A stretch of DNA of 57,547 nt from a virus, in IMG/VR virus record IMGVR_UViG_3300045988_027578, one strand, 5' to 3'. The notes under the pieces are model-generated. The model had not been told where the DNA came from. It ran no database searches and saw only the letters and a program-made list of their open reading frames with translations. Numbering within the stretch: the stretch's first letter is position 1; each line of letters begins with the position of its first letter. The position numbers were made by a program, and so were the translations under genes. Shown here one piece after another: positions 1 through 57,547 of this stretch.

Positions 1-437
1 ATTACGCAAAGATAGGTTCAAGCGGAAATTACGCAAAGATAGGTTCAAGCGGAGATTCCGCAAAGATAGGTTCAAGCGGAGATTACGCAAAGATAGGTTC
101 AAGCGGAAATTACGCAAAGATAGGTTCAAGCGGAGATTACGCAAAGATAGGTTCAAGCGGAAATTACGCAAAGATAGGTTCAAGCGGAGATTCCGCACAG
201 ATAGGTTCAAGCGGAGATTACGCACAGATAGGTTCAAGCGGAGATTACGCAAAGATAGGTTCAAGCGGAAATTACGCAAAGATAGGTTCAAGCGGAGATT
301 CCGCAAAGATAGGTTCAAGCGGAGATTACGCACAGATAGGTTCAAGCGGAGATTACGCAAAGATAGGTTCAAGCGGAAATTACGCAAAGATAGGTTCAAG
401 CGGAGATTCCGCACAGATAGGTTCAAGCGGAGATTAC
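1..437 (+). repeat. 27-bp tandem repeat array (5-nt partial unit plus 16 full units) encoding the nonapeptide AKIGSSG[D/N][Y/S]
   Basis: Units start at 6,33,60...411. Only three variable sites per unit (aaa/cag K/Q, aat/gat N/D, tac/tcc Y/S). In frame with the ORF ending at 686. Confidence 0.95.
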
Positions 438-686
438 GCAAAGATAACATCCAAGGGTAAACATTCAGTTGTTATGGCAGCAGGGTATCAGTCGCAGGCA
501 AAAGCTAAAAAAGGTAGCTGGATAACACTTGCTGAATGGGTAAGAACGGATGATGAAGATAAAAAAGGCTTCTGCATTTGGATTCCTAAATGCGTTAAGA
601 CCGAATACGTTGACGGAGAGCGTATCAAGGAAGATACATTCTATAAACTGGTAGATGGCGAATTTAAAGAAGTGGAGGAAAACTAA
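1..686 (+). CDS. 3' part of the repeat-protein gene that starts at 57020 (the gene wraps the contig ends); C-terminal domain after the repeats
   Basis: Frame 3 is open from base 3 through the repeats into ORF-track 474..686. Window 1-113 is identical to 57435-57547. Confidence 0.85.
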   Translation, partial: YAKIGSSGNYAKIGSSGDSAKIGSSGDYAKIGSSGNYAKIGSSGDYAKIGSSGNYAKIGSSGDSAQIGSSGDYAQIGSSGDYAKIGSSGNYAKIGSSGDSAKIGSSGDYAQIGSSGDYAKIGSSGNYAKIGSSGDSAQIGSSGDYAKITSKGKHSVVMAAGYQSQAKAKKGSWITLAEWVRTDDEDKKGFCIWIPKCVKTEYVDGERIKEDTFYKLVDGEFKEVEEN

Positions 687-688
687 TT

Positions 689-1453
689 ATGGCAGAAACA
701 ACAGCAGTAGTAGAAAAGAAAGAAGAAACAGCAGTACAGCACATTAACAAGGTTACAGATTTTAGCCTTGGAATTTTTGGAACATCCGATAATTTCACAA
801 TGGCTTATCAGATGGCAAAGGCATTATCGCAGTCAACATTAGTTCCAAGAGAGTATCAGAAAAGCGAGGCTAATTGTATGATAGCGATTGACCTTGCAAT
901 CAGAATGAAAACAAGCCCATTTTTAGTAATGCAGAACCTTGATGTAATACAGGGTAAACCTGGGTGGAACGCAAAAGCACTTATCGGAATGATAAATACT
1001 AGCCACAAGTATGACGGCAGTTTACATTTTGAGGAAAAAGCAGATAAAAACGGAAAACCTTTTAGCTGTATGTGCTACGCATTTGAGAATGGAGAAAGAA
1101 TTGACGGACCAGTAGTTGATATGGATATGGCAGTTGCCGAGGGTTGGGTTGGCAAGAATGGTAGCAAATGGAAAACAATGCCACAGGTAATGCTTGCATA
1201 TCGTGCCGCCTCATTCTTTTCAAGAAGATACTGCCCGGAAATTTCAATGGGATTATATACTTCTGATGAGATTATTGACGGAGATTTTACAGACAAGAGT
1301 TATTCGGCTGAGAATATGCAGGCAGAGGTAACGAGAGAAATATCCGATAATGCCAATTCAGTTGAGTTCAAGGAAGATGTTGATACAACAGCAACAGAAG
1401 CAACCGAAGAACAAACAGGCAGCACATTGCCACCATTTATGCAGGCAGAATAG
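689..1453 (+). CDS. recT: RecT/Red-beta family single-strand annealing protein
   Basis: QNLDVIQGKPGWNAKALIGMI and KWKTMPQVMLAYRAASFFSRRY resemble the RecT/Bet core. RBS GGAGGAAAA upstream. Confidence 0.75.
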   Translation: MAETTAVVEKKEETAVQHINKVTDFSLGIFGTSDNFTMAYQMAKALSQSTLVPREYQKSEANCMIAIDLAIRMKTSPFLVMQNLDVIQGKPGWNAKALIGMINTSHKYDGSLHFEEKADKNGKPFSCMCYAFENGERIDGPVVDMDMAVAEGWVGKNGSKWKTMPQVMLAYRAASFFSRRYCPEISMGLYTSDEIIDGDFTDKSYSAENMQAEVTREISDNANSVEFKEDVDTTATEATEEQTGSTLPPFMQAE

Positions 1454-1468
1454 AAAGGAGAATGTAAC

Positions 1469-1651
1469 ATGATTAAAAGCGAAAAAGGGAAAGTAATTTT
1501 AAAGGGAGACGCAAAAGGAGTGTTGGCTGAATTTGGCTGCATTTATTCGACACTTGTTGAAAGACTAGGAAAGGATGTTGTTAATAGGACTATTGCTCTT
1601 ACAGATATATTAGAAATAGCCAAAGGAGACAATAAGCATGAGAATAATTAG
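1469..1651 (+). CDS. hypothetical protein
   Basis: ORF track; RBS AAAGGAG; operon packing. Confidence 0.55.
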   Translation: MIKSEKGKVILKGDAKGVLAEFGCIYSTLVERLGKDVVNRTIALTDILEIAKGDNKHENN

Positions 1652-1994
1652 TCAAAATGGCAATGTTGATTTGCCTTATGAGAAATTTGTGTTTGGAATA
1701 ACAAAAGATAACAAAATTGCTTGTTGCAGAGAATGCGTAGCACCGCCATATGAAATCTATAATGGAATTATTGCAGAGTATTCAAGCAAAGAAAAGGCTT
1801 TAAAGGCTATGGAAATGTTAAGGGAATCATATAGGGAATACATAGCAACTATCACAACTACGCAAGGGGTAGCACAGGCGCTAATGTTTGTAGATAACAA
1901 CGAAAGTAATCTCAAGTTATCAGCAAATATTGTCAATGGAATAAAGGAAAATATTTATTTCCAGTTCCCGAAAGATGATGAGGTGGAAGTATGA
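1638..1994 (+). CDS. hypothetical protein
   Basis: ORF track; RBS AAAGGAG; overlaps its neighbours by a few nt. Confidence 0.6.
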   Translation: MRIISQNGNVDLPYEKFVFGITKDNKIACCRECVAPPYEIYNGIIAEYSSKEKALKAMEMLRESYREYIATITTTQGVAQALMFVDNNESNLKLSANIVNGIKENIYFQFPKDDEVEV

Positions 1995-2326
1995 TAATTA
2001 ATAAAAATACTGATTCTGAACACGTTAAATTTATATCATACACAGGTAAGTATCCTAATCTTTGCAGTGGTATTTTAACGCTTGAAATTGACGGAAGAAC
2101 AATCAGATTTGGCAATAGGTATGTAGATAGTACAGTTGATTATCCTAAGTTTTGGGAAAGCGGCGGCAGTTGTTCATTTGACAATAATTGGAACAGCAAT
2201 GTTACAGACGGAGAATGGCAGATAGATTTTAATGAGATACCTGACTGCTTTAAGAAATATGCAGAGGAAATAGACGAAACATTCAACGCTAATGTGCCTC
2301 ATGGTTGCTGTGGAGGGTGCTTATGA
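1991..2326 (+). CDS. hypothetical protein (Cys-rich C-terminus HGCCGGCL)
   Basis: ATGA start/stop overlap with the previous ORF; RBS GAGGTGGA. Confidence 0.6.
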   Translation: MIINKNTDSEHVKFISYTGKYPNLCSGILTLEIDGRTIRFGNRYVDSTVDYPKFWESGGSCSFDNNWNSNVTDGEWQIDFNEIPDCFKKYAEEIDETFNANVPHGCCGGCL

Positions 2327-3045
2327 AGCTTAAATGTATTGCGACAGGAAGTAGTGGCAACTGCTATCTGTTACAGGCAGACAACGGAGAAACACTTATC
2401 CTTGATTGTGGAATACCGATTAAGGAGATTAAAAAAGGCTTAGATTGGAATATTAAAGATGTTGTGGGTGTGTTATGCACCCACCAGCATTCAGACCACA
2501 ATAAATCGTTAAAAGATTTTATAAATATGGGAATACCTGTTTTTGCCCCATATCTAAGTCTTGAATCTATGAAAATGGAAACAGAGTTCAATATACGGAT
2601 GTTCGATTTAACGACAATAGACGGAAGCTGGACGCACACCAATGCAGACGGAACACCTTGCCCGATATATGGCTTCCTGATTACTCACAGGGAAATGGGG
2701 AGAATGCTTTACATAACCGATTGCGAATTAATCAAGTGGAAGTTTAGAGATATAAACCACATCCTCTTAGGTGTGAACTATGACAAGGATTTAGTTGATA
2801 CCGACAATCCAAAAGCTAATCACGTTTTCAGAGGTCACTTATCCATTGACACGGCTTGCGATTTTGTCAAGGCTAACAATTCAGACAGCCTACAAAACAT
2901 CATAATGTGCCATTTGTCAAGTGAAAATGCCGATAAGGATAGTTTTATCGAGAAGATGAAAAATGCTGTAAATGTGGCGAATGTAGATGTTGCAGAACAG
3001 GGTAAGAGTTGGATTTTAAGGAAAGGAGATGAACCGCCATTTTAA
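2323..3045 (+). CDS. metallo-beta-lactamase-fold hydrolase (probable nuclease partner of RecT)
   Basis: HxHxDH motif THQHSDH. Start moved to ATG 2323 (ATGA overlap with the stop at 2326). Confidence 0.75.
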   Translation: MKLKCIATGSSGNCYLLQADNGETLILDCGIPIKEIKKGLDWNIKDVVGVLCTHQHSDHNKSLKDFINMGIPVFAPYLSLESMKMETEFNIRMFDLTTIDGSWTHTNADGTPCPIYGFLITHREMGRMLYITDCELIKWKFRDINHILLGVNYDKDLVDTDNPKANHVFRGHLSIDTACDFVKANNSDSLQNIIMCHLSSENADKDSFIEKMKNAVNVANVDVAEQGKSWILRKGDEPPF

Positions 3046-3071
3046 GTAATTGGAATGATATAAAAGAACTG

Positions 3072-3422
3072 ATGGATTGCTTTCCAAGGAGCGTTATTAA
3101 CCATAATGGAGAGCTTGTAGTACATATCGTAAGTAACACATATTTTATTTTAAGAGATTGTAACGACAAGGAAGATGTTAAATGCAAGGTTTTAGAGTGG
3201 CTTTCAAGACCTGCGCACAAGACAGAACCATACAGTACAAAGCGAAAAAATGATGAATTTCACAGTTTTATCCTTGCAGGAGTAAATGATTACCTTGGTA
3301 CAGATTTTTCGGAGAAAGATATGGAGAAGATTTATACATACTTAGGCAATGCTTGCAATCACAAAAAGACATTGAAATTTATTGAAAGTGGCTACGATAT
3401 GAGTATTTTGAAAGATGATTAA
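3072..3422 (+). CDS. hypothetical protein
   Basis: ORF track; same-strand operon. Confidence 0.55.
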   Translation: MDCFPRSVINHNGELVVHIVSNTYFILRDCNDKEDVKCKVLEWLSRPAHKTEPYSTKRKNDEFHSFILAGVNDYLGTDFSEKDMEKIYTYLGNACNHKKTLKFIESGYDMSILKDD

Positions 3423-3435
3423 GGAAAGGAGATGA

Positions 3436-3765
3436 ATGTCCGTTTTGAGTAGATATACAAACTTGATTACAGGCGAAAAATATATGACAGAACAAAACGC
3501 ATTAAGGCATTACATCTCTAAAGCCAAGAAATCAAAGCGTAGAAATAATTTCGAAGAAATGTGGAAATTGTATTCGCAGGCAACAAAGATACTTCACGTT
3601 GATTACTGCTATAAATGCCAGTATGAAGATTTTGGGTATTGTGGTTTAAGAAAATCGTACACTTCGGAAGAAGAAAAATTTATAAAGCATTGCTTTGATG
3701 GATTTATTAAAGAAATGGAAGATATGCTTAATGAAATGCAAAGTAAAAATGCGTGTCCGTTTTAG
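3436..3765 (+). CDS. hypothetical protein
   Basis: RBS GGAAAGGAG upstream of the ATG. Confidence 0.6.
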   Translation: MSVLSRYTNLITGEKYMTEQNALRHYISKAKKSKRRNNFEEMWKLYSQATKILHVDYCYKCQYEDFGYCGLRKSYTSEEEKFIKHCFDGFIKEMEDMLNEMQSKNACPF

Positions 3766-3778
3766 AAAGGAGAAGAAT

Positions 3779-3973
3779 GTGGATAAAATTGTAATTTGCA
3801 AGCATTGTGGAAAGCCAGAGTATTACGGAGAAATGCGTTGGTTAAGTGGCAGGTGTAGTTGTAGAAATTGCTACAAAAGTCAATGGCAGGACGAAAATCA
3901 CAAGCTTTATAGTTGGGATGATTTAGATGGAAAAAGACCAACTATGGAAGAATATGAGAAACAAGAAAAATAA
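3779..3973 (+). CDS. small zinc-ribbon protein (CxxC...CxC..C)
   Basis: Part of ORF-track 3695..3973. GTG 3779 follows RBS AAAGGAGAAG and avoids a 70-nt overlap. Confidence 0.5.
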   Translation: MDKIVICKHCGKPEYYGEMRWLSGRCSCRNCYKSQWQDENHKLYSWDDLDGKRPTMEEYEKQEK

Positions 3974-3995
3974 TTAAAGTCAGAAAGGAGCAGTA

Positions 3996-4490
3996 ATGGA
4001 GAGATTAACAGAAGTTACAATCGAAGACGGAGTGAAACTTTACGACATATCCAGTGAGTTATGTTTATCAAAGACAACCCAAGGAGAAAAGATAGCTACA
4101 ATTTTGAAAAAACTGGCTGACTATGAGGACTCAGAAGAGCAGGGCAGACTTTTGAAATTGCCTTGTAAGGTGGGAGATACAGTTTATGTAGATAACACAA
4201 TACTCCCAATAGAGGATATGGAGTGTTACGAGGACATTGATAATAAGATTCCATTATATTTTCCGGCACGAGTTGTTTCGTTCCGCTTTGCAAAAAGAAA
4301 CTGGATGAAGATTGCTGTTAAGGCAAAATGGTTACATGAATGGATTGACGATGAGACCGGACCAGAAAGCGATTACATAGAGTGTGAGAAAAATTTTACA
4401 ATCTTATTGTCAATGATTGGCAAGACAGTATTTCTCACAAAATCCGAAGCCGAAGCAAAACTGAAAGAATTGAGAGGTAACGATGAATAA
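3996..4490 (+). CDS. hypothetical protein
   Basis: RBS AAAGGAG; 164 aa. Confidence 0.6.
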   Translation: MERLTEVTIEDGVKLYDISSELCLSKTTQGEKIATILKKLADYEDSEEQGRLLKLPCKVGDTVYVDNTILPIEDMECYEDIDNKIPLYFPARVVSFRFAKRNWMKIAVKAKWLHEWIDDETGPESDYIECEKNFTILLSMIGKTVFLTKSEAEAKLKELRGNDE

Positions 4491-4854
4491 GAGAAAATCA
4501 ATATCTAAAAGTATAAGAACATCTGTATATCTCATGTATAACGGACATTGTGCTTATTGTGGCACAGAAATAGATTACAAAGATATGCAGGTAGACCATG
4601 CAACACCACTTAGGATAGGTGGAGCAGACGACATTTCAAATTACATGCCAGCTTGTAGGAGCTGCAATCACTATAAAGCCACTTTAGATGTCGAGGGATT
4701 TAGAAAGTATCTTTCAGAAATATATAAAAGGCTTATGCGTGACAGCATACCTTATCAAGTGGCGGAGCGGTTTGGAATCGTGAAACATGTGTCGAACGAT
4801 GTGAAATTCTATTTTGAAGAATTGAGAGGTGGAGAAAATGAAAGTAGTAATTGA
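4483..4854 (+). CDS. HNH endonuclease
   Basis: CAYCG...VDHATPL...N...CRSCNHYK, an HNH/zinc-finger signature. Confidence 0.8.
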   Translation: MNKRKSISKSIRTSVYLMYNGHCAYCGTEIDYKDMQVDHATPLRIGGADDISNYMPACRSCNHYKATLDVEGFRKYLSEIYKRLMRDSIPYQVAERFGIVKHVSNDVKFYFEELRGGENESSN

Positions 4855-5218
4855 CATACCTAACGATTTCACAGGAGACTATATTGTTGACAAATTTAAA
4901 GATTTCTTTTCAAGGGTTATTGCGGATATTGATTGCAAAGGTATGTGTGGCAGATACGAGAAGGAAATTGCTAAAATGTTTTTAAAGGCATTTGATGATA
5001 GTGAAGAAAAGGTTTCTTGTAACTGCAAGCATAACAGCAATCCAAGAGATAATGAGCCTTGTTGCAGATGCGATAACAGAATGACTAACGCTGGCAGAAT
5101 AAGGAATATGTCAGATGAAGAGTTAGCGGAATTTCTTGTCGGATTTAAAAACACATTCGGTGAAGAATACGAGGGAGAAGCTAGTTGTATGGAGTGGCTT
5201 CAATCAGAAGCAGAATAG
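4838..5218 (+). CDS. hypothetical protein
   Basis: ATG 4838 preceded by GAGAGGTGGAG; ORF-track 4829..5218. Confidence 0.55.
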   Translation: MKVVIDIPNDFTGDYIVDKFKDFFSRVIADIDCKGMCGRYEKEIAKMFLKAFDDSEEKVSCNCKHNSNPRDNEPCCRCDNRMTNAGRIRNMSDEELAEFLVGFKNTFGEEYEGEASCMEWLQSEAE

Positions 5219-5227
5219 GAGATAAAT

Positions 5228-5503
5228 ATGGAAAATACAGATGCTAGAGTGCTACTACAACATATTTACAATACTTATGGTTATCAAATATCAAAAAACT
5301 TTAAGGATAATGCCATTCGAGACGCTTTTGAATTAGCAGACAAGGCACTTGAAAAGCAGATACCTAAGAAACCCGATTTTACAGAAGATAAGGAGTTTGC
5401 TTTATGTCCTTGTTGTAATGGTAATGGATTAGCTGATAAGCAGGAATATTGTGATAATTGCGGTCAGAAATTAGACTGGTCAGAAGAAAGTGAGGAAAAG
5501 TAA
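5228..5503 (+). CDS. hypothetical zinc-ribbon protein
   Basis: CPCC...CDNCG; RBS TAGGAG. Confidence 0.55.
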   Translation: MENTDARVLLQHIYNTYGYQISKNFKDNAIRDAFELADKALEKQIPKKPDFTEDKEFALCPCCNGNGLADKQEYCDNCGQKLDWSEESEEK

Positions 5504-5934
5504 TGAACCGTGTAATTTTATGTGGAAGAGTTGTTAGAGAGCCAGAGATTAGATATTCGCAGACAGTAAACGGAAGTATGGCAGTAGCAAGATACACATT
5601 AGCTGTTGACAGAGCTTTTAAGAAAGAGGGCGAACAGGCAGCAGACTTTATTAATTGTATTGCATTTGGCAAGAATGGAGAGTTTGCAGAGAAATATTTG
5701 CACCAGGGAACTAAGATTATTGTTGAGGGCAGATGGCAGACAGGCAACTATACCAACAAAGACGGACAGAAAGTCTACACTAATGATTGTGTTGTTGAAA
5801 GACACGAATTTTGCGAAAGCCGTGCTAATCAACAGAACAATAATAACAATGGAATTATGGGCGGTAATGCTAGTTCAGACAGCTTTATGTCAATTCCAGA
5901 TGGTGTGGCTGACGAGGGATTACCATTTAATTAA
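5503..5934 (+). CDS. ssb: single-stranded DNA-binding protein
   Basis: OB-fold N-terminus MNRVILCGRVVREPEIRY, Gly/Asn linker, acidic tail DEGLPFN. Confidence 0.9.
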   Translation: MNRVILCGRVVREPEIRYSQTVNGSMAVARYTLAVDRAFKKEGEQAADFINCIAFGKNGEFAEKYLHQGTKIIVEGRWQTGNYTNKDGQKVYTNDCVVERHEFCESRANQQNNNNNGIMGGNASSDSFMSIPDGVADEGLPFN

Positions 5935-5951
5935 AAGGAGCGTGATAAAAA

Positions 5952-6173
5952 GTGACAGAAAAAGAACATAGAATATTGCCTAATATTTCAGAAAGAATGT
6001 TGGAAGAAAATAGGCAGGCAGGATATAACCACGGATATGCAGTTGGCTATAACGAAGCTGTTGATGATACCGTAGAAGCCATAAAGAAGTTACATGCTTT
6101 TACTATTTTAGAAGAGGAAGAGATTGACGAGATGGCAAGGCAGCTAAAGTTAAAGGCAGGTGATAACAGTTGA
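5952..6173 (+). CDS. hypothetical protein, paralog of 7061..7318
   Basis: GTG start after AAGGAG. The C-terminal 45 aa (GYNEAVDDTVEAIKK..FTILEEEEIDEMARQLK) are repeated in the 7061 ORF. Confidence 0.6.
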   Translation: MTEKEHRILPNISERMLEENRQAGYNHGYAVGYNEAVDDTVEAIKKLHAFTILEEEEIDEMARQLKLKAGDNS

Positions 6174-6766
6174 ATTATCAGAACATAGCGAGAGCCAAGG
6201 CAATAGAACAGGAAAATAAAAAGCGACTATTGAAGCTGAACCCAAAACTGAATGACAAAAGCGGGATATATTTCCTGTTCCGAGAAGATGAAAACGGATT
6301 CAAGTTTGCGTATATCGGACAGGCAGTACATACACTTAGCAGATTGGCGAGCCACCTTGTAGGCTACGAACAGCATATTGACCTTAGCTTACGCAAGCAT
6401 AAGCTGTATTCAGAGGATAATCCGTATGGTTGGCGAGTTGAATTTATAAATTTTCCCGAGAGCCAGCTTGACGAAAAAGAGAAGTATTACATCAAACTGT
6501 ATGCCGATAATGGTTATCAGCTTAGGAATGTCAGCATTGGCGGACAGGGCGGAAATCGTGATAGTGGTTCGATAGGCGAAAGAAAAGCACCTAAAGGCTA
6601 TTTACAGGGCATACAACAAGGCAGAAAGAACCTTGCAAGGGAATTATCCAATATAGCAGAAAAGCACCTTAAAATCGAAATCAGAGCGGATAAGGCTAAT
6701 AACAAGGTGTCACAGAAGCAGTATGAGAAGTTTATGGATTTATTGAAAGTGGGTGAGAGTGAATGA
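6170..6766 (+). CDS. GIY-YIG nuclease (homing-endonuclease-like)
   Basis: SGIYFLF...FAYIGQA...R..H...EKYYI..Y...GYQLRN pattern; TTG start overlaps the previous stop. Confidence 0.7.
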   Translation: MNYQNIARAKAIEQENKKRLLKLNPKLNDKSGIYFLFREDENGFKFAYIGQAVHTLSRLASHLVGYEQHIDLSLRKHKLYSEDNPYGWRVEFINFPESQLDEKEKYYIKLYADNGYQLRNVSIGGQGGNRDSGSIGERKAPKGYLQGIQQGRKNLARELSNIAEKHLKIEIRADKANNKVSQKQYEKFMDLLKVGESE

Positions 6767-7074
6767 CAAGTGTAGAAGAATATTTATCTAAAGCGAATGA
6801 TGAGTATAAAAAGGGCGAAGAATATAGAGAACTTGCCAATAAACACTTTAATAATTACGCAGAACTCATGGCAATATACAGAATAGAAAGTGTGAACAGA
6901 GTTCTTGACTTTATAAGAGATGAATATAGAGCAGGAAGAATTTGCGACCTTGAAGCACTACTCTGCCACTGTCAAAACAAACTGAATGGAAATATTGACG
7001 GAACAGAATTAGACCTTGACGAGCATTTAAGAGGTGTTCCTTTTAAGAAAGTGGGTGACAATGATGAAGATTGA
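6763..7074 (+). CDS. hypothetical protein
   Basis: ATGA overlap with the GIY-YIG stop. Confidence 0.55.
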   Translation: MTSVEEYLSKANDEYKKGEEYRELANKHFNNYAELMAIYRIESVNRVLDFIRDEYRAGRICDLEALLCHCQNKLNGNIDGTELDLDEHLRGVPFKKVGDNDED

Positions 7075-7318
7075 AACTACTGATATTGAAGTTAAGGATT
7101 ATGTCAAGAAGCTCGTGAACGTAGTCGCTAAGACAATGGTTGATTCATTTGAAAATCTGACTATCGAAGATGTAAATATGTTTAAGTTGGGCTATAACAA
7201 GGCTGTTGATGACACTATAAAAGCTATCAAGGAAGAATATGCTTTCACAATCTTAGAAGAAGAAAAGATTGACGAAATAGCAGAACAGTTGAAGTGTGGT
7301 GGTTTAAATGCAAACTAA
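7061..7318 (+). CDS. hypothetical protein, paralog of 5952..6173
   Basis: Start set to ATG 7061. Shares GYNKAVDDTIKAIKEEYAFTILEEEKIDEIAEQLK with the 5952 ORF. Confidence 0.6.
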   Translation: MMKIETTDIEVKDYVKKLVNVVAKTMVDSFENLTIEDVNMFKLGYNKAVDDTIKAIKEEYAFTILEEEKIDEIAEQLKCGGLNAN

Positions 7319-7484
7319 TTATGATTGCAGTTGTTGGTGTGATTATCCGAACGAAAATCATAAATACTATGGATGTTCAGATACACCGAAAAAGAGTGGC
7401 AAATGGAAGTGCGTAGATTGCTATGAGTATGTCGGAAAATCAAAAATCGGTGCTACTCATTGCAGGAGAATAATAAAGGAGTGA
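7308..7484 (+). CDS. small Cys-rich protein (58 aa, below the ORF-track cutoff)
   Basis: ATG 7308 to TGA 7482-7484 read by hand: MQTNYDCSCWCDYPNENHKYYGCSD...CVDCYEY. It fills an otherwise empty 170-nt gap. Confidence 0.45.
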   Translation: MQTNYDCSCWCDYPNENHKYYGCSDTPKKSGKWKCVDCYEYVGKSKIGATHCRRIIKE

Positions 7485-7490
7485 TTCAGA

Positions 7491-7763
7491 ATGAAGATTT
7501 TAAGTAAGAAGAAATACAATAAACTCATTGATGATTTTGAGGAATTGCAGAAAAAGGTCAAGGAACTCAAAAGAACAAATGAAAGCCTTGGAAAAAAGCT
7601 AGAGGATAAAAAGACAAGTTGCAAAATGAATAGTGGAAGTGACTTCTGCTTTAATTGCACAAACTCTTACAGATACAAGACATATTGGGGAGTAACAGAA
7701 GTTGAGCGGTGTGGTTGCTTACTTGATGTCACTTGTGAGAGCTTTGAGAGAAAGGGAGTTTGA
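7491..7763 (+). CDS. hypothetical protein (coiled-coil N-terminus, Cys-rich C-terminus)
   Basis: RBS AAAGGAG. Confidence 0.6.
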   Translation: MKILSKKKYNKLIDDFEELQKKVKELKRTNESLGKKLEDKKTSCKMNSGSDFCFNCTNSYRYKTYWGVTEVERCGCLLDVTCESFERKGV

Positions 7764-7942
7764 GAATAAAGATTGACGAAAACACAATAAATCACAATGC
7801 ATTAAGGCTAATCAACTTTGCCGTTGCCACAACAAGTGTTGTTGATGAAGAAAATTCAGACAGATATATAATAGGTACATTTAACTATATCAAGGGCATC
7901 TGTGATATGGCTAATGCAATGAAAGAAGTTTTGAAAAACTAA
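7760..7942 (+). CDS. hypothetical protein
   Basis: TTG start after AAGGGAG; overlaps the previous stop. Confidence 0.45.
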   Translation: MRIKIDENTINHNALRLINFAVATTSVVDEENSDRYIIGTFNYIKGICDMANAMKEVLKN

Positions 7943-8008
7943 GAAAAATCTAAGAAAGGAATAGGTTGTGCGCACATAAAACCGAGGTTTCCTTTTGGTA
8001 GAAAAAGT

Positions 8009-8959
<951 letters not shown>

Positions 8960-9040
8960 AAAGCAAATTGATATTGCAACAACTCTTATGGCGAGGGATT
9001 ATAAAGGTTTTGGGAATCAATCTATGAATGGAGTAATTGA

Positions 9041-9874
9041 ATGGAAGTATTAGGAAGCATATATACAGAAGTTTCAGACAGATTTCAAAAAGGCATTATC
9101 GGGGGTATTTCCCGGTGTGTAAAAGCTGAAAAACACGATTTAGGAGTTGTACTTATGGAACAAATAATCTTAGACGGTAGTCAAAGAGGTCTTGAAAATG
9201 GCAAGTGGAGAACATACACGGACATAATGCCCTCAATTACCGCAAGAGAATATAAGGAGCCGAGAAGTGTTATGGAGGTAATACAAATAGGTAACATAGC
9301 AGAGGAAAAGAATTTCAGTAATCCTCAAACTGGCAGAATTTATGATGTAGGGGGGTGCAGTCCGACATTGAGTACAATGCAAGGTGGCAATCAAGAGCCG
9401 AAAATTCTTGAAAGTCAAATAGTTGCTATGCGTGGCAGAAATCCTGATAATCCGTCAGATAGAACTGTGGGGAACCCAACAGAGCAGAGATTAGAAGTAA
9501 ATATGCAAGGTACAAGTAATTGCTTAACAAGTGTACAGAAAGATAATTTATTGCTTGAAAATAATATCCAAAAAGTCGGTCAAATATCAAGCAATGGTTC
9601 TCAATGCGGTACAGTTATTTCTGATAATGGCATATCTGCTAATCTTGTAGCTGGTACACACGGATATGCAAATAACCATATTGCTACACAATATCGTATC
9701 AGAAAGCTAACACCGAGAGAATGTGGCAGGCTTATGGGAGTATCAGACGAGGACATATCCAAAATGGCAGCAGTAAACAGTAACACGCAACTATACAAGC
9801 AGTTTGGAAACAGTATAGTTGTAGATGTTATGTGTGCTATGTTTAAGAATTTGAATATCAAGCAAGGAGATTAA
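9041..9874 (+). CDS. DNA (cytosine-5) methyltransferase, C-terminal (beta-like) part: several TRD-like modules plus motifs IX and X
   Basis: RKLTPRECGRLMG (IX), QFGNSIVV (X). Own RBS GGAG at 9030-9033, with TGA at 9038-9040 just upstream. Confidence 0.85.
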   Translation: MEVLGSIYTEVSDRFQKGIIGGISRCVKAEKHDLGVVLMEQIILDGSQRGLENGKWRTYTDIMPSITAREYKEPRSVMEVIQIGNIAEEKNFSNPQTGRIYDVGGCSPTLSTMQGGNQEPKILESQIVAMRGRNPDNPSDRTVGNPTEQRLEVNMQGTSNCLTSVQKDNLLLENNIQKVGQISSNGSQCGTVISDNGISANLVAGTHGYANNHIATQYRIRKLTPRECGRLMGVSDEDISKMAAVNSNTQLYKQFGNSIVVDVMCAMFKNLNIKQGD

Positions 9875-9876
9875 CT

Positions 9877-10068
9877 ATGACAGATGATACAAAACAGGAA
9901 ATACAAATAGTCCTTGACTTGCTAAAAGGCAGTCTTACAAGAAATTGTGTGAGTATGGCAACGGATAGAGAGGGTAACTTGATGTTCTTTGATACAGCCA
10001 CTTACAGCAGAAGCAAAGGCAAGGAGTTTGACGGATTCAGAGTTAATATCAACGATTTAGTAAAGTAA
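9877..10068 (+). CDS. hypothetical protein
   Basis: RBS AAGGAG. Confidence 0.55.
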   Translation: MTDDTKQEIQIVLDLLKGSLTRNCVSMATDREGNLMFFDTATYSRSKGKEFDGFRVNINDLVK

Positions 10069-10096
10069 CAATGTGACAGAACTTGAAGAGGTAATT

Positions 10097-10849
10097 ATGG
10101 CAGGCAATTTTATTAAAATTGACAGAAAGATTTTAAAGTGGGAATGGTGGAGCGATATTAATACATTCAGACTTTTTATGTATATGTTGATAAGTGCCTA
10201 TTGGAAAGACGGAAATTATAAAGGCAAGATAATTGAAAGAGGGTCTTTCCCCTCTTCGATATCTGAATTATCAAAAGAAACTAATTTGTCTGTAATGGAA
10301 ATTCGTACCTCGCTAAAACACTTACAATTAACAGGCGAAATAACAAGCAAATCAACAAACAAATTCACGATATTTACTGTGGTTAACTACAATTTGTATC
10401 AAACGGATAACAAGCAAGATAACAAACAAATAACAAGCAACTTAACAAACAATCAACAAACAGATAACATTCTATTAACAAACTCTATATTAAAAGAAAG
10501 TAAGAATGAAAGAACGGAAGAAATTAAAAAAGACAAGAATATAGAAAAAGATATTACTAACGTAATATCCAAAAAGAAAAGCTATTATCCCAATGATGAA
10601 TTGCTTGATGAAGCATTCAACGAATATCTGACAATGCGTAAGAGAATTAAGAAGCCTATATACACCGACAAGGCATTGCATAGGGCTATGAATACTCTTG
10701 AAAAGTTGTCTGGTGGAGATAATGACTTGGCTATTAAAATTCTTAATCAATCAGTAGACCATTGCTGGCAAGGACTGTTTGAGTTGAAAAGTGACAGCAA
10801 GCAAGATGGGCAGGGATTTGGGAATGGCATTGATTGGAGTAAAGTGTAA
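10097..10849 (+). CDS. replisome organizer / DnaD-like replication initiation protein
   Basis: N-terminus FIKIDRKILKWEWW...LFMYML plus wHTH. C-terminus ...ILNQSVDHCWQGLFE is typical of phage replication organizers. ATG 10097 follows GAAGAGG. Confidence 0.6.
   Translation: MAGNFIKIDRKILKWEWWSDINTFRLFMYMLISAYWKDGNYKGKIIERGSFPSSISELSKETNLSVMEIRTSLKHLQLTGEITSKSTNKFTIFTVVNYNLYQTDNKQDNKQITSNLTNNQQTDNILLTNSILKESKNERTEEIKKDKNIEKDITNVISKKKSYYPNDELLDEAFNEYLTMRKRIKKPIYTDKALHRAMNTLEKLSGGDNDLAIKILNQSVDHCWQGLFELKSDSKQDGQGFGNGIDWSKV
10406..10490 (+). repeat. 12-bp periodic (A/T)TAACAA(G/A)CAA iteron-like repeats inside the organizer gene (candidate ori)
   Basis: GATAACAAGCAA GATAACAAACAA ATAACAAGCAAC TTAACAAACAAT CAACAAACAGAT AACA... 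Confidence 0.45.
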
Positions 10850-10862
10850 AGGAGCGTAAAGA

Positions 10863-11135
10863 ATGAGATTGATTGATGCAGACAATCTGAATTTTGAAGG
10901 GCAAAAGTACAACAAAAGCCAGATGAAAGCAATTCTTGATTTTGCGGATGCGCAGCCGACCGCCTACGATGTAGACAAGGCTGTGAAGAGATTGAGAAAA
11001 GAATTAAAATTAGCAAATAAAGAAAAGCAAAGGTGCGCAAAAGAAAATATCTGTCAGTTTGATGAAGTGAAAGGATATGTTAGGGCTATTGATGTTGCAA
11101 TTGATATTGTAAAGGCAGGTGGCAAGAATGAGTAG
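10863..11135 (+). CDS. hypothetical protein
   Basis: RBS AAAGGAG. Confidence 0.55.
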   Translation: MRLIDADNLNFEGQKYNKSQMKAILDFADAQPTAYDVDKAVKRLRKELKLANKEKQRCAKENICQFDEVKGYVRAIDVAIDIVKAGGKNE

Positions 11136-11307
11136 AGTAGATGATACGCTTAACAAAATAAATTTTAGAAGTGATTATCCGTACAACGGAAAGGTTGAAT
11201 CGCTCTTAAAAACAATTGCAATTAATAGTGCTATTATATGTGACAAGTTAGACGCTATATCGAATCAATTAAAAGGGAGCAGCAATGACAAGAGAAGAAA
11301 CAGTTAA
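11128..11307 (+). CDS. hypothetical protein
   Basis: ATG 11128 after GGCAGGTGG; ORF-track 11119..11307. Confidence 0.5.
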   Translation: MSRVDDTLNKINFRSDYPYNGKVESLLKTIAINSAIICDKLDAISNQLKGSSNDKRRNS

Positions 11308-11947
11308 AATTATCCGCATTATGTGTGATTGCTACCCAAACTACAAGCCTAACAACCTATCAGAGACAGTAGATGTGTGGAATATGATGTTGGAAAATTA
11401 CAGTTATGAACAAGTGTCAGTCGCACTTAAAGCATACATCAACTCTGATATAAGCGGATTTGCCCCAAGTATAGGACAGTTAATAGGCAAGATACAGACT
11501 ATATCACAGCCGCAGGAGCTTGACGGAATGGCAGCTTGGGGGTTGGTTAGCAAGGCTTTAAGGAATGGTACTTATGGGGCAGTTGAAGAATTTAATAAAC
11601 TACCGCCACTTGTCAGACAAGCGGTTGGTATGCCAGACAACCTCAAAAACTGGGCGACAGCAGACTATCAGACAATAGAAACAGTAATACAATCAAATTT
11701 TCTAAGAACTTATGAAGTAGTTGTTAAGCGTGCGAATGAAATAAATCGTATGCCGGACAATATCAAATCGCTTATCGAAAAGACGAATGCAAATTCGTAT
11801 AAGGCTCAAATCGAGCAAAAATTCCAAAGAGATATAAATACACTACCAACTAAAGAAAATGCCCTTACTGGTCAGAACATAAACGCAGAGAACTATATTG
11901 AAGCACCTCAAGATATACAAGATAGAATTAACAGAATGAGAGGTTGA
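11285..11947 (+). CDS. G39P-like replicative helicase loader
   Basis: EETVKIIRIMCDCYPNYKP...VDVWNMML.NYSYEQV...FAPSIGQLI matches the G39P N-domain pattern. Confidence 0.65.
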   Translation: MTREETVKIIRIMCDCYPNYKPNNLSETVDVWNMMLENYSYEQVSVALKAYINSDISGFAPSIGQLIGKIQTISQPQELDGMAAWGLVSKALRNGTYGAVEEFNKLPPLVRQAVGMPDNLKNWATADYQTIETVIQSNFLRTYEVVVKRANEINRMPDNIKSLIEKTNANSYKAQIEQKFQRDINTLPTKENALTGQNINAENYIEAPQDIQDRINRMRG

Positions 11948-12621
11948 TTTTAGTGGAAACAACGCCAATTAGTCCACAGATGAGAATGTACTATAAGCGG
12001 AAAGAGGCAGGATTATGCGTTGAATGTGGTAAGCCACTTAATGGAGAAAAACTTAAATGCAGAGATTGCCGAGAAAGAATTAATGCAAACAGAAAAGAAC
12101 TTGCACACTGGTATCAAGATAATGGCATATGCCCTGAATGTCGGCATAATAACCTTATGGGGGACGAAAGGGTTTGTCCTGAATGTTCTGCAAAAAGATA
12201 TTCTCAGAGGATTGCTAGGTATAATGCTAATCCCGAAGAGTTCGAGGCAAGAGATAGGCTTGAACAGAAGAAAATCAGAACAAGACGAGCTGAAAAAGGG
12301 TTATGCGTGAAATGTGGCAAAGTTAAGGCAGATAGTAAATATAAAACTTGTACAAAATGCCGTATTAAAGCAAGAAATGCAAAACGCAATAAGCAAAAAG
12401 ATTGTAAGGTTGAGCTAAAAAGAGAATGGGTTGCCAATGGCAGATGCTGGTTTTGCGGTGAGCCGGTTTATAATCATTCAAAATTATGCAAAGAGCATTA
12501 CATTAAGTCTTTAGTTTATGTAAAGAAAAGCAAGGAAGCGAGGATAAAAAATGAGCAAGCCAGAACAACGAAGATTTCAAGAACAAATGATGAGAGTTCA
12601 ATTAAGCAGGCAGAAGAATAA
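11944..12621 (+). CDS. multi-zinc-ribbon protein (reiterated CxxC...CxxC modules)
   Basis: GLCVECGK..KCRDCR, ICPECR..CPEC, GLCVKCGK..CTKCR, CWFCG..CKEH. Confidence 0.6.
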   Translation: MILVETTPISPQMRMYYKRKEAGLCVECGKPLNGEKLKCRDCRERINANRKELAHWYQDNGICPECRHNNLMGDERVCPECSAKRYSQRIARYNANPEEFEARDRLEQKKIRTRRAEKGLCVKCGKVKADSKYKTCTKCRIKARNAKRNKQKDCKVELKREWVANGRCWFCGEPVYNHSKLCKEHYIKSLVYVKKSKEARIKNEQARTTKISRTNDESSIKQAEE

Positions 12622-12823
12622 AGAAAATAAAGAAATGTTTGGTAATGCCTTAACGATTCTGTTATGGGTGTTGCACGATAAATTTGGATTCGGTAATAAG
12701 CGATTGGAGCGGCTTATTGACGAAATCAATAAATTTAACGAAGATTTCAATGCAGGGCTTATAGATCCAAAAGAGCTTATTGAACAGTTGGAAGAAGAAA
12801 CGAAAATCAAAATTAAATATTAA
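12551..12823 (+). CDS. hypothetical protein (start uncertain; alternative ATG 12635)
   Basis: AGGA RBS before 12551, but that start overlaps the previous ORF by 71 nt. Confidence 0.45.
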   Translation: MSKPEQRRFQEQMMRVQLSRQKNKENKEMFGNALTILLWVLHDKFGFGNKRLERLIDEINKFNEDFNAGLIDPKELIEQLEEETKIKIKY

Positions 12824-12836
12824 GGAGTATGGCTTT

Positions 12837-13049
12837 ATGAAATTTTCAGATTTTACAAAGCCAGAACTTGAAAAAATAATTGAAAATGCCAATTTTACCG
12901 AGGAAGAAGTGAGAATATTTATGCTTCTTTCTCGGAATTTTGCACAAAAGGAGATAGCGCACAGATTGTCAATGTCTACAAGAACGTTAGAAAGACGGGT
13001 GAGGAATATTAAGAATAAGATTGAGAGGGTGGTAAATGAGTGGAACTAA
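12837..13049 (+). CDS. sigma-70 region-4 / LuxR-type HTH protein
   Basis: FTEEEVRIFMLLSRNFAQKEIAHRLSMSTRTLERRVRNIKNKI; ATG 12837 after AGGAG. Confidence 0.6.
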   Translation: MKFSDFTKPELEKIIENANFTEEEVRIFMLLSRNFAQKEIAHRLSMSTRTLERRVRNIKNKIERVVNEWN

Positions 13050-14287
13050 CAGACAAGGAATTGTTGAATTATGTACTAGAGAATGGTATTATCTCTCGTG
13101 ACGATGTTCAAAAACAAATTGAAATGAACGAAAGGAAAAAATATTTAAAAGCACACAATAATGAAATCTGGCAAGGAAAGGATAAGAAGTGGTATACATA
13201 CTTGCCAGACGAAAGCACATCAAGCGGCAGAAAGCTGCTAAAGCGTTCAACGCAAGAGTCTCTTGAAGATGGAATTGTGGAACACTACAAGAAACTTGCT
13301 AATGAACCTTTAGTTAAGACTGTATTCAAGGAATGGGTAGACCAAAAACTTGAATATCATGAAATTAAGAAGCAATCATATGATAAGTATAATGATAACT
13401 TTGCCAGATTTTTCACTAATGAAGCATATCACATGGCAGATAAGAAAATCAAGTACATTACAGAAGATGACTTAGAATGCTTTATTAAGACTGTTATTGC
13501 CGAATGTAAGCTTACACATAAGGCATATTCTGATATGCGAATCCTTATTAATGGCATTTTTAAATATGCCAAGAAAAAGGGGTATACTAATCTAAGTATC
13601 ACACAATTTATGGGAGACTTGGATTTATCACGCAGAGCTTTTACTAAAAATGTGAAAAAGAAAGACGAACAGGTGTATTTTGAGGATGAAATTCCAAGAA
13701 TCACAGAATATCTATGGCAACGATATGATATAAGGAGCCTGGGATTATTACTTATGTTTGAGTGTGGAATGAGAGCTGGCGAGTTATCATCACTTAAGTT
13801 TTCTGATATTCACAACACTGTACTGAAAGATGGAACTATTAAGCATTATATTTCTATACAAAGAACAGAAATTAAGGTCAGAGATGAAAATGGGAAATGG
13901 GCTAAGATAGTAAGCGACTATCCTAAATCTGACGCAGGATTAAGAGATATAATTATTCCAGATAAAGCTGTAAATACTGTTAAGGCAATTCGCAGATTAA
14001 ATCCTTTTGGAACTTATATGTTTGAAGAAAAGGGAGAACGTATAAAAGAACAAGCATTTAACAGAAAGTTGCATAAGATATGCAGGGCACTAGACATTAA
14101 TTATCGTTCCACGCACAAAGTCCGCCGGGCATACAGTGTTGCATTGTATGATAATTGCGTGAGCGACACTGTTATAACAGAAATGATGGGGCATACAAGC
14201 ATTGAGACAACAAGAAAATATTACATTTACAGTAATAAGACTGATAGAACTAAGATTGAGCAAGTTAATAATGCTATCAATTATTAG
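13040..14287 (+). CDS. int: tyrosine recombinase / phage integrase
   Basis: Catalytic pattern ...GMRAGELSSLKFSDI...HKVRRAY...MGHTSIETTRKYY. Confidence 0.9.
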   Translation: MELTDKELLNYVLENGIISRDDVQKQIEMNERKKYLKAHNNEIWQGKDKKWYTYLPDESTSSGRKLLKRSTQESLEDGIVEHYKKLANEPLVKTVFKEWVDQKLEYHEIKKQSYDKYNDNFARFFTNEAYHMADKKIKYITEDDLECFIKTVIAECKLTHKAYSDMRILINGIFKYAKKKGYTNLSITQFMGDLDLSRRAFTKNVKKKDEQVYFEDEIPRITEYLWQRYDIRSLGLLLMFECGMRAGELSSLKFSDIHNTVLKDGTIKHYISIQRTEIKVRDENGKWAKIVSDYPKSDAGLRDIIIPDKAVNTVKAIRRLNPFGTYMFEEKGERIKEQAFNRKLHKICRALDINYRSTHKVRRAYSVALYDNCVSDTVITEMMGHTSIETTRKYYIYSNKTDRTKIEQVNNAINY

Positions 14288-14292
14288 GATTT

Positions 14293-14509
14293 TGATTACA
14301 AAGTAATCAAAGTAATCAAGGCACAAAGCCAGAAACCCAGTAATAGAGCGGAATAAGGGAGCAGTCAATGCAGTTCGATTCTCTCATCCCCTGCTATTTT
14401 TTCAAGGAGAAGAAACACTGCAAACCCGCATAAACACTGAATGAAAGGAGATTTTTTGAACATCGTCTTTTTGCAGGAAAATAAAGAGGTAATCAAGAAA
14501 GTAATCATA
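14293..14509. other. attP-like region: GTAATCA arm-type repeats flanking a tRNA-3'-end-like core
   Basis: GTAATCA at 14303, 14312, 14490, 14501, and inverted at 14293-14299. Core candidate GTTCGATTCTCTCATCCCCTGCTA at 14373-14396. Confidence 0.4.
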
Positions 14510-14520
14510 GAAGTTTAGCA

Positions 14521-14546
14521 AACGCCGTAATGGCGTTATTTTTTTG
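14521..14546 (+). terminator. rho-independent terminator
   Basis: AACGCC-gtaat-GGCGTT followed by ATTTTTTTG. Confidence 0.75.
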
Positions 14547-14634
14547 CTTATTTTTGGCGGATAACTGTCGGAAACATGACGGTTAATCCGTCTTTTTTTG
14601 TGTAAAAATTAAGTCAGAAAGAGAGGTAATGTGC

Positions 14635-14793
14635 ATGTTTTCAGACGAAGTTAGAGAAAAAATCTTGTGCAAAGAAGAATTGCAGAAACTTGACTTAGTA
14701 ACATTATCTCTTGTTATCCACGCAATTGAAGAAGTCTTGGAGGAGGTAGAAGATGATAAACAATCCTTATCAGACAACACCTATGATGAATAA
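14635..14793 (+). CDS. possible small ORF (52 aa)
   Basis: Hand-translated MFSDEVREKILCKEELQKLD...; RBS AGAGAGG; overlaps the next ORF by 41 nt. Confidence 0.3.
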   Translation: MFSDEVREKILCKEELQKLDLVTLSLVIHAIEEVLEEVEDDKQSLSDNTYDE

Positions 14794-15301
14794 TAATTAT
14801 ATGCCTATGCAGAATCCATATGCGGATAGAATGAACTTTTTGCAAAGTTATCAGCAGAGTTTACAACAGCCAGTGGCAGGGACACAAATGTCCTTAGCAA
14901 ATCAACAACCTATGCCGCAGCAGATAGCAGGCATTAATGGAAGAATAGTACAGGCAGTTGAAAATATTAACGCTAATGAAGTACCTATGGATGGCAGTAT
15001 GGCTTTTTTCCCGAAACAGGATATGTCGGAGATTTATGTCAAGGGTTGGAATGCCGACGGAACAATTAGAACGATTGTGTATAAGCCTTATACAGACCCT
15101 AAAGATAATCAGACAGTAAATTCTATGGCTAATGCAGAAAACGCTAAATTTACCCTGTCAGACGAAAGCACACAGCTATTTCTGAATAAGTTTGAAGAGT
15201 TATCAGAGAAAATAGGACAGTTGGAAGATAGATTTGATAAATCTTTAGGAACGCAAAGAAAAACTTCAAGAACTCAAAGTAAAGGCGGTGATGAAGAATG
15301 A
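14753..15301 (+). CDS. protein with a Q/N/M/P-rich N-terminus
   Basis: Strong RBS GGAGGAGG. The first ~60 aa are almost entirely Q, N, M and P. Confidence 0.7.
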   Translation: MINNPYQTTPMMNNNYMPMQNPYADRMNFLQSYQQSLQQPVAGTQMSLANQQPMPQQIAGINGRIVQAVENINANEVPMDGSMAFFPKQDMSEIYVKGWNADGTIRTIVYKPYTDPKDNQTVNSMANAENAKFTLSDESTQLFLNKFEELSEKIGQLEDRFDKSLGTQRKTSRTQSKGGDEE

Positions 15302-15528
15302 ACCCAATTAACATTTTTCGGATGATGAAAGCTGGTCCGCAACAGTTCATACAGCAGATGATGGGAAATAATCAGATGATGAGTAATCCTATGCTGAAGA
15401 ACACTATGCAGATGGCACAACAGGGCAATATGCAAGGCATAGAACAGATGGCTAGGAATTTATGCAAGGAAAAAGGGTTAAATGCAGATGATGTATTTAA
15501 TCAGATAAAAAGCAGATTTGGTAATTAG
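15298..15528 (+). CDS. small Q/M/N-rich protein
   Basis: ATGA overlap with the previous stop. Confidence 0.6.
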   Translation: MNPINIFRMMKAGPQQFIQQMMGNNQMMSNPMLKNTMQMAQQGNMQGIEQMARNLCKEKGLNADDVFNQIKSRFGN

Positions 15529-15598
15529 TAGCATATTAGATGTCTTTGCAAACTACCTAGGTGACATCTTTATGAATATATTTTTAGGAGGTAACAAT

Positions 15599-16387
15599 AT
15601 GTTTTCAAACTCAAATTGTGCCAGCGTACCATTAGTCGCAAACATTGACGGCAACGGCAATAACGGCGGATGGGCTGACGGCGGATGGCTTTGGATAATT
15701 GTCGTATTTGCTTTGCTCTTTGGATGGGGTAATGGTGGATTTGGCGGTTTTGGTGGCAACAATGGCGGTGGCTATGTTGCGACAGCGGCTACACAGGCTG
15801 ATATTCAGAGAGGATTTGATAATTCCGCAGTTATCAGCAAGTTAGATGGCATTTCCAACGGACTTTGTGATGGCTTCTATGCTATGAACAACAGTATGCT
15901 TACCGGCTTTAATGGTATTAACACAAATATCATGCAGACCGGCTATGGCATTCAGCAGGCTATTAACGCTGATACAGTCGCTAATATGCAGAATACCAAC
16001 GCTTTACAGGCGCAGCTTGCTAACTGTTGCTGCGAGACAAGGGAAGCCATTCAGGGTGTAAACTACAACATGGCAACTAACACTTGCGCTTTGCAGAATA
16101 CAATGAACAATAATACAAGAGATATTATTGACAGCCAGCAGGCAGGAACAAGAGCTATCCTTGATTTCTTAACAAATGATAAGATAGCAACACTTACAGC
16201 AGAGAACAACGATTTACGCAGAGCCGCATCGCAGGATAGACAGAATGCACTTCTGACTACTGCAATGTCAGCACAGACAAATCAGATTATAAATGCTGTA
16301 AATCCTGCAGCTATTCCAGCTTATGTTGTGCCTAATCCTAATGCTTATGCTTATGGCTGTGGTTGCAATACAGGCTGTGGCTGCTAA
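15599..16387 (+). CDS. Gly/Asn-rich membrane-anchored protein with a Cys-rich C-terminus
   Basis: ATG 15599 after TAGGAGG. TM segment WLWIIVVFALLFGW, Gly run GNGGFGGFGGNNGGG, internal NCCCE, C-terminus GCGCNTGCGC. Confidence 0.7.
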   Translation: MFSNSNCASVPLVANIDGNGNNGGWADGGWLWIIVVFALLFGWGNGGFGGFGGNNGGGYVATAATQADIQRGFDNSAVISKLDGISNGLCDGFYAMNNSMLTGFNGINTNIMQTGYGIQQAINADTVANMQNTNALQAQLANCCCETREAIQGVNYNMATNTCALQNTMNNNTRDIIDSQQAGTRAILDFLTNDKIATLTAENNDLRRAASQDRQNALLTTAMSAQTNQIINAVNPAAIPAYVVPNPNAYAYGCGCNTGCGC

Positions 16388-16460
16388 AACTAAATAATTG
16401 AGTATCTTGATTGAGTTTAACTCGATTATGTCTGCTATGCAGTATTACTTGCAAACACAA

Positions 16461-16492
16461 AGGGCAGACTATAATGTCTGCCCTTATTTTTA
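16461..16492 (+). terminator. rho-independent terminator
   Basis: AGGGCAGAC-tataat-GTCTGCCCT followed by TATTTTTA. Confidence 0.8.
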
Positions 16493-16511
16493 TGAAAGAG
16501 AGGTAAAGATA

Positions 16512-16931
16512 ATGGAAATAACAGGAATTGCATTACAAACAGTTGCCGCCGGAGAAGATGTGGCATTTACAGAAACACCAGTATGCGGAACTAAATGTAT
16601 AGTCCACAGACAAGGAAGCGGAATTATCAAGTTAAGAGGTATTACAAATCAGTGCAAGGCTAGATTTTTAGTATCTTATAGTGGAAACATTCAGATCCCG
16701 ACAGGCGGTACAGTTGGAGCTATTTCACTTGCCATTGCAGTAGATGGAGAGCCTTTACAGTCAACACGAATGATTGTTACACCAGCCGCAGTTGAAAATT
16801 TATTTAATGTATCAGCACAGGCATATGTTGATGTACCTTGTGGCTGTTGCAGTACTGTAGCGGTGCAGAATACATCAGCACAGGCTATTGAAGTACAGAA
16901 CAGTAATTTGATTGCAGTAAGGGAGGCTTGA
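16512..16931 (+). CDS. all-beta protein resembling the BclA C-terminal (C1q/TNF-like) domain
   Basis: ATG 16512 after GAGAGG. The pattern of short alternating beta segments ending ...VQNSNLIAV recalls the exosporium BclA CTD (from memory, unverified). Confidence 0.4.
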   Translation: MEITGIALQTVAAGEDVAFTETPVCGTKCIVHRQGSGIIKLRGITNQCKARFLVSYSGNIQIPTGGTVGAISLAIAVDGEPLQSTRMIVTPAAVENLFNVSAQAYVDVPCGCCSTVAVQNTSAQAIEVQNSNLIAVREA

Positions 16932-16935
16932 TATT

Positions 16936-17550
16936 ATGCATAAATGGGCTAAACAGATTATGGAATGTGTCAAGGCTAAAGTTGACGGAATTGGAATTGA
17001 CAATTTTGAAGGACAAAACCTTGACGATTTAAAGGACTTTACAGAAATAGCGAAGAACATAGCTTGTTTTGACAAAGATTACAGAATTGTTGAAGCTATG
17101 GAAAAGTCAGAAGATAACGAAGACATTATGCGTATGCTTGAACAGTACGAAGATTATCCAGACAGAAGATACTACGACCACTACCGCTATGCAAATGGCA
17201 GATTTGCCCCAAAAGGCAAAGGAACATACCGCAGAGGATATGAAGAACCGCCTTATATGCACATGTACCCAGAAGCAGAGCATATGAGGGATATGGATAG
17301 GGATTATGGCAAGATGTACTATACAGAGCCAATGAACGAAAGCGGCTATGACAGAGCAAAGAGAAATTATACAGAAACTAAGGAAATGCACAAGAATAAC
17401 ACGCCAGAAGATAAGGAGCACAAGATGAAGTCACTTGACAGCTATACTAAGGAACTTGCAAGCGATATTACAGGTATGGTGGCTGATATGTCGGCAGAAG
17501 AGAAGAACTTGCTTAGAACAAAGTTAAGCACTCTTGTATCTAAGATATGA
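16936..17550 (+). CDS. Tyr/Arg/Asp/Met-rich protein
   Basis: RBS AGGGAGG; YEDYPDRRYYDHYRYANGRF...YRRGYEEPPYMHMYPE. Confidence 0.65.
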   Translation: MHKWAKQIMECVKAKVDGIGIDNFEGQNLDDLKDFTEIAKNIACFDKDYRIVEAMEKSEDNEDIMRMLEQYEDYPDRRYYDHYRYANGRFAPKGKGTYRRGYEEPPYMHMYPEAEHMRDMDRDYGKMYYTEPMNESGYDRAKRNYTETKEMHKNNTPEDKEHKMKSLDSYTKELASDITGMVADMSAEEKNLLRTKLSTLVSKI

Positions 17551-17557
17551 TTTTAAG

Positions 17558-17592
17558 GGCTATGAGTAGCAATATTCATAGCCTGTTTTATT
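17558..17592 (+). terminator. rho-independent terminator
   Basis: GGCTATG-12 nt-CATAGCC followed by TGTTTTATT. Confidence 0.7.
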
Positions 17593-17609
17593 CAGAAAGG
17601 AGCATACAG

Positions 17610-17933
17610 ATGATTTTTAGCATTAATGGCACAATGTGGCAAGTGCAATATAAAAATTCAAATTCGGGTGAATTAAAGCGGTCAGACGGCACAATCAGCT
17701 TAGGTGTAACTGATAGAAATACACACACAATTTATCTGTCAAATGCCTTGCGTGGATTCATGCAACGCAAAGTGCTTATACACGAAGTATGCCACGCAAT
17801 CTGTATGTCCTATGATGTGTATTTGCCGATTGAGCAGGAAGAAATATTGTGTGATTTTGTGGCAACTTATGGCGATGAAGTATTTGACATTGTTGATATG
17901 GTTTTAGGAGCAGTTAGGAGGATAGCAATATGA
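17610..17933 (+). CDS. HExxH metallopeptidase-like protein (ImmA/IrrE-like)
   Basis: ATG 17610 after AAAGGAG; VLIHEVCHAI motif. Confidence 0.45.
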   Translation: MIFSINGTMWQVQYKNSNSGELKRSDGTISLGVTDRNTHTIYLSNALRGFMQRKVLIHEVCHAICMSYDVYLPIEQEEILCDFVATYGDEVFDIVDMVLGAVRRIAI

Positions 17934-18076
17934 CGATTGATAAGTTGTTGGAAATAATTCAAAGGACTAATCCGACTATGACTAAGGAATTATTGATATA
18001 TGAGCTTAGTCAATGCCGGTATTCAAGTAAGGCATTGATTTATACAGAAAAATGTTGCCAAAAAATTTCGAGGTAA
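17930..18076 (+). CDS. small ORF (48 aa) translationally coupled to the HExxH gene
   Basis: ATGA overlap at 17930-17933; hand-translated MTIDKLLEIIQRTNPT... Confidence 0.4.
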   Translation: MTIDKLLEIIQRTNPTMTKELLIYELSQCRYSSKALIYTEKCCQKISR

Positions 18077-18473
18077 CGCATTCGATACGCCCCCAGGTAT
18101 GGCATTTTATATTCGCAATTTCGATTTTGACAATTTTCAAAATCCGTTTCGAATTTCGTTCAAATCCTACTTAAAAAATTGAAAAAATTTTTTAAAAATT
18201 TTAAATGCGCCGTTTCAAATACCCCCGTCATATGCAATTTTTTATTCAAAAATCCGTGAAAAACTTTTCCCAAAATTCGACCTCAATTTTGTTCAGATTT
18301 GCCCTTGAAAATTGATGAAAAACTTTAGCATGGTAAAGCACTATATATAGACTTGACCGGTTGCAGTTCGTGCTTGTTTTGACTTTGTGACTTTGTGATT
18401 TGCTCTGTACGGCGGTTTCGTTGCGCCGATGTAGACTTATAAGCCTACGAAACAAAACAGCCTTAAAACGCTT

Positions 18474-18977
18474 TCAATTATAATATTCGAAGCTGTTAAA
18501 AACATAGCTTTTCTTGTTTGTCTTCCAGTCTGTGAAGCTGTACAATATATAATTCGTGCAATCATCTTCCGGCAGCTTTTTAACATTGCTAAACATGGCA
18601 CATAATATATTGTGTGCAAGCTGTGCGCGTTCTTTCTCCGTTGTTTGCCATTCTTCCACAATCTGCACATTTTTAACAAGCGGTTCACCGTCGTTACCTG
18701 TGCTTATCTGCTTAGCTTCGATAATATAACATTTATCTTTTATTCTAGCACAAAAAGAGCGTAAAAGCTCAATAGAATCAAGAACTGGTACATTGTTTTT
18801 AAAACCAAAGCAAGAAACGCCTTTTTCATATGCGCATTCTGGCACACATTCCAACGCTTCGTTGTATCCATATACATCAAATGCATATGTAAAGTTGTCG
18901 TTCTGGTCGTTTGTCATTTTTAGAAAATTGATAGATTTTTCATTTTTGGGGATTTCGCCAAATCTTAAAAAATACAT
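18474..18977 (-). CDS. hypothetical protein (167 aa)
   Basis: Start trimmed to MYFLRFGEIP. TATAAT boxes and RBS AAAGGTGG lie just upstream on the minus strand. Confidence 0.65.
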   Translation of the reverse strand: MYFLRFGEIPKNEKSINFLKMTNDQNDNFTYAFDVYGYNEALECVPECAYEKGVSCFGFKNNVPVLDSIELLRSFCARIKDKCYIIEAKQISTGNDGEPLVKNVQIVEEWQTTEKERAQLAHNILCAMFSNVKKLPEDDCTNYILYSFTDWKTNKKSYVFNSFEYYN

Positions 18978-19033
18978 AAAATGCCACCTTTCAAATATTA
19001 TAATATTATACCATATTATTATTAATATGGGAA

Positions 19034-19075
19034 TGCTTGCAGCTGGAATCGAACCAACCAGAACCCACAGCAAGC
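19034..19075 (-). ncRNA. tRNA-like acceptor/T-arm minihelix 1
   Basis: Minus strand reads GCUUGCU-guggguucug-GUUGG-UUCGAUU-CCAGC-UGCAAGC-A. Confidence 0.5.
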
Positions 19076-19101
19076 AAAAAGGGCGCAGATTGTACGCCCT
19101 T
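19076..19101 (-). terminator. rho-independent terminator of 19112..19381
   Basis: Minus strand: AAGGGCG-9 nt-CGCCCTT followed by TTTTT. Confidence 0.75.
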
Positions 19102-19111
19102 AATCAAGTTA

Positions 19112-19381
19112 TTAATTGTTAAATTCATAAAATAGACCACTTTTATTATAACAAGTTGTAAGTCTTTTTAAGCCATAAAAAATATCATAGTTACAATCAA
19201 AAACAGCTTGCAGACCTGCGTATATAATTACGCTTCGCCCATTATCCCAGAAAGAAAAATCTGCTATTTTTTCAAGCTCCAAGATTTTAGCCACCTTTTT
19301 TCCATAGATAAATATAAATTTTTCTAAATTTCCGCGGATTTCTCCAGCTGTTAAAGTGTTTAATTTTTCGTATATTGTCAT
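19112..19381 (-). CDS. hypothetical protein (89 aa)
   Basis: Start trimmed to MTIYEKLN after GGAGG; the upstream part of the track ORF is a terminator hairpin. Confidence 0.6.
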   Translation of the reverse strand: MTIYEKLNTLTAGEIRGNLEKFIFIYGKKVAKILELEKIADFSFWDNGRSVIIYAGLQAVFDCNYDIFYGLKRLTTCYNKSGLFYEFNN

Positions 19382-19420
19382 ATCGCAGACCTCCATATTC
19401 TTAATATTATCCCTTACAGG

Positions 19421-19465
19421 AAAAACCGCCGCCGGCATCGGTCCGGCTGGCATCCTCTGCGGCGG
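19421..19465 (-). terminator. GC-rich rho-independent terminator
   Basis: Minus strand: CCGCCGC...GCGGCGG with an inner GCCGG/CCGGC stem, then TTTTT. Confidence 0.75.
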
Positions 19466-19639
19466 TTAATTTGCTTTTACTTCTGCTCTTAAAATCTCAA
19501 TAGCTTCTTGTGTTGTGTGTTCCCTGTACCATTTCCAAGGCTTCTTGTATGCCTTCGCAAGTGCAAAATCTTCGTGTTTTTCTGTCAAAATGCGTCTAAC
19601 TTCTAAAAATGCCTTTTTTGCTTCTTCTAATCTGTTCAT
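19466..19639 (-). CDS. small protein (57 aa, below the ORF-track cutoff)
   Basis: Hand-translated MNRLEEAKKAFLEVRRILTEKHEDFALAKAYKKPWKWYREHTTQEAIEILRAEVKAN; RBS AAAGGTAAAAAA. Confidence 0.5.
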   Translation of the reverse strand: MNRLEEAKKAFLEVRRILTEKHEDFALAKAYKKPWKWYREHTTQEAIEILRAEVKAN

Positions 19640-19677
19640 AATTTTTTACCTTTCTTTATTTATTCCCTTGTGGGTAA

Positions 19678-19719
19678 AAGCAAGCCGGGGAATCGAACCC
19701 CGGAAGTGCCAACCTTGCT
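19678..19719 (-). ncRNA. tRNA-like acceptor/T-arm minihelix 2
   Basis: Minus strand reads AGCAAG-guuggcacuu-CCGGGG-UUCGAUU-CCCCGG-CUUGCU-U, starting 1 nt after the stop of the upstream gene. Confidence 0.55.
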
Positions 19720-19720
19720 A

Positions 19721-19966
19721 TTATATTGCTTCTTTTTCTTTGCTAATTTCTGCCGCAATTATTCCCTGCTCAATAAAATATCGTAATGCACTATCGCCGA
19801 AGCGTTGTATATAATATTCTGCAAGCTCCGAAGTACTAAAAGTGTCTAATGCTGTGCCGACATCGCTATAAATACCGCTGTATGTTTTAGCTCTGTTTGC
19901 TAGTGCTTTATCAATAGGGCTTTTTGGCTCTTCCTCTTTAACTCCTACAAGCCTATCAGCTCGCAT
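19721..19966 (-). CDS. hypothetical protein; in frame with 20087..20419 across a single TAA
   Basis: No RBS before ATG 19966. The 120 nt upstream are open and in frame up to the TAA at 20087-20089. Confidence 0.5.
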   Translation of the reverse strand: MRADRLVGVKEEEPKSPIDKALANRAKTYSGIYSDVGTALDTFSTSELAEYYIQRFGDSALRYFIEQGIIAAEISKEKEAI

Positions 19967-20086
19967 TGTTCTAGCGTGTTCGTTTCCGCTTTCGTCGGAA
20001 ATAATAACGCATTTAACGCTTTTTCCGCTCTTTGTTGGCTCTACGCTTTTAATTGTGGAAGTGTAACCAAGGTGGAGCGTTTCGAC

Positions 20087-20419
20087 TTAATCATAATAAA
20101 AGCTATCTATAGCGGTTTGGGTGGTTCCTTTAACAACTATAGTCATCAAATGGCTAAAGCTATCAAGTGCTAATCCGTATGGCTCTAAGTCTTTGCTTAA
20201 TTTATAAATTCTCCTGTCACAGCTTTCGGAAAGTTCTTTTGTGCTTCTTCTGTTGCAAGTTTTTTCATCGTTTTCTAAATATGAAAGCCTGTCAAGGTCT
20301 GCGTTCAATCTGTAAAAGCGGTTCATTAAATGTTTTGCAATTTCATATTTGATGTTATAAGTCTCCGTTGCCATTCTCAACTCTTTTTCTCTCTTTTCTG
20401 CAATTGTTAATTTTCTCAT
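20087..20419 (-). CDS. hypothetical protein (110 aa), first gene of the leftward cassette
   Basis: ORF track. Its promoter lies in the operator region: minus-strand TTGACA at 20555-20550 and TAGTAT at 20532-20527. Confidence 0.6.
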   Translation of the reverse strand: MRKLTIAEKREKELRMATETYNIKYEIAKHLMNRFYRLNADLDRLSYLENDEKTCNRRSTKELSESCDRRIYKLSKDLEPYGLALDSFSHLMTIVVKGTTQTAIDSFYYD

Positions 20420-20459
20420 AATTCTTGTACCTTTTCGCCGATTGTGATATAATCGGCTT

Positions 20460-20514
20460 ACCTTTCTTTTTGATTGGTGGCGGTTCGTTCTTGGTAGGAG
20501 TGACCGCCTTTTTT
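20460..20514 (+). ncRNA. candidate ~55-nt antisense sRNA
   Basis: Promoter TTGTAC (20425-30), 17-nt spacer, TATAAT (20448-53). Hairpin GGCGGT/ACCGCC (20479-20508) followed by TTTTTT. Antisense to the leader of 20087..20419. Confidence 0.35.
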
Positions 20515-20531
20515 ATTTGTAACCTAATACT

Positions 20532-20571
20532 AACACCTTTTAAGGTGTATGTCAACACCTTTTAAGATGTT
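20532..20571. promoter_or_regulatory. two palindromic operators AACACCTTTTAAGGTGT and AACACCTTTTAAGATGTT
   Basis: The perfect inverted repeat ACACCTT/AAGGTGT lies in the spacer of the leftward promoter. A third copy is at 20882-20899. Confidence 0.6.
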
Positions 20572-20651
20572 TTTAAATTTTGTTTTTAAGTGTTGCAAAA
20601 CTGCAATATTTTATATATAATAGTAAAAACAAAACAGAAAGGAGCTTGTAA

Positions 20652-20879
20652 ATGATTACATATAAAATAGATGTATTAAAAGAGCTGGCACAGCGTGGCT
20701 ACACCGCTAACAGAATGAGGAAAGAGAAGATATTAAGTGAAAGCACAATGCAGAATCTAAGAAACAGGAGTGACATTAATACAAAAACTTTAAATACATT
20801 ATGTATTATATTAAGATGCCAGCCAAACGACATTTTAGAGATAGTACCAACCAACGACGAAAAAATAAAATATTTTTAA
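20652..20879 (+). CDS. XRE/Cro-type HTH regulator
   Basis: Promoter TTGCAA-17-TATAAT at 20593-20621; RBS AAAGGAG; HTH ...LSESTMQNLRNRSDINTKTLNTLCIIL. Confidence 0.7.
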   Translation: MITYKIDVLKELAQRGYTANRMRKEKILSESTMQNLRNRSDINTKTLNTLCIILRCQPNDILEIVPTNDEKIKYF

Positions 20880-20881
20880 AT

Positions 20882-20899
20882 AACACTAAAAAGGGTGTT
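20882..20899. promoter_or_regulatory. third operator copy AACACTAAAAAGGGTGTT, overlapping the -35 TTGACA
   Basis: AACAC-N8-GTGTT overlapping TTGACA (20898-20903), then 17 nt, then TATACT. Confidence 0.5.
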
Positions 20900-20975
20900 G
20901 ACAATGTAACACTATTGGTATATACTTAAGATACATTAAAAGAAAGGACAGCCAAAAGGCTGGAAGGTGGAAAAG

Positions 20976-21170
20976 ATGAAAACAATTGAATTATTAAACA
21001 AGGTTGTCAAACTTGGATTTGACAGAGGAAAGGCACTTGTAGACATAGACGCAAGCCTTGACGAAATAATCGGAGCAGAGAACAGAAAGCCAATCGCAGA
21101 AGAAGAAATAAGCGAAGAGCTGGCAAGCGATATTTTATTAGGCTTTGAATGTGAAAAGGAAAATAATTAG
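20976..21170 (+). CDS. hypothetical acidic protein
   Basis: ATG 20976 after GGAAGGTGG. Confidence 0.55.
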   Translation: MKTIELLNKVVKLGFDRGKALVDIDASLDEIIGAENRKPIAEEEISEELASDILLGFECEKENN

Positions 21171-21191
21171 AAAGGTTAAAAGGTGAACGAT

Positions 21192-21527
21192 ATGAGATAT
21201 TTAACAGTTAAAAGAAACAAGAATGGAGAACCTAATAAAACAGATATGAAGAGCCTTGCAAAGTTCTTCACAAATGAAAATGTGGGAAAATATGCAGATT
21301 ATGACAGTTATTTATTTGCTGTCGAAGAAACAAGAAACGCTGGTAAAGAATTTGCCGGATATACATTTAAAATAGCTACAAAGGCGGAGAAGTCCGGCGG
21401 ATGCGATTACTATTTCGGTGAAGTTCTTGATACTGGGGATAAAGTTGTTATATCCACAGAAAACGAGTATAAGAGCTTAGATTGGGCATATAACAAAGCT
21501 CTGGAGATAATTAAAAAAGAGTTCTAA
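21192..21527 (+). CDS. hypothetical protein
   Basis: ATG 21192 after AAAGGTGA. Confidence 0.55.
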   Translation: MRYLTVKRNKNGEPNKTDMKSLAKFFTNENVGKYADYDSYLFAVEETRNAGKEFAGYTFKIATKAEKSGGCDYYFGEVLDTGDKVVISTENEYKSLDWAYNKALEIIKKEF

Positions 21528-21550
21528 AATCGGATAGATAGAATGAAAAA

Positions 21551-21578
21551 AAGGGGAGCTTAACGTTCCCCTTTTTTT
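21551..21578 (+). terminator. rho-independent terminator
   Basis: AAGGGGA-9 nt-TCCCCTT followed by a T-run. Confidence 0.8.
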
Positions 21579-21603
21579 CTACGCCGCACGTTACTATTTA
21601 AGA

Positions 21604-21675
21604 AATACAAAAACGTATATTTCAATACATCTAATGTTATTGTTTATAAATACAAAATAGCATATTTCAATACAT
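21604..21675 (+). repeat. two 27-bp direct repeats AATACAAAA-N4-ATATTTCAATACAT, 45 bp apart, upstream of terS
   Basis: 21604-21630 and 21649-21675, identical except for the 4-nt centre. Confidence 0.8.
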
Positions 21676-21890
21676 TTTTGTTACTGTTTATGTTTAACAT
21701 AATAAACAGTTTTTTATATTATGTCAAGCCCAAAAATAAAATTGACTTTATAATATATTTATGCTATATTATTTTAATAATTAAATATATAAGATTCACA
21801 CCCGATAATTATATAATAGTTATTGGGTTATTTTTATGTTATTAGTATATAATTAATTAGCTGGATAAGCTCCAGCAGAAAGGGGAATAT

Positions 21891-22604
21891 ATGGAGAAAC
21901 TACAGGAAACGGCAGACAGCGAAGAGATTTTTGAAAATGAAATCGATATGTATTTTAAAAGATTTTGTGCGGAAGAAAACATTGAGGACATGGCAGAAGC
22001 TCCGCAATCTCTCTTTTATGCTGCCTTAATTTATGTATATAATAATACCTTTAAGGGTACTAATAGATTAAAATTAAAGGGTAAATTACAGGGATATAAT
22101 AATAATAATTATAATAATCAATATAGTAATATAAATAACAGTAATTGTAATAGTTATAATTATGAGTATCTTAATTATATAGCAGACTATTATATATATA
22201 TGTGTTATAAGTATAATAAAATATGTACTATATCAGGATATTGTAAATTAACTGGTATAAATGAAGTAGTTATATATAATTGGGCTAATGAACGAACAAA
22301 GGCGGATAGACTAAGTACATCGGCTTATGATTTGTGGGAAAAATTGTCAAAAGATTATGAATCTAGCGGGGAAGCACGGCTCTGGTCCGGTAAGAACCCA
22401 GTCGGACAGCTGGCTGTAATGAATCGCCGCTTTGGTTGGAATCTTCCAGGCGTGAGCAGAGAAAGCACCACGAAAGTCATTAAGACAGCCGCAGACCTTC
22501 CGCAGCTTGGCACATCCAGAAACGCTCAAGGCTCTAATGTTCGTCAAATTGCACAACAAGAAAACATTGTGCAAGATGTACAAGAAATCCCACAAAGCCA
22601 GTAA
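21891..22604 (+). CDS. terS: putative terminase small subunit with an internal Asn/Tyr-rich AT-rich insert
   Basis: CTISGYCKLTGINEVVIYNW (HTH) and GKNPVGQLAVMNRRFGWNLP resemble TerS families. Confidence 0.55.
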   Translation: MEKLQETADSEEIFENEIDMYFKRFCAEENIEDMAEAPQSLFYAALIYVYNNTFKGTNRLKLKGKLQGYNNNNYNNQYSNINNSNCNSYNYEYLNYIADYYIYMCYKYNKICTISGYCKLTGINEVVIYNWANERTKADRLSTSAYDLWEKLSKDYESSGEARLWSGKNPVGQLAVMNRRFGWNLPGVSRESTTKVIKTAADLPQLGTSRNAQGSNVRQIAQQENIVQDVQEIPQSQ

Positions 22605-22726
22605 ACAAGCGGATTACAGCCATTTGGCTTACAATAACATGACTTCGCTAAAGTTGAGTTTAGCGAAGTGATAAAATAGAACATTTGAGCGACAAAAACA
22701 CGATAAAGCCAGTAAACAAGCGGATT
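22594..22726 (+). repeat. 22-bp direct repeat AAAGCCAGTAAACAAGCGGATT; the first copy spans the terS stop codon
   Basis: Copies at 22594-22615 and 22705-22726. An 11-bp-stem hairpin lies at 22642-22669 between them. Confidence 0.8.
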
Positions 22727-23136
22727 GACAGCGATTGCATGATAATTATTCATTGCGCAATGGCTCCGCTCTGGCTGATTTCATTGTGTAAAATGTATAA
22801 CGCATGGCGTGGGGGTTATTAGTTTTCAGATTTTCGCCCCAACTAAGTCGCTCAAATATTCTCAAAAATAAAAAGGCTTATTATATATATTTATATATAC
22901 ATAACCAACCAATAATAATTTATTAAACTATATACAATAACCATTATATTTATTAATATATAGCTTTGATAATAACTCACATAATATAATCAATAAATCT
23001 ACTGTACAAATTCTATAGATAGGTGTATAATAGACACAGTTAATTTAATTCTAATGATTTTATAAACACACATCAGATACCGGTTATTCAATCGGGCTAT
23101 TTCCAAAAATTTTTTAAATGTAAAAAGGGGTTAGAA

Positions 23137-23544
23137 ATGCAGGGCGACAAGTATCAAGCTTTGGCTATGGCTATGCGTACTAACGATAAAAAGTCTACAG
23201 ATAGGCTTGAGAAAAAGATTGATGATTTAAAGATAGGCAATCGTGGTGAAGATACACCAAGAATTGAGCTAGGTGGTGTTATCAATGCTGCACTAGGTTT
23301 ATCTGGTGAAGTTGGAGAGCTTAATGATATGCTTAAGAAATGGATTTTTCATGAAAAGCAGTTAGATGCTGAACATTTAAAGCGTGAAATCAGCGATGTA
23401 TGTTGGTATTTGGCTTTAATGTGCGATTCATTTGAGTTTAATCTTGATGAAATTATGCAGATTAATATTGATAAGCTGAAAGTAAGATATCCAGAGGGAT
23501 TTGATACTTACAGAGCCAATCATAGACAGGCGGGTGATGTTTAA
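23137..23544 (+). CDS. MazG-like nucleotide pyrophosphohydrolase
   Basis: GLSGEVGELNDMLKKWIFH...EISDVCWYLALM...NIDKLKVRYPEGF. Confidence 0.8.
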   Translation: MQGDKYQALAMAMRTNDKKSTDRLEKKIDDLKIGNRGEDTPRIELGGVINAALGLSGEVGELNDMLKKWIFHEKQLDAEHLKREISDVCWYLALMCDSFEFNLDEIMQINIDKLKVRYPEGFDTYRANHRQAGDV

Positions 23545-23912
23545 TGGGAAATGCTGAAAATAATGGATTTTGCGTTAATTGTATAAACAAATCATTACTA
23601 TTTAGCGTAGAACCGTGTAAAAGCTGCATTAATAACGGCGGTAAGGGATATAACTTTACTCCACTCAAAGATGTTGCACCTAGCGTCAATGAAAAGTCGG
23701 TAAACGACAATGTTAATCATCCGAGCCATTATGAGACTGGCAGCTTTGAATGTATAGATGTTATGTTGGAAACACAGGGTAAGGAAGCCGTTAAGAACTT
23801 TTGCTTATGCAATGCCTTTAAGTACATTTACAGACATAATAACAAGAATGGCTTAGAGGATATTAAAAAAGCTAAGTGGTACATTGACAAATACATAGAA
23901 TTGTCAGAATAG
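23544..23912 (+). CDS. DUF3310-like phage protein
   Basis: HPSHYETGSFECIDVM...CNAFKYIYRHNNKNGLEDIKKAKWYI. Confidence 0.7.
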   Translation: MGNAENNGFCVNCINKSLLFSVEPCKSCINNGGKGYNFTPLKDVAPSVNEKSVNDNVNHPSHYETGSFECIDVMLETQGKEAVKNFCLCNAFKYIYRHNNKNGLEDIKKAKWYIDKYIELSE

Positions 23913-23996
23913 TCGTGTCAGTCAATGAAAGTATAATGGTTGCAAAGGATAGTACACTGCGACTTGTGGCGAATGCATACTGGGAATAGCCACTAT

Positions 23997-24068
23997 TGCC
24001 CTTTAGTATAATGGCTAATACACAGGATTTTGATTTCTGTAATATGGGTTCGATTCCCATAAGGGTAG
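23997..24068 (+). tRNA. tRNA-Gln (anticodon UUG)
   Basis: Hand-folded cloverleaf: acceptor TGCCCTT/AAGGGTA (U1-A72), D stem GTAT/ATAC, anticodon stem CAGGA/TTCTG, loop TTTTGAT, T arm ATGGG-TTCGATT-CCCAT. Confidence 0.85.
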
Positions 24069-24318
24069 TTTATTTTTCTTTTTATTCGTTTGGCTGTTCA
24101 TTATTGTGTTTTTGCATTTTACACAGAACAGTCCTCCTTTCATATACCTCTTTGGATTTTGTTCAGTTAAAAGCGGTGCAAGACCGCTTGAGAGGGTTTG
24201 GCGTGTATATACATAGCCATGTGAAAATCAGCTTATCAAGAAGCACTCCTTATCAAAACACCCCTAATATTTTATTGTTTCTGTTCTTGTTTCTTGATAG
24301 CCGTTATAGGCGGTATTT

Positions 24319-24405
24319 GCAGATATGGTGTAATGGTATCACAAGAGATTGCTAATCTCTCTAACGAGTAAAATCGTTATGCAGGTCCGATTCCTGCTAT
24401 CTGCG
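24319..24405 (+). tRNA. tRNA-Ser (anticodon GCU), class II with a long variable arm
   Basis: Acceptor GCAGATA/TATCTGC, anticodon stem AGAGA/TCTCT, loop TTGCTAA, variable arm AACGA/TCGTT, T arm GCAGG-TCCGATT-CCTGC. Confidence 0.85.
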
Positions 24406-24476
24406 CTAAAATCCTTTTTCAAGTCTGCGTGCGTAAGCTGGTAGCAGACTAATACTAGTTAGAATAGGGTTTTGGT

Positions 24477-24607
24477 TCTGACAACATAGTGTGAGATAGG
24501 TTCAATTCCTATTACAGTCGGTGTACCCTTGGAGATGCGGTTCTTCGAGGTGTGAGGTTCGATTCCTTAACTGGGTGGTGAGTATGGTGCAAGTCCATAT
24601 GTCAGAT
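24477..24607 (+). ncRNA. non-canonical 131-nt tRNA-like RNA
   Basis: Perfect 7-bp closing stem TCTGACA/TGTCAGA next to T arm TATGG-TGCAAGT-CCATA. It encloses two further T-arm hairpins (TTCAATT, TTCGATT loops) and a 7-bp hairpin. Confidence 0.35.
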
Positions 24608-24634
24608 TAACAGCAAACTAGGTTAGCTACCGAA

Positions 24635-24663
24635 AAGCAGACCACGACTGCTTGTTTGTTGTT
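24635..24663 (+). terminator. rho-independent terminator ending the tRNA cluster
   Basis: AAGCAG-accacga-CTGCTT followed by GTTTGTTGTT. Confidence 0.65.
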
Positions 24664-24706
24664 ATATCTAAAATCGTGGAAATTATCATTCGTGGAGGTA
24701 AATAAA

Positions 24707-24943
24707 ATGGCAAAGTTGATTAAGCATCGTTCAATCGGAAAAATAAGAATGGAACTTGCGGATTATGTGCTGAATTGCACAGATGATGAATTGTACGAGC
24801 TTTGCGGTGCTGTTTCAGAGCTTGAAGGTGTAACATCTTGGTCTTGTGATGAATGCCAAAAACGATTTAAACCAGATTGTAGCTTTGATAGCGATGATTC
24901 AAGATGCAAGAAGCATTTCTTTGAGATGAATAAGCCGGAATAA
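24707..24943 (+). CDS. hypothetical protein
   Basis: ATG 24707 after GGAGG. Confidence 0.55.
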   Translation: MAKLIKHRSIGKIRMELADYVLNCTDDELYELCGAVSELEGVTSWSCDECQKRFKPDCSFDSDDSRCKKHFFEMNKPE

Positions 24944-25053
24944 TATTGGTAAAATCAGTTGCCTAGTGATTGCAACACGAAAAGAGTAACCTACGAACTC
25001 CTGGCAACTGTTTTTATATAAATCGTAGGGTTATCTATCGTAGGAGGTAATTT

Positions 25054-26133
25054 ATGACAGACATAAAAATTAAAAAAGCAGTAATTAGAGAAGATTTATT
25101 ATCAATAACAAACGATTATAGAAAAGCAATCATTCTTAATCAGTTTATCTATTGGTCTGAAAGAGTTTCAGATGCCGATAAGTTTATCAAGAAAGAAAAT
25201 GAGATTGCAAAGAGCAATGGAGAAGAGGAAAGAGAGCTTTTCTATGGTTGGATATATAAAACCGCCGAGGAATTAGCTGATGAGGTTATGTTAGGTTTAT
25301 CTGCAAGCCAGATAAGAAGATATATCAGCGATTTGGTGAATATGGGTTATATCTCAAAACGAAATAACCCTAAATATAAGTGGGATAGAACATTACAATA
25401 TAGGGTAAATCTTGTAAATATTGCAAAAGACCTTAAAAAGAATGGCTATCCATTAAGCGATTATAAAATTGAAATTCCAGAAAATGAAAAAACCATTACG
25501 CACGAGTGCGTAATCAATAATGAGCCAATGAAAAATCAAACACAAGCTAGTGACGAAGCAATACCAAAGAGTACTAACATAGATTACTTAAACAAAGATT
25601 ACAAATCAAATAGTACAGAGTGTAATTCTCTTAACAGAGAACAATGTAATTCTTTTTTACCCAAAGATAAAAAAGTGAAAGAGTTTAAGCCGATAAGCGA
25701 ATACTCTCAAAGTGATTGGGAAGTTGCCGAAGAAAGAATGATAAACAGAGCCGGCAAGATAGCTTATGATTGGACTAATGATAAAACGCTCAAAGAAAAT
25801 GTAGAAGCATTCTTTAAATACTTTTTAGATAAACACGGAGAATGTACTGGAGAATATCACTACCCATTAACAGATAAGGTTTTATCAAGAGTAGTAGATA
25901 ATTTAACAAAAGAAACCGACATAGAGCGTGACGGATATACAGATACCTATTATGCGGCTATAAGTGATATGGACGATAATACAGACTACAAGATGTTAGT
26001 TGATGAATATTTCAATACAAAGTTTTCAGCACAATGTGATTACAGCTTAGTTCACTTTTCTTCTGAAAAGGTTTTAATTAACATTATGAATCACGCTTGT
26101 AAGAGTAGTTGGTGTGAAAGTAAGGAATTGTAG
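25054..26133 (+). CDS. winged-helix DNA-binding protein (RepA_N/DnaD-like)
   Basis: ...NQFIYWSERV...GWIYKTAEELADEVMLGLSASQIRRYISDLVNMGYISKR; RBS GTAGGAGG. Confidence 0.4.
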   Translation: MTDIKIKKAVIREDLLSITNDYRKAIILNQFIYWSERVSDADKFIKKENEIAKSNGEEERELFYGWIYKTAEELADEVMLGLSASQIRRYISDLVNMGYISKRNNPKYKWDRTLQYRVNLVNIAKDLKKNGYPLSDYKIEIPENEKTITHECVINNEPMKNQTQASDEAIPKSTNIDYLNKDYKSNSTECNSLNREQCNSFLPKDKKVKEFKPISEYSQSDWEVAEERMINRAGKIAYDWTNDKTLKENVEAFFKYFLDKHGECTGEYHYPLTDKVLSRVVDNLTKETDIERDGYTDTYYAAISDMDDNTDYKMLVDEYFNTKFSAQCDYSLVHFSSEKVLINIMNHACKSSWCESKEL

Positions 26134-26145
26134 GAGGTATTCATT

Positions 26146-26640
26146 ATGAGTTCATATAAAGATTTACAGACCAAGATTTTTGAAAGAGATAATTATACTT
26201 GCAGATATTGCGGAAAGAACAGCAGAGAACACCGGGCGTTGGTAATGGCACATATAAGAACAGCTTCAATGTGCGGTGACGATAGAGAAAGTAATTTAAT
26301 TACATTGTGCAGACATTGTTACAATCACATTTCTAACAATGAGATTAGGGCAAAGTTTGAAACAAAAGAAAATGCTGATTATTTTTGGGGATTATACCAC
26401 GAAAAAGTCAAAGGATATTGTTATTATACAAACTACATCAAAAAGGTATTTGCTGAAAATGGTGTGCTTATGACAAGACCGCAGATTGATAAATATGTCA
26501 GTATATTTGTTAAAAATGATGATGATTTTAACGCTTTCAAAGCAGAACTTCAAAATACAGGTTATAAGAATATGCCATCTAAAATGCGTAGTGATGTAAG
26601 AAAATATAATCATCAAGTTGAAAATCAAAGTAAGGAGTGA
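26146..26640 (+). CDS. HNH endonuclease
   Basis: CRYCGK...AHI...NLITLCRHCYNH. Confidence 0.65.
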   Translation: MSSYKDLQTKIFERDNYTCRYCGKNSREHRALVMAHIRTASMCGDDRESNLITLCRHCYNHISNNEIRAKFETKENADYFWGLYHEKVKGYCYYTNYIKKVFAENGVLMTRPQIDKYVSIFVKNDDDFNAFKAELQNTGYKNMPSKMRSDVRKYNHQVENQSKE

Positions 26641-26645
26641 TTATT

Positions 26646-26840
26646 ATGGCAGCAGGTGTACACCCACTAAACAAAGATAAGTTTTATGAAGCAATTAACT
26701 TATACATATCTGGACAGGCTTCACAGGTAAAGGCAGCAAAAGTAGCAGGTTGTAGCGTACCGACATTTAAGAAATACGCTAACAAGATTTATGGCGGCGA
26801 GGAATTACCGGATAATTTATGGGGGAAGAATGATGATTAA
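26646..26840 (+). CDS. small HTH protein
   Basis: ATG 26646 after AAGGAG; VKAAKVAGCSVPTFKKYANK. Confidence 0.5.
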   Translation: MAAGVHPLNKDKFYEAINLYISGQASQVKAAKVAGCSVPTFKKYANKIYGGEELPDNLWGKNDD

Positions 26841-27069
26841 GAAAATTATTAACTGTTGGATAAGACACAAGACAAAGAACTTAACAAGAATACCATTGTT
26901 TATAATGACATTTAACTATCGTAAATATAAAGCAGACGGGGAGAAGGACAGTTGCATGTTTTACACACACCCGGATATTGCCAATGATGAATTTGTAAAG
27001 GACAAATTACAAGAAGTTGTTGACTATATCAGAGATAACTATGATTTAGACATTTTTACGAGGATTTGA
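26830..27069 (+). CDS. hypothetical protein
   Basis: ATG 26830 after GGGGGAAG. Confidence 0.5.
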   Translation: MMIKKIINCWIRHKTKNLTRIPLFIMTFNYRKYKADGEKDSCMFYTHPDIANDEFVKDKLQEVVDYIRDNYDLDIFTRI

Positions 27070-27077
27070 GGTGTAAT

Positions 27078-27284
27078 ATGTGTGAATTTTGCGAGGAAAA
27101 ATTTCCTGTCATAACGCATTATGGCAAATTTAAGATTGATAAGTTGTCAAATAAACCTGTAATTACATGCGACTTGAATAAATGTCCGTCCTTTGCGGTG
27201 TGTTGCAGTAAAGATATGAATGTTGAAATGGCAATGAAAATAGCTTATTGCCCTATCTGTGGTAGAAAGCTGGTGGAAGAATGA
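27078..27284 (+). CDS. zinc-ribbon protein
   Basis: MCEFCEE...CPICGRK; RBS GAGGTG. Confidence 0.5.
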   Translation: MCEFCEEKFPVITHYGKFKIDKLSNKPVITCDLNKCPSFAVCCSKDMNVEMAMKIAYCPICGRKLVEE

Positions 27285-27559
27285 GTAATATACATAGATT
27301 CAAAGCAGAACCAATAGAAGAAAACCGGGCGTGCGCTAAAGTTACAGTTGATGGCGGGCGGTGCTTATGCAGTTCATATAAAATAGAGCATTATGCCGGA
27401 AGCCTTCCAATGGTTAATATAAACCTTATTGCTGATGTACAATATGAGCAAGATGCAGAAATCAACATTGTAAACTTGCACGAAATAGCTTCACTGATAG
27501 ACAAGAAAACATTCAAGGAATTTTGCAGAGTTTGGGAGGAAATTCACGATGAAGCATAG
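27281..27559 (+). CDS. hypothetical protein
   Basis: ATGA overlap. Confidence 0.55.
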   Translation: MSNIHRFKAEPIEENRACAKVTVDGGRCLCSSYKIEHYAGSLPMVNINLIADVQYEQDAEINIVNLHEIASLIDKKTFKEFCRVWEEIHDEA

Positions 27560-27839
27560 CAAAGAATGGCACACTTGCGATAGGTGCGGTGCGGAAATAG
27601 AAAAGCCTAAAATATGGTATGACCGAATATTCCCTTATCTAAGAACCGTAAATTTAAAAAAGGCTATGTCTTTCAAGGAAATATTTACGGAAATTAAACA
27701 AGGGAGAATAGAGCCGGTCATAAGCACAAATGGCATAGAAAACATTGTATTAGAAGAATACTATTGTACAAAGACAAAGCAAATTGACTTATGCCCTAAG
27801 TGCAGGAAAGATTTTGAGAGGTTTATGAAGAATGAGTAA
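27549..27839 (+). CDS. zinc-ribbon protein
   Basis: CDRCG...CPKC; RBS GGGAGG. Confidence 0.55.
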   Translation: MKHSKEWHTCDRCGAEIEKPKIWYDRIFPYLRTVNLKKAMSFKEIFTEIKQGRIEPVISTNGIENIVLEEYYCTKTKQIDLCPKCRKDFERFMKNE

Positions 27840-27978
27840 CATTGACAATCCTTTATCAGAGTATCAATCGCCACCCGAAGAAGCGGTGATAAATTTCGGT
27901 GTAGATGTTTCAAAAGAAGCAGTAGAAAAAATGCTTTGGAAAAGTTTGGCAGACTGCCACAAAGCCACATTGAAATGA
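27832..27978 (+). CDS. small ORF (48 aa)
   Basis: ATG 27832 overlaps the previous stop; hand-translated MSNIDNPLSEYQSPPEEAVINFG... Confidence 0.4.
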   Translation: MSNIDNPLSEYQSPPEEAVINFGVDVSKEAVEKMLWKSLADCHKATLK

Positions 27979-28029
27979 CTTTTGCTAGGGATTCTAAAAT
28001 AGTTGAAGAAACAAGGAGATTTATGAGAA

Positions 28030-28221
28030 ATGAAAATATCAGAAATGAATAACTGCATTGAGAAAATGCGGGAGTGTTACAAGTTTGATGATAATAAAAC
28101 AAAAATAAGACTTGGAGATATGATAAACGGAAGTAACAGATATGTAACTGTCAGTGTAAGGGATGAAAACGGAACACAGATTGAAATGTCAAGATATGCG
28201 GATGAACTGTACAAGGAGTAA
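28030..28221 (+). CDS. hypothetical protein
   Basis: RBS AAGGAG. Confidence 0.5.
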   Translation: MKISEMNNCIEKMRECYKFDDNKTKIRLGDMINGSNRYVTVSVRDENGTQIEMSRYADELYKE

Positions 28222-28225
28222 GATT

Positions 28226-28408
28226 ATGAAAATAATTAAAAAAGGCGATTTGAACATAGCCAAAAAACCGCGAAGGTTTGAATGCAAGAATTGTGGAACG
28301 ATTTTTGAAGCGATTGAAGAAGAATATATATACTGTGGCGACCAACGAGAGGGCGATAACTGGAAGTGTGAATGTCCTTTGTGCCACGGAGCGGTATATT
28401 ACAACTAA
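28226..28408 (+). CDS. zinc-ribbon protein
   Basis: ATG 28226 after AAGGAG; CKNCG...CPLCHG. Confidence 0.55.
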   Translation: MKIIKKGDLNIAKKPRRFECKNCGTIFEAIEEEYIYCGDQREGDNWKCECPLCHGAVYYN

Positions 28409-28509
28409 AACGATATTACCGGCTACAGATTGATTGTAGTCGCTACCCTAAAACAGTTATAGGCAGAGGTCTATAAGCACCTTTGCTGAAAAGTGGAGGT
28501 GCTTTTCTT

Positions 28510-30234
28510 ATGGCTAGTCAGAGCCTTATTTCTACAGTTAATGGATATGAAAATTACATAAAGAAAAATGGAATTGATGAACAGGTAATCAATGCCTATG
28601 TAGACGCTTGCAGTGTAGCCATAAACGGCGAGAAAGATATTGAGTATGGACTACAACTTACAGAAAGGACAAAAGAGCTTATAGAGCGTTTCTGCAAGGA
28701 TAAGACAGGTGGAACGATATGGGATTTAGAGAAGTATGCGTTTGCAAATAAAACGGAATATGAGCTGATTAATTGGTTTTACGATATTTTACTGATTGAA
28801 GCGCAAAACAAGGTTGTTGACAGTTTTTTTAGATACATAGAAAAGAAACGTGAACCTAAAGAAAGATTCTATATGCCAAGAAGAAAACAGTTTATCAAAA
28901 TAGGCTTAATAGAAGCATTACAAGGCATGATTGATGATAAATATGATATTTTATGTATTTCTCTCCCACCCGGAACAGGAAAAACCACAATCGAAAAGTT
29001 TTTCCATTCTGCGGTTATAGGTTGGTACTCAAACGGATATAACCTCTTTTATTCACACAGCGGAGACATTACACGAATGTACTATGATGGCGTATATGAT
29101 ATTGTCACAAACGCTGACGAGTATACATGGGGAGAAGTGTTCCCTGGACTTGAAGTAACAAGCACAAATGCAAAGCTTGAACAGTTTAACGTAGGAAAAT
29201 ATAAGCCGTTTCAATCTGTACAATGTACATCTGTCGGCAGTAAAAATGCCGGTAAAGTCAGAGCCAATAAATTTCTGCTAGTTGATGATATGATAGGCGG
29301 CATTGAAGAAGCACTTAACCCAACTTATCTTGATAAATTGTGGGATAAATATGCAGTAGATGCACGACAAAGAAAGATACCAGACGAGGATGGAAACCCA
29401 TGTAAAGAAATACATATTGCTACAAGGTGGAGCGTTAGAGACGTAATAGGACGTATTATACAAGCTTATGAGGGAAACAAACGAGTTAAAGTAATATCCG
29501 TGCCTGATGTAGACCCAGTAACAGGAGAAAGTAATTTTGACTTTGAATTTGGTGGCTATACAGTAAAGGATTTTGAAGATATTCAGCTACTTATGGATGA
29601 AATCTCATATCGCTGCCTGTATAAACAAGACCCTATAGAACGTGAGGGCTTATTATTCCCAGACGATAAAATCCGAAGATACCTCAATTTGCCACACGGA
29701 GAGCCAGAAATTATCACAGCTCAATGCGACACAAAAGGAAAAGGTACAGATTATTTTGTACTGCCTGTATTGCAAAAATACGGAGAAGATTATTACTGCG
29801 TTGATTGTGTGTGCGACAACACAGCAGATTATGAAGAACAATACAGAAATGCTGCAGGTGTACTTGTAAATAACAAAGTGCAAGAGTGCGAATTTGAGCG
29901 TAATGCCGGTGGCGACAGGGTTGCAATGGAGGTTAATAAGCGTGTAGAGAGTGTAGGTTGGATATGTAATATTACAGACACGCCGACTGAAACAAACAAA
30001 GAGGCAAGGATTTTTCAATGCTCTAACTGGATTTTGCAACACATTATTTTTAAAGACGCATCACTTTACAAACCTAATGAACCATATGGAGTAATGATGT
30101 CGCTTTTAAAACAGTATTCAGTATCAGGGAAGAAACAGCTTGATGATGTTCCAGATGTATTTTCAAATTTTGCATTGAGGATGACAAAAGGAAATCGAGT
30201 TAAAAAAACAGTCATTATGTCAAGCCCAATATAG
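28510..30234 (+). CDS. terL: terminase large subunit
   Basis: Walker A SLPPGTGKTT and Walker B-like LLVDDMIGG, plus a C-terminal nuclease-type acidic residue pattern. Lies next to the portal module. Confidence 0.85.
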   Translation: MASQSLISTVNGYENYIKKNGIDEQVINAYVDACSVAINGEKDIEYGLQLTERTKELIERFCKDKTGGTIWDLEKYAFANKTEYELINWFYDILLIEAQNKVVDSFFRYIEKKREPKERFYMPRRKQFIKIGLIEALQGMIDDKYDILCISLPPGTGKTTIEKFFHSAVIGWYSNGYNLFYSHSGDITRMYYDGVYDIVTNADEYTWGEVFPGLEVTSTNAKLEQFNVGKYKPFQSVQCTSVGSKNAGKVRANKFLLVDDMIGGIEEALNPTYLDKLWDKYAVDARQRKIPDEDGNPCKEIHIATRWSVRDVIGRIIQAYEGNKRVKVISVPDVDPVTGESNFDFEFGGYTVKDFEDIQLLMDEISYRCLYKQDPIEREGLLFPDDKIRRYLNLPHGEPEIITAQCDTKGKGTDYFVLPVLQKYGEDYYCVDCVCDNTADYEEQYRNAAGVLVNNKVQECEFERNAGGDRVAMEVNKRVESVGWICNITDTPTETNKEARIFQCSNWILQHIIFKDASLYKPNEPYGVMMSLLKQYSVSGKKQLDDVPDVFSNFALRMTKGNRVKKTVIMSSPI

Positions 30235-30248
30235 GAGGTTAATCTATT

Positions 30249-30680
30249 ATGACAACTAAGGATTATCTTAATCAAATCAGTAGACTTAATCGTATGATAA
30301 ATAACAAGTTAACAGAGATAGCACAACTTAGAGAGCTTTCTTGCAGCATATCGGCAGTAAAAAATGAAGAAAGAGTATTATCATCATCAGACCCAGATAA
30401 AATAGGTACTACATATGCTAAGATTGACGAAATGGAACGCAATCTTGACAGAATGATAGATGAATACATTGATAAGAAAAATACGATTACAAGGCAAATA
30501 GACAGCATAGAAGATGAAGATTACTACAACGTACTTTTTTCAAGATACATTGAAAAAAAGACATTTGAAGTAATTGCTACAGAAATGAATTTTTCATACA
30601 GAAATGTAACAAGACTTCACGGAAGAGCGTTAAAAGTATTTGAAGAAAAATATGGCAATAGTTATTTAAAGTTGTCCTAG
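30249..30680 (+). CDS. sigma-factor-like HTH protein (DUF1492/RinA-ArpU-like late regulator)
   Basis: C-terminus YYNVLFSRYIEKKTFEVIATEMNFSYRNVTRLHGRALKVFE (region-4-like). Confidence 0.55.
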   Translation: MTTKDYLNQISRLNRMINNKLTEIAQLRELSCSISAVKNEERVLSSSDPDKIGTTYAKIDEMERNLDRMIDEYIDKKNTITRQIDSIEDEDYYNVLFSRYIEKKTFEVIATEMNFSYRNVTRLHGRALKVFEEKYGNSYLKLS

Positions 30681-30814
30681 AATGTCCTATTGCACTAATG
30701 ATATACTGTATCTGTAAGAAATTACAGAGCTGTTTTTCATAAACAAAACATTCCTTATCAAAAAGCACTGTTACTTAATTGTGGCGGTGTTTTTGTTATG
30801 CAAAGAGGTAATAT

Positions 30815-31024
30815 ATGGAATTTTATATGAATAAAGACAAGTCAATTATGTGTCCGAACTGCCATAAGTTTTTAACTAAGGCGGATAAGGAAGACCCACG
30901 CACACATAAATTAGCGTGTAAGCATTGCCACAAATGGATATGGTATGTGCCTAACGATGATGATAATTTTCAAATTAAAGAAATACCGGATAGCAGAAGT
31001 TCAAGCGGTATGACATTTTATTAG
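30815..31024 (+). CDS. zinc-ribbon protein
   Basis: CPNCHK...CKHCHK; RBS AGAGG. Confidence 0.5.
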   Translation: MEFYMNKDKSIMCPNCHKFLTKADKEDPRTHKLACKHCHKWIWYVPNDDDNFQIKEIPDSRSSSGMTFY

Positions 31025-31035
31025 AGGTGTAGACA

Positions 31036-32628
31036 ATGCAGACAGGAAGAATTGCTATTTATACAGGTGCAAAAGAAATAACACCTGACAATATAATACC
31101 AATTTTGCGTGAAGCAATTTTGGAGCATGATATTAATTCCAACAGAATACAGTTTCTTCTTGATTATGATGCAGGAATACAACCAATAGTTAGGAAGAAT
31201 CCAAAGACTTACAGACCGGACATTGACTGTGAGTGCTGCGACAATGTGGCTAACGAAGTCACAGAGTTTAATTTAGGTTTTAAGTGGGGAAATCCTATAA
31301 CGCTAGTTCAAAATAGCGACAATGAGGATTCTAACCTCACAGAAGCTATAGCGGAATTAAACAGTTGCTACGAATCACAAAACGCAAGGCAGAAGCAGCA
31401 GGAACTTGCAAGATATGTTGAAATCGGCGGCGTTGGATATGTCCTTATTGATGTAAATACAGAATATGAAGATGGGGAAAGCTATTTTACATATGATGTA
31501 TTAGATCCAAGAACAACATTTGTTGTAAGGTCAACAGCTTATAGCGATAAGAGGGTTATTCTTGCAGGTACTTATATCAAAGACAAACACAGCGGTACAA
31601 GATATTACACTTGTTTTACAAAAGATATTCGCTATGAAGTTACGGATGGAATAAAAATTACTAACGGACCAGAAAAAGGAAAAACAAAATGGGGATTTTT
31701 AGAGAGAAGTGGAGAAGAGAATCCATTACATAAAATTCCTATTATTGAATATACAAGGTCATTTGATAGAATGGGCTGTTTTGAACGGCAAATATCTGAA
31801 ATGGATAACTTAAACCTACTTATTTCAGATTTTACAAATGATGTTGAACAGAATACGCAGGCGGTATGGCATACGAATGATGTTGATTTCCCAGTTGAAC
31901 AGGAAACAACAGTTGATAAAGATGGAACACCGCACATCACTAAAAAAGTAAGGAAACCAAAATCCGGAGAATGGATGCAGACCTATACATCAGCAGATGG
32001 CAAAACTCCAATAGTTGAGCCACTTGCAATCAATTATGATTACACAGGTATGCTTAACAATATCCAATCAAGGCGACAGATAATCTTGCAGAAATGTAAT
32101 GTGCCACAACGAAATGATAATAGCGGTGGCAGTACAGGAGTTGCAATGTCAGATGCAACAGGTTGGTCACAGGCTGAAACAGCGGCGGCAAAACAGCAAT
32201 TAATTACTGATGGCTGCAAAATGGAAGAGATAAAAGTTGTTCTTGCAGCTATCAAACTGTCAAACAATGTTGCCAGCAGTAACCCATTACTTAAATTAAG
32301 GTCAAGAGATGTAAAACCTAACATTAAGCGACAAAAAACTTATGAAATGTCAACCAAGGTTAATGCCATGGCAACATTGATAAGTCACGGATTTAGCCTT
32401 AAAGATACAGTTGATGCAATTCCATTCTTTGATGACCCTAACGATGTTGTAGCAAGAAGTGGAGAAATGGTTAAGGCATATCAAGACAGTATAATCAACA
32501 AAGATACACAGAATCAAGCAGAGGGCGGAGATGGAGAACAACCACCTAATAAAGACCGCACAATGCAAGACTTATCAGACCAGACAGAAAATAGTCCGGT
32601 TATAGATAAGAGCAGAACAGATAAATAA
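31036..32628 (+). CDS. portal protein (SPP1 gp6-like)
   Basis: 530 aa, positioned between terL and the scaffold/capsid genes, with an acidic C-terminal tail. Confidence 0.8.
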   Translation: MQTGRIAIYTGAKEITPDNIIPILREAILEHDINSNRIQFLLDYDAGIQPIVRKNPKTYRPDIDCECCDNVANEVTEFNLGFKWGNPITLVQNSDNEDSNLTEAIAELNSCYESQNARQKQQELARYVEIGGVGYVLIDVNTEYEDGESYFTYDVLDPRTTFVVRSTAYSDKRVILAGTYIKDKHSGTRYYTCFTKDIRYEVTDGIKITNGPEKGKTKWGFLERSGEENPLHKIPIIEYTRSFDRMGCFERQISEMDNLNLLISDFTNDVEQNTQAVWHTNDVDFPVEQETTVDKDGTPHITKKVRKPKSGEWMQTYTSADGKTPIVEPLAINYDYTGMLNNIQSRRQIILQKCNVPQRNDNSGGSTGVAMSDATGWSQAETAAAKQQLITDGCKMEEIKVVLAAIKLSNNVASSNPLLKLRSRDVKPNIKRQKTYEMSTKVNAMATLISHGFSLKDTVDAIPFFDDPNDVVARSGEMVKAYQDSIINKDTQNQAEGGDGEQPPNKDRTMQDLSDQTENSPVIDKSRTDK

Positions 32629-32638
32629 ATTGATATTG

Positions 32639-32671
32639 AGCCACAGGGTAGAAATGCCTTGTGGCTTTTTA
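32639..32671 (+). terminator. hairpin / weak terminator
   Basis: AGCCACA-14 nt-TGTGGCT followed by TTTT. Confidence 0.55.
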
Positions 32672-32754
32672 TATGCCCTAGAGAAAGGGCAATACAAATA
32701 TCGCAAGAAGTTGAGAGAACAACAAAAAACGCAGAAAGCAGAGGTAAAGAAATT

Positions 32755-33333
32755 ATGGCAGATGTAACTAACACAACAACAGAACCAACAACTAACAATG
32801 AACCACAGAACGAAGAACAGACACCTAGCGTAGAAGAGCTTATGGCGCAGCTTGCTAGTGAAAGAGCTGAAAAAGAAAAGTATAAGAACGCTTCAGATAA
32901 AGCCAGTTCAGAAGCAGCTAAGTACAAGAAAGAACTTCGCTCAAAGCAGACAGCAGAAGAACAGGAAGCGGAAGCAAAGGCGGAAGCTGAAAAGTTGCAG
33001 GCTGAAAAGTTTGAGAACATGAGTAAAGAGCTTAATCATATGAAAGCTGTCAATGCTTATCAGAAAGTTATAGGTGATGGAAAGGATATTGATTCTTTGA
33101 TTGAGGCGGTTGCAGATGCAGACCATAGCCTTATAGCAACTGTAATTGCCAATGAAGTGCAAAGACAGGTTAAAGAAGCTAAGGCAGAGTGGCTTAAATC
33201 GAGACCGGCTATTAATGCAGGCGGTGGAGAAGAAAGCACGATAACACAGGAACAGTTCAACAAGATGAATTACCACGAAAGAGTGGAGTTCAAAAATAAG
33301 AATCCAGAACTTTATAAGAAGTTCACAGAGTAG
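32755..33333 (+). CDS. capsid scaffolding protein
   Basis: ATG 32755 after AGAGG. E/K/A-rich coiled coil immediately upstream of the capsid gene. Confidence 0.7.
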   Translation: MADVTNTTTEPTTNNEPQNEEQTPSVEELMAQLASERAEKEKYKNASDKASSEAAKYKKELRSKQTAEEQEAEAKAEAEKLQAEKFENMSKELNHMKAVNAYQKVIGDGKDIDSLIEAVADADHSLIATVIANEVQRQVKEAKAEWLKSRPAINAGGGEESTITQEQFNKMNYHERVEFKNKNPELYKKFTE

Positions 33334-33353
33334 AAAACGGAGGTAAACAAACT

Positions 33354-34385
33354 ATGCCACAGACTAAGTTAGCAAATTTAGTAGATCCACAGGTAATGGC
33401 TGATATGGTATCAGCTAAGTTGCCAAAGAAGATTAAGTTCTCGCCTATCGCAAGAGTTGATACAACACTTGTAGGCAGACCGGGAAGCACAATTGTTGTG
33501 CCAAAGTATGCTTATATTGGTGACGCAGAAGATGTAGCAGAAGGTGTTGCTATGGGTACAACAGTACTTACAACATCTACAACAGAAGCAAAGGTTAAGA
33601 AAGCAGGTAAGGCTGTAGAGCTTACAGATGAATCAGTATTATCTGGTTATGGCGACCCACTTGGTACAGCTATCAACCAGATTGCTATGTCAATCGCTGC
33701 AAAGGTAGATAATGACAGCTATGACGCACTTTGCACAGCACCTATTGATTACGATGGAACAGCAGCACCTATCAGCTATTCAGCAGTTGTAGCGGCTAAT
33801 AGCAAGTTTGATGATGAATCAGATTCATCACTTACAAAGATACTGTTCATTAATCCGGCACAGGAAGCCACATTGCTTAATGACGATGATTTTAAGAGCA
33901 ACGATAAGTACCCACTTAATGTGATTATGAACGGCACTATCGGCTCTATTGCAGGAGCGCAGGTTGTTAAGTCTAAGAAAGTTAAGCTGGTTAAGTATGA
34001 ACTTGATGATTCAACAGGAACAATCAATGTTGTAGCTGATACAACAAGCGAGGATGCAACGAATGTTCACCTTGACACAGCACTTGCACACACGCTTAAG
34101 CAAAAGGATAAAGAAATCAAGGTAGGTAGCAAGTTAAAGGCTGTTACAACAGAGTTCTATGCTTGTCCTATTGTTATCGTATCAGCAGAAGACCCTAACG
34201 AGGACACAGGTGCAGATGGCGTGTCAGAGGAAGAGAACGCACTTACAATCTATATGAAGAGAAGCGTTGAGATTGAATCGGACAGAGACATTCTTGCAAA
34301 GACAACTGTTATCTCTGGCGATGAACACTATACAGCTGTTCTTAGCAATGATTCTAAGGTTGTTCTTGCTAAGTTTGGAAAGTAA
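33354..34385 (+). CDS. major capsid protein (N4-gp56/HK97-fold type)
   Basis: MPQTKLANLVDPQVMADMVSAKLPKKIKFSP...VPKYAYIGDAEDVAEG is typical of this capsid family. Confidence 0.85.
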   Translation: MPQTKLANLVDPQVMADMVSAKLPKKIKFSPIARVDTTLVGRPGSTIVVPKYAYIGDAEDVAEGVAMGTTVLTTSTTEAKVKKAGKAVELTDESVLSGYGDPLGTAINQIAMSIAAKVDNDSYDALCTAPIDYDGTAAPISYSAVVAANSKFDDESDSSLTKILFINPAQEATLLNDDDFKSNDKYPLNVIMNGTIGSIAGAQVVKSKKVKLVKYELDDSTGTINVVADTTSEDATNVHLDTALAHTLKQKDKEIKVGSKLKAVTTEFYACPIVIVSAEDPNEDTGADGVSEEENALTIYMKRSVEIESDRDILAKTTVISGDEHYTAVLSNDSKVVLAKFGK

Positions 34386-34396
34386 GAGGTGTTTAT

Positions 34397-34675
34397 ATGT
34401 TATTAAGACGACATAAAATCAACGCCGCAAAGCAGAGCGAAGAAGTAACAGCAGATAATGCAAGACAGGAAGCTGTTTATGGAGATGAGCTTAAGTATGA
34501 GGAAGAGCAGGACAAGTTCCCTGCTCAACCTACAAACGATTACACAAAGACAGCTATTAAGCGTATGCCAACAGCGGACTTACAGACACTTGCCTTAGAA
34601 CAAGGTATTGAGAACGCAATGGAGCTTACAGGAGCAGAACTTAAAGAACTGTTAATTGAGAAATTAAGGTTATAG
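34397..34675 (+). CDS. Rho_N/SAP-like small head protein
   Basis: C-terminus DLQTLALEQGIENAMELTGAELKELLIEKL. Confidence 0.5.
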   Translation: MLLRRHKINAAKQSEEVTADNARQEAVYGDELKYEEEQDKFPAQPTNDYTKTAIKRMPTADLQTLALEQGIENAMELTGAELKELLIEKLRL

Positions 34676-34686
34676 GAGCTGAAATT

Positions 34687-35064
34687 ATGGAATACACCAC
34701 ATTGGAGCAAGTCAAAATCAGACTTAAACAATTTCATATTGATACAGTCACAAATGATGATGAAACGACATCTGATGTGGTAGTGTTCGATAGCAAAGAA
34801 GATAATCCGATAATCGAACAGCTCATTAAGCAAGCTACAGAAGATGTAAAGGCGAGAAGAAACTACCCCGACAGCTACACAGATGAAATGATAACTGAAG
34901 ATTTGAAGAAATTTGAAAGCGTTATCGTTAATCTTGCGGTCTATGACCATTCACAAGCAGGCGAAGAATTTATGGCGAGTTTTAGCGAGAATGGTGTAAA
35001 CAGAACTTGGAGAGACAGAGATAGCTTATTTGTTGGGATATTTCCATTTGCCAAAGTGCTATAG
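34687..35064 (+). CDS. head-tail connector (gp6-like)
   Basis: Position and size; N-terminus TLEQVKIRLKQ... is typical of this family. Confidence 0.6.
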   Translation: MEYTTLEQVKIRLKQFHIDTVTNDDETTSDVVVFDSKEDNPIIEQLIKQATEDVKARRNYPDSYTDEMITEDLKKFESVIVNLAVYDHSQAGEEFMASFSENGVNRTWRDRDSLFVGIFPFAKVL

Positions 35065-35169
35065 AAGATTGTGCGTTAGCATTTTGCTGATGTCAGCAAT
35101 ATGTTAGCAGGCGGCACACATTAAGGGTGGTGGGTGGTGTGCCTATTAATTTAGAAAGGCGGTATATCA

Positions 35170-35493
35170 ATGCCAATAGCAGTAATTATAAGCATAATTT
35201 CAGTTGCTTTTTCCGTCTTTTTCGGATTTTTCAGTTTATCATTCAACTCTAAGAATGATAAACGAAGTGACAGAGTAGAACTTGAAGAGCGTGTGAAAGA
35301 GAACACGCGAATAAATATGAAACTTGACGCAATATCCAACAATACAACGGAGATTAAGAACGAAGTCACAGAAATGCGGAAAGAACTTAATTCTCACGAT
35401 AGTAGGATAGTTAAAGTTGAAGAAAGTGTTAAGTCGGCGCATCACAGAATTGATGGCATAGAGACAAGACTTAATGATGACAAGGAGGTATAG
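35170..35493 (+). CDS. N-terminally membrane-anchored coiled-coil protein (holin-associated, XhlA-like in composition)
   Basis: TM segment IAVIISIISVAFSVFFGFFSL followed by a heptad-rich region. Confidence 0.45.
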   Translation: MPIAVIISIISVAFSVFFGFFSLSFNSKNDKRSDRVELEERVKENTRINMKLDAISNNTTEIKNEVTEMRKELNSHDSRIVKVEESVKSAHHRIDGIETRLNDDKEV

Positions 35494-35497
35494 CAGA

Positions 35498-35767
35498 ATG
35501 GATATAACATCAGTATCAACAGTAGTTGCAATCGTTGTAATAACATATCTGATAGGCTTAGGAGCTAAGGCAATTCCGCACATTAAAGATAATTTTATTC
35601 CTATAATCGTAGGTGTTGTAGGCGGTATCTTAGGTGTTATAGGTATGTATGTAATACCGGATTTTCCGGCAAATGACATTCTTAATGCAATCGCAGTAGG
35701 AATTGTGTCTGGATTGTCAAGTACAGGCGTAAATCAGATTTACAAGCAGGTAAAAAACAATGCTTGA
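35498..35767 (+). CDS. holin (clostridial phage holin type)
   Basis: ATG 35498 after AAGGAGG; 2-3 TM segments; ...KDNFIPIIVGVVGGILG...GVNQIYKQVKNN. Confidence 0.75.
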   Translation: MDITSVSTVVAIVVITYLIGLGAKAIPHIKDNFIPIIVGVVGGILGVIGMYVIPDFPANDILNAIAVGIVSGLSSTGVNQIYKQVKNNA

Positions 35768-36218
35768 CATTAATAAGCAAGCTATGAAGTATTCACTTCA
35801 AGGGCAGACTGTTACTATCTATGAAAGAGATGATGAGGGCAATATCCTCTATGAGGGATATACCGACACAGAGGGCAACTTCATTCCTTATCTTGATGAT
35901 GAGGGCAATAAGATACCTAAAGTCCTTGCAGAGAAAACAGGCTTTTCAGAGCCAGTCGATTTTAAAGCTAACATATCATTCAGCGGTGGAGAAGCACAGA
36001 GCAAGGAATACGGCTTTGATACCGCTGATTTTGACGCTATTTTACTGACAGATAGGAATGAGTTCCCTTTAAAAAAAGGCGACCTTATCTGGCTTGATAG
36101 CAAGCCTACATACACAGATGATAGCCTCGTTGATGAAACATCAGCGGACTTCACGATTGTAGGTACGAAACCAGCATTGTGCTCAACTAAATATATGCTT
36201 AAAGCAGTTGTAAAGTAG
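35760..36218 (+). CDS. head-tail joining / structural protein
   Basis: Position within the structural operon. Confidence 0.5.
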   Translation: MLDINKQAMKYSLQGQTVTIYERDDEGNILYEGYTDTEGNFIPYLDDEGNKIPKVLAEKTGFSEPVDFKANISFSGGEAQSKEYGFDTADFDAILLTDRNEFPLKKGDLIWLDSKPTYTDDSLVDETSADFTIVGTKPALCSTKYMLKAVVK

Positions 36219-36225
36219 GTGCATT

Positions 36226-36768
36226 ATGGCAAGACATACAATTAATATATCCCTGTCAGAAAAGTCTGTAAATGAAGCTATCAGACAGCTACAACAGTAT
36301 AAGAACTGGCTTATCAAAAAAACTTCACAGCTTGTCAAAGAACTTGCAGAAGTTGGGATACCTGTCATTGATGAAAATATGGCAAAAGCTAGCTATACAT
36401 ACGATGAGAAAGGTGTTCGTAGCGGTTCAGATACAAGCCATCACAGTTATGTTGAAATGAAATCCGCAGGAGAATATGTTGAAGCAAAATTAATTGTAGA
36501 GGGCAAAGAACTTATGTTTATAGAGTTCGGAGCTGGCGTTTTTTACAATGGAGCAGCTGGAAGTAGCAAGCACCCAAAGGGTGTTGTTAATGGTATGATT
36601 ATAGGATCATACGGCGAACATCACGGCGTACAAAAAGTGTGGGGTTACTATGACGATGACGGAAACTTAGTTCTTACACACGGCGTAGAAGCGCAAATGC
36701 CTGTTTATAAGGCTGATATGGAAATCATACAGAAATATGTTGAGGTAGCAAGGAGGGTGTTTGGTTAA
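36226..36768 (+). CDS. head-tail joining protein (HK97 gp10-like position)
   Basis: Position only. Confidence 0.45.
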   Translation: MARHTINISLSEKSVNEAIRQLQQYKNWLIKKTSQLVKELAEVGIPVIDENMAKASYTYDEKGVRSGSDTSHHSYVEMKSAGEYVEAKLIVEGKELMFIEFGAGVFYNGAAGSSKHPKGVVNGMIIGSYGEHHGVQKVWGYYDDDGNLVLTHGVEAQMPVYKADMEIIQKYVEVARRVFG

Positions 36769-37184
36769 TGGCAAATGCAAACGATTGGGCGACAGACCTT
36801 GAAAACACAGTCACAGCACTTGTTAAGGCTAAAACCTTGACACAACTTAAAAAGAAATATCCAAAGATAGTCATAACCAATGAGGGAGAAAACAGCGGTC
36901 AAGCAGTATTTCCAACGGTATACATCCATCTACTATCGCCAGCAGAGCAAGGGCAAACGCTTGACGGGCAGACAATTAACGCATTGTTAGCGACATTCCA
37001 AGTAGATGTCACAACTAACACAAGCAAGTCTGACTGTCGCAAGGTTATGGCGATAATTACAGATACATTCAAGACAATGAGATTTCAAGGCAACGCAATG
37101 CCAGAGTTCTCAATCAGCAATAAAGTACATAAGAGTGCCGCTAGATTTAGACGAATGATAGCGGCAAATGACAGATTGATGTAA
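36768..37184 (+). CDS. tail completion protein
   Basis: Position only; TAATG overlap. Confidence 0.45.
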   Translation: MANANDWATDLENTVTALVKAKTLTQLKKKYPKIVITNEGENSGQAVFPTVYIHLLSPAEQGQTLDGQTINALLATFQVDVTTNTSKSDCRKVMAIITDTFKTMRFQGNAMPEFSISNKVHKSAARFRRMIAANDRLM

Positions 37185-37186
37185 CA

Positions 37187-37212
37187 AAGAGCAGAAATGC
37201 TCTTATTTTTTT
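37187..37212 (+). terminator. rho-independent terminator
   Basis: AAGAGCA-GAAA-TGCTCTT followed by ATTTTTTT. Confidence 0.8.
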
Positions 37213-37239
37213 GCAAATTTTTAGGAGGTAAACAAGGCA

Positions 37240-37722
37240 ATGGCAAGTACAAGTTATAAAGCTAGGGTTATCTACAAGGAGCATAGCGAAGATGGTTTTG
37301 CAGGCTCATACAAGTTAATGGTTGCGGCTAAGTCGATTTCAGCACCAGTATCAGCACCTAACACAGTTGAAAGTACAACATTTGAAGATGATTCACAGAC
37401 ATTCTTAATGGGTATCAAAACATCTGACGCTAAGACTTACACAGGAAACCTTGAAAAGGCTTATTTGCAGGACTTAATCAAAGCAGAGGGTAAGCAGTTA
37501 GATATTATTCAGTTATATGGTTCTGACGGATTAGGCGCGGTTGCTAAGTACGCATTTGTGGGGCAGGTAACAGCAACGCCTAATGATGTTTCTGGTACTG
37601 ATTCGGTACTTGAAATGACAGTAACAGCAGTTCCTAACACTTCACCTATCGAATGCACAGACAAGCTTCAAGTTGTCGAGGGTGCTGGTGGCACATTCAC
37701 AGTAACAAAGGTGGGGGAATAA
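37240..37722 (+). CDS. major tail protein
   Basis: 160 aa with a strong RBS TAGGAGG, positioned upstream of the chaperones and the tape measure. Confidence 0.7.
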   Translation: MASTSYKARVIYKEHSEDGFAGSYKLMVAAKSISAPVSAPNTVESTTFEDDSQTFLMGIKTSDAKTYTGNLEKAYLQDLIKAEGKQLDIIQLYGSDGLGAVAKYAFVGQVTATPNDVSGTDSVLEMTVTAVPNTSPIECTDKLQVVEGAGGTFTVTKVGE

Positions 37723-37894
37723 TAAGCCAATCGACTAAATCAAAGGCTGTGTCGATTGGTGGTACAAACGCCAAAACAGCCGACTACACATCATATCTTG
37801 ATGATGTAACAGAATAATTATTTTAAAAGGTAGGTGCGGTGTAAAATCCGCACCTTTCCCTATATGGACGATAGGGTGGGAAAGGGTAAAAATT

Positions 37895-38383
37895 ATGATG
37901 AATATTAATGTAAACGGAAAAGAATACAAAGTTGAGTTCTCTTTTGGCGCGGCAGAGTGTAAAGAGATAGTGCAGAAAATGTTTTCTGTTGTTAATGGTT
38001 CTTACTTACTTGCACAGACAGATAAAAGTGTTGCACAGGCTTCTTTTGACGGATTAGCAAATATGACAGCAGATGTGCCAGAGATTTGCATTTTAGCCAT
38101 TTATGCAGGCTGCATTGACAATAACCCTGTAACAATGAATGAAGCAAAGGAACTCACTAGAGCATATATTACAGAGAAGAGAAAGACAGATAAGAGTTAT
38201 GGATATAGAACATTGTTTGAAGAAATCAAGAAAGCGATGGAAGATGATGGTTTTTTCGAGTTGAGCGGAATAACAGCGATGTTAGAGGAAATGGCGAACA
38301 ATGTGGAAGAAGCGACACAGGAGCAGAAGAAGCCGACAGTAGTACCACAAGACCACAAGAAAAAGCAGACTTCCACAAAATAA
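37895..38383 (+). CDS. tail assembly chaperone
   Basis: Position before the tape measure; acidic/basic C-terminus. Confidence 0.55.
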   Translation: MMNINVNGKEYKVEFSFGAAECKEIVQKMFSVVNGSYLLAQTDKSVAQASFDGLANMTADVPEICILAIYAGCIDNNPVTMNEAKELTRAYITEKRKTDKSYGYRTLFEEIKKAMEDDGFFELSGITAMLEEMANNVEEATQEQKKPTVVPQDHKKKQTSTK

Positions 38384-38445
38384 TTTGGGAAGAATACTTT
38401 GTCTTAGCTAGTTCACTAGGCGTTAGTTATTCGGACTTTTTAAAA

Positions 38446-38742
38446 ATGACACCTACAAAATTATTACTATATGCAAAAGGCAAAAAAATTGATAGACAAA
38501 ATCGAGACGCAGAAATGTATAACTGGTTTTTAGTTTATGCAATTCCAGCTATTTCTTGCGGAATAGGTGCAGCATTTAATAAAGATGTACACATTGAATA
38601 TCCTAAACAAGCTATTTTATCAGAAAAAACAGAAGAAAGTGAAGAAGATACATATGATAAGGAGTTACAGTTGATGTTACTCAATGAGCAAAAATGGGCG
38701 GCACAGACTGAAAAGAAAGGACTACCGCCAACAATCCTATAA
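38446..38742 (+). CDS. second tail chaperone-position protein
   Basis: Position only. Confidence 0.45.
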   Translation: MTPTKLLLYAKGKKIDRQNRDAEMYNWFLVYAIPAISCGIGAAFNKDVHIEYPKQAILSEKTEESEEDTYDKELQLMLLNEQKWAAQTEKKGLPPTIL

Positions 38743-38756
38743 AAGGGGGCTAAGGC

Positions 38757-40028
38757 GTGGAATTAGATTCATTAGAAGTCAAAATTACCGGTACTGCAAC
38801 TAAAGCTATCAATTCTGTTGATAAACTGATAAATCAGCTTACAAGGCTATCTACATCACTTGCGACTGTGAATGGCTCATCATTAAGCAACCTTGCAAAC
38901 GGCGTTAGTCAGTTAGGTTCTGCTATGCAGAATATGAACGCAGGAACAGCAGATTTTACAAGACTTGCCAAGAATATTACAAAGATAGGCTCTGTTGATT
39001 CAGCCGCACTTGCTAACACAGCTACATCACTTGAAGCCGTTACGAAAGCGGTTGCAAGCATATCAGCCATACCACAGAACGCAACACAGGTTACAGAATT
39101 TGCAAAGTCACTTGGCAAGCTAGGCAGTAAGAGTATAGAAAACGCCGTTGTAAACATTCCAAAGCTAGGCAATGCTTTAAATGGCTTAATGACAACGCTA
39201 TCAAGAGCGCCAACAGTAAGTCAGAATGTTATTCAAATGACTAATGCATTGGCTAATCTTGCTAGTCAAGGTAGCAAGGTGGGTACTTCTTCAAACTCAC
39301 TTCAAAAGTCGCTGTATGGCGTTTCTACAAGTGCTAGAACAGCAACTAGAAGTAGTTGGAACTTAGCAAGTGCAATAGGTAAGTTTTATGCCACTTATTT
39401 TATGGTAATTCGTGGCAGCAAGAAACTTATAGAAGCTATTAAGTCAACAACAGATTACATTGAAGCGTTCAACTATCAAGCGGTAGCGTTTGGTAAGATT
39501 GGTTCAGAATGGGATAAGGATTACGAAAAGTACGGATATGATAATGCTACGGCATACGCAGAAAGCTTTCAGAACAGAGTAAATGATACTCTTGGAAAGT
39601 TATCTGGACTAAAAGTTAATGTTCAAGGCGGTTTGCTTGAAGAAAGCGGAGCAAAGAACTTAGGACTTAATATACAAGAAGTAACACAGTATGCTTCACA
39701 GTTAGCTTCTGTTACTAATTCGTTAGGACAGACAGGCGAAGCAACAACGGCTATAACAAAGTCAATGACAATGCTTGCGGGCGATATAAGCTCACTTTTC
39801 AATGTGGACTATTCAACAGTAGCACAGAACTTACAAAGCGGTTTAATCGGACAATCGAGGGCATTGTACAAGTATGGTATTGATATTACCAATGCTACAT
39901 TAGCGACATATGCTTATAACTTAGGCATTTCTAAGTCTGTATCAGAAATGACACAAATGGAAAAACAGCAGTTAAGAGTGTTAGCAATATTAGACCAATC
40001 AAAAGTATCTTGGGGGGATTTAGCTAAT
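38757..40028 (+). CDS. tape measure protein, exon 1
   Basis: GTG start after AAGGGGG. TMP-like Ala/Ser/Thr-rich helices. Exon end proposed at T 40028 (...SWGDLAN). Confidence 0.75.
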
Positions 40029-40368
40029 AGACGGAAGAGAGTTAATGATATAGCTTGTCTTCCAAGTGTTGCATAAGAATGGAAACATCTTATGACAATC
40101 GGGCAAAATCGGTGAAGGCTAAGGCTATAAGCTATGCTAATACCGAGATAACTTAATAGATTACGAACAGGCTATTAAGTATTGTAACGAGTAGGAATTG
40201 AATAAATATAATATTCCCAAGAGTGTCCGACACTACTGCATATAGGGCAGTATGAGGTGGAAGTGGCTACCACCAAACCAAACGTAAAAACGTGGGTGAT
40301 AATGTACTCTGAACTTATAGGAAACTATAAGAAGTATAGGATAAAGAGCCTATACGATAACAAATTTG
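40029..40368 (+). ncRNA. putative ORF-less group I self-splicing intron
   Basis: 340 nt. Preceded by U and ending in G; removal restores the frame. Contains seven perfect 5-8 bp hairpins, including a GAAA tetraloop. Confidence 0.6.
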
Positions 40369-42423
40369 ACAATCAACTCCCCAAGTAACATGTTACGCCA
40401 GTTCAGCAACAATATGAAAGAAGTCGGAATGGTGGCAGGACAGCTGTTTATCCCAATTCTTTCAAAGGTTATGCCAGTTGTAAACGGCGTTACTATTGCA
40501 ATCAAGCGACTTCTAGTGAACCTTGCGAGCCTTATGGGTGTTAAGATTGACTTTGAGAGCTTCGGACAAAGCGGATACAAAGATACTTCTGACGGATTGG
40601 AAGATATTTCAGACGGATACCAAAATGTAGCGGATTCAGCAAAGAAAGCTACATTATCCCTTATGGGATTTGATGAAATCAATAAATTACAAGATGATAC
40701 AAGTTCAAGCAAGGGTTCAAGCGGTGGCGGCGGTAGCACTATTGATTTGACAGATGATATCGCTAAGGCGGCGGCTGATTATGAAGCGGCTTGGAATAAA
40801 GCGTTTGCCAATATGGAAAATTCGGCTGTTGCTTGGGCTGATAAGATAGAGAAAGCACTTGAACCTGTTAGGAAGATATTTAAAGACTTTGCAATCGGGG
40901 ATTTTTATGCAGCAGGACAAGACACATCTAACCTTGTGGCAGGAATTTTTAATTGGTTTGCAAAGGCTATAGATGATGTTCCTTGGTATACAATCGGACA
41001 TAATGTAGGAGAGTATTTAGCTGGACTTAATTGGGTTGAAATATTTTCAAGCCTTGGCAATGTGTTATGGCAAGCCATTAAAGCAGCTATCGAATTATGG
41101 AGCGGTTCATTTACGGCAGCACCAATTGAAACGACCTTAATAACGGCTATAGCGGCATTGAAATTTACAGGCTTAGGAAGCGTTTTGAAAAAGAAACTTG
41201 TTACAGTAATAGGAACAAGTATTAAAGGTGCTTTAAAATCATTCGGAACAGGCAGTATAATATCAGGAATAGGTGGATTACTTACAACAGATATAGGTAC
41301 TATTATAGGAGCAGGAACAGCAACAGAAATAGGCTTAACTATAGGTGCAGGAATAGTAGGCGGAATAGTAGCTGCTATTGCTGGATTTAATTTAGGTAAT
41401 TGGCTCAACGAAAAATTAACAGGCGAGAAAATAGATATGTCAATGTTTGACCAAATAGCATATCTTATAAAAGCACCATTTGAAGATTTACCTAGCTTTA
41501 TTGACGGAGTGATAGAAACTATCACATTTGGACATAAAGATGATATAGCAAATTGGTGGACTACAAGTGTTGCACCTTGGTTTACTAAAGAAAAATGGGG
41601 AGAACTGGGAGACAACATAAAAACATCTTTAAGCGAAAAATGGAACAGTTTTTCAGATTGGTGGGGCAATACAGCTATTGTTAGCTGGTGGAATAATAAT
41701 GTTGCACCGTGGTTTGAAAAAGAAACATGGGTTGACGCTGTTGATGGAATGAAATTAGGAATACAAGAAAAATGGGATTCAATCGTTGACTGGTGGAACA
41801 GTCTTGCAATTGTTTCTTGGTGGAGCAATGATGTGAGACCGTGGTTTACTAAGGAGAAATGGGAAAACTTAGCTGACGGAATTAAAAAAGGTATTCAAGG
41901 GAAGTGGGATGATGTTGTAGATTGGTGGGATAGCAAACCAGCACTTCAACGCATTTCTGTGGCTATCGAAGATTTTAAAGCTAAGATACAGAACGCTTGG
42001 AACAGCTTTAAGCAGTGGTGGAATGATTTAGGACTTGAATTTCCACACATTGATACACCACACTTTAAGATTGACGGAGAATTTAGTCTTGCACCACCTA
42101 AAGTGCCAAAAGTCAGTATTGATTGGTATGCAAACGGTGGCTTCCCAAACAAAGGACAGTTATTCGTTGCTAATGAAGTTGCACCCGAAATGGTTGGTAC
42201 TATGGACGGAAGAACAGCGGTAGCCAATCAGCAGGAAATCACAACAGGTATTGCTAATGCAGTTTATCCAGCGGTTTACAATGCGGTTGTAGCAGCTATG
42301 TCAGAAGCTAACAACAATGTAAACATAACATTACAAGGTGACGCAGATAAGCTGTTTACAATGGTGCAAGATAAAGCTAATAACTATACTAATATGACAG
42401 GGCAAGCAGCCTTTCCGTATTGA
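40369..42423 (+). CDS. tape measure protein, exon 2
   Basis: Begins TINSPSNMLRQFSNNMKEVG...QLFIPIL (TMP core motif). No RBS or ATG at the ORF start. Confidence 0.75.
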   Translation, partial: TINSPSNMLRQFSNNMKEVGMVAGQLFIPILSKVMPVVNGVTIAIKRLLVNLASLMGVKIDFESFGQSGYKDTSDGLEDISDGYQNVADSAKKATLSLMGFDEINKLQDDTSSSKGSSGGGGSTIDLTDDIAKAAADYEAAWNKAFANMENSAVAWADKIEKALEPVRKIFKDFAIGDFYAAGQDTSNLVAGIFNWFAKAIDDVPWYTIGHNVGEYLAGLNWVEIFSSLGNVLWQAIKAAIELWSGSFTAAPIETTLITAIAALKFTGLGSVLKKKLVTVIGTSIKGALKSFGTGSIISGIGGLLTTDIGTIIGAGTATEIGLTIGAGIVGGIVAAIAGFNLGNWLNEKLTGEKIDMSMFDQIAYLIKAPFEDLPSFIDGVIETITFGHKDDIANWWTTSVAPWFTKEKWGELGDNIKTSLSEKWNSFSDWWGNTAIVSWWNNNVAPWFEKETWVDAVDGMKLGIQEKWDSIVDWWNSLAIVSWWSNDVRPWFTKEKWENLADGIKKGIQGKWDDVVDWWDSKPALQRISVAIEDFKAKIQNAWNSFKQWWNDLGLEFPHIDTPHFKIDGEFSLAPPKVPKVSIDWYANGGFPNKGQLFVANEVAPEMVGTMDGRTAVANQQEITTGIANAVYPAVYNAVVAAMSEANNNVNITLQGDADKLFTMVQDKANNYTNMTGQAAFPY

Positions 42424-42483
42424 TAAGATAAAAGTATTGTGTTATCCTTTTACTATATATAAAAAGCAAAGGGGTAACGCAAT

Positions 42484-43116
42484 ATGGGAGATAAGAAACA
42501 GAAAAAGAAAGATAGTAAACTTAGCATAGTGGCAGCGGTTATGGCACTTTTCACTTTTACAATTCCAGTAGCACTTATATTAGCTATTGTGGATTTGATT
42601 AAAAGCAAAGGGAATAGATCACAAAGGCATTTAGGTTCTTATTTTGCAATTATATTTTCGATATTGATGTTAATAGTAGTAATTGACAGAAATGGAAATA
42701 ATAACAATGCAGACGGCATAAATGTTACTAAACAAGCCGCTACAACAGAACAGAACACAGATACAGTTACATATGATAATACAACGCTTAAATATCTTAA
42801 GCATGATGTAATTACAGATAGCAATGGCAGAGAAGTTCTTGCCGTTTATTTTGACTTTGCAAACAATTCAGAAGATAACACAGCCTTTGCATATAATTAT
42901 AATGTTACATGTTTTCAGAACGGCAAAGAACTTGACTATCCGTTAGTTAGTTTTGACATTGACGAATACAATAATATTGCAAGAGAATTACAGACAGGTA
43001 CAAATATTACAGTTGCAAGGATATATATACTAGAAGATAAAAGTAATGTTGATTTAGAAGTAACGCCACTGGGAGATAATAAAAAACTTATGAAATTAAC
43101 ATTAGAATTACAGTAG
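42484..43116 (+). CDS. membrane-anchored protein with a DUF4352/DUF5067-like beta domain (moron)
   Basis: Two N-terminal TM segments, then ...REVLAVYFDFANNSEDNTAF... Confidence 0.55.
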   Translation: MGDKKQKKKDSKLSIVAAVMALFTFTIPVALILAIVDLIKSKGNRSQRHLGSYFAIIFSILMLIVVIDRNGNNNNADGINVTKQAATTEQNTDTVTYDNTTLKYLKHDVITDSNGREVLAVYFDFANNSEDNTAFAYNYNVTCFQNGKELDYPLVSFDIDEYNNIARELQTGTNITVARIYILEDKSNVDLEVTPLGDNKKLMKLTLELQ

Positions 43117-43127
43117 AGGAAATATGC

Positions 43128-43472
43128 ATGTCAGTTAAAAAAGAACTAAACGAAATGCTAGAAGCAATAGGAGTGAAGAAGAAACAACAACCACAAATTC
43201 AACGCCCGCTAAATCCTAACTTTAAAGGAGTGTACAGAGCGACAGAAAACGGCTTAGTTGAAGTATATTGTCCAAGATGTAGGAGTTGGGACTGCTCTCA
43301 CACACAGATTACAACAACTGTACCGCAGAAAACTAAGACAAGATATACTGTTAATCTGAATCCTTTAAGACCGTTTACATTGGTTAATAAGAAAGAGAAG
43401 ATTAAGCAACAAGGTGGAACTTATTCACAGCATAGGTTTGTGTGTAACAGATGTGGGCTGATTTTTTGGTAA
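43128..43472 (+). CDS. zinc-ribbon protein (moron)
   Basis: CPRCRSWDC...CNRCG. Confidence 0.5.
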   Translation: MSVKKELNEMLEAIGVKKKQQPQIQRPLNPNFKGVYRATENGLVEVYCPRCRSWDCSHTQITTTVPQKTKTRYTVNLNPLRPFTLVNKKEKIKQQGGTYSQHRFVCNRCGLIFW

Positions 43473-43579
43473 ATAAAAGGCTGCCAGCCCGACAACTGAC
43501 AGCCAAAAGTCACAATACCGCTTAAACAAGCAGCACAGATATTATATAACACTAATTGAATTAATGCAATAGAAATATT

Positions 43580-43614
43580 AAGGAATGTATCAGAAATGGT
43601 GCATTCCTTTTTTG
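43580..43614 (+). terminator. rho-independent terminator
   Basis: AAGGAATG-14 nt-CATTCCTT followed by TTTT. Confidence 0.75.
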
Positions 43615-43637
43615 ATGCCTTGAAAGGGGTGGTTTGA

Positions 43638-44009
43638 TTGATTGACGCAGTTGTGATTGAGGGGGTTAGATTCCCAGTAGCATATAACGGCTACACATAC
43701 AGCAGAAATAAGATATGGTCTAAGAACACAGGAAGAAACGACTACGGAGAAATGGTTGGCACAATCGTGGATATCAAAGACAAAGTAGAGCTTCAATTAC
43801 CGCCATTAACAGGCGAACAGGCACTATTGCTTGATAATGTAGTAAGCGACATAGATAACCCATTCCCAACAGCACAAGTCCTATTCTTAGGTGGCACACA
43901 AAAGGAAATGACAATCTATACAGGAGATGTGACATATCCGTATCTCACAAGGGCAAAGAATGAGGACGGACTAATAGTCGGAGCAAAATTAAGTTTAATT
44001 CAGAAATAA
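43638..44009 (+). CDS. tail component (distal-tail position)
   Basis: TTG start after GGGGTGG; called on position. Confidence 0.45.
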   Translation: MIDAVVIEGVRFPVAYNGYTYSRNKIWSKNTGRNDYGEMVGTIVDIKDKVELQLPPLTGEQALLLDNVVSDIDNPFPTAQVLFLGGTQKEMTIYTGDVTYPYLTRAKNEDGLIVGAKLSLIQK

Positions 44010-44022
44010 AGGAGAGTTCCAC

Positions 44023-44406
44023 ATGAAACTTAAAACAAGTGAGTTAATAGACAGATTTCAGAGTTTGAGCAACATATCACATGACAAGACTACAGGCAGA
44101 ATTGCTATGGCTGTTATGTGCAATATCAAGGCATTAGAGGAATTGTACAAGACGACACTACAGACCATAGAAGATACTAAGGCTAAGTATGCAGACAAGG
44201 ACGACAGCGGTAATCCAGTTATCAACGATAATCAGTATCAGGTTACATCAGAAAACTTAAAAAAGTTACAGGAAGAATTGCAGGAAATCAATAAGCAAGA
44301 GATTGAAGTGCCTGACATGACAATGCTTCCTATGGACGCATTCGATAAATGCGAAGAAATTACACCAGCTAAATTATACTCAATCGAGTTTATGATATCA
44401 CATTAA
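44023..44406 (+). CDS. hypothetical tail-module protein
   Basis: RBS AAAGGAG. Confidence 0.5.
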   Translation: MKLKTSELIDRFQSLSNISHDKTTGRIAMAVMCNIKALEELYKTTLQTIEDTKAKYADKDDSGNPVINDNQYQVTSENLKKLQEELQEINKQEIEVPDMTMLPMDAFDKCEEITPAKLYSIEFMISH

Positions 44407-44431
44407 TTATAAGCAATAAAGGCGGTGTAGA

Positions 44432-47400
44432 ATGAAGATATTAGACACAGCTATGACGGAAATTGTTAAGGGAAACAGTGCAAGATACTATTCTAAGTAT
44501 GTCGTTGATGGAAAAGAACATACTGATACACTTAACAATTTCAAGTTTCAAAACATGATAAACCCCAATAATGAAATCACGATAGGTAACACTTGCAGTA
44601 GCAGTGTTACCTTCTCTATTTATATGCCAGCAATAAGCCTTGAAAATAAAGAGATTACCATATTCGAGGGTGTTAAGGTTGGAGCAGAAATTAAGTATAT
44701 TAAGTTGGGGAAATTCACAGTTACTAAGCAGACAAGTGACGGAGAATACACAAGTTATGAAGCATACGACAGAATGTATAAGGCTGATATGCCTTATTTC
44801 TCTGATATGGCATTTCCTAGCACAGATAAAGCTATTCTTAATGAGATATGCGGTAAGTTAGGTATATCTTTAGTAACAAATATAACCACAGCACATACTA
44901 TCAACGACAAGCCACAAGGATATACCTACAGAGAAATTATCGGCTATATGGCTATGTTACAAGGCTGTAATGCGGTAATTAATGCTGACGGAAACCTTGA
45001 ATTAAGGTGGTATAAGGATAGTGGATATGTACTTGACGGACATAAGTATTATCAGCAAGGCGTTACATTCACAACGAGTAAAGATTTTATTATACAGAAG
45101 CTGACATGTAATAATACCAAAAGCGGTTCTACAGAACAAAGTCAGATTACTTCTGGTGACGGAGCGACAGGACTTAGTTTTGCCAATCCGTTTATGACGC
45201 AGGCAATTCTTGATGAAGTCTATAAAAAGATAGGCGGTTTTACATTTAGACCGCTTACAGTTAAGTTTGTCGGTGACTACCGACTAGAAGTTGGTGACAT
45301 TATAACTGTCAACAAGGGTGGCGTTGATTACAAAGTGCCTATAATGCAGATTACGCACGAATGTGACGGCGGCTTAATGGATACCGTTACATCTATAGGT
45401 CAATCTGATACGGAGAATGCAAGTGTAGCTTCCGGACCTATTACTAAGCAGATGGAACGGTACTATGCCGACTTGATACTTGTAAATAAAGCACTTATTA
45501 ATAAACTATCTGTTGATGAAGCTGATATCAGATACGCAAGCATTGAAACTTTAAAGGCTGTTAATGCTGATATTGACAACCTTAAAACAAATAAACTGGA
45601 CGCAACATATGCAGATATCATTAATGCTAATGTGGAAAGTCTTAAGGCTGTTAATGCGGACATTGCAAATCTTAAAGTAGATTATGAGAAAGTTGGCATA
45701 CTTGACGCAAGTGTAGCTGATATCAAAACGTTAATATTCGGTTCAGCAACAGGAACAACAATAACAACGGATTTCTCTAATTCTGTTATTGCTGTTCTTG
45801 GAGAAGCGCAGATTAAGTCAGCAATGATTGATAGTCTTGACGCAAGCAAAATCACAGCACTTGACATTAATACTACTAATGTACTTGTTCACAGCGAAGA
45901 TGGCAGGTCACAATGGGAAGACAATACAATTCAAATATCTGACAGCGAAAGAGTGCGTGTGCAGATAGGCAAAGACGCTAATTCAGATTACAACATGTAT
46001 ATATGGGATAAAGCTGGCAATCTTATGTTTGACGCTATCGGCTTAACTGATAAAGGCATTCAACGACAAGTTATCCGTGATGATATGGTTAAGGATAATG
46101 CTAATATTGCTGCAAACAAGCTGAATATAGAATCACTGTTCAATGTTATCAACAATGATGGTTCACACACGCTTAATTCAACAAAGATATATGTTGATAG
46201 TGAACAGCAAACCCTTGATAGCGTATTCAAGAGTATTCAGACAACCGTTGGCGGCAATTCTACATTATGGGGTTCAGCCATTAAGCAATCCAAAGATTTC
46301 ATCGACCAGAAGCTATGGTGGACTGATATTCGTAATGGAGAATCCATCGAAAGCAAATTTAATACAGTTACAAGTACGCTTGACAGCTTCGGCGTGCAAA
46401 TAGGAGATGTTTACAAGCAACTCAACGATGATTTCAAGGTCTATCAGGTGACATACGAGCCGACTAAGGATAATTATCCAGCTAACGAGTGGAGTGTACT
46501 TATATATCCAAGCGATGATAGATACCCTAGTGATAGCACATGGCAATACACCGAAGCAGAATATGATAATTATGTAGGCATTATAGCGTATTGGGAAGCG
46601 CAGAACAGAGCGTGGCGTTGGATTAAAAAAATAGACGGAACGCACGGTTGGAAAGAAATATCTTCAACCGAAATCGCTTATCTTCTTAATCAAAATGCCG
46701 CGTTAAAGGTGAACCTTAATACAATCAGCTCTGAATTAAGTAAGACACAGATTGATATAAGAGACAATTATAGCACTACTGTACAAGTTAATAATGCTAT
46801 TACACAGGCAGTTAGTGCAGAGAGCAATAGTATCAAGTTGGAAGTCTCTAATAATTACGCTACAAAGAAGAGCCTTGAAAGTTATGCTACATCAGCAAGC
46901 CTTGAAGCATACATTAAGAAAGACCCAACGAGCGGAGAACTTAAATCGGCAATTGAAGCTATAGCAGATGACATTACACTTAAAGCTAAAGGCACAATTA
47001 ATATTAGTGGTAATAAGTCTGTTAATATTAACGGCGACTTGTTCACATTAACGACAACTAATACCACTATTTCAGCAGATGGAACAATCACATGTAAAAA
47101 ATTAAATGCTAAAGGTAGCACAATAGGCGGATACGCAATTAATGATTATACTTTGGTAGGTGAACAAGTTGGCATAAGCAGTAAAAGTGGATACGGCTGG
47201 GCTTTTTGGGCTGGCTCTGATACACCAGAAAATTCTGTGTTTAAGGTAGGACATGACGGTAGCTTGTATGCAAAATCAGCTCATATTACCGGAGGAGATA
47301 TAGACATTAACACAAGTACATTGAGTACATCTGTAATTCAGCTTAATTACAACAGTAGACATGCTAAAATGTCTCCTTACCAAATAAGTTATACATCAGA

Positions 47401-47593
47401 TGAATATGAATCATTTATGGATGCAGACGGCTTCGCAATTTTGGATAAAAACGGAAATACTATATCTGAATTAAGAGATAAGTCTTTAATGTTAAATCAG
47501 GGAGATTGTTATGTGTATGGATATTATTATATAAGTTCTGGCGGTGCATGGGTTGAACTGTCGGAGTGGATTAAGCAAAAATTAGGTATATAA
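44432..47593 (+). CDS. large tail-tip / receptor-binding structural protein (1053 aa)
   Basis: Size and position; internal duplicated coiled segments (LKAVNADI x2). Confidence 0.7.
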   Translation: MKILDTAMTEIVKGNSARYYSKYVVDGKEHTDTLNNFKFQNMINPNNEITIGNTCSSSVTFSIYMPAISLENKEITIFEGVKVGAEIKYIKLGKFTVTKQTSDGEYTSYEAYDRMYKADMPYFSDMAFPSTDKAILNEICGKLGISLVTNITTAHTINDKPQGYTYREIIGYMAMLQGCNAVINADGNLELRWYKDSGYVLDGHKYYQQGVTFTTSKDFIIQKLTCNNTKSGSTEQSQITSGDGATGLSFANPFMTQAILDEVYKKIGGFTFRPLTVKFVGDYRLEVGDIITVNKGGVDYKVPIMQITHECDGGLMDTVTSIGQSDTENASVASGPITKQMERYYADLILVNKALINKLSVDEADIRYASIETLKAVNADIDNLKTNKLDATYADIINANVESLKAVNADIANLKVDYEKVGILDASVADIKTLIFGSATGTTITTDFSNSVIAVLGEAQIKSAMIDSLDASKITALDINTTNVLVHSEDGRSQWEDNTIQISDSERVRVQIGKDANSDYNMYIWDKAGNLMFDAIGLTDKGIQRQVIRDDMVKDNANIAANKLNIESLFNVINNDGSHTLNSTKIYVDSEQQTLDSVFKSIQTTVGGNSTLWGSAIKQSKDFIDQKLWWTDIRNGESIESKFNTVTSTLDSFGVQIGDVYKQLNDDFKVYQVTYEPTKDNYPANEWSVLIYPSDDRYPSDSTWQYTEAEYDNYVGIIAYWEAQNRAWRWIKKIDGTHGWKEISSTEIAYLLNQNAALKVNLNTISSELSKTQIDIRDNYSTTVQVNNAITQAVSAESNSIKLEVSNNYATKKSLESYATSASLEAYIKKDPTSGELKSAIEAIADDITLKAKGTINISGNKSVNINGDLFTLTTTNTTISADGTITCKKLNAKGSTIGGYAINDYTLVGEQVGISSKSGYGWAFWAGSDTPENSVFKVGHDGSLYAKSAHITGGDIDINTSTLSTSVIQLNYNSRHAKMSPYQISYTSDEYESFMDADGFAILDKNGNTISELRDKSLMLNQGDCYVYGYYYISSGGAWVELSEWIKQKLGI

Positions 47594-47622
47594 ATCCGCA
47601 CAGCGGTAGAAAGGAAAGCAAT

Positions 47623-47889
47623 ATGTTAAGTATAACAAAGACAACAAATTTAAGCGGAACATCAGTGATTAATGGTCAATCAGCCATGACAATGTATGCG
47701 GCTGTACCGGAAACTGGTTCATTGACAATTAGTCAGACAATCACTAACAAGGAATTATACCTTGCAAATCAGACACAATGTGATAATGATTATGAGAATT
47801 TTAAGGCAGAAGTTAATAAGCTATTAAAGAGTAAACAGCAGACAGTTGATTCAGATACGACAGACATAACAGAAACAGTAACAGAGTAA
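47623..47889 (+). CDS. hypothetical tail-module protein
   Basis: RBS AAAGGAAAG. Confidence 0.5.
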   Translation: MLSITKTTNLSGTSVINGQSAMTMYAAVPETGSLTISQTITNKELYLANQTQCDNDYENFKAEVNKLLKSKQQTVDSDTTDITETVTE

Positions 47890-47897
47890 ATCATCAG

Positions 47898-47930
47898 AGA
47901 GTGCGGGTTTAAGTCCGCACTCTTATTTTT
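47898..47930 (+). terminator. rho-independent terminator
   Basis: AGAGTGCGG-8 nt-CCGCACTCT followed by TATTTTT. Confidence 0.8.
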
Positions 47931-47943
47931 AAGGAGGTAAATT

Positions 47944-48414
47944 ATGAGCCTAACCGGTTTTCTTTCATACAGCCGTGTAAACTGGCAACAATCGCCAAGT
48001 AAAAGTACTCCCTGGAATGCGACAAACTTAAATATAATGGACGCAGGAATTAAGAATAACAATGACATGATTAGTAATCTTCGCGATGAAGTTACACAAT
48101 TAAACAGTAATAAAGTATTAACAATACTAGAATATGGTTTTCTTGCAGACTATCAAGTCACAGAAAGAGAATTAGGTAATGGAACTTATCTTTATCTTAA
48201 TTCACATATTAATAATTTTCAAATAAGTGTAATTTCTATTAGCAATAATTTGAAAACATGTAATATATATACTATATATAAAGATATGGAAAATGACGAT
48301 GAAACGACAAAAATAACATATGACAAAGAATCTGGCAAAGTTAAATTCGATTCAAGCAAAAGTTCATGTCGAGGGAACCTTTTTAAATTTAACGAAAGAA
48401 TTGCTAATACTTAA
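47944..48414 (+). CDS. hypothetical (tail fibre accessory position)
   Basis: RBS AAGGAGG. Confidence 0.55.
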   Translation: MSLTGFLSYSRVNWQQSPSKSTPWNATNLNIMDAGIKNNNDMISNLRDEVTQLNSNKVLTILEYGFLADYQVTERELGNGTYLYLNSHINNFQISVISISNNLKTCNIYTIYKDMENDDETTKITYDKESGKVKFDSSKSSCRGNLFKFNERIANT

Positions 48415-48470
48415 TATTATTTTTTACAAATGATGCCTACTTTCAGATGAACAGCTTAATATTAGCAATC

Positions 48471-48501
48471 AAGCACCTTAGTAATACTAGGGTGCTTTTT
48501 T
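48471..48501 (+). terminator. rho-independent terminator
   Basis: AAGCACC-13 nt-GGTGCTT followed by TTTT. Confidence 0.8.
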
Positions 48502-48534
48502 GATACACATTTTTCTAAATTTAGGAGGTAATTT

Positions 48535-49815
48535 ATGAGTAAATTATTTGGAATCGACACATCGAAGTGGCAGGGAGATTTTGACTTTCAGAGAGCTAAA
48601 GATAATGAGGGTGTAGACTTTGCCATTATCAAGGCAGGCGGTGCTGATGATGGCTTATACGAAGATAGAGAGTTTGAGAACAGCTATAACAAGTTGGAAA
48701 GTGCAGGAATCCACAAGGGAGCTTATTTTTTTGGTAATGCATTAAACGCTGATGAAGCCGTAAATGAAGCCAGATATTTTGCACAGCTTTTAACAGGTAA
48801 ATCATTCTGCTACCCAGTGTTCTATGATGTTGAAGCAGGCATGGTTACTGGCAACGACCTTACAGACATTATTATGGCGTTTCTTGATGAAATGAGAAAT
48901 GCAGGATATAAGAATGTCGGTGTATACTCATATGAGAACTGCATTAACAATTATGTAGACATTTCAAGAGTAAAAGAAGCTGGTTATGCCGTTTGGGTAG
49001 CAAAGTATTCAGATGCAGAACCTAGAATTGCTGTTGATTATGATATGTGGCAGTTTGGCGGAAGTGTTAATTATCTTAGAGACACACAGATTAACGGACA
49101 GACAGTAGATCAGAACTATTGTTACACTGATTATTGCACAGACCATGTAGTTGAAGACATCACAGTGCCAGACTATGAGCCAGTGCCAGATACTAAGTAT
49201 CATAAAGGCGATACAGTTAAGGTTATTAACGCTATTCAGTACGATAACGGCGAGCCGTTCAGCACTTACTATGATGAGTACAGCGTTTTATCAGTTAGTG
49301 GTAGAAGAGTTGTTATCGGCATTGACGGCGTAACTACTGCTGCTATTGATGAGGATAACATCAGCCTTATTAAGTGCATTTATGACAATGGCAATGATAT
49401 CAACACAGATACAGTAAGCCGTGGTGACGGCAAGAAAGTCAGAGTGCTTGATAACATTGATTATGACGGCAATAGATTCGGCGTATATTATGATGAATAT
49501 GATGTAATCGAAGAGAACGGAGACAGAGTTGTTATCGGAATAGGAGATGTTACAACCGCCGCTGTCAATATTGCCAATCTTGAGTTTATCGGCGGCTCAA
49601 GCTCTGATGATACACCTACAGATATTCCATTCAGCGAAGACATTGGAGAGGGTAGCACAGTGAGATTTGTTGGCAATACTGATTATGATGGCACACCTAT
49701 TAAGGCTTGGTTTGATGAGTATACAGTATCAGAAAAAAGCGGAGACAGAGTTGTGCTTGTGCATGACGGAGAATTGTTCGCGGCGGTCAATGTAGCTGAT
49801 TGCGAATTAGTCTAA
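48535..49815 (+). CDS. endolysin: GH25 muramidase plus three SH3-like cell-wall-binding repeats
   Basis: FGIDTSKWQGDFDFQRAK..GVDFAIIKAGG. Three ~55-aa repeats (G.xV+V...YDG......YDEY.V....GDRVVIG...VTTAAV). Confidence 0.9.
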   Translation: MSKLFGIDTSKWQGDFDFQRAKDNEGVDFAIIKAGGADDGLYEDREFENSYNKLESAGIHKGAYFFGNALNADEAVNEARYFAQLLTGKSFCYPVFYDVEAGMVTGNDLTDIIMAFLDEMRNAGYKNVGVYSYENCINNYVDISRVKEAGYAVWVAKYSDAEPRIAVDYDMWQFGGSVNYLRDTQINGQTVDQNYCYTDYCTDHVVEDITVPDYEPVPDTKYHKGDTVKVINAIQYDNGEPFSTYYDEYSVLSVSGRRVVIGIDGVTTAAIDEDNISLIKCIYDNGNDINTDTVSRGDGKKVRVLDNIDYDGNRFGVYYDEYDVIEENGDRVVIGIGDVTTAAVNIANLEFIGGSSSDDTPTDIPFSEDIGEGSTVRFVGNTDYDGTPIKAWFDEYTVSEKSGDRVVLVHDGELFAAVNVADCELV

Positions 49816-49824
49816 CATATAAAA

Positions 49825-49849
49825 TACCGGGAGTGTAATGCTCCCGGTA
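49825..49849. terminator. bidirectional-type terminator hairpin
   Basis: TACCGGGAG-7 nt-CTCCCGGTA. Confidence 0.7.
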
Positions 49850-50029
49850 ATATCTTAATGAATAAGCACATAACAAGCATAATGCTTACAATTTTCTTTT
49901 TCATAGGCAAATCCCCTTTAAATTTAATTTTACTAATCATATCACAATATGCATAATTTGTCGAATATTGTCGAAACTTGCGATATTTTTAAGTTGATTT
50001 TTATATTATCAGTATTTATAATAATAATT

Positions 50030-50162
50030 GTCCGAGAGAGTTCGGACGAAATCTTCAAGTTTTGGCTAGGTGGCACTGTTTGATTGGCGTTGGCAGTGTC
50101 ACCGCTGAAAACTGTCAATCTACTGGGGGTAGATTGACAATAAAGAACAAATGTTCTATAAT
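50030..50162 (+). promoter_or_regulatory. three consecutive hairpins followed by a consensus promoter
   Basis: Hairpins at 50030-47, 50069-50103 and 50113-39 (10-bp perfect stem). TTGACA 50134-39, 17 nt, TATAAT 50157-62. Confidence 0.55.
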
Positions 50163-50206
50163 AACGCTATCGCTGCCAGTGTTATATCGTGCAATAAGGG
50201 GGATAT

Positions 50207-50323
50207 ATGGAGAATGAGGAATACAGACAAAAGATTATCGGATTAATAGAAAAAATAGAAAATACAGGTACATTAGAGTACCTGTATTCATTCATAGAAA
50301 ACTTCTTGAAGAGGTGGGGGTAA
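50207..50323 (+). CDS. small protein (38 aa)
   Basis: Strong RBS AAGGGGGA; hand-translated MENEEYRQKIIGLIEKIENTGTLEYLYSFIENFLKRWG. Confidence 0.5.
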   Translation: MENEEYRQKIIGLIEKIENTGTLEYLYSFIENFLKRWG

Positions 50324-50327
50324 AACC

Positions 50328-50699
50328 CTACTTCTTTTCTTTTCGAGATAACATAACATCTATCATATCTAATATTGTTTCTTTATCTCTTTGCTCTAAC
50401 ATAGAAAACTTCCAAAGTAAATCAACATCTTTTTCAGCTTCTTTTGAATTATCCTTACGGATTGGTGAAACATCAAATCCCATTAGCCACGCTTCTGACA
50501 CGTTCAAAGCCATTCCTAAGACAACTAGCTTTTCTTGACTAGGTTCAACTTTTCCTGACACATATTGACTAATATCTGACTTATTCATCTTGATATTGTA
50601 TTTCTTGCAATAAGGCAATGATAAGTTCAAAATATCAACCTGTTTTAACTTCCGTTCTTTCATTAGCTGTTCAAGCCTATCCGATGTACTTTCTTTCAT
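50328..50699 (-). CDS. CI-like repressor (XRE HTH)
   Basis: Start trimmed to MKESTSDRLEQLMKERKLKQVDI... after AAAGGAGG. Divergent from the cro-like gene. Confidence 0.8.
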   Translation of the reverse strand: MKESTSDRLEQLMKERKLKQVDILNLSLPYCKKYNIKMNKSDISQYVSGKVEPSQEKLVVLGMALNVSEAWLMGFDVSPIRKDNSKEAEKDVDLLWKFSMLEQRDKETILDMIDVMLSRKEKK

Positions 50700-50737
50700 T
50701 TTAGTTATCCTCCTTTCTGTTGATAATATAGCATTAT

Positions 50738-50844
50738 TTGAACAAAAGTTCAAGACATAAAACTTAAAAAGTAAAAAATATTGAACTTTTTATTGACACA
50801 TTGGTTTGATAATGATATTATAAAATCAGTTCAAAACATTGAAC
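50738..50844. promoter_or_regulatory. operator/promoter region of the cI-cro switch
   Basis: TTGAAC-N4-GTTCAA (50738-53), half-site at 50781-86, GTTCAA-N4-TTGAAC (50829-44). PR TTGACA 50793-98, 17 nt, TATTAT. Confidence 0.65.
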
Positions 50845-50872
50845 TTAAAATGCAGAAAGGAGAAAAATTAGA

Positions 50873-51097
50873 ATGGCTTTTAATTACAGTAAGTTAAGAG
50901 GTCGCATAATTGAAAAGTATGGAAGTCAGACAGACTTTGCTAAGGCGTTTGGCTGTTCAGACAGGACTTTATCGCTTAAGATGACGGGTAAACGACCTTG
51001 GAAACAGGTTGAGATTTTAAAAGCAATTAAATTATTAGATTTATCAGAAGATGATATACAGGATTATTTTTTTGCTTTAGAAGTTCAAAACATTTAA
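50873..51097 (+). CDS. Cro-like HTH regulator
   Basis: SQTDFAKAFGCSDRTLSLKMTGKRPW. A further operator-like GTTCAA-N4-TTTAAC lies at 51083-98. Confidence 0.75.
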   Translation: MAFNYSKLRGRIIEKYGSQTDFAKAFGCSDRTLSLKMTGKRPWKQVEILKAIKLLDLSEDDIQDYFFALEVQNI

Positions 51098-51116
51098 CTT
51101 TTAGGAAGGAGCAAGA

Positions 51117-51266
51117 ATGGAAAGAGAATTGAAAGAATTAATCCAGATTGAAAAGAAAAGAAATTCCTTGCTTGAAGAAATCAATCGGTCATTGAAGAAA
51201 CTTGCAAGCAAGGAAGATAAAGAGTATCAGGGTGAAGTTGGCAAATCAGCTTTTAATCTTGATTAA
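51117..51266 (+). CDS. small coiled-coil protein (49 aa)
   Basis: RBS GGAAGGAG; hand-translated MERELKELIQIEKKRNSLLEEIN... Confidence 0.45.
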   Translation: MERELKELIQIEKKRNSLLEEINRSLKKLASKEDKEYQGEVGKSAFNLD

Positions 51267-51477
51267 GCCAGTTATGGTAATGTTCCAGCATTTCCATAAT
51301 ACCAATTTCAACCCACGCACGACGAATAAACTCATGTTCTTCAGCAATGTCAGCAAAGTTTTGTTTTTCAGTAGCAGACATTACTTTCTGATGAATTGAA
51401 GAATGAATTTCATCGCCATTAGAGCTTACAAAAGCTTTGAAATCTTCAAAATTTTTCACAATCTCACCTCTTTTCAT
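51253..51477 (-). CDS. hypothetical protein
   Basis: ORF track. A TATAAT box lies 11 nt upstream of the ATG and there is no SD sequence, so the leader is short. Confidence 0.45.
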   Translation of the reverse strand: MKRGEIVKNFEDFKAFVSSNGDEIHSSIHQKVMSATEKQNFADIAEEHEFIRRAWVEIGIMEMLEHYHNWLNQD

Positions 51478-51522
51478 AAAAGATAAGAGGATTATAGCAC
51501 AAATGGATTAGAATTTTTGATA

Positions 51523-51677
51523 TTGATGCAATAGAAAAGTGATGGTAGCGGTAAATAGTTACAAACTTTTATTCAAACATCATTAGTTCTTTTTGACAGG
51601 GATAGCGCCCTGTTCGTATCAAGTGTGAATTACCTACCGATTGGAAAATGTCTACCATCACCTTTCTATTGTATCAA
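51523..51677. repeat. 26-bp inverted repeat (2 mismatches) with a 103-bp spacer
   Basis: TTGATGCAATAGAAAAGTGATGGTAG / CTACCATCACCTTTCTATTGTATCAA. Confidence 0.85.
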
Positions 51678-51782
51678 TAAATATAAAGTTCTACAAGTTA
51701 CAGCAGATAGGAATGAGCAGAATTGCTCAAATGCACCTTAAAAGGTCAAAATATATCACACATTATTTAGAAAGGAATGTTT

Positions 51783-52490
51783 ATGGAGTTACAGATTTTT
51801 AGCAATTCTGAGTTTGGAGAAATCCGAACCATTACTAAAGATGATGAACCTATGTTTTGCTTGGCTGATGTATGCAAGGCATTGGAAATCACACATGTTA
51901 CAGATGTGAAAAATAGGCTTAAACAAGATGGGGTCGGTATTGCCGAGGTCATAGACAGCTTAGGAAGAAAACAGAAAGCTACATTTATTAATGAAAGCAA
52001 TCTTTACAAGACAATCTTTCAGAGCAGAAAAGAGAGTGCAGAAAGATTTACAGAATGGGTTACATCAGAAGTCCTTCCATCAATCAGAAAGACAGGAAGT
52101 TACAGTAAACCTTTGACAACATCTGAACAGATTAGATTATTGGCACAGGGCAACACAGAACTTACAGAGAGAGTTGATAAGGTTGAAGATAAGATAACCA
52201 GTATCGAAGAAGAAACTCCGCTTTACGGCTGTGAGATTGAAGAAGTGCAGAAACATGTTAGAAAGAAAGGAATTGAAGTACTTGGCGGAAAGGACAGCAA
52301 TGCGTACAAAGACGGTGGTATTCGCGGTTCAGTATATTCTGATATATACAAGCAGTTAAAACGCGAATTCGGGTGCGTGGCGACATACAAGAGTATTAAA
52401 AGAAAATACTTGGCTGATGTACACGAATTCATTGACACCTATTTGTTGCCAATAGCACTTGCCGAGGTGGTACATGATACAAACATGTAG
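51783..52490 (+). CDS. antirepressor (Bro-N domain plus C-terminal ORF6C-like domain)
   Basis: ELQIFSNSEFGEIRTITKDDEPMFCLADVCKALEI...FTEWVTSEVLPSIRKTGSY. Confidence 0.85.
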   Translation: MELQIFSNSEFGEIRTITKDDEPMFCLADVCKALEITHVTDVKNRLKQDGVGIAEVIDSLGRKQKATFINESNLYKTIFQSRKESAERFTEWVTSEVLPSIRKTGSYSKPLTTSEQIRLLAQGNTELTERVDKVEDKITSIEEETPLYGCEIEEVQKHVRKKGIEVLGGKDSNAYKDGGIRGSVYSDIYKQLKREFGCVATYKSIKRKYLADVHEFIDTYLLPIALAEVVHDTNM

Positions 52491-52498
52491 GAGAAGAT

Positions 52499-53020
52499 AT
52501 GAAAGAAAAGATAATTAACATATCCGCAACACTGGCAGGAATCAGCCTTATAGCGTTAATTCTAAGACCGGTACAGCCGCAAGCTAAGATTAATCAGCAG
52601 AGTGCAGTGTTAATTGAATGCTACAACTCACATGTTGATTATAAGGTTGAAACTGGGGAGATAAGTGTTGATGAATATGAGTTGTCGCTTATGGCACATT
52701 TGCTGATGGGCGAATGTGGAGCGACATGCAACGATGATGAAATGCTATATCTTGCAGGAGCTGTTGTTTTGAATAGAGTACAAAGCGAGTATTTCCCTAA
52801 CAGCATTGAAGAAGTTATTTATCAGCCAGGGCAATATCAATGTACAGAGCTTATGAACAGTGGATTCTATAAAGAGCCAACAGAAAGGTGCTGGAGAATA
52901 GCAGAAGAATTATTAATAAGCGGATATGACATACCTAGCAATGTGTTGTATCAAGCTGAATTTAAACAAGGTAGCGGCGTTTATAAGAAAGTGCAGAATA
53001 TGTACTTTTGCTACAAGTAA
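52499..53020 (+). CDS. SleB-family cell wall hydrolase with an N-terminal TM/signal segment
   Basis: LMGECGA...LAGAVVLNRVQSEYFPNSIEEVIYQPGQYQC. Confidence 0.8.
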   Translation: MKEKIINISATLAGISLIALILRPVQPQAKINQQSAVLIECYNSHVDYKVETGEISVDEYELSLMAHLLMGECGATCNDDEMLYLAGAVVLNRVQSEYFPNSIEEVIYQPGQYQCTELMNSGFYKEPTERCWRIAEELLISGYDIPSNVLYQAEFKQGSGVYKKVQNMYFCYK

Positions 53021-53029
53021 GGAGTGTTT

Positions 53030-53326
53030 ATGGAAGCAAGGATAAGAGAAGAAATGTTCAACTTGGGTATTCTCTCTAATAAAAGAGGTTACATCTACAT
53101 AATTGAAGCTGTTAAGCGGTTCAATTCTTCTATAACAATGGAAGAAATTTACAATAACATTGCTAGTACAGTAGGCAAGTCAAGATGTGCTGTTGAAAGG
53201 TCAATTAGAACAGCGATTAAATCAGCTAACCATGATTTATCATCATGGAAGAATTATGACTGCCTCACAACAAGAGGATTTATTACAACAATGTATTACA
53301 GATGTAAGGAGAGTGCCAATGAGTAA
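53030..53326 (+). CDS. Spo0A C-terminal-domain-like DNA-binding protein
   Basis: LGILSNKRGYIYIIEAV...EIYNNIASTVGKSRCAVERSIRTAIKSA. Confidence 0.7.
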   Translation: MEARIREEMFNLGILSNKRGYIYIIEAVKRFNSSITMEEIYNNIASTVGKSRCAVERSIRTAIKSANHDLSSWKNYDCLTTRGFITTMYYRCKESANE

Positions 53327-53471
53327 CATAAAAAGAATTATTAAGCTGAACAGAAACAGACAGAGAGCTATAAGGGAAAAGGATTTCAGAAAGTTCTATA
53401 CTTTCAGCTGCAAAATCCATCTGATTGAAAGAATGGATAAAGTACCAATAGGAAGTTACATATTAAAATAA
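53319..53471 (+). CDS. small basic protein (50 aa)
   Basis: ATG 53319 overlaps the previous stop. Confidence 0.4.
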   Translation: MSNIKRIIKLNRNRQRAIREKDFRKFYTFSCKIHLIERMDKVPIGSYILK

Positions 53472-53483
53472 GGAGAGAAAGAA

Positions 53484-54140
53484 ATGGAAAATGCAATTAA
53501 TAACAACAATATCACATTAATAGGAGTAGTCGAGAAAGAAGCAGAATACTCACATGAAGTATTTGGCGAGGGATACTACATATTCATGATTAAGTGTTTA
53601 AGAACAAGTGGCAATGAAGATGTGTTACCAGTGATGATATCAGATAGACTTACTGATATCAGAGAAATCAAGGTGGGACAGGCTGTCGCGGTTTTAGGAC
53701 AGATAAGAAGCTTCAATAAGCATACTGACAATATGAAGAGCAAGCTGATTCTAACGGTTTTTGCAAGAGAATTTGAAGTAATGACACAGGATTCAGAAGA
53801 ATTACCATTTGAAGATAATACCAATATGGTTATACTTGACGCTTATATCTGTAAGCCACCTATATACAGATGTACTCCAAAGGGCAGAGAGATTGCAGAT
53901 ATCTTAGTAGCGGTAAACAGACCATATGGCAAGTCAGATTACATACCATGTATAGCATGGGGAAGAAATGCAAGATTTGTAGGCGGACTTGAAACAGGGG
54001 AACATATCCAGATCCAGGGTAGATTCCAGAGCAGGGAATACGCTAAGAAGATAAGCGACAATGAAGTTGAAACAAGAACTGCTTATGAAGTATCGGTAAG
54101 CAAGATTGATTATGCAGAGGAGGGCGAAGCTGATGTGTAG
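53484..54140 (+). CDS. tandem-OB-fold ssDNA-binding-like protein
   Basis: Two OB-like halves (ITLIGVVEKEAEYSH... and MVILDAYICKPPIYR...); acidic C-terminus. Confidence 0.55.
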   Translation: MENAINNNNITLIGVVEKEAEYSHEVFGEGYYIFMIKCLRTSGNEDVLPVMISDRLTDIREIKVGQAVAVLGQIRSFNKHTDNMKSKLILTVFAREFEVMTQDSEELPFEDNTNMVILDAYICKPPIYRCTPKGREIADILVAVNRPYGKSDYIPCIAWGRNARFVGGLETGEHIQIQGRFQSREYAKKISDNEVETRTAYEVSVSKIDYAEEGEADV

Positions 54141-54327
54141 TGATATTACAGTTTCAGAATTAGCTAGTATGGCAGCAGATAATGAAAAGCGTTGTCAAGT
54201 ATGGCATCCAGTTCAGGGTGTTATATTTGACGGCACGTTTGATGAACTTGACAGACGGCATTATCTTGCGGATAAGACGGTTGATAACTTCTCAATAGAA
54301 GATGATGTGTTCATTATGAATATATAA
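54133..54327 (+). CDS. hypothetical protein
   Basis: ATG 54133 after GAGGAGGG. Confidence 0.5.
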   Translation: MCSDITVSELASMAADNEKRCQVWHPVQGVIFDGTFDELDRRHYLADKTVDNFSIEDDVFIMNI

Positions 54328-54340
54328 ATAAGGAAAGGAT

Positions 54341-56275
54341 ATGTTTATGGAAAGAGCAATTTTAAAAAAGGTAGTACTTGAAAACTTTATGTGTTATGCA
54401 CACGCAGAATTTGACTTCTATGCCATTACAAAAATTGTGGCTAAGAATGGCAAGGGCAAGTCGACTATTGCAACGGCTTATCTGTGGTGCTTATTCAACT
54501 GCGATTATGAATTAAAGGATAATCCGGTTGTTAGACGAGAGGTTGATGGAAAATCCGTTGATGATATGGATACAAGTGTTGAACTTACACTTGATGTTGA
54601 CGGAAAGGAAATAACTATGAAGAAAGTACAGAAACGTACCTACAGCAAGGACGGCAGTTCATACAAAGATGATAACAAGTATTTTATCAATGATGTGCCT
54701 AAGACATTAAAGGACTTCAACGCATATCTTGATGTTGATATGAATGTGTTTAAGATGTGCAGTAATGTAAATGCTTTTCTTAATCAGAAACCGGCAGAAA
54801 TGAGAGAATACTTATTCGGGCTTGTAGGCGATGTTACAGACCTTGATATAGCTTCACAGAAAGCCGAATTAGCCGAGTTAGTTCCTTTACTTAATAAATA
54901 TACAGTTGAGGAATTATCTGCTATGAATAAGGCTACAAAGACCAAGATTACAAAGGATTTACCTATTCTTGACGGACAGATTAAGGAAAAAGAAAGAGAT
55001 ATTCAGATTAAGCAGGGCATTAATACATCTGACCTTGAATTGCAGAAGAACAGTATTAAAGAACAGATTGCTGATTGCGTGGCAAAACAGACTGATAACG
55101 ACAAGCTGTTAGCTGAATACGATAAGGCTAGTGCAGATATTCTTGATTTGAAATTCAAACAGGGAGATTTATCACGCAAGGCTAACGAGGAAAATATCAA
55201 GGTTAGGAGAGATATTGAGGATAAGATTGCCGACAAGAAGTTTCTTGTTAAACAGACAGAAAAGACTATTGCCGATACCGAAAGCCGTGTTGTCAGTTCA
55301 GAAAAGGTCATTGAGAATATTAAGGGTTGTTTACAGGTAGAGCGTGATAAGTGGAAAGAAGAAAATGAGCGTAAGTTTGATGATTCAAGTCTTATCTGTC
55401 CTTATTGCGGTAATGAATATAAGGAAGATAAGAAAGAACAGTTAAAGGCTGATTTTGCAAAGCATAAGGCTGATAACTTAAAGGCAATTACTGACAATGG
55501 CAATATGTACAAGGAAAGACTTGATAAGGAAAAAGCTACGCTTGAAAGTCTTAAAGCAGAGTTACCACAGCATAGAGAAAGTCTTGAAATGCTGAATACA
55601 GCCATTGCAGACCTTGAAAAACAGTTATCCGAACTTCCGCAGGAAATTGATGTGACATCTACAGAAGAGTACAAGGCACTTGAACAGCAGATAGCTGAAA
55701 AAGAACAGGCTATGCACAAGGCTAATGACATTTCAAGTGTCAAGGCTGAATTAAAGGCACAGGAAAATGATTTAAGGCAGCAGTTGTCAGAGTGTGAGCG
55801 AAAGATAGCTGAAAGTAACACAGAAAAAGACGAACAGCGACTTGAAGAATTAAGGGCAGAACAGCGTACACAGGAACAGAATAAGACTAATGCTGAAAAA
55901 ATCCTTGATTTGCTTGATGAACTGGACAAGGCAAAGAACGAAACATTGTCTGACCGCATTAACAGCCACTTCTCATTAGTTAAGTGGAAGTTGTTTGAAC
56001 TGAATAAGTCTGGCGGTTACAAGTCGGTTTGCATACCTACAGTTAACGGAAAATCAATTCTTACAACTATGAGCAACAAAGGCAACAGGATTTTAGGCAG
56101 AGTTGATATTTGCAATTCTATTCAGAAGATTAGCGGTATGTCAGTACCTATTATCTTAGACGATAGTGAGAGCCTTGACAGCACCAATCAGAAGAAAGTT
56201 GCTGAAATGGTTGATAGTCAGTTGATTATGCTGATTGTTGATGACAGTGAGAAGTTAGAGGTTGTGGAGGGATAA
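54341..56275 (+). CDS. Rad50/SbcC-like SMC ATPase with a zinc hook
   Basis: Walker A AKNGKGKST, long central coiled coil with CPYC at 55397-55408, C-terminal VPIILDDSESLD. Confidence 0.75.
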   Translation: MFMERAILKKVVLENFMCYAHAEFDFYAITKIVAKNGKGKSTIATAYLWCLFNCDYELKDNPVVRREVDGKSVDDMDTSVELTLDVDGKEITMKKVQKRTYSKDGSSYKDDNKYFINDVPKTLKDFNAYLDVDMNVFKMCSNVNAFLNQKPAEMREYLFGLVGDVTDLDIASQKAELAELVPLLNKYTVEELSAMNKATKTKITKDLPILDGQIKEKERDIQIKQGINTSDLELQKNSIKEQIADCVAKQTDNDKLLAEYDKASADILDLKFKQGDLSRKANEENIKVRRDIEDKIADKKFLVKQTEKTIADTESRVVSSEKVIENIKGCLQVERDKWKEENERKFDDSSLICPYCGNEYKEDKKEQLKADFAKHKADNLKAITDNGNMYKERLDKEKATLESLKAELPQHRESLEMLNTAIADLEKQLSELPQEIDVTSTEEYKALEQQIAEKEQAMHKANDISSVKAELKAQENDLRQQLSECERKIAESNTEKDEQRLEELRAEQRTQEQNKTNAEKILDLLDELDKAKNETLSDRINSHFSLVKWKLFELNKSGGYKSVCIPTVNGKSILTTMSNKGNRILGRVDICNSIQKISGMSVPIILDDSESLDSTNQKKVAEMVDSQLIMLIVDDSEKLEVVEG

Positions 56276-56276
56276 T

Positions 56277-56477
56277 ATGCAGGGCGAAGACACATATGTA
56301 CTTACAGTAAGCGATGAAGAAGCAGAAGTTATCAAACAGTTTGTATCAGCAATGGAGAGAGTTACTATTGGCGTAGATAATGATGATATTTGGGATATTA
56401 TGGAAACCATCGCAAACAAACGGACTTCTGGTAGCGTAACAGGCATAATGATTATGTATAAAGAAAGCGAGGAATAA
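56277..56477 (+). CDS. hypothetical acidic protein
   Basis: ATG 56277 after GGAGGG. Confidence 0.5.
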   Translation: MQGEDTYVLTVSDEEAEVIKQFVSAMERVTIGVDNDDIWDIMETIANKRTSGSVTGIMIMYKESEE

Positions 56478-56478
56478 T

Positions 56479-57003
56479 ATGAATGATAGATATATCGTAG
56501 AGCGTGAATTTGAACACGCAGGATATAAATGTGTCGTGGTATTTACACACATGGGACATAGATGCGGATATGTCGGGATTCCAAAGAATCATCCATTATA
56601 CGGAAAGGATTACAGCGATTACCTTGAAATCAAGAAAGCTGATGTCGGAGACAGAGAAGTAAGTGGGATTCTTCCTTTGCTTGGTGCTTGGCTGGATGAA
56701 GATGAAAGAATCCGCATTGAAGCATATTTTCAGTGTCACGGCGGCATTACATATGCAGGTGGTGGAGAACATTCAAGCTATCCAATCGAAAGTGATTTGT
56801 GGTGGTTCGGATTTGATTGCGGACACGCAGGAGATAAGTCGGATTTGGATTATGCGATACAGAAGTTTCCAAGCCGTAGAAAAGAGTATGAACTACAAAA
56901 AATGGTTGAAAGTAAATATCCGATTGATGATGTTATCCGCACCGAAGAATATGTTGCGGAAGAGTGTAAGAAGTTAGCAGAGCAGCTAAAAGAGTTTGAA
57001 TAG
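56479..57003 (+). CDS. His/Cys/Asp-rich protein (possible metal-dependent partner of the ATPase)
   Basis: HMGHRCGYVG...CHGGITYAGG...WWFGFDCGHAGD. Confidence 0.55.
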   Translation: MNDRYIVEREFEHAGYKCVVVFTHMGHRCGYVGIPKNHPLYGKDYSDYLEIKKADVGDREVSGILPLLGAWLDEDERIRIEAYFQCHGGITYAGGGEHSSYPIESDLWWFGFDCGHAGDKSDLDYAIQKFPSRRKEYELQKMVESKYPIDDVIRTEEYVAEECKKLAEQLKEFE

Positions 57004-57019
57004 AAAGCGAGGGATAATT

Positions 57020-57547
57020 ATGGCATACAAAGCGTTTAATCCAGATTTTACTTGCAGAGGCAAGCAGTACAAAGAAAACACAACATATGAAGAAAATGGA
57101 AATGAGATATGCGAAGCTGGTGTGATACATTATTGTGAAAATCCATTTGATGTACTGGACTATTACCCTCTTGTAAACGAGAATGGCGAGATTTCAGAAT
57201 TTGCAGAAGTTGAGCCGCTGGGAAAAGTTTTTAAAAGAGAAAACAAATGTGCAACTAATAAGCTTCGCATTAAAGCCAAGTTGGGCTTAAAAGGTTTTAT
57301 TAAGGCTTGTATAGATTTTACTCTGGAGAAAACGAAGATTGAGGAAATTGAAGATGGCATAGAAAATGACAATGGCAATAATTCCGCAAAGATAGGTTCA
57401 AGCGGAGATTACGCACAGATAGGTTCAAGCGGAAATTACGCAAAGATAGGTTCAAGCGGAAATTACGCAAAGATAGGTTCAAGCGGAGATTCCGCAAAGA
57501 TAGGTTCAAGCGGAGATTACGCAAAGATAGGTTCAAGCGGAAATTAC
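57020..57547 (+). CDS. 5' part of the repeat-protein gene (DUF7666-like N-domain, then nonapeptide repeats); continues at the window start
   Basis: RBS GAGGGA; MAYKAFNPDFTCRGKQYKENTTYEE..GVIHYCENPFDVLDYY. No stop before the contig end. Confidence 0.85.
   Translation, partial: MAYKAFNPDFTCRGKQYKENTTYEENGNEICEAGVIHYCENPFDVLDYYPLVNENGEISEFAEVEPLGKVFKRENKCATNKLRIKAKLGLKGFIKACIDFTLEKTKIEEIEDGIENDNGNNSAKIGSSGDYAQIGSSGNYAKIGSSGNYAKIGSSGDSAKIGSSGDYAKIGSSGNY
57386..57547 (+). repeat. six further 27-bp repeat units; the last four plus 5 nt duplicate window 1-113
   Basis: Unit types KDY, QNY, KNY, KDS, KDY, KNY. The suffix matches the units at 6-113. Confidence 0.95.

What the first reader, a model, noticed from the sequence alone, without database searches (positions are those of the whole stretch)
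19034..19719. Two tRNA acceptor/T-arm minihelices (no D or anticodon arm) placed between leftward cassette genes
On the minus strand:
- 19075->19034 reads GCUUGC(U)-guggguucug-GUUGG-UUCGAUU-CCAGC-(U)GCAAGC-A.
- 19719->19678 reads AGCAAG-guuggcacuu-CCGGGG-UUCGAUU-CCCCGG-CUUGCU-U.

Both elements share the same architecture:
- a canonical T-loop
- a 5-6 bp T-stem stacked directly on a 6-bp acceptor-like stem, giving the 12-bp tRNA minihelix geometry
- exactly 10 unpaired nt where the D and anticodon arms would be

Each one occupies an intercistronic gap. One starts 1 nt after the stop of 19721..19966 and precedes the RBS of 19466..19639. The other follows the terminator of 19112..19381 and precedes the -10 box and RBS of 18474..18977.

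Two independent copies with the same architecture argue for function rather than random tRNA debris. Possible roles:
- RNase P/Z or CCA-adding-enzyme processing punctuation
- transcript stabilisers
- decoys for tRNA-directed host defences
- att-like landing pads for gene cassettes
Basis: partly seen in the sequence, partly recalled or inferred. Interest (0 to 1): 0.65.

Follow-up and report, generated by a model that had tools for sequence, protein, structure and literature searches.

The report
tRNA top-half mimics between phage genes
Two 41-base elements that copy only the acceptor stem and T-arm of a tRNA sit between small accessory genes of a temperate gut-bacterium phage, belong to a conserved family in at least 119 related viral contigs, and most likely serve as cutting marks for the host's tRNA-processing enzymes.

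Summary
Window 19719→19679 and 19075→19035 (minus strand) each fold as a 6-bp acceptor-like stem stacked on a 6-bp T-stem with T-loop UUCGAUU and a 10-nt linker, with no D or anticodon arm.

They are not chance. The strict architecture occurs 2 times in the window against 0.04 expected, and 188 times in relatives against about 1.3 expected.

They belong to a family of at least 8 stem-sequence types in ~57-kb temperate Lachnospiraceae phages. All 12 pairs are kept (98% of cells paired), and 10 pairs change on both sides. The T-loop and the 12-bp stack are constant, while the linker varies from 8 to 19 nt.

Elements lie 0–12 nt after a stop codon or directly after a terminator. They are co-oriented with local genes and have U-rich trailers without CCA. 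A hairpin typically starts 3–4 nt downstream.

They are not att scars. The real attP, a tRNA-Trp 3' end, is at 14373–14394, and no real tRNA carries either element's 3' half.

The best model, which is inferred and not shown, is RNase P / RNase Z punctuation of accessory-gene transcripts, as with plant-mitochondrial t-elements.

What is shown directly is that hybrid elements (A5'/B3', A5'/G3') record cassette deletions with the crossover in the shared T-loop core.

The parts
19679..19719 (-). Element 2 (family type A) minihelix: 6-bp acceptor-like stem AGCAAG/CTTGCT, 10-nt linker GTTGGCACTT, 6-bp T-stem CCGGGG/CCCCGG, T-loop TTCGATT. Discriminator T is at 19678 and the trailer is TTA.
   Evidence: Sequence. 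Canonical fold is the MFE at -16.4 kcal/mol, 61% of the ensemble. CM R1 gives 49.5 bits, but the model was built partly from this sequence. Identical stems occur in at least 119 IMG/VR contigs with varying flanks.
19035..19075 (-). Element 1 (family type B) minihelix: GCTTGC/GCAAGC acceptor-like stem, linker TGTGGGTTCT, T-stem GGTTGG/CCAGCT (two G·U pairs), T-loop TTCGATT. Discriminator A is at 19034.
   Evidence: Sequence. CM R1 gives 45.2 bits. Relatives carry C instead of T at 19041. The canonical fold is only 5.5% of the ensemble in the window copy.
19665..19674 (-). Small hairpin CCC-ACAA-GGG starting 4 nt after element 2 (the discriminator is the first of those 4), followed by an A-rich spacer and the RBS AAAGG of ORF 19466-19639.
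   Evidence: Sequence. Relatives have covarying hairpins at the same offset (ACCCGGATAACTGGG, GTCCTATAAGGGA, ACCTCATAAGAGG and others). The offset is 3-4 nt in 71 of 103 contexts that have a hairpin.
19011..19030 (-). Hairpin CCATATTA-ATAA-TAATATGG starting 4 nt after element 1. Its 3' arm runs into the TG-extended -10 promoter.
   Evidence: Sequence; hairpin search found stem 8, offset 4; promoter scan.
19079..19101 (-). Intrinsic-terminator-like hairpin (AAGGGCGTACAATCTGCGCCCTT + TTT) ending 3 nt before element 1. Terminator plus type B element is a conserved unit in relatives.
19005..19033 (-). Promoter-like site (TTCCCA-17-TATAAT with TG) for ORF 18474-18977, beginning immediately after element 1's discriminator.
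20527..20555 (-). Leftward promoter-like site (TTGACA-17-TAGTAT with TG), divergent from the Cro-like gene (20652-20879). It probably drives the operon 20419→19466 that contains element 2.
19431..19447 (-). Terminator-like hairpin between ORF 19466-19639 and ORF 19112-19381. In relatives the same downstream 5'-UTR hairpin module is instead preceded by a type A minihelix, so junction types are interchangeable.
18474..20419 (-). Leftward array of five small accessory ORFs (20087-20419, 19721-19966, 19466-19639, 19112-19381, 18474-18977) punctuated by the two elements. None matches any known family.

Best explanation
The two elements are cis-acting RNA mimics of the top half of a tRNA (acceptor stem coaxially stacked on the T-arm, 12 bp, with a canonical T-loop). 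They are embedded in the transcripts of a hypervariable, leftward accessory-gene array of a temperate Lachnospiraceae phage.

**Proposed mechanism (inferred, not shown).**
- The host's shape-reading tRNA-maturation enzymes recognise the 12-bp stack and T-loop elbow, which a conserved GG in the linker probably helps to form.
- RNase P cuts at the 5' edge, 0-12 nt after the upstream stop codon or just after an upstream terminator hairpin.
- RNase Z cuts after the discriminator in the U-rich, CCA-less trailer.
- This splits polycistronic or read-through transcripts into independent units.
- The upstream piece ends near its stop codon or terminator hairpin.
- The downstream piece begins 3-4 nt before a small hairpin that would protect its new 5' end, followed by its RBS.
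- A 41-42 nt minihelix is released.

**Shown.** The architecture, family-wide covariation, the constant 12-bp length, orientation with transcription, position relative to ORFs, terminators and hairpins, and absence from real tRNAs and from the att site.

**Secondary consequence, also shown.** Because all types share the 11-bp core GGTTCGATTCC, elements in direct orientation occasionally recombine and delete the cassette between them.
For: **Not chance.**
- The architecture occurs 188 times in 1.16 Mb of window plus relatives, against about 1.3 in shuffles.

**Structure under selection.**
- At least 8 types have unrelated stem sequences but identical geometry.
- 98.0% of 348 cells are paired, against 58.6% shuffled and 33-51% slid. 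Ten of 12 pairs change on both sides. The two loop-proximal G-C pairs are invariant, as in tRNAs.
- The CM-aligned set of 64 distinct rows gives the same picture: 97.6% against 67.8%.
- Copies sampled by flanking anchors only show mostly pair-preserving changes in the stems and free substitutions and indels in the linker.

**RNA level rather than DNA level.**
- In those anchor-sampled copies, G·U outnumbers A·C by 57 to 17, pointing to the sense strand.
- Elements follow the local direction of transcription, including type D on the other genome strand.

**Fit to processing enzymes.**
- Stems vary in sequence but not in shape, which fits enzymes that read shape (RNase P, RNase Z, CCA-adding enzyme). 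It does not fit sequence-specific binders.
- N(-1) is U in 61% of contexts. The discriminator is U or A. The trailer is UUA, UAC or UUC and never CCA, like the phage's own tRNA-Gln trailer TTTA.
- A hairpin starts 3-4 nt after the element in 71 of 103 contexts that have one.
- GG occurs in 66 of 81 unique linkers against 46 expected, mostly at linker nt 4-5.

**Precedent.** Plant-mitochondrial t-elements, found with the same GGTTCRANYCC motif, are cut by RNase P and RNase Z to make mRNA ends (PMC1920247).
Against: - There are no RNA data. Cleavage, CCA addition and accumulation of the minihelix are all untested.
- Types B and C, including element 1, sit between a terminator and a promoter, so only read-through RNA would contain them. 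That makes a processing role less obviously useful there.
- Position +1/72 is mostly A-U, U-A or G·U rather than the G-C usual for RNase P substrates, and in several types N(-1) could pair with the discriminator.
- Within type A the stems are nearly invariant rather than covarying. This could also reflect sequence-level constraint or homogenisation by recombination.
- Unfoldable hybrids and decayed copies persist in several lineages, so an intact element is dispensable at some junctions.
- The types were first found by a scan that required pairing, and alignment A2 was built by hand with N padding.
Confidence: 0.5

Rival explanations
1. The primary function is at the DNA level. The elements are recombination modules that mark cassette borders. 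The shared core GGTTCGATTCC, flanked by inverted T-stem arms, serves as a crossover site for homologous, single-strand-annealing (the phage encodes RecT) or integrase-type recombination, driving gain, loss and shuffling of accessory genes.
For: - Both flanks of the invariant type A element are mosaic, with breaks exactly at its borders.
- Hybrids A5'/B3' (5 instances) and A5'/G3' (1 instance) have the crossover inside the T-loop core and carry the 3' partner's downstream flank.
- The same gene follows different element types in different phages (note).
- The phage's own integrase recombines at a tRNA-Trp T-loop that shares GTTCGATTC with the elements.
- RecT is encoded at 689-1453.
- Within type A the stems are invariant in sequence.
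Against: - A double-stranded recombination site does not need a 5' acceptor strand, a constant 12-bp stack, compensatory changes in the acceptor stem, or an excess of G·U over A·C on the transcribed strand.
- Only deletion hybrids are seen. There are no reciprocal B5'/A3' products, no insertions, and no hybrids with attP or tRNA-Trp.
- Stem sequences differ between types, so one sequence-specific recombinase could not bind them all.
- A relative with a different integration module (L248, inserted in a sigma-factor gene) keeps the elements.
Confidence: 0.17
2. The released minihelix itself is the functional product. It would be a small stable tRNA-top-half RNA, probably CCA-tailed, that titrates or diverts a host or prophage factor recognising acceptor/T-arm shape or the CCA end. 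Candidates are nucleotidyltransferase-type or acceptor-end-directed toxins, and tRNA-processing or tRNA-modification enzymes.
For: - The shape evidence is the same as for the best explanation.
- Minihelices are known minimal substrates for CCA-adding enzyme, RNase P, RNase Z and EF-Tu (established knowledge).
- The elements lie in an operon probably expressed from the prophage, next to the immunity region.
- Several copies per genome would raise the dose.
Against: - The elements have no promoter of their own. They are embedded in mRNAs or sit behind terminators.
- The eight types have different stems and discriminators, which argues against mimicry of one particular tRNA.
- There is no anticodon, so the elements cannot decoy anticodon nucleases.
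- No tRNA-directed enzyme or defence gene was found among the ORFs scanned.
Confidence: 0.12
3. The elements are unusual intrinsic terminators or attenuators whose GC-rich hairpin happens to look like a T-arm.
For: - The simple scan flags element 2's T-arm plus CTTGCTTTTA as terminator-like.
- Types not preceded by a terminator (A, E, F, G) mostly have TTT trailers, while types that follow a terminator (B, C) do not.
Against: - A terminator needs neither the conserved loop sequence TTCGAWT, nor an acceptor stem 10-19 nt away, nor a fixed 12-bp stack.
- The U-tract is short, interrupted, or absent in many type A contexts (CTAC, CTCG, AAAA).
- Element 1 already has a proper terminator 3 nt upstream.
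Confidence: 0.07
4. The elements are neutral relics: internally deleted tRNA genes, or tRNA 3' fragments left by integration events (att scars).
For: - tRNA-gene fragments are common by-products of integration (PMC9897764).
- Decayed copies and T-arm-only remnants exist.
- The phage does integrate into a tRNA gene.
Against: - The true attP is elsewhere, at 14373-14394, with a different sequence.
- Scars carry only the 3' part of a tRNA, whereas these have a matching 5' acceptor strand.
- Element 2's 3' half is absent from real tRNAs in 185,579 genomes, and element 1's from 69 metagenome hits.
- No co-resident phage tRNA shares a 3' half; at least 6 of 25 positions differ.
- Eight independent relics with the same precise 6+6 architecture, conserved while their flanks turn over, are not plausible as neutral debris.
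Confidence: 0.04

Closest known systems
t-elements of plant mitochondria (and the analogous t-elements of Haloferax)
   Same: - tRNA-like structures that keep the acceptor stem and the T-arm with the GGTTCRANYCC motif.
- Located at mRNA borders.
- Cut by RNase P at the 5' edge and RNase Z at the 3' edge to create mRNA ends.
- The released element can carry non-templated C/CCA (PMC1920247).
   Different: - Those are in organelles or archaea. They are usually degenerate cloverleaves derived from tRNA genes and occur as single loci.
- Here a double-stranded-DNA phage carries a multi-type family reduced to exactly 12 bp plus a linker, repeated between accessory-gene cassettes.
- Processing is not demonstrated here.
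mascRNA / MEN-beta tRNA-like elements of MALAT1 and NEAT1 (Rfam RF01684)
   Same: A tRNA-like fold inside a longer transcript is cleaved by RNase P and RNase Z and is CCA-tailed. Element 2 gives a weak sub-threshold match to this family (18.7 bits, E = 5).
   Different: Those are eukaryotic nuclear lncRNAs with a cloverleaf-like fold including an anticodon-like arm. There is no homology, and the Rfam score is far below the gathering threshold (42.5 bits).
Synthetic tRNA minihelices (acceptor stem + T-arm model substrates)
   Same: The anatomy is the same: a 12-bp coaxial stack with a T-loop. From established knowledge, this is the minimal substrate of RNase P, RNase Z, CCA-adding enzyme and EF-Tu.
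   Different: Laboratory minihelices join the two strands directly. These natural elements keep an 8-19 nt linker with a conserved GG and shift the junction to 6+6 instead of 7+5.
RNase P-matured phage regulatory RNAs (C4 RNA of P1/P7, CI RNA of P4) and T4 tRNA-cluster small RNAs
   Same: Phage transcripts matured by host RNase P through tRNA-like features (recalled from my own knowledge, not checked here).
   Different: Those are single regulatory RNAs with their own function. They are not a repeated family of minimal tRNA halves between protein-coding cassettes.
PeSL mobile regulatory cassettes of T4-type phages and integron attC sites
   Same: Short conserved or structured repeats between small co-oriented accessory genes in a hyperplastic region, marking recombination breakpoints. 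Hybrid elements here record deletions between repeats.
   Different: - PeSLs are promoter plus stem-loop units.
- attC sites are bound as folded single strands by a dedicated integron integrase next to attI.
- Here there is no dedicated recombinase, crossovers lie in the hairpin loop, and the elements mimic tRNA.
tRNA-gene fragments at attL/attR and attP cores
   Same: They contain a T-arm and an acceptor 3' strand. This phage really has one, at 14373-14394.
   Different: att cores are identical to the host tRNA, lack the 5' acceptor strand and lie next to the integrase gene. Elements 1 and 2 fail all three tests.

Membership tests
Canonical tRNA gene | Cloverleaf with D-arm and anticodon arm; detected by tRNA finders | tested here: not met
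   Only 10 nt lie between the acceptor 5' strand and the T-stem. ARAGORN and Rfam tRNA RF00005 call only tRNA-Gln and tRNA-Ser in the window.
Canonical tRNA gene | T-arm with loop TTCRANY and G53-C61; acceptor stem stacked on it (12 bp) | tested here: met
   T-loop is TTCGATT. The two loop-proximal G-C pairs are invariant across the family. The 12 pairs are kept in 98% of cells.
tRNA-like processing elements (t-element / mascRNA kind) | Acceptor-like stem plus T-arm with the GGTTCRANYCC motif, embedded in a longer transcript at a gene border | tested here: met
   The motif is present. Elements lie 0-12 nt after stop codons or terminators, 30-45 nt before the next start codon, and are co-oriented with the genes.
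tRNA-like processing elements (t-element / mascRNA kind) | Endonucleolytic cleavage by RNase P (5' edge) and RNase Z (after the discriminator); CCA addition to the released RNA | not testable with these tools
   No RNA-end or expression data are available. Only compatible sequence features were seen: U at -1, a U-rich trailer without CCA, and a downstream hairpin.
att site / tRNA-gene fragment left by integration | Sequence identity with the 3' end of a host tRNA gene | tested here: not met
   Element 2's 3' half occurs 4 times in 185,579 genomes, always in minihelix context. Element 1's 3' half has 69 metagenome hits, none in a tRNA.
att site / tRNA-gene fragment left by integration | Adjacent to the integrase gene; only the 3' part of the tRNA present | tested here: not met
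   The integrase is at 13040-14287. The real attP core at 14373-14394 equals the tRNA-Trp 3' end. The elements lie about 5 kb away and carry a matching 5' acceptor strand.
Intrinsic terminator | GC-rich hairpin immediately followed by a U-tract | tested here: inconclusive
   Element 2 is flagged by the simple scan and element 1 is not. Trailers across the family are often not U-tracts.
Integron-like cassette recombination site (attC kind) | Structured repeat at each cassette border, recombined by a dedicated adjacent integrase, with insertion as well as excision products | tested here: not met
   There is no integron-type integrase or attI next to the array. Only deletion hybrids are seen, with no reciprocal or insertion products and no hybrids with att.
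Any curated Rfam family | Score at or above the family's gathering threshold | tested here: not met
   There are no gathering-level hits at either element. The best sub-threshold hits are mascRNA-menRNA at 18.7 bits and a wrong-strand plastid ycf2 5'-UTR hit.

The most novel reading that the evidence does not exclude
A widespread lineage of temperate gut phages uses a modular 'punctuation and shuffling' system built from minimal tRNA top halves.
- Each accessory-gene cassette is delimited by a minihelix that the host's RNase P, RNase Z and CCA-adding enzyme excise.
- This makes every cassette an autonomous mRNA and releases CCA-tailed 41-nt tRNA halves.
- Those halves accumulate as small RNAs and act in trans, for example as sponges for toxins or enzymes directed at the acceptor end or CCA.
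- At the DNA level, the universal T-loop core lets cassettes be lost and exchanged between co-infecting phages.
Probability: 0.12. Interest if true: 0.9.

Novelty: new variant of a known kind. Interest (0 to 1): 0.68.

Why it matters
If the elements are cut by RNase P and RNase Z, this would be the first case known to me of tRNA-style punctuation of protein-coding transcripts in a bacteriophage. That mechanism is textbook for mitochondria and known for a few eukaryotic lncRNAs. Here it would use the smallest tRNA mimic that the processing enzymes accept.

It would explain how a hypervariable array of prophage accessory genes, the usual home of defence and counter-defence functions, can be expressed as independent units whatever lies next to them.

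It would give annotators a simple signature for cassette borders in gut phages: a 12-bp stack plus TTCGAWT, with no anticodon arm.

The deletion hybrids also give a concrete, datable mechanism for cassette turnover.

The family is abundant in human-gut viromes.

Tried and rejected
- **Exact search for element 1 in IMG/VR.** It found nothing. The window has a private T at 19041; relatives carry C and were recovered by architecture scan, anchors and a Y-containing pattern.
- **MAFFT on raw elements.** It could not keep the 5' strands in register because linker length varies. This was solved by N-padding or trimming linkers, which makes those alignments hand-guided.
- **CM E-values for the window's two elements.** They are circular, since the model includes them. 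Significance rests on shuffles instead.
- **Boundary at window ~14591.** I first read this homology boundary with large bacterial contigs as the prophage end. It is a mosaic junction or a different integration module. The real attP was then found at 14373-14394.
- **Extra T-loop matches at 24499 and 24556.** They are T-arm-only hairpins, not family members. One shares 16 nt with the tRNA-Tyr of relatives.
- **Deposited phage genomes.** There are no relatives of the region beyond short patches and no match to the element.
- **Cassette proteins.** There are no hits in Pfam, PHROGs, PADLOC or NCBIfam.
- **Literature.** I found no description of such phage elements. The supplement of PMC10690425 is not held.
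- **Integrase-mediated capture idea.** It is rejected for lack of minihelix × att hybrids and reciprocal products.
- **Derivation from co-resident phage tRNAs.** Rejected.
Full report
**1. The observation**

On the minus strand, 19719→19679 reads AGCAAG GTTGGCACTT CCGGGG TTCGATT CCCCGG CTTGCT. Likewise 19075→19035 reads GCTTGC TGTGGGTTCT GGTTGG TTCGATT CCAGCT GCAAGC.

- Each is a 6-bp acceptor-like stem and a 6-bp T-stem forming one continuous 12-nt 3' strand. Each has a canonical T-loop and a 10-nt linker where the D and anticodon arms would be.
- ARAGORN finds only tRNA-Gln (23996-24069) and tRNA-Ser (24319-24406) in the window. Rfam adds only an int-alpA RNA at 24611-24675.
- GGTTCGATTCC with up to 1 mismatch occurs 7 times against 0.23 expected.
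- The full architecture occurs twice against 0.04 in 200 dinucleotide shuffles.
- Element 2's canonical fold is its MFE structure (-16.4 kcal/mol, 61% of the ensemble).
- Element 1's canonical fold is only 5.5% of the ensemble, because of a private C→T at 19041. Relatives with C reach 55-94%.
  - Element 2 begins 1 nt after the stop of ORF 19721-19966 and precedes the RBS of ORF 19466-19639.
  - Element 1 lies between a terminator-like hairpin (19101→19079) and a TG-extended -10 promoter (19033→19005).

**2. The genome**

The window is a temperate siphovirus-like phage.

| Feature | Coordinates |
|---|---|
| RecT | 689-1453 |
| SSB | 5503-5934 |
| DNA methyltransferases | 8009-9874 |
| Tyrosine integrase | 13040-14287 |
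| ImmA-like peptidase | 17547-17933 |
| Cro/CI-type HTH protein | 20652-20879 |
| Large terminase | 28483-30234 |
| Portal | 31036-32628 |
| Major head protein | 33354-34385 |
| Endolysin | 48535-49815 |

- The two elements lie in a leftward array of five small ORFs (18474-20419).
- A promoter-like site at 20555-20527, divergent from the Cro-like gene, probably drives the leftward operon 20419→19466; the remaining ORFs lie behind terminator-like sites, and ORF 18474-18977 has its own promoter-like site.
- None of the five proteins matches Pfam, PHROGs, PADLOC or NCBIfam.
- Deposited phage genomes contain no close relative and no copy of the element.
- The hosts are Lachnospiraceae or Clostridium sp. 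CAG:510-like bacteria.

**3. A family, not two oddities**

- Element 2, with its stems fixed and its linker left free, is present in at least 119 IMG/VR contigs, mostly ~57 kb.
- In these contigs the 10-nt linker varies, with 41 variants.
- Both flanks change completely, right up to the element's borders. There are at least 8 different upstream gene ends and many different downstream genes.
- Scanning these loci for the architecture revealed at least 8 types with unrelated stems and linkers of 8-19 nt. All have T-loop TTCGAWT.

| Type | Stem signature | Note |
|---|---|---|
| A | AGCAAG…CCGGGG | element 2 |
| B | GCTTGC…GGYTGG | element 1 |
| C | TCGCGT…TTCCGG | |
| D | AGCGGT…ACAGGG | |
| E | GGCAAT…CCGGGG | |
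| F | AGTGAC…GGGCGG | |
| G | TCCGTT…GCAGGG | |
| H | AGAGTA…ATCCGG | |

- The strict pattern occurs 188 times in 1.16 Mb against about 1.3 in shuffles.
- A covariance model built from representatives finds exactly two full hits in the window.
- The same model finds 156 hits in 1.04 Mb of relatives.
- It finds only 4 weak hits (23.4 bits or less) in 866 kb of unrelated phage DNA.
- Many genomes carry 2-3 elements, 300-700 bp apart, each between small ORFs.

**4. Structure is under selection**

- On a register-controlled alignment of 29 sequences, 98.0% of cells pair. Column shuffles give 58.6% and slid partners give 33-51%.
- Ten of 12 pairs show changes on both sides, and the two loop-proximal G-C pairs never change type.
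- The model-aligned set of 64 distinct rows gives 97.6% against 67.8%.
- The types were discovered by a scan that required pairing, so I resampled types B, C and D using flanking anchors only.
  - Stems show mostly pair-preserving changes: GCTGG↔GTTGG, GCCGCT/GTCGCT/ACCGCT, CCGGG→TCGGG.
  - The linker takes substitutions and indels freely.
  - A minority of copies are decayed.
- In these anchored sets G·U outnumbers A·C by 57 to 17. The cells are not independent, so this is supportive only. It indicates that the selected structure forms on the sense strand.
- Type D lies on the opposite genome strand from type A but is co-oriented with its own local gene array.
- A GG is present in 66 of 81 distinct linkers against 46 expected, usually at linker positions 4-5. 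This is compatible with a D-loop-like contact to the T-loop.
- The total stack is always 12 bp. From established knowledge, and as reviewed in PMC4919913 (seen only by its title and abstract), 12 bp is the distance RNase P measures.

**5. Not att scars and not decayed local tRNAs**

- The 23-nt 3' half of element 2 occurs 4 times in 185,579 reference genomes. All four are in the same minihelix context and none is in a tRNA.
- The 21-nt 3' half of element 1 has 69 metagenome hits, and none is in a tRNA.
- No tRNA among 119 distinct ones in relatives shares a 3' half with any type; at least 6 of 25 positions differ.
- The real attachment site was found 86 nt after the integrase stop. GTTCGATTCTCTCATCCCCTGC (about 14373-14394) is identical to the 3' end of a complete tRNA-Trp(CCA).
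  - That tRNA is seen joined to phage DNA in L019, L070, L079, L113, L281, L315 and L336.
  - It is seen intact in L323 and L339.
- The integrase therefore crosses over at a tRNA T-loop.
- The att core is only ever preceded by attP flanks or by tRNA-Trp, never by a minihelix half.
- L248's prophage is inserted in a sigma-factor gene, identified from the GLIKAIDNF…FSTYAVP motif (my reading). It uses another integration module yet keeps types A and B.

**6. Anatomy around the elements**

- N(-1) is U in 61% of distinct contexts.
- The discriminator is U (57%) or A (29%).
- Positions 74-76 are UUA, UAC or UUC and never CCA, like the trailer of the phage's own tRNA-Gln.
- A hairpin starts 3-4 nt after the element in 71 of the 103 contexts that have one, and its stem covaries between contexts.
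- Types A, E, F and G follow a stop codon and precede hairpin, A-rich spacer, GGAGG and ATG.
- Types B and C directly follow an intrinsic terminator and precede a hairpin and a promoter.
- Junction types are interchangeable.
  - The 5'-UTR hairpin module that follows a plain terminator at 19447-19431 in the window follows a type A element in several relatives.
  - One gene follows type A in some phages and type G in another.

**7. Recombination through the T-loop core (shown)**

- Sampling by the type B 3' half alone uncovered hybrids of the form AGCAAG-linker-CCGG|GGTTCGATTCC|AGCC-GCAAGC followed by type B's downstream flank. These occur with at least two upstream-gene variants.
- One A5'/G3' hybrid was found in L306.
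- The census is A5'+A3' 161, A5'+B3' 5 and A5'+G3' 1. B5' halves are followed only by B-type 3' halves (93 instances, including two single-base variants). No reciprocal products were found.
- The hybrids cannot fold (+16.5 kcal/mol for the canonical pairing).
- They are what a deletion between two directly repeated elements, with the crossover in the shared 11-bp core, would leave.
- Whether replication slippage, RecT-type annealing or an integrase causes them cannot be told from the sequence.

**8. Interpretation**

- The best-supported reading is a cis-acting RNA mimic of the tRNA top half, used as a processing or punctuation signal by RNase P and RNase Z. Four features support it:
  - shape conserved while sequence is free;
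  - a constant 12-bp ruler length and a conserved T-loop;
  - sense-strand G·U pairs and orientation with transcription;
  - tRNA-like leaders and trailers, with a hairpin placed to cap the new downstream 5' end.
- The closest described systems are plant-mitochondrial t-elements, which were found with the same motif and shown to direct RNase P/Z cleavage (PMC1920247). mascRNA-type elements are the next closest.
- The cleavage itself is inferred, not shown.
- Four points weaken the model:
  - types B and C sit between a terminator and a promoter;
  - the 1-72 pairs are unusual for RNase P substrates;
  - type A is invariant in sequence rather than covarying;
  - broken hybrids survive in several lineages.
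- The DNA-level recombination role is real as an effect. As the primary function it does not explain the acceptor-stem covariation.

**9. Novelty**

- Literature searches found no description of such elements in phages.
- A large catalogue of predicted structured RNAs in IMG/VR mentions generic 'tRNA-like' candidates. It also mentions a highly expressed 86-nt RNA in Lachnospiraceae phages, without further detail (PMC10690425).
- Looser analogues exist in other phages.
  - L148 has a perfect minihelix directly before an RBS.
  - L222 has three tandem intercistronic tRNA-like elements with a shared acceptor stem, GG linker and T-arm, and a variable central hairpin.
- I rate this a new variant of a known kind: tRNA-like processing elements, here in a phage and reduced to the minimal top half.

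Noticed in passing
window 14373-14394 (+): This is the phage's real attP core, GTTCGATTCTCTCATCCCCTGC, 86 nt after the integrase stop. It is identical to the 3' end (T-loop to end) of a complete tRNA-Trp(CCA) seen at prophage junctions and as intact host copies in related loci. Several different attP left arms share this core, so several phage types use the same tRNA-Trp site.
   Followed up: yes
window 24474-24576 (+), between tRNA-Ser and the int-alpA RNA: Two T-arm-only hairpins (ATAGG TTCAATT CCTAT at 24494-24510 and TGAGG TTCGATT CCTTA at 24551-24567) are neither tRNAs nor family members. The homologous region in L072 has compensatory T-stem changes, and the first hairpin shares 16 nt with the tRNA-Tyr of relatives. 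They may be decayed tRNA genes or part of a larger tRNA-like RNA.
   Followed up: partly
window 24611-24675 (+): Rfam int-alpA RNA (RF02996) scores 37.2 bits, just above its gathering score of 35.8. It lies directly downstream of the tRNA cluster and upstream of ORF 24708 onward.
   Followed up: no
loci L001-L123 (relatives), e.g. L099: ARAGORN 'tRNA-Stop(tta)' and 3 'tRNA-SeC(tca)' genes in relatives, besides Gln, Ser, Tyr, Ile, Asn, Glu, Trp and Met. These are possible suppressor tRNAs in this phage lineage. None is in the window.
   Followed up: no
L222 (oriented reverse strand) around 728-1920; L148 around 4663-4710: Other phages also carry intercistronic tRNA-like elements. L222 has three tandem copies with an identical 7-bp acceptor stem (ACACCAG/CTGGTGT), a linker AATTGGTYT and a T-arm, but different 10-bp central hairpins, each before a T-run and RBS. 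L148 has a perfect minihelix, CGGAAG-9 nt-CGTAGG TTCGAAT CCTACA CTTCCG, directly before an RBS.
   Followed up: partly
L248 (reverse strand ~349-600): A relative is integrated inside a sigma-factor gene (translation …GLIKAIDNFNMDYDVKFSTYAVPI then phage DNA), reminiscent of skin-type elements that interrupt sporulation sigma genes. It uses a different integration module from the window's tRNA-Trp integrase.
   Followed up: partly
L102 ~1288; seven loci incl. L067, L011, L054, L109 (after the type B terminator): Decayed family members exist. L102 keeps only the 5' strand and part of the linker of type C. A diverged type B variant has loop TTTAATT and stems held largely by G·U pairs.
   Followed up: partly
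window 21619-21648 (+): There is a weak, sub-threshold Rfam match to a CRISPR direct-repeat family (CRISPR-DR3, 31.1 bits against a gathering score of 41, E = 0.75) in an AT-rich intergenic stretch. It is a single copy and probably chance.
   Followed up: no

Follow-up and report, generated by a model that had tools for sequence, protein, structure and literature searches.

A probable endonuclease-less group I intron in the tape-measure gene of a siphovirus-type gut phage

The td intron of phage T4 belongs to subgroup IA and encodes the GIY-YIG endonuclease I-TevI in a peripheral loop, and the exon markers flanking it co-convert when it homes. Introns have also been described in phage tail genes. 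For prophages of the Bacillus cereus group, the survey by Tourasse & Kolsto (2008; PMC2504315) describes three intron sites in the tape-measure protein (TMP) gene (TMP-IVS1/2/3), occupied by introns of subclass IA1/IA2, several of which lack a complete endonuclease gene while others carry a GIY-YIG or HNH gene in a loop; the same survey also catalogues an intron in the TMP gene of Lactobacillus phage JCL1032. Tail-gene introns of Cluster J mycobacteriophages have been shown to splice (PMC3706429).

Here we analyse the IMG/VR virus record IMGVR_UViG_3300045988_027578, a stretch of 57,547 nt that we refer to as the window. Its TMP gene is interrupted by 340 nt (40029..40368) that very probably represent a functional, self-splicing group I intron of subgroup-IA-like type in a ~57-kb siphovirus-type gut phage, splicing activity being predicted from the sequence. 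A first-pass annotation of the same DNA had placed a group I intron at exactly these positions, and this placement is borne out independently by a match to the full Rfam group I model, by gapless protein and DNA joins and by compensatory base changes among relatives. The same annotation named no precedent in a TMP gene; precedents exist in the introns of the Bacillus cereus group (PMC2504315) and in the annotated JCL1032 gene. Because TMP introns have already been published, the intron reported here is well supported yet ordinary.

The Bacillus introns resemble the window intron in the class of the host gene, in an IA type that is putative for the window, in being polymorphic among related prophages and in a P1 that is adapted to each site; they differ in residing in Bacillus prophages rather than in a gut Clostridia phage. 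Unlike td, the window copy has lost, or never had, an endonuclease, and its host gene is structural rather than one of nucleotide metabolism. Distant blastn matches to the window intron fell in 153 GenBank phage records (Streptococcus, Staphylococcus, Bacillus, Clostridium and crAss-like phages). Two of these matches lie inside TMP genes: that of JCL1032, whose coding sequence is a two-piece join in the GenBank annotation, and that of Staphylococcus phage 6ec (Sextaecvirus), in which an HNH endonuclease sits between two TMP halves. Both contain a related RNA (77-84% identity at the P8-P9.1 end) inside conserved TMP motifs, but the insertion sites, marked here by a slash, differ (...ANRGM/DGTRAGTGLRK in JCL1032, ...VVQLG/NNMATQES in 6ec and ...GDLAN/TINSP in the window), and the 6ec endonuclease is of the HNH type whereas that of the window's siblings is GIY-YIG.

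Group I fold, guide sequence and covariation

When a short region (39900-40500, 601 nt) was searched, the Rfam model RF00028 (Intron_gpI) matched 40042-40331 over its full length (model positions 1-253) with 46.8 bits (E = 8.3e-11). This score lies ~3 bits below the curated gathering score of 50. With the gathering threshold applied to the window, Rfam reported two tRNAs and the int-alpA motif and no intron match, and in a whole-window scan by E-value the RF00028 match was lost to speed filters. The missing whole-window match is therefore an effect of filter and threshold, and the short-region scan recovers it. [quoted passage not shown]

The minimum-free-energy fold of the insert reached -91.2 kcal/mol, compared to -66.5 +/- 4.6 kcal/mol for 100 shuffled sequences (z = -5.4), none of which folded as well. 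Using the RF00028 alignment together with relatives of the intron, we built a P1-P9.1 model in window coordinates (Table 1), and every nested helix of this model is contained in the unconstrained fold. The fold also recovers all seven stems listed in the first-pass annotation, and the P3/P7 core, on whose existence that annotation had made its reading depend, can be built and covaries. Every related intron aligned terminates in G, as does that of the window at G40368, and U40028 closes exon 1, so that the splice-site U and omega-G proposed earlier both stand. The P7 strands agree with the Rfam consensus GACUA/UAGUC, and their invariant G40189-C40309 pair is likely the guanosine-binding pair. 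In subgroup IA (phage-type) introns, the extra helices P7.1 and P7.2 are found between P7 and P3'. In the window, one covarying hairpin of P7.1 type occupies this place (40194-40217), no P7.2 was found, and the putative IA-like assignment is based on that one hairpin.

Table 1. Coordinates of the exons, predicted intron helices and splice sites in the window.
Feature	Position	Strand	Details and evidence
Exon 1 of tape-measure gene	38757..40028	+	424 codons up to ...WGDLAN, with U40028 as final base; PHROG TMP families span the junction
Exon tract, -13 to +21	40016..40389	+	10 synonymous differences from intron-less L007
P1 5' strand (exon UAAU + intron A40029)	40025..40029	+	Pairs with 40067-71; U40028 would wobble with G40068
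Group I intron (very probable), 340 nt, without endonuclease ORF	40029..40368	+	RF00028, intron-less alleles, covariation, fold z = -5.4
P1a/P1b, 12-bp extension hairpin in P1 loop	40033..40063	+	P1a 40033-38/40058-63, GGAAGA/UCUUCC; one G.U; P1b 40040-44/40051-55, AGUUA/UAGCU; minimum-free-energy fold; pairing kept in variants
Internal guide sequence UGUUG (P1 3' strand), probable	40067..40071	+	Directly 5' of P2; from alignment
P2 hairpin CAUAAGA/UCUUAUG (40072-78/40088-94)	40072..40094	+	Fold
P3 5' strand UCGGGCA	40099..40105	+	Pairs with 40224-40230; 100% paired, 5/7 pairs change on both sides
P4 (40109-14/40141-46), P5 (40117-19/40136-38), P5a (40123-26/40130-33)	40109..40146	+	Covariation
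P6 hairpin CUUAAUAG/CUAUUAAG (40152-159/40172-179)	40152..40179	+	8/8 pairs change on both sides
P7 5' strand GAGUA	40189..40193	+	Pairs with UACUC 40305-40309; 100% paired, 2/5 compensatory (e.g. A-U to C-G)
P7.1-like hairpin GGAAU/AUUCC (40194-198/40213-217)	40194..40217	+	Between P7 and P3'; 99% paired, 4/5 compensatory
P3 3' strand UGUCCGA	40224..40230	+	Covariation
P8 domain, closing stem 40231-33/40296-98	40231..40298	+	Encloses P8a, P8b and P8c; covariation, fold
P8a; P8b; P8c	40234-39/47-52; 40256-60/70-74; 40282-85/90-93	+	Covariation, fold
P7 3' strand UACUC	40305..40309	+	Pseudoknot with P3; covariation
P9 hairpin, GAAA tetraloop (40314-320/40325-331)	40314..40331	+	Identical in at least 119 viral contigs
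P9.1 hairpin GUAUAGG/CCUAUAC (40334-340/40349-355)	40334..40355	+	100% paired, 3/7 compensatory
Omega-G, 3' splice site	40368..40368	+	Junction set by intron-less alleles
Exon 2 of tape-measure gene	40369..42423	+	684 codons plus stop, begins TINSPSN...; joined-protein alignments

Relatives were gathered by scanning IMG/VR for the P9 motif, which yielded at least 119 contigs; because P9 served as the search pattern, its invariance is uninformative. Some of these contigs have the window's intron at the TMP site known from the window, some have that intron enlarged by a ~935-nt insert, some carry an intron of 72% identity in different TMP genes, and the remainder are more distant relatives in other phage genes. 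Across 20 sequences aligned by nhmmer profile search and MAFFT, standard pairs filled 94.7% of cells, compared to 82.5% after shuffling and 31-41% when the partners were slid by 1-3 columns, and 35 pairs had changed on both sides compared to 9-15 in the slid controls. None of 500 shuffles attained any of the observed covariation measures. Compensatory changes were seen in P3, P4/P5, P6, P7, P7.1, P8 and P9.1, with P8c, for example, changing from ACGU/ACGU to ACAU/AUGU in contigs L210 and L178. Variants of P1a/P1b likewise preserve pairing (for example, U.G to U-A), and L209 has a shortened version of this hairpin.

For the guide sequence, exon UAAU together with A40029 can pair with UGUUG at 40067-71, an arrangement that nests properly and puts the guide directly before P2. 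The CAAGUGUUGCAUAAGAAU segment is invariant in 26/26 unique same-site introns, and the resulting P1 is short, with 5 bp that include two G.U pairs. We consider it reasonably likely that UGUUG is the guide and that U40028.G40068 forms the splice-site wobble. Related introns use the guide position seen in the window: L179 pairs CACCGU with GCGGUG and JCL1032 pairs GGGAU with GUCCC. In L172, exon CGAU pairs with GUCG, which involves a compensatory change at exon position -3. For P10, no convincing partner of the guide region turned up; a segment of 8 nt (40039-46) is near-complementary to positions +4 to +11 of exon 2 and overlaps P1b.

A different P1 had been proposed earlier, in which GUUA at 40041-44 pairs with exon UAAU. 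This pairing crosses the first of the annotation's own stems (GGAAGA/UCUUCC, 40033-38/40058-63), and GUUA is sequestered in the 12-bp hairpin of the minimum-free-energy fold. In same-site siblings it is replaced by GCUG (6 loci) or GUUU (4 loci), and in L209 the segment is deleted. The GUUA assignment is probably wrong.

Could the insert be a decaying remnant that no longer splices, leaving the TMP gene a pseudogene in a defective phage? The missing homing endonuclease, an Rfam score below gathering and a weak P1 would all suit such a state, as would the standard model of the homing cycle, in which the endonuclease is lost before the intron degenerates (PMC2504315). However, every core helix is intact in the window copy, and pairing has been kept by compensatory changes in at least 30 ORF-less copies from different genomic backgrounds. 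Of 19 contigs with precisely this exon-1 ORF, the three read (L004-L006) contain the identical 340-nt intron, both exons are open and 98% identical to intact alleles, and the TMP is essential for tail assembly. On this evidence, we regard a splicing-dead remnant as very unlikely.

Tape-measure gene and exon junction

ORF 38757..40076 encodes 439 aa; ORF 40366..42423, which is 290 nt away and uses another frame, encodes 685 aa. Excision of 40029..40368 restores the frame exactly and fuses ...QSKVSWGDLAN/TINSPSNMLRQF... into a TMP of 1,108 aa, joined in the same register as in intron-less alleles; the coordinates, the arithmetic and the length of about 1,108 aa put forward in the first-pass annotation all hold. 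The intron and exon 2 have the same first base, A, which leaves their boundary ambiguous by 1 nt; 40029..40368 is the sole option that places U at -1 and closes the intron with G.

Uninterrupted relatives of the joined protein align across this junction. A 118-aa junction-spanning peptide gave single ungapped matches to uninterrupted TMP genes of GenBank phages, with residues 2-106 aligning without a gap over 315 nt of MT835537. The joined protein has 41% identity over 780 residues to the 'minor tail protein' of Dulem virus 39 (1,078 aa), again with no gap at the junction (WGDLANTINSPSN in the window compared to WGDLADTINQPAN). In a large protein collection, the best 120 matches were single proteins of 1,064-1,152 aa (mostly 1,107-1,110) with 88-98% identity and 98-100% coverage, and more than 100 intron-less TMP alleles of 1,107-1,110 aa had 92-98% identity. 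At the DNA level, intron-less sequences (L007-L009, and the IMG/VR contigs L010-L089) align base for base through the junction. PHROG TMP families 1535 (1.7e-41), 167 and 31409 align through residue 424/425, and the Pfam TMP_3 match is weak. The gene order is that of a major tail protein, two small genes and the TMP, with the gene for the major tail protein identified by its match to PHROG 158. When the TMP region was compared with GenBank phages by megablast, no close relative came up, and the matches obtained were stretches of 50-70 nt in intron cores. The gapless protein and DNA joins indicate one host TMP gene with a precisely delimited insert, and the core motif that had been described as continuous across the join is indeed continuous in uninterrupted TMPs, including that of Dulem virus 39.

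The C-terminal half of the TMP (window 41500-42000, residues ~800-950) contains tandem tryptophan-rich repeats (…VAPWF(T/E)KE(K/T)W…WW…) of the kind typical of length-determining TMP repeats, and related alleles diverge there to 67-78% identity. On the intron-bearing contig L005 (4673-7320), the exon-2 ORF is called as 1,087 aa, compared to 685 aa in the window, and continues past the end of the locus; its length suggests a fusion or a TMP variant extended in the C-terminal part.

Gene calling yields two ORFs here, and a TTG at 40366 is a possible start codon, as would be expected if two separate tail genes encoded independent proteins on either side of a structured non-coding spacer (a terminator, a regulatory RNA or another element). 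Yet the interruption cuts through a conserved TMP motif that runs unbroken in every homologue, no ribosome-binding context is present, and exon 2 opens merely 24 nt before the junction. The supposed spacer, moreover, matches the group I model over its full length and shows the covariation of such an intron, and near-identical genomes exist precisely without it, which together make a pair of genes extremely improbable. Least credible of all is that the gap is crossed in translation by bypassing or frameshifting, as the +1 frame offset between the ORFs and the 50-nt bypass in phage T4 gene 60 might suggest, or that the insert is a group II intron, an IStron or a MITE, since 340 nt far exceeds known bypasses, no other Rfam family matched the intron region at E <= 10, neither a transposase nor terminal inverted repeats were seen, and a group I core accounts for the entire insert.

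If the insert is a group I intron, as we favour, the late transcript would fold into P1-P9.1 and an external guanosine held in P7 would attack after U40028, which would be presented as a U.G wobble by the guide at 40067-71. The 3'-OH of exon 1, thereby freed, would attack after omega-G40368, and the ligated exons would form the mRNA for a single 1,108-aa TMP. The TAA at 40074-76, inside P2, is the in-frame stop of the unspliced exon-1 ORF, and ribosomes on unspliced RNA would halt there; splicing of the intron is predicted to be required for TMP production.

Endonuclease-bearing siblings and allele states

It had been stated that the intron carries no homing endonuclease, and this is correct for the window copy, whose longest internal ORFs encode 33-43 aa, but not for its siblings. 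At the same TMP site, the P5 loop of these siblings is enlarged at 40122/40123 by an insert of ~935 nt that encodes a 311-aa protein with GIY-YIG (PF01541, 1.5e-9) and NUMOD1 (2.4e-13) domains and matches to PHROG homing-endonuclease families. The final codons of this endonuclease (YANTEIT) extend into the shared P5'/P4' core. The window copy has no endonuclease gene and so cannot promote its own homing. Given the enzyme encoded by its same-site siblings, it is an endonuclease-less relative of a mobile intron, and it shows presence/absence polymorphism at a fixed site.

Among the 119 contigs listed, which share a 17-nt exon-2 pattern and make up a rough sample rather than a census, 71 have an empty site, 30 an ORF-less intron and at least 12 an intron with endonuclease, leaving 6 that were not classed. 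The ORF-less copy is one of three population states, the others being the empty site and the intron with a GIY-YIG gene in its P5 loop. Its spread would most likely occur by ordinary recombination, or else in trans, with the endonuclease of a co-infecting sibling cutting an empty site; the intron itself disrupts the site that it occupies.

The ORF-less copies are of at least two forms. One of them (L132, L210 and L178; window 40120-40135 region) retains AGUUUUCAA, with which the endonuclease insert starts and which we interpret as a deletion scar left by a loss of the endonuclease independent of the window's form. The form found in the window has a short GGCUAUAAGC hairpin in place of the scar. 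Because the scar is present in one ORF-less form and not in that of the window, either the ORF-less state arose more than once or one form predates the endonuclease.

The exons next to the insertion site differ between occupied and empty alleles. Compared to the intron-less L007, the window differs at 16/200 flanking bases, and the 10 differences that fall within -13 to +21 are all synonymous, including TCC/AGC and AGT/TCA serine switches. Across 134 alleles, nearly all intron-bearing ones have the synonymous variants between -4 and +18, compared to a minority of the empty ones, whereas markers farther out occur in both alike. Intron-bearing alleles almost uniformly read GCTAAT/ACAATCAACTCCCCAAGTAA and most empty sites GCCAAT/ACGATTAACAGCCCATCAAAT; across the junction, the sequence of the empty-site allele is GCCAAT/ACGATTAACAGCCC. 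Roughly ten of the empty alleles resemble occupied ones in their flanks (ACAATCAACTCG) and could be precise losses or uncleavable sites. The tract has the pattern expected of co-conversion during homing, but selection for pairing or for endonuclease resistance could account for it instead.

A second lineage of related introns (L172/L199, from IMG/VR gut phages) occupies the same TMP motif with the same architecture and a 72%-identical core. In most of its copies, an endonuclease lies in the same P5 loop (~25 endonuclease-bearing relatives, for example L093). Unlike the window intron, it is inserted 9 nt (3 codons) downstream (GDFAKTAD/TWANS) and has the guide GUCG rather than GUUG. A junction peptide of this type is gapless against the TMP of Roseburia phage Jekyll, and L107 has the same 3' exon motif.

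The same intron family, recognized by an identical P9 and a near-identical P9.1, interrupts other phage genes as well (L179, L104, L105 and L127). In L179, the host gene has a YAPY/VEFGTG junction and looks like an HK97 gp10-like head-tail protein; in L104, the intron lies in a second TMP motif, at a site common to JCL1032. Twin group I introns with very short exons between them were seen in L091, where two RF00028 matches (1802-2024 and 2335-2584) lie ~300 nt apart, and in L105, where the P7'/P9-like end of another intron immediately precedes the first (upstream of 6696).

Tentatively, these observations can be put together as a very abundant gut-phage lineage in the middle of a homing cycle, with ~60% empty sites, ~10% endonuclease-bearing introns and at least two independent ORF-less forms at ~25%, the ORF-less intron both blocking cleavage and moving in trans. 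Under this possible scenario, the ORF-less copy may owe its persistence to shielding its site from the GIY-YIG enzyme of the siblings and to being mobilised by that enzyme in trans during co-infection. If it were true, the presence of a second related intron lineage 9 nt away would make this TMP motif a contested homing hotspot.

Phage context and consequences for annotation

The window has 37% G+C and nearly all of its genes lie on the + strand; its relatives, at 56-59 kb, are of similar size. Among species-representative genomes, the closest TMPs have 80% identity and belong to 'Firmicutes bacterium CAG:882' and to 'Clostridium sp. CAG:510'; those of Lachnospiraceae come next. The host is probably a Lachnospiraceae-type Firmicute.

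Two further regions of the window deserve mention. Genes for tRNA-Gln(UUG) and tRNA-Ser(GCU) are followed by an int-alpA Rfam RNA motif (window 23996-24069, 24319-24406 and 24611-24675, respectively), the last with 37.2 bits compared to a gathering score of 35.8, and this stretch may mark an integration or regulatory module. Directly downstream of the TMP (window 42484-43116), a gene kept at that position in all relatives examined encodes a protein that matches DUF5067 (2.9e-22), has a hydrophobic segment at its N terminus and looks like a membrane or lipoprotein-like moron within the tail module.

The window intron leaves general knowledge of group I introns unchanged, TMP introns being already known. 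Its practical consequence lies in annotation: gene callers split an essential tail gene into two 'hypothetical' ORFs, and the default Rfam threshold overlooks the intron. TMP length, and with it the predicted tail length, is expected to be wrong in many gut-virome annotations. For the biology of such introns, the value lies in the lineage, in which hundreds of near-identical metagenomic genomes contain all three allele states together with a linked exon tract, making it a ready natural data set on how structural genes of phages gain introns, how the endonucleases are lost and how flanking sequence is co-converted.
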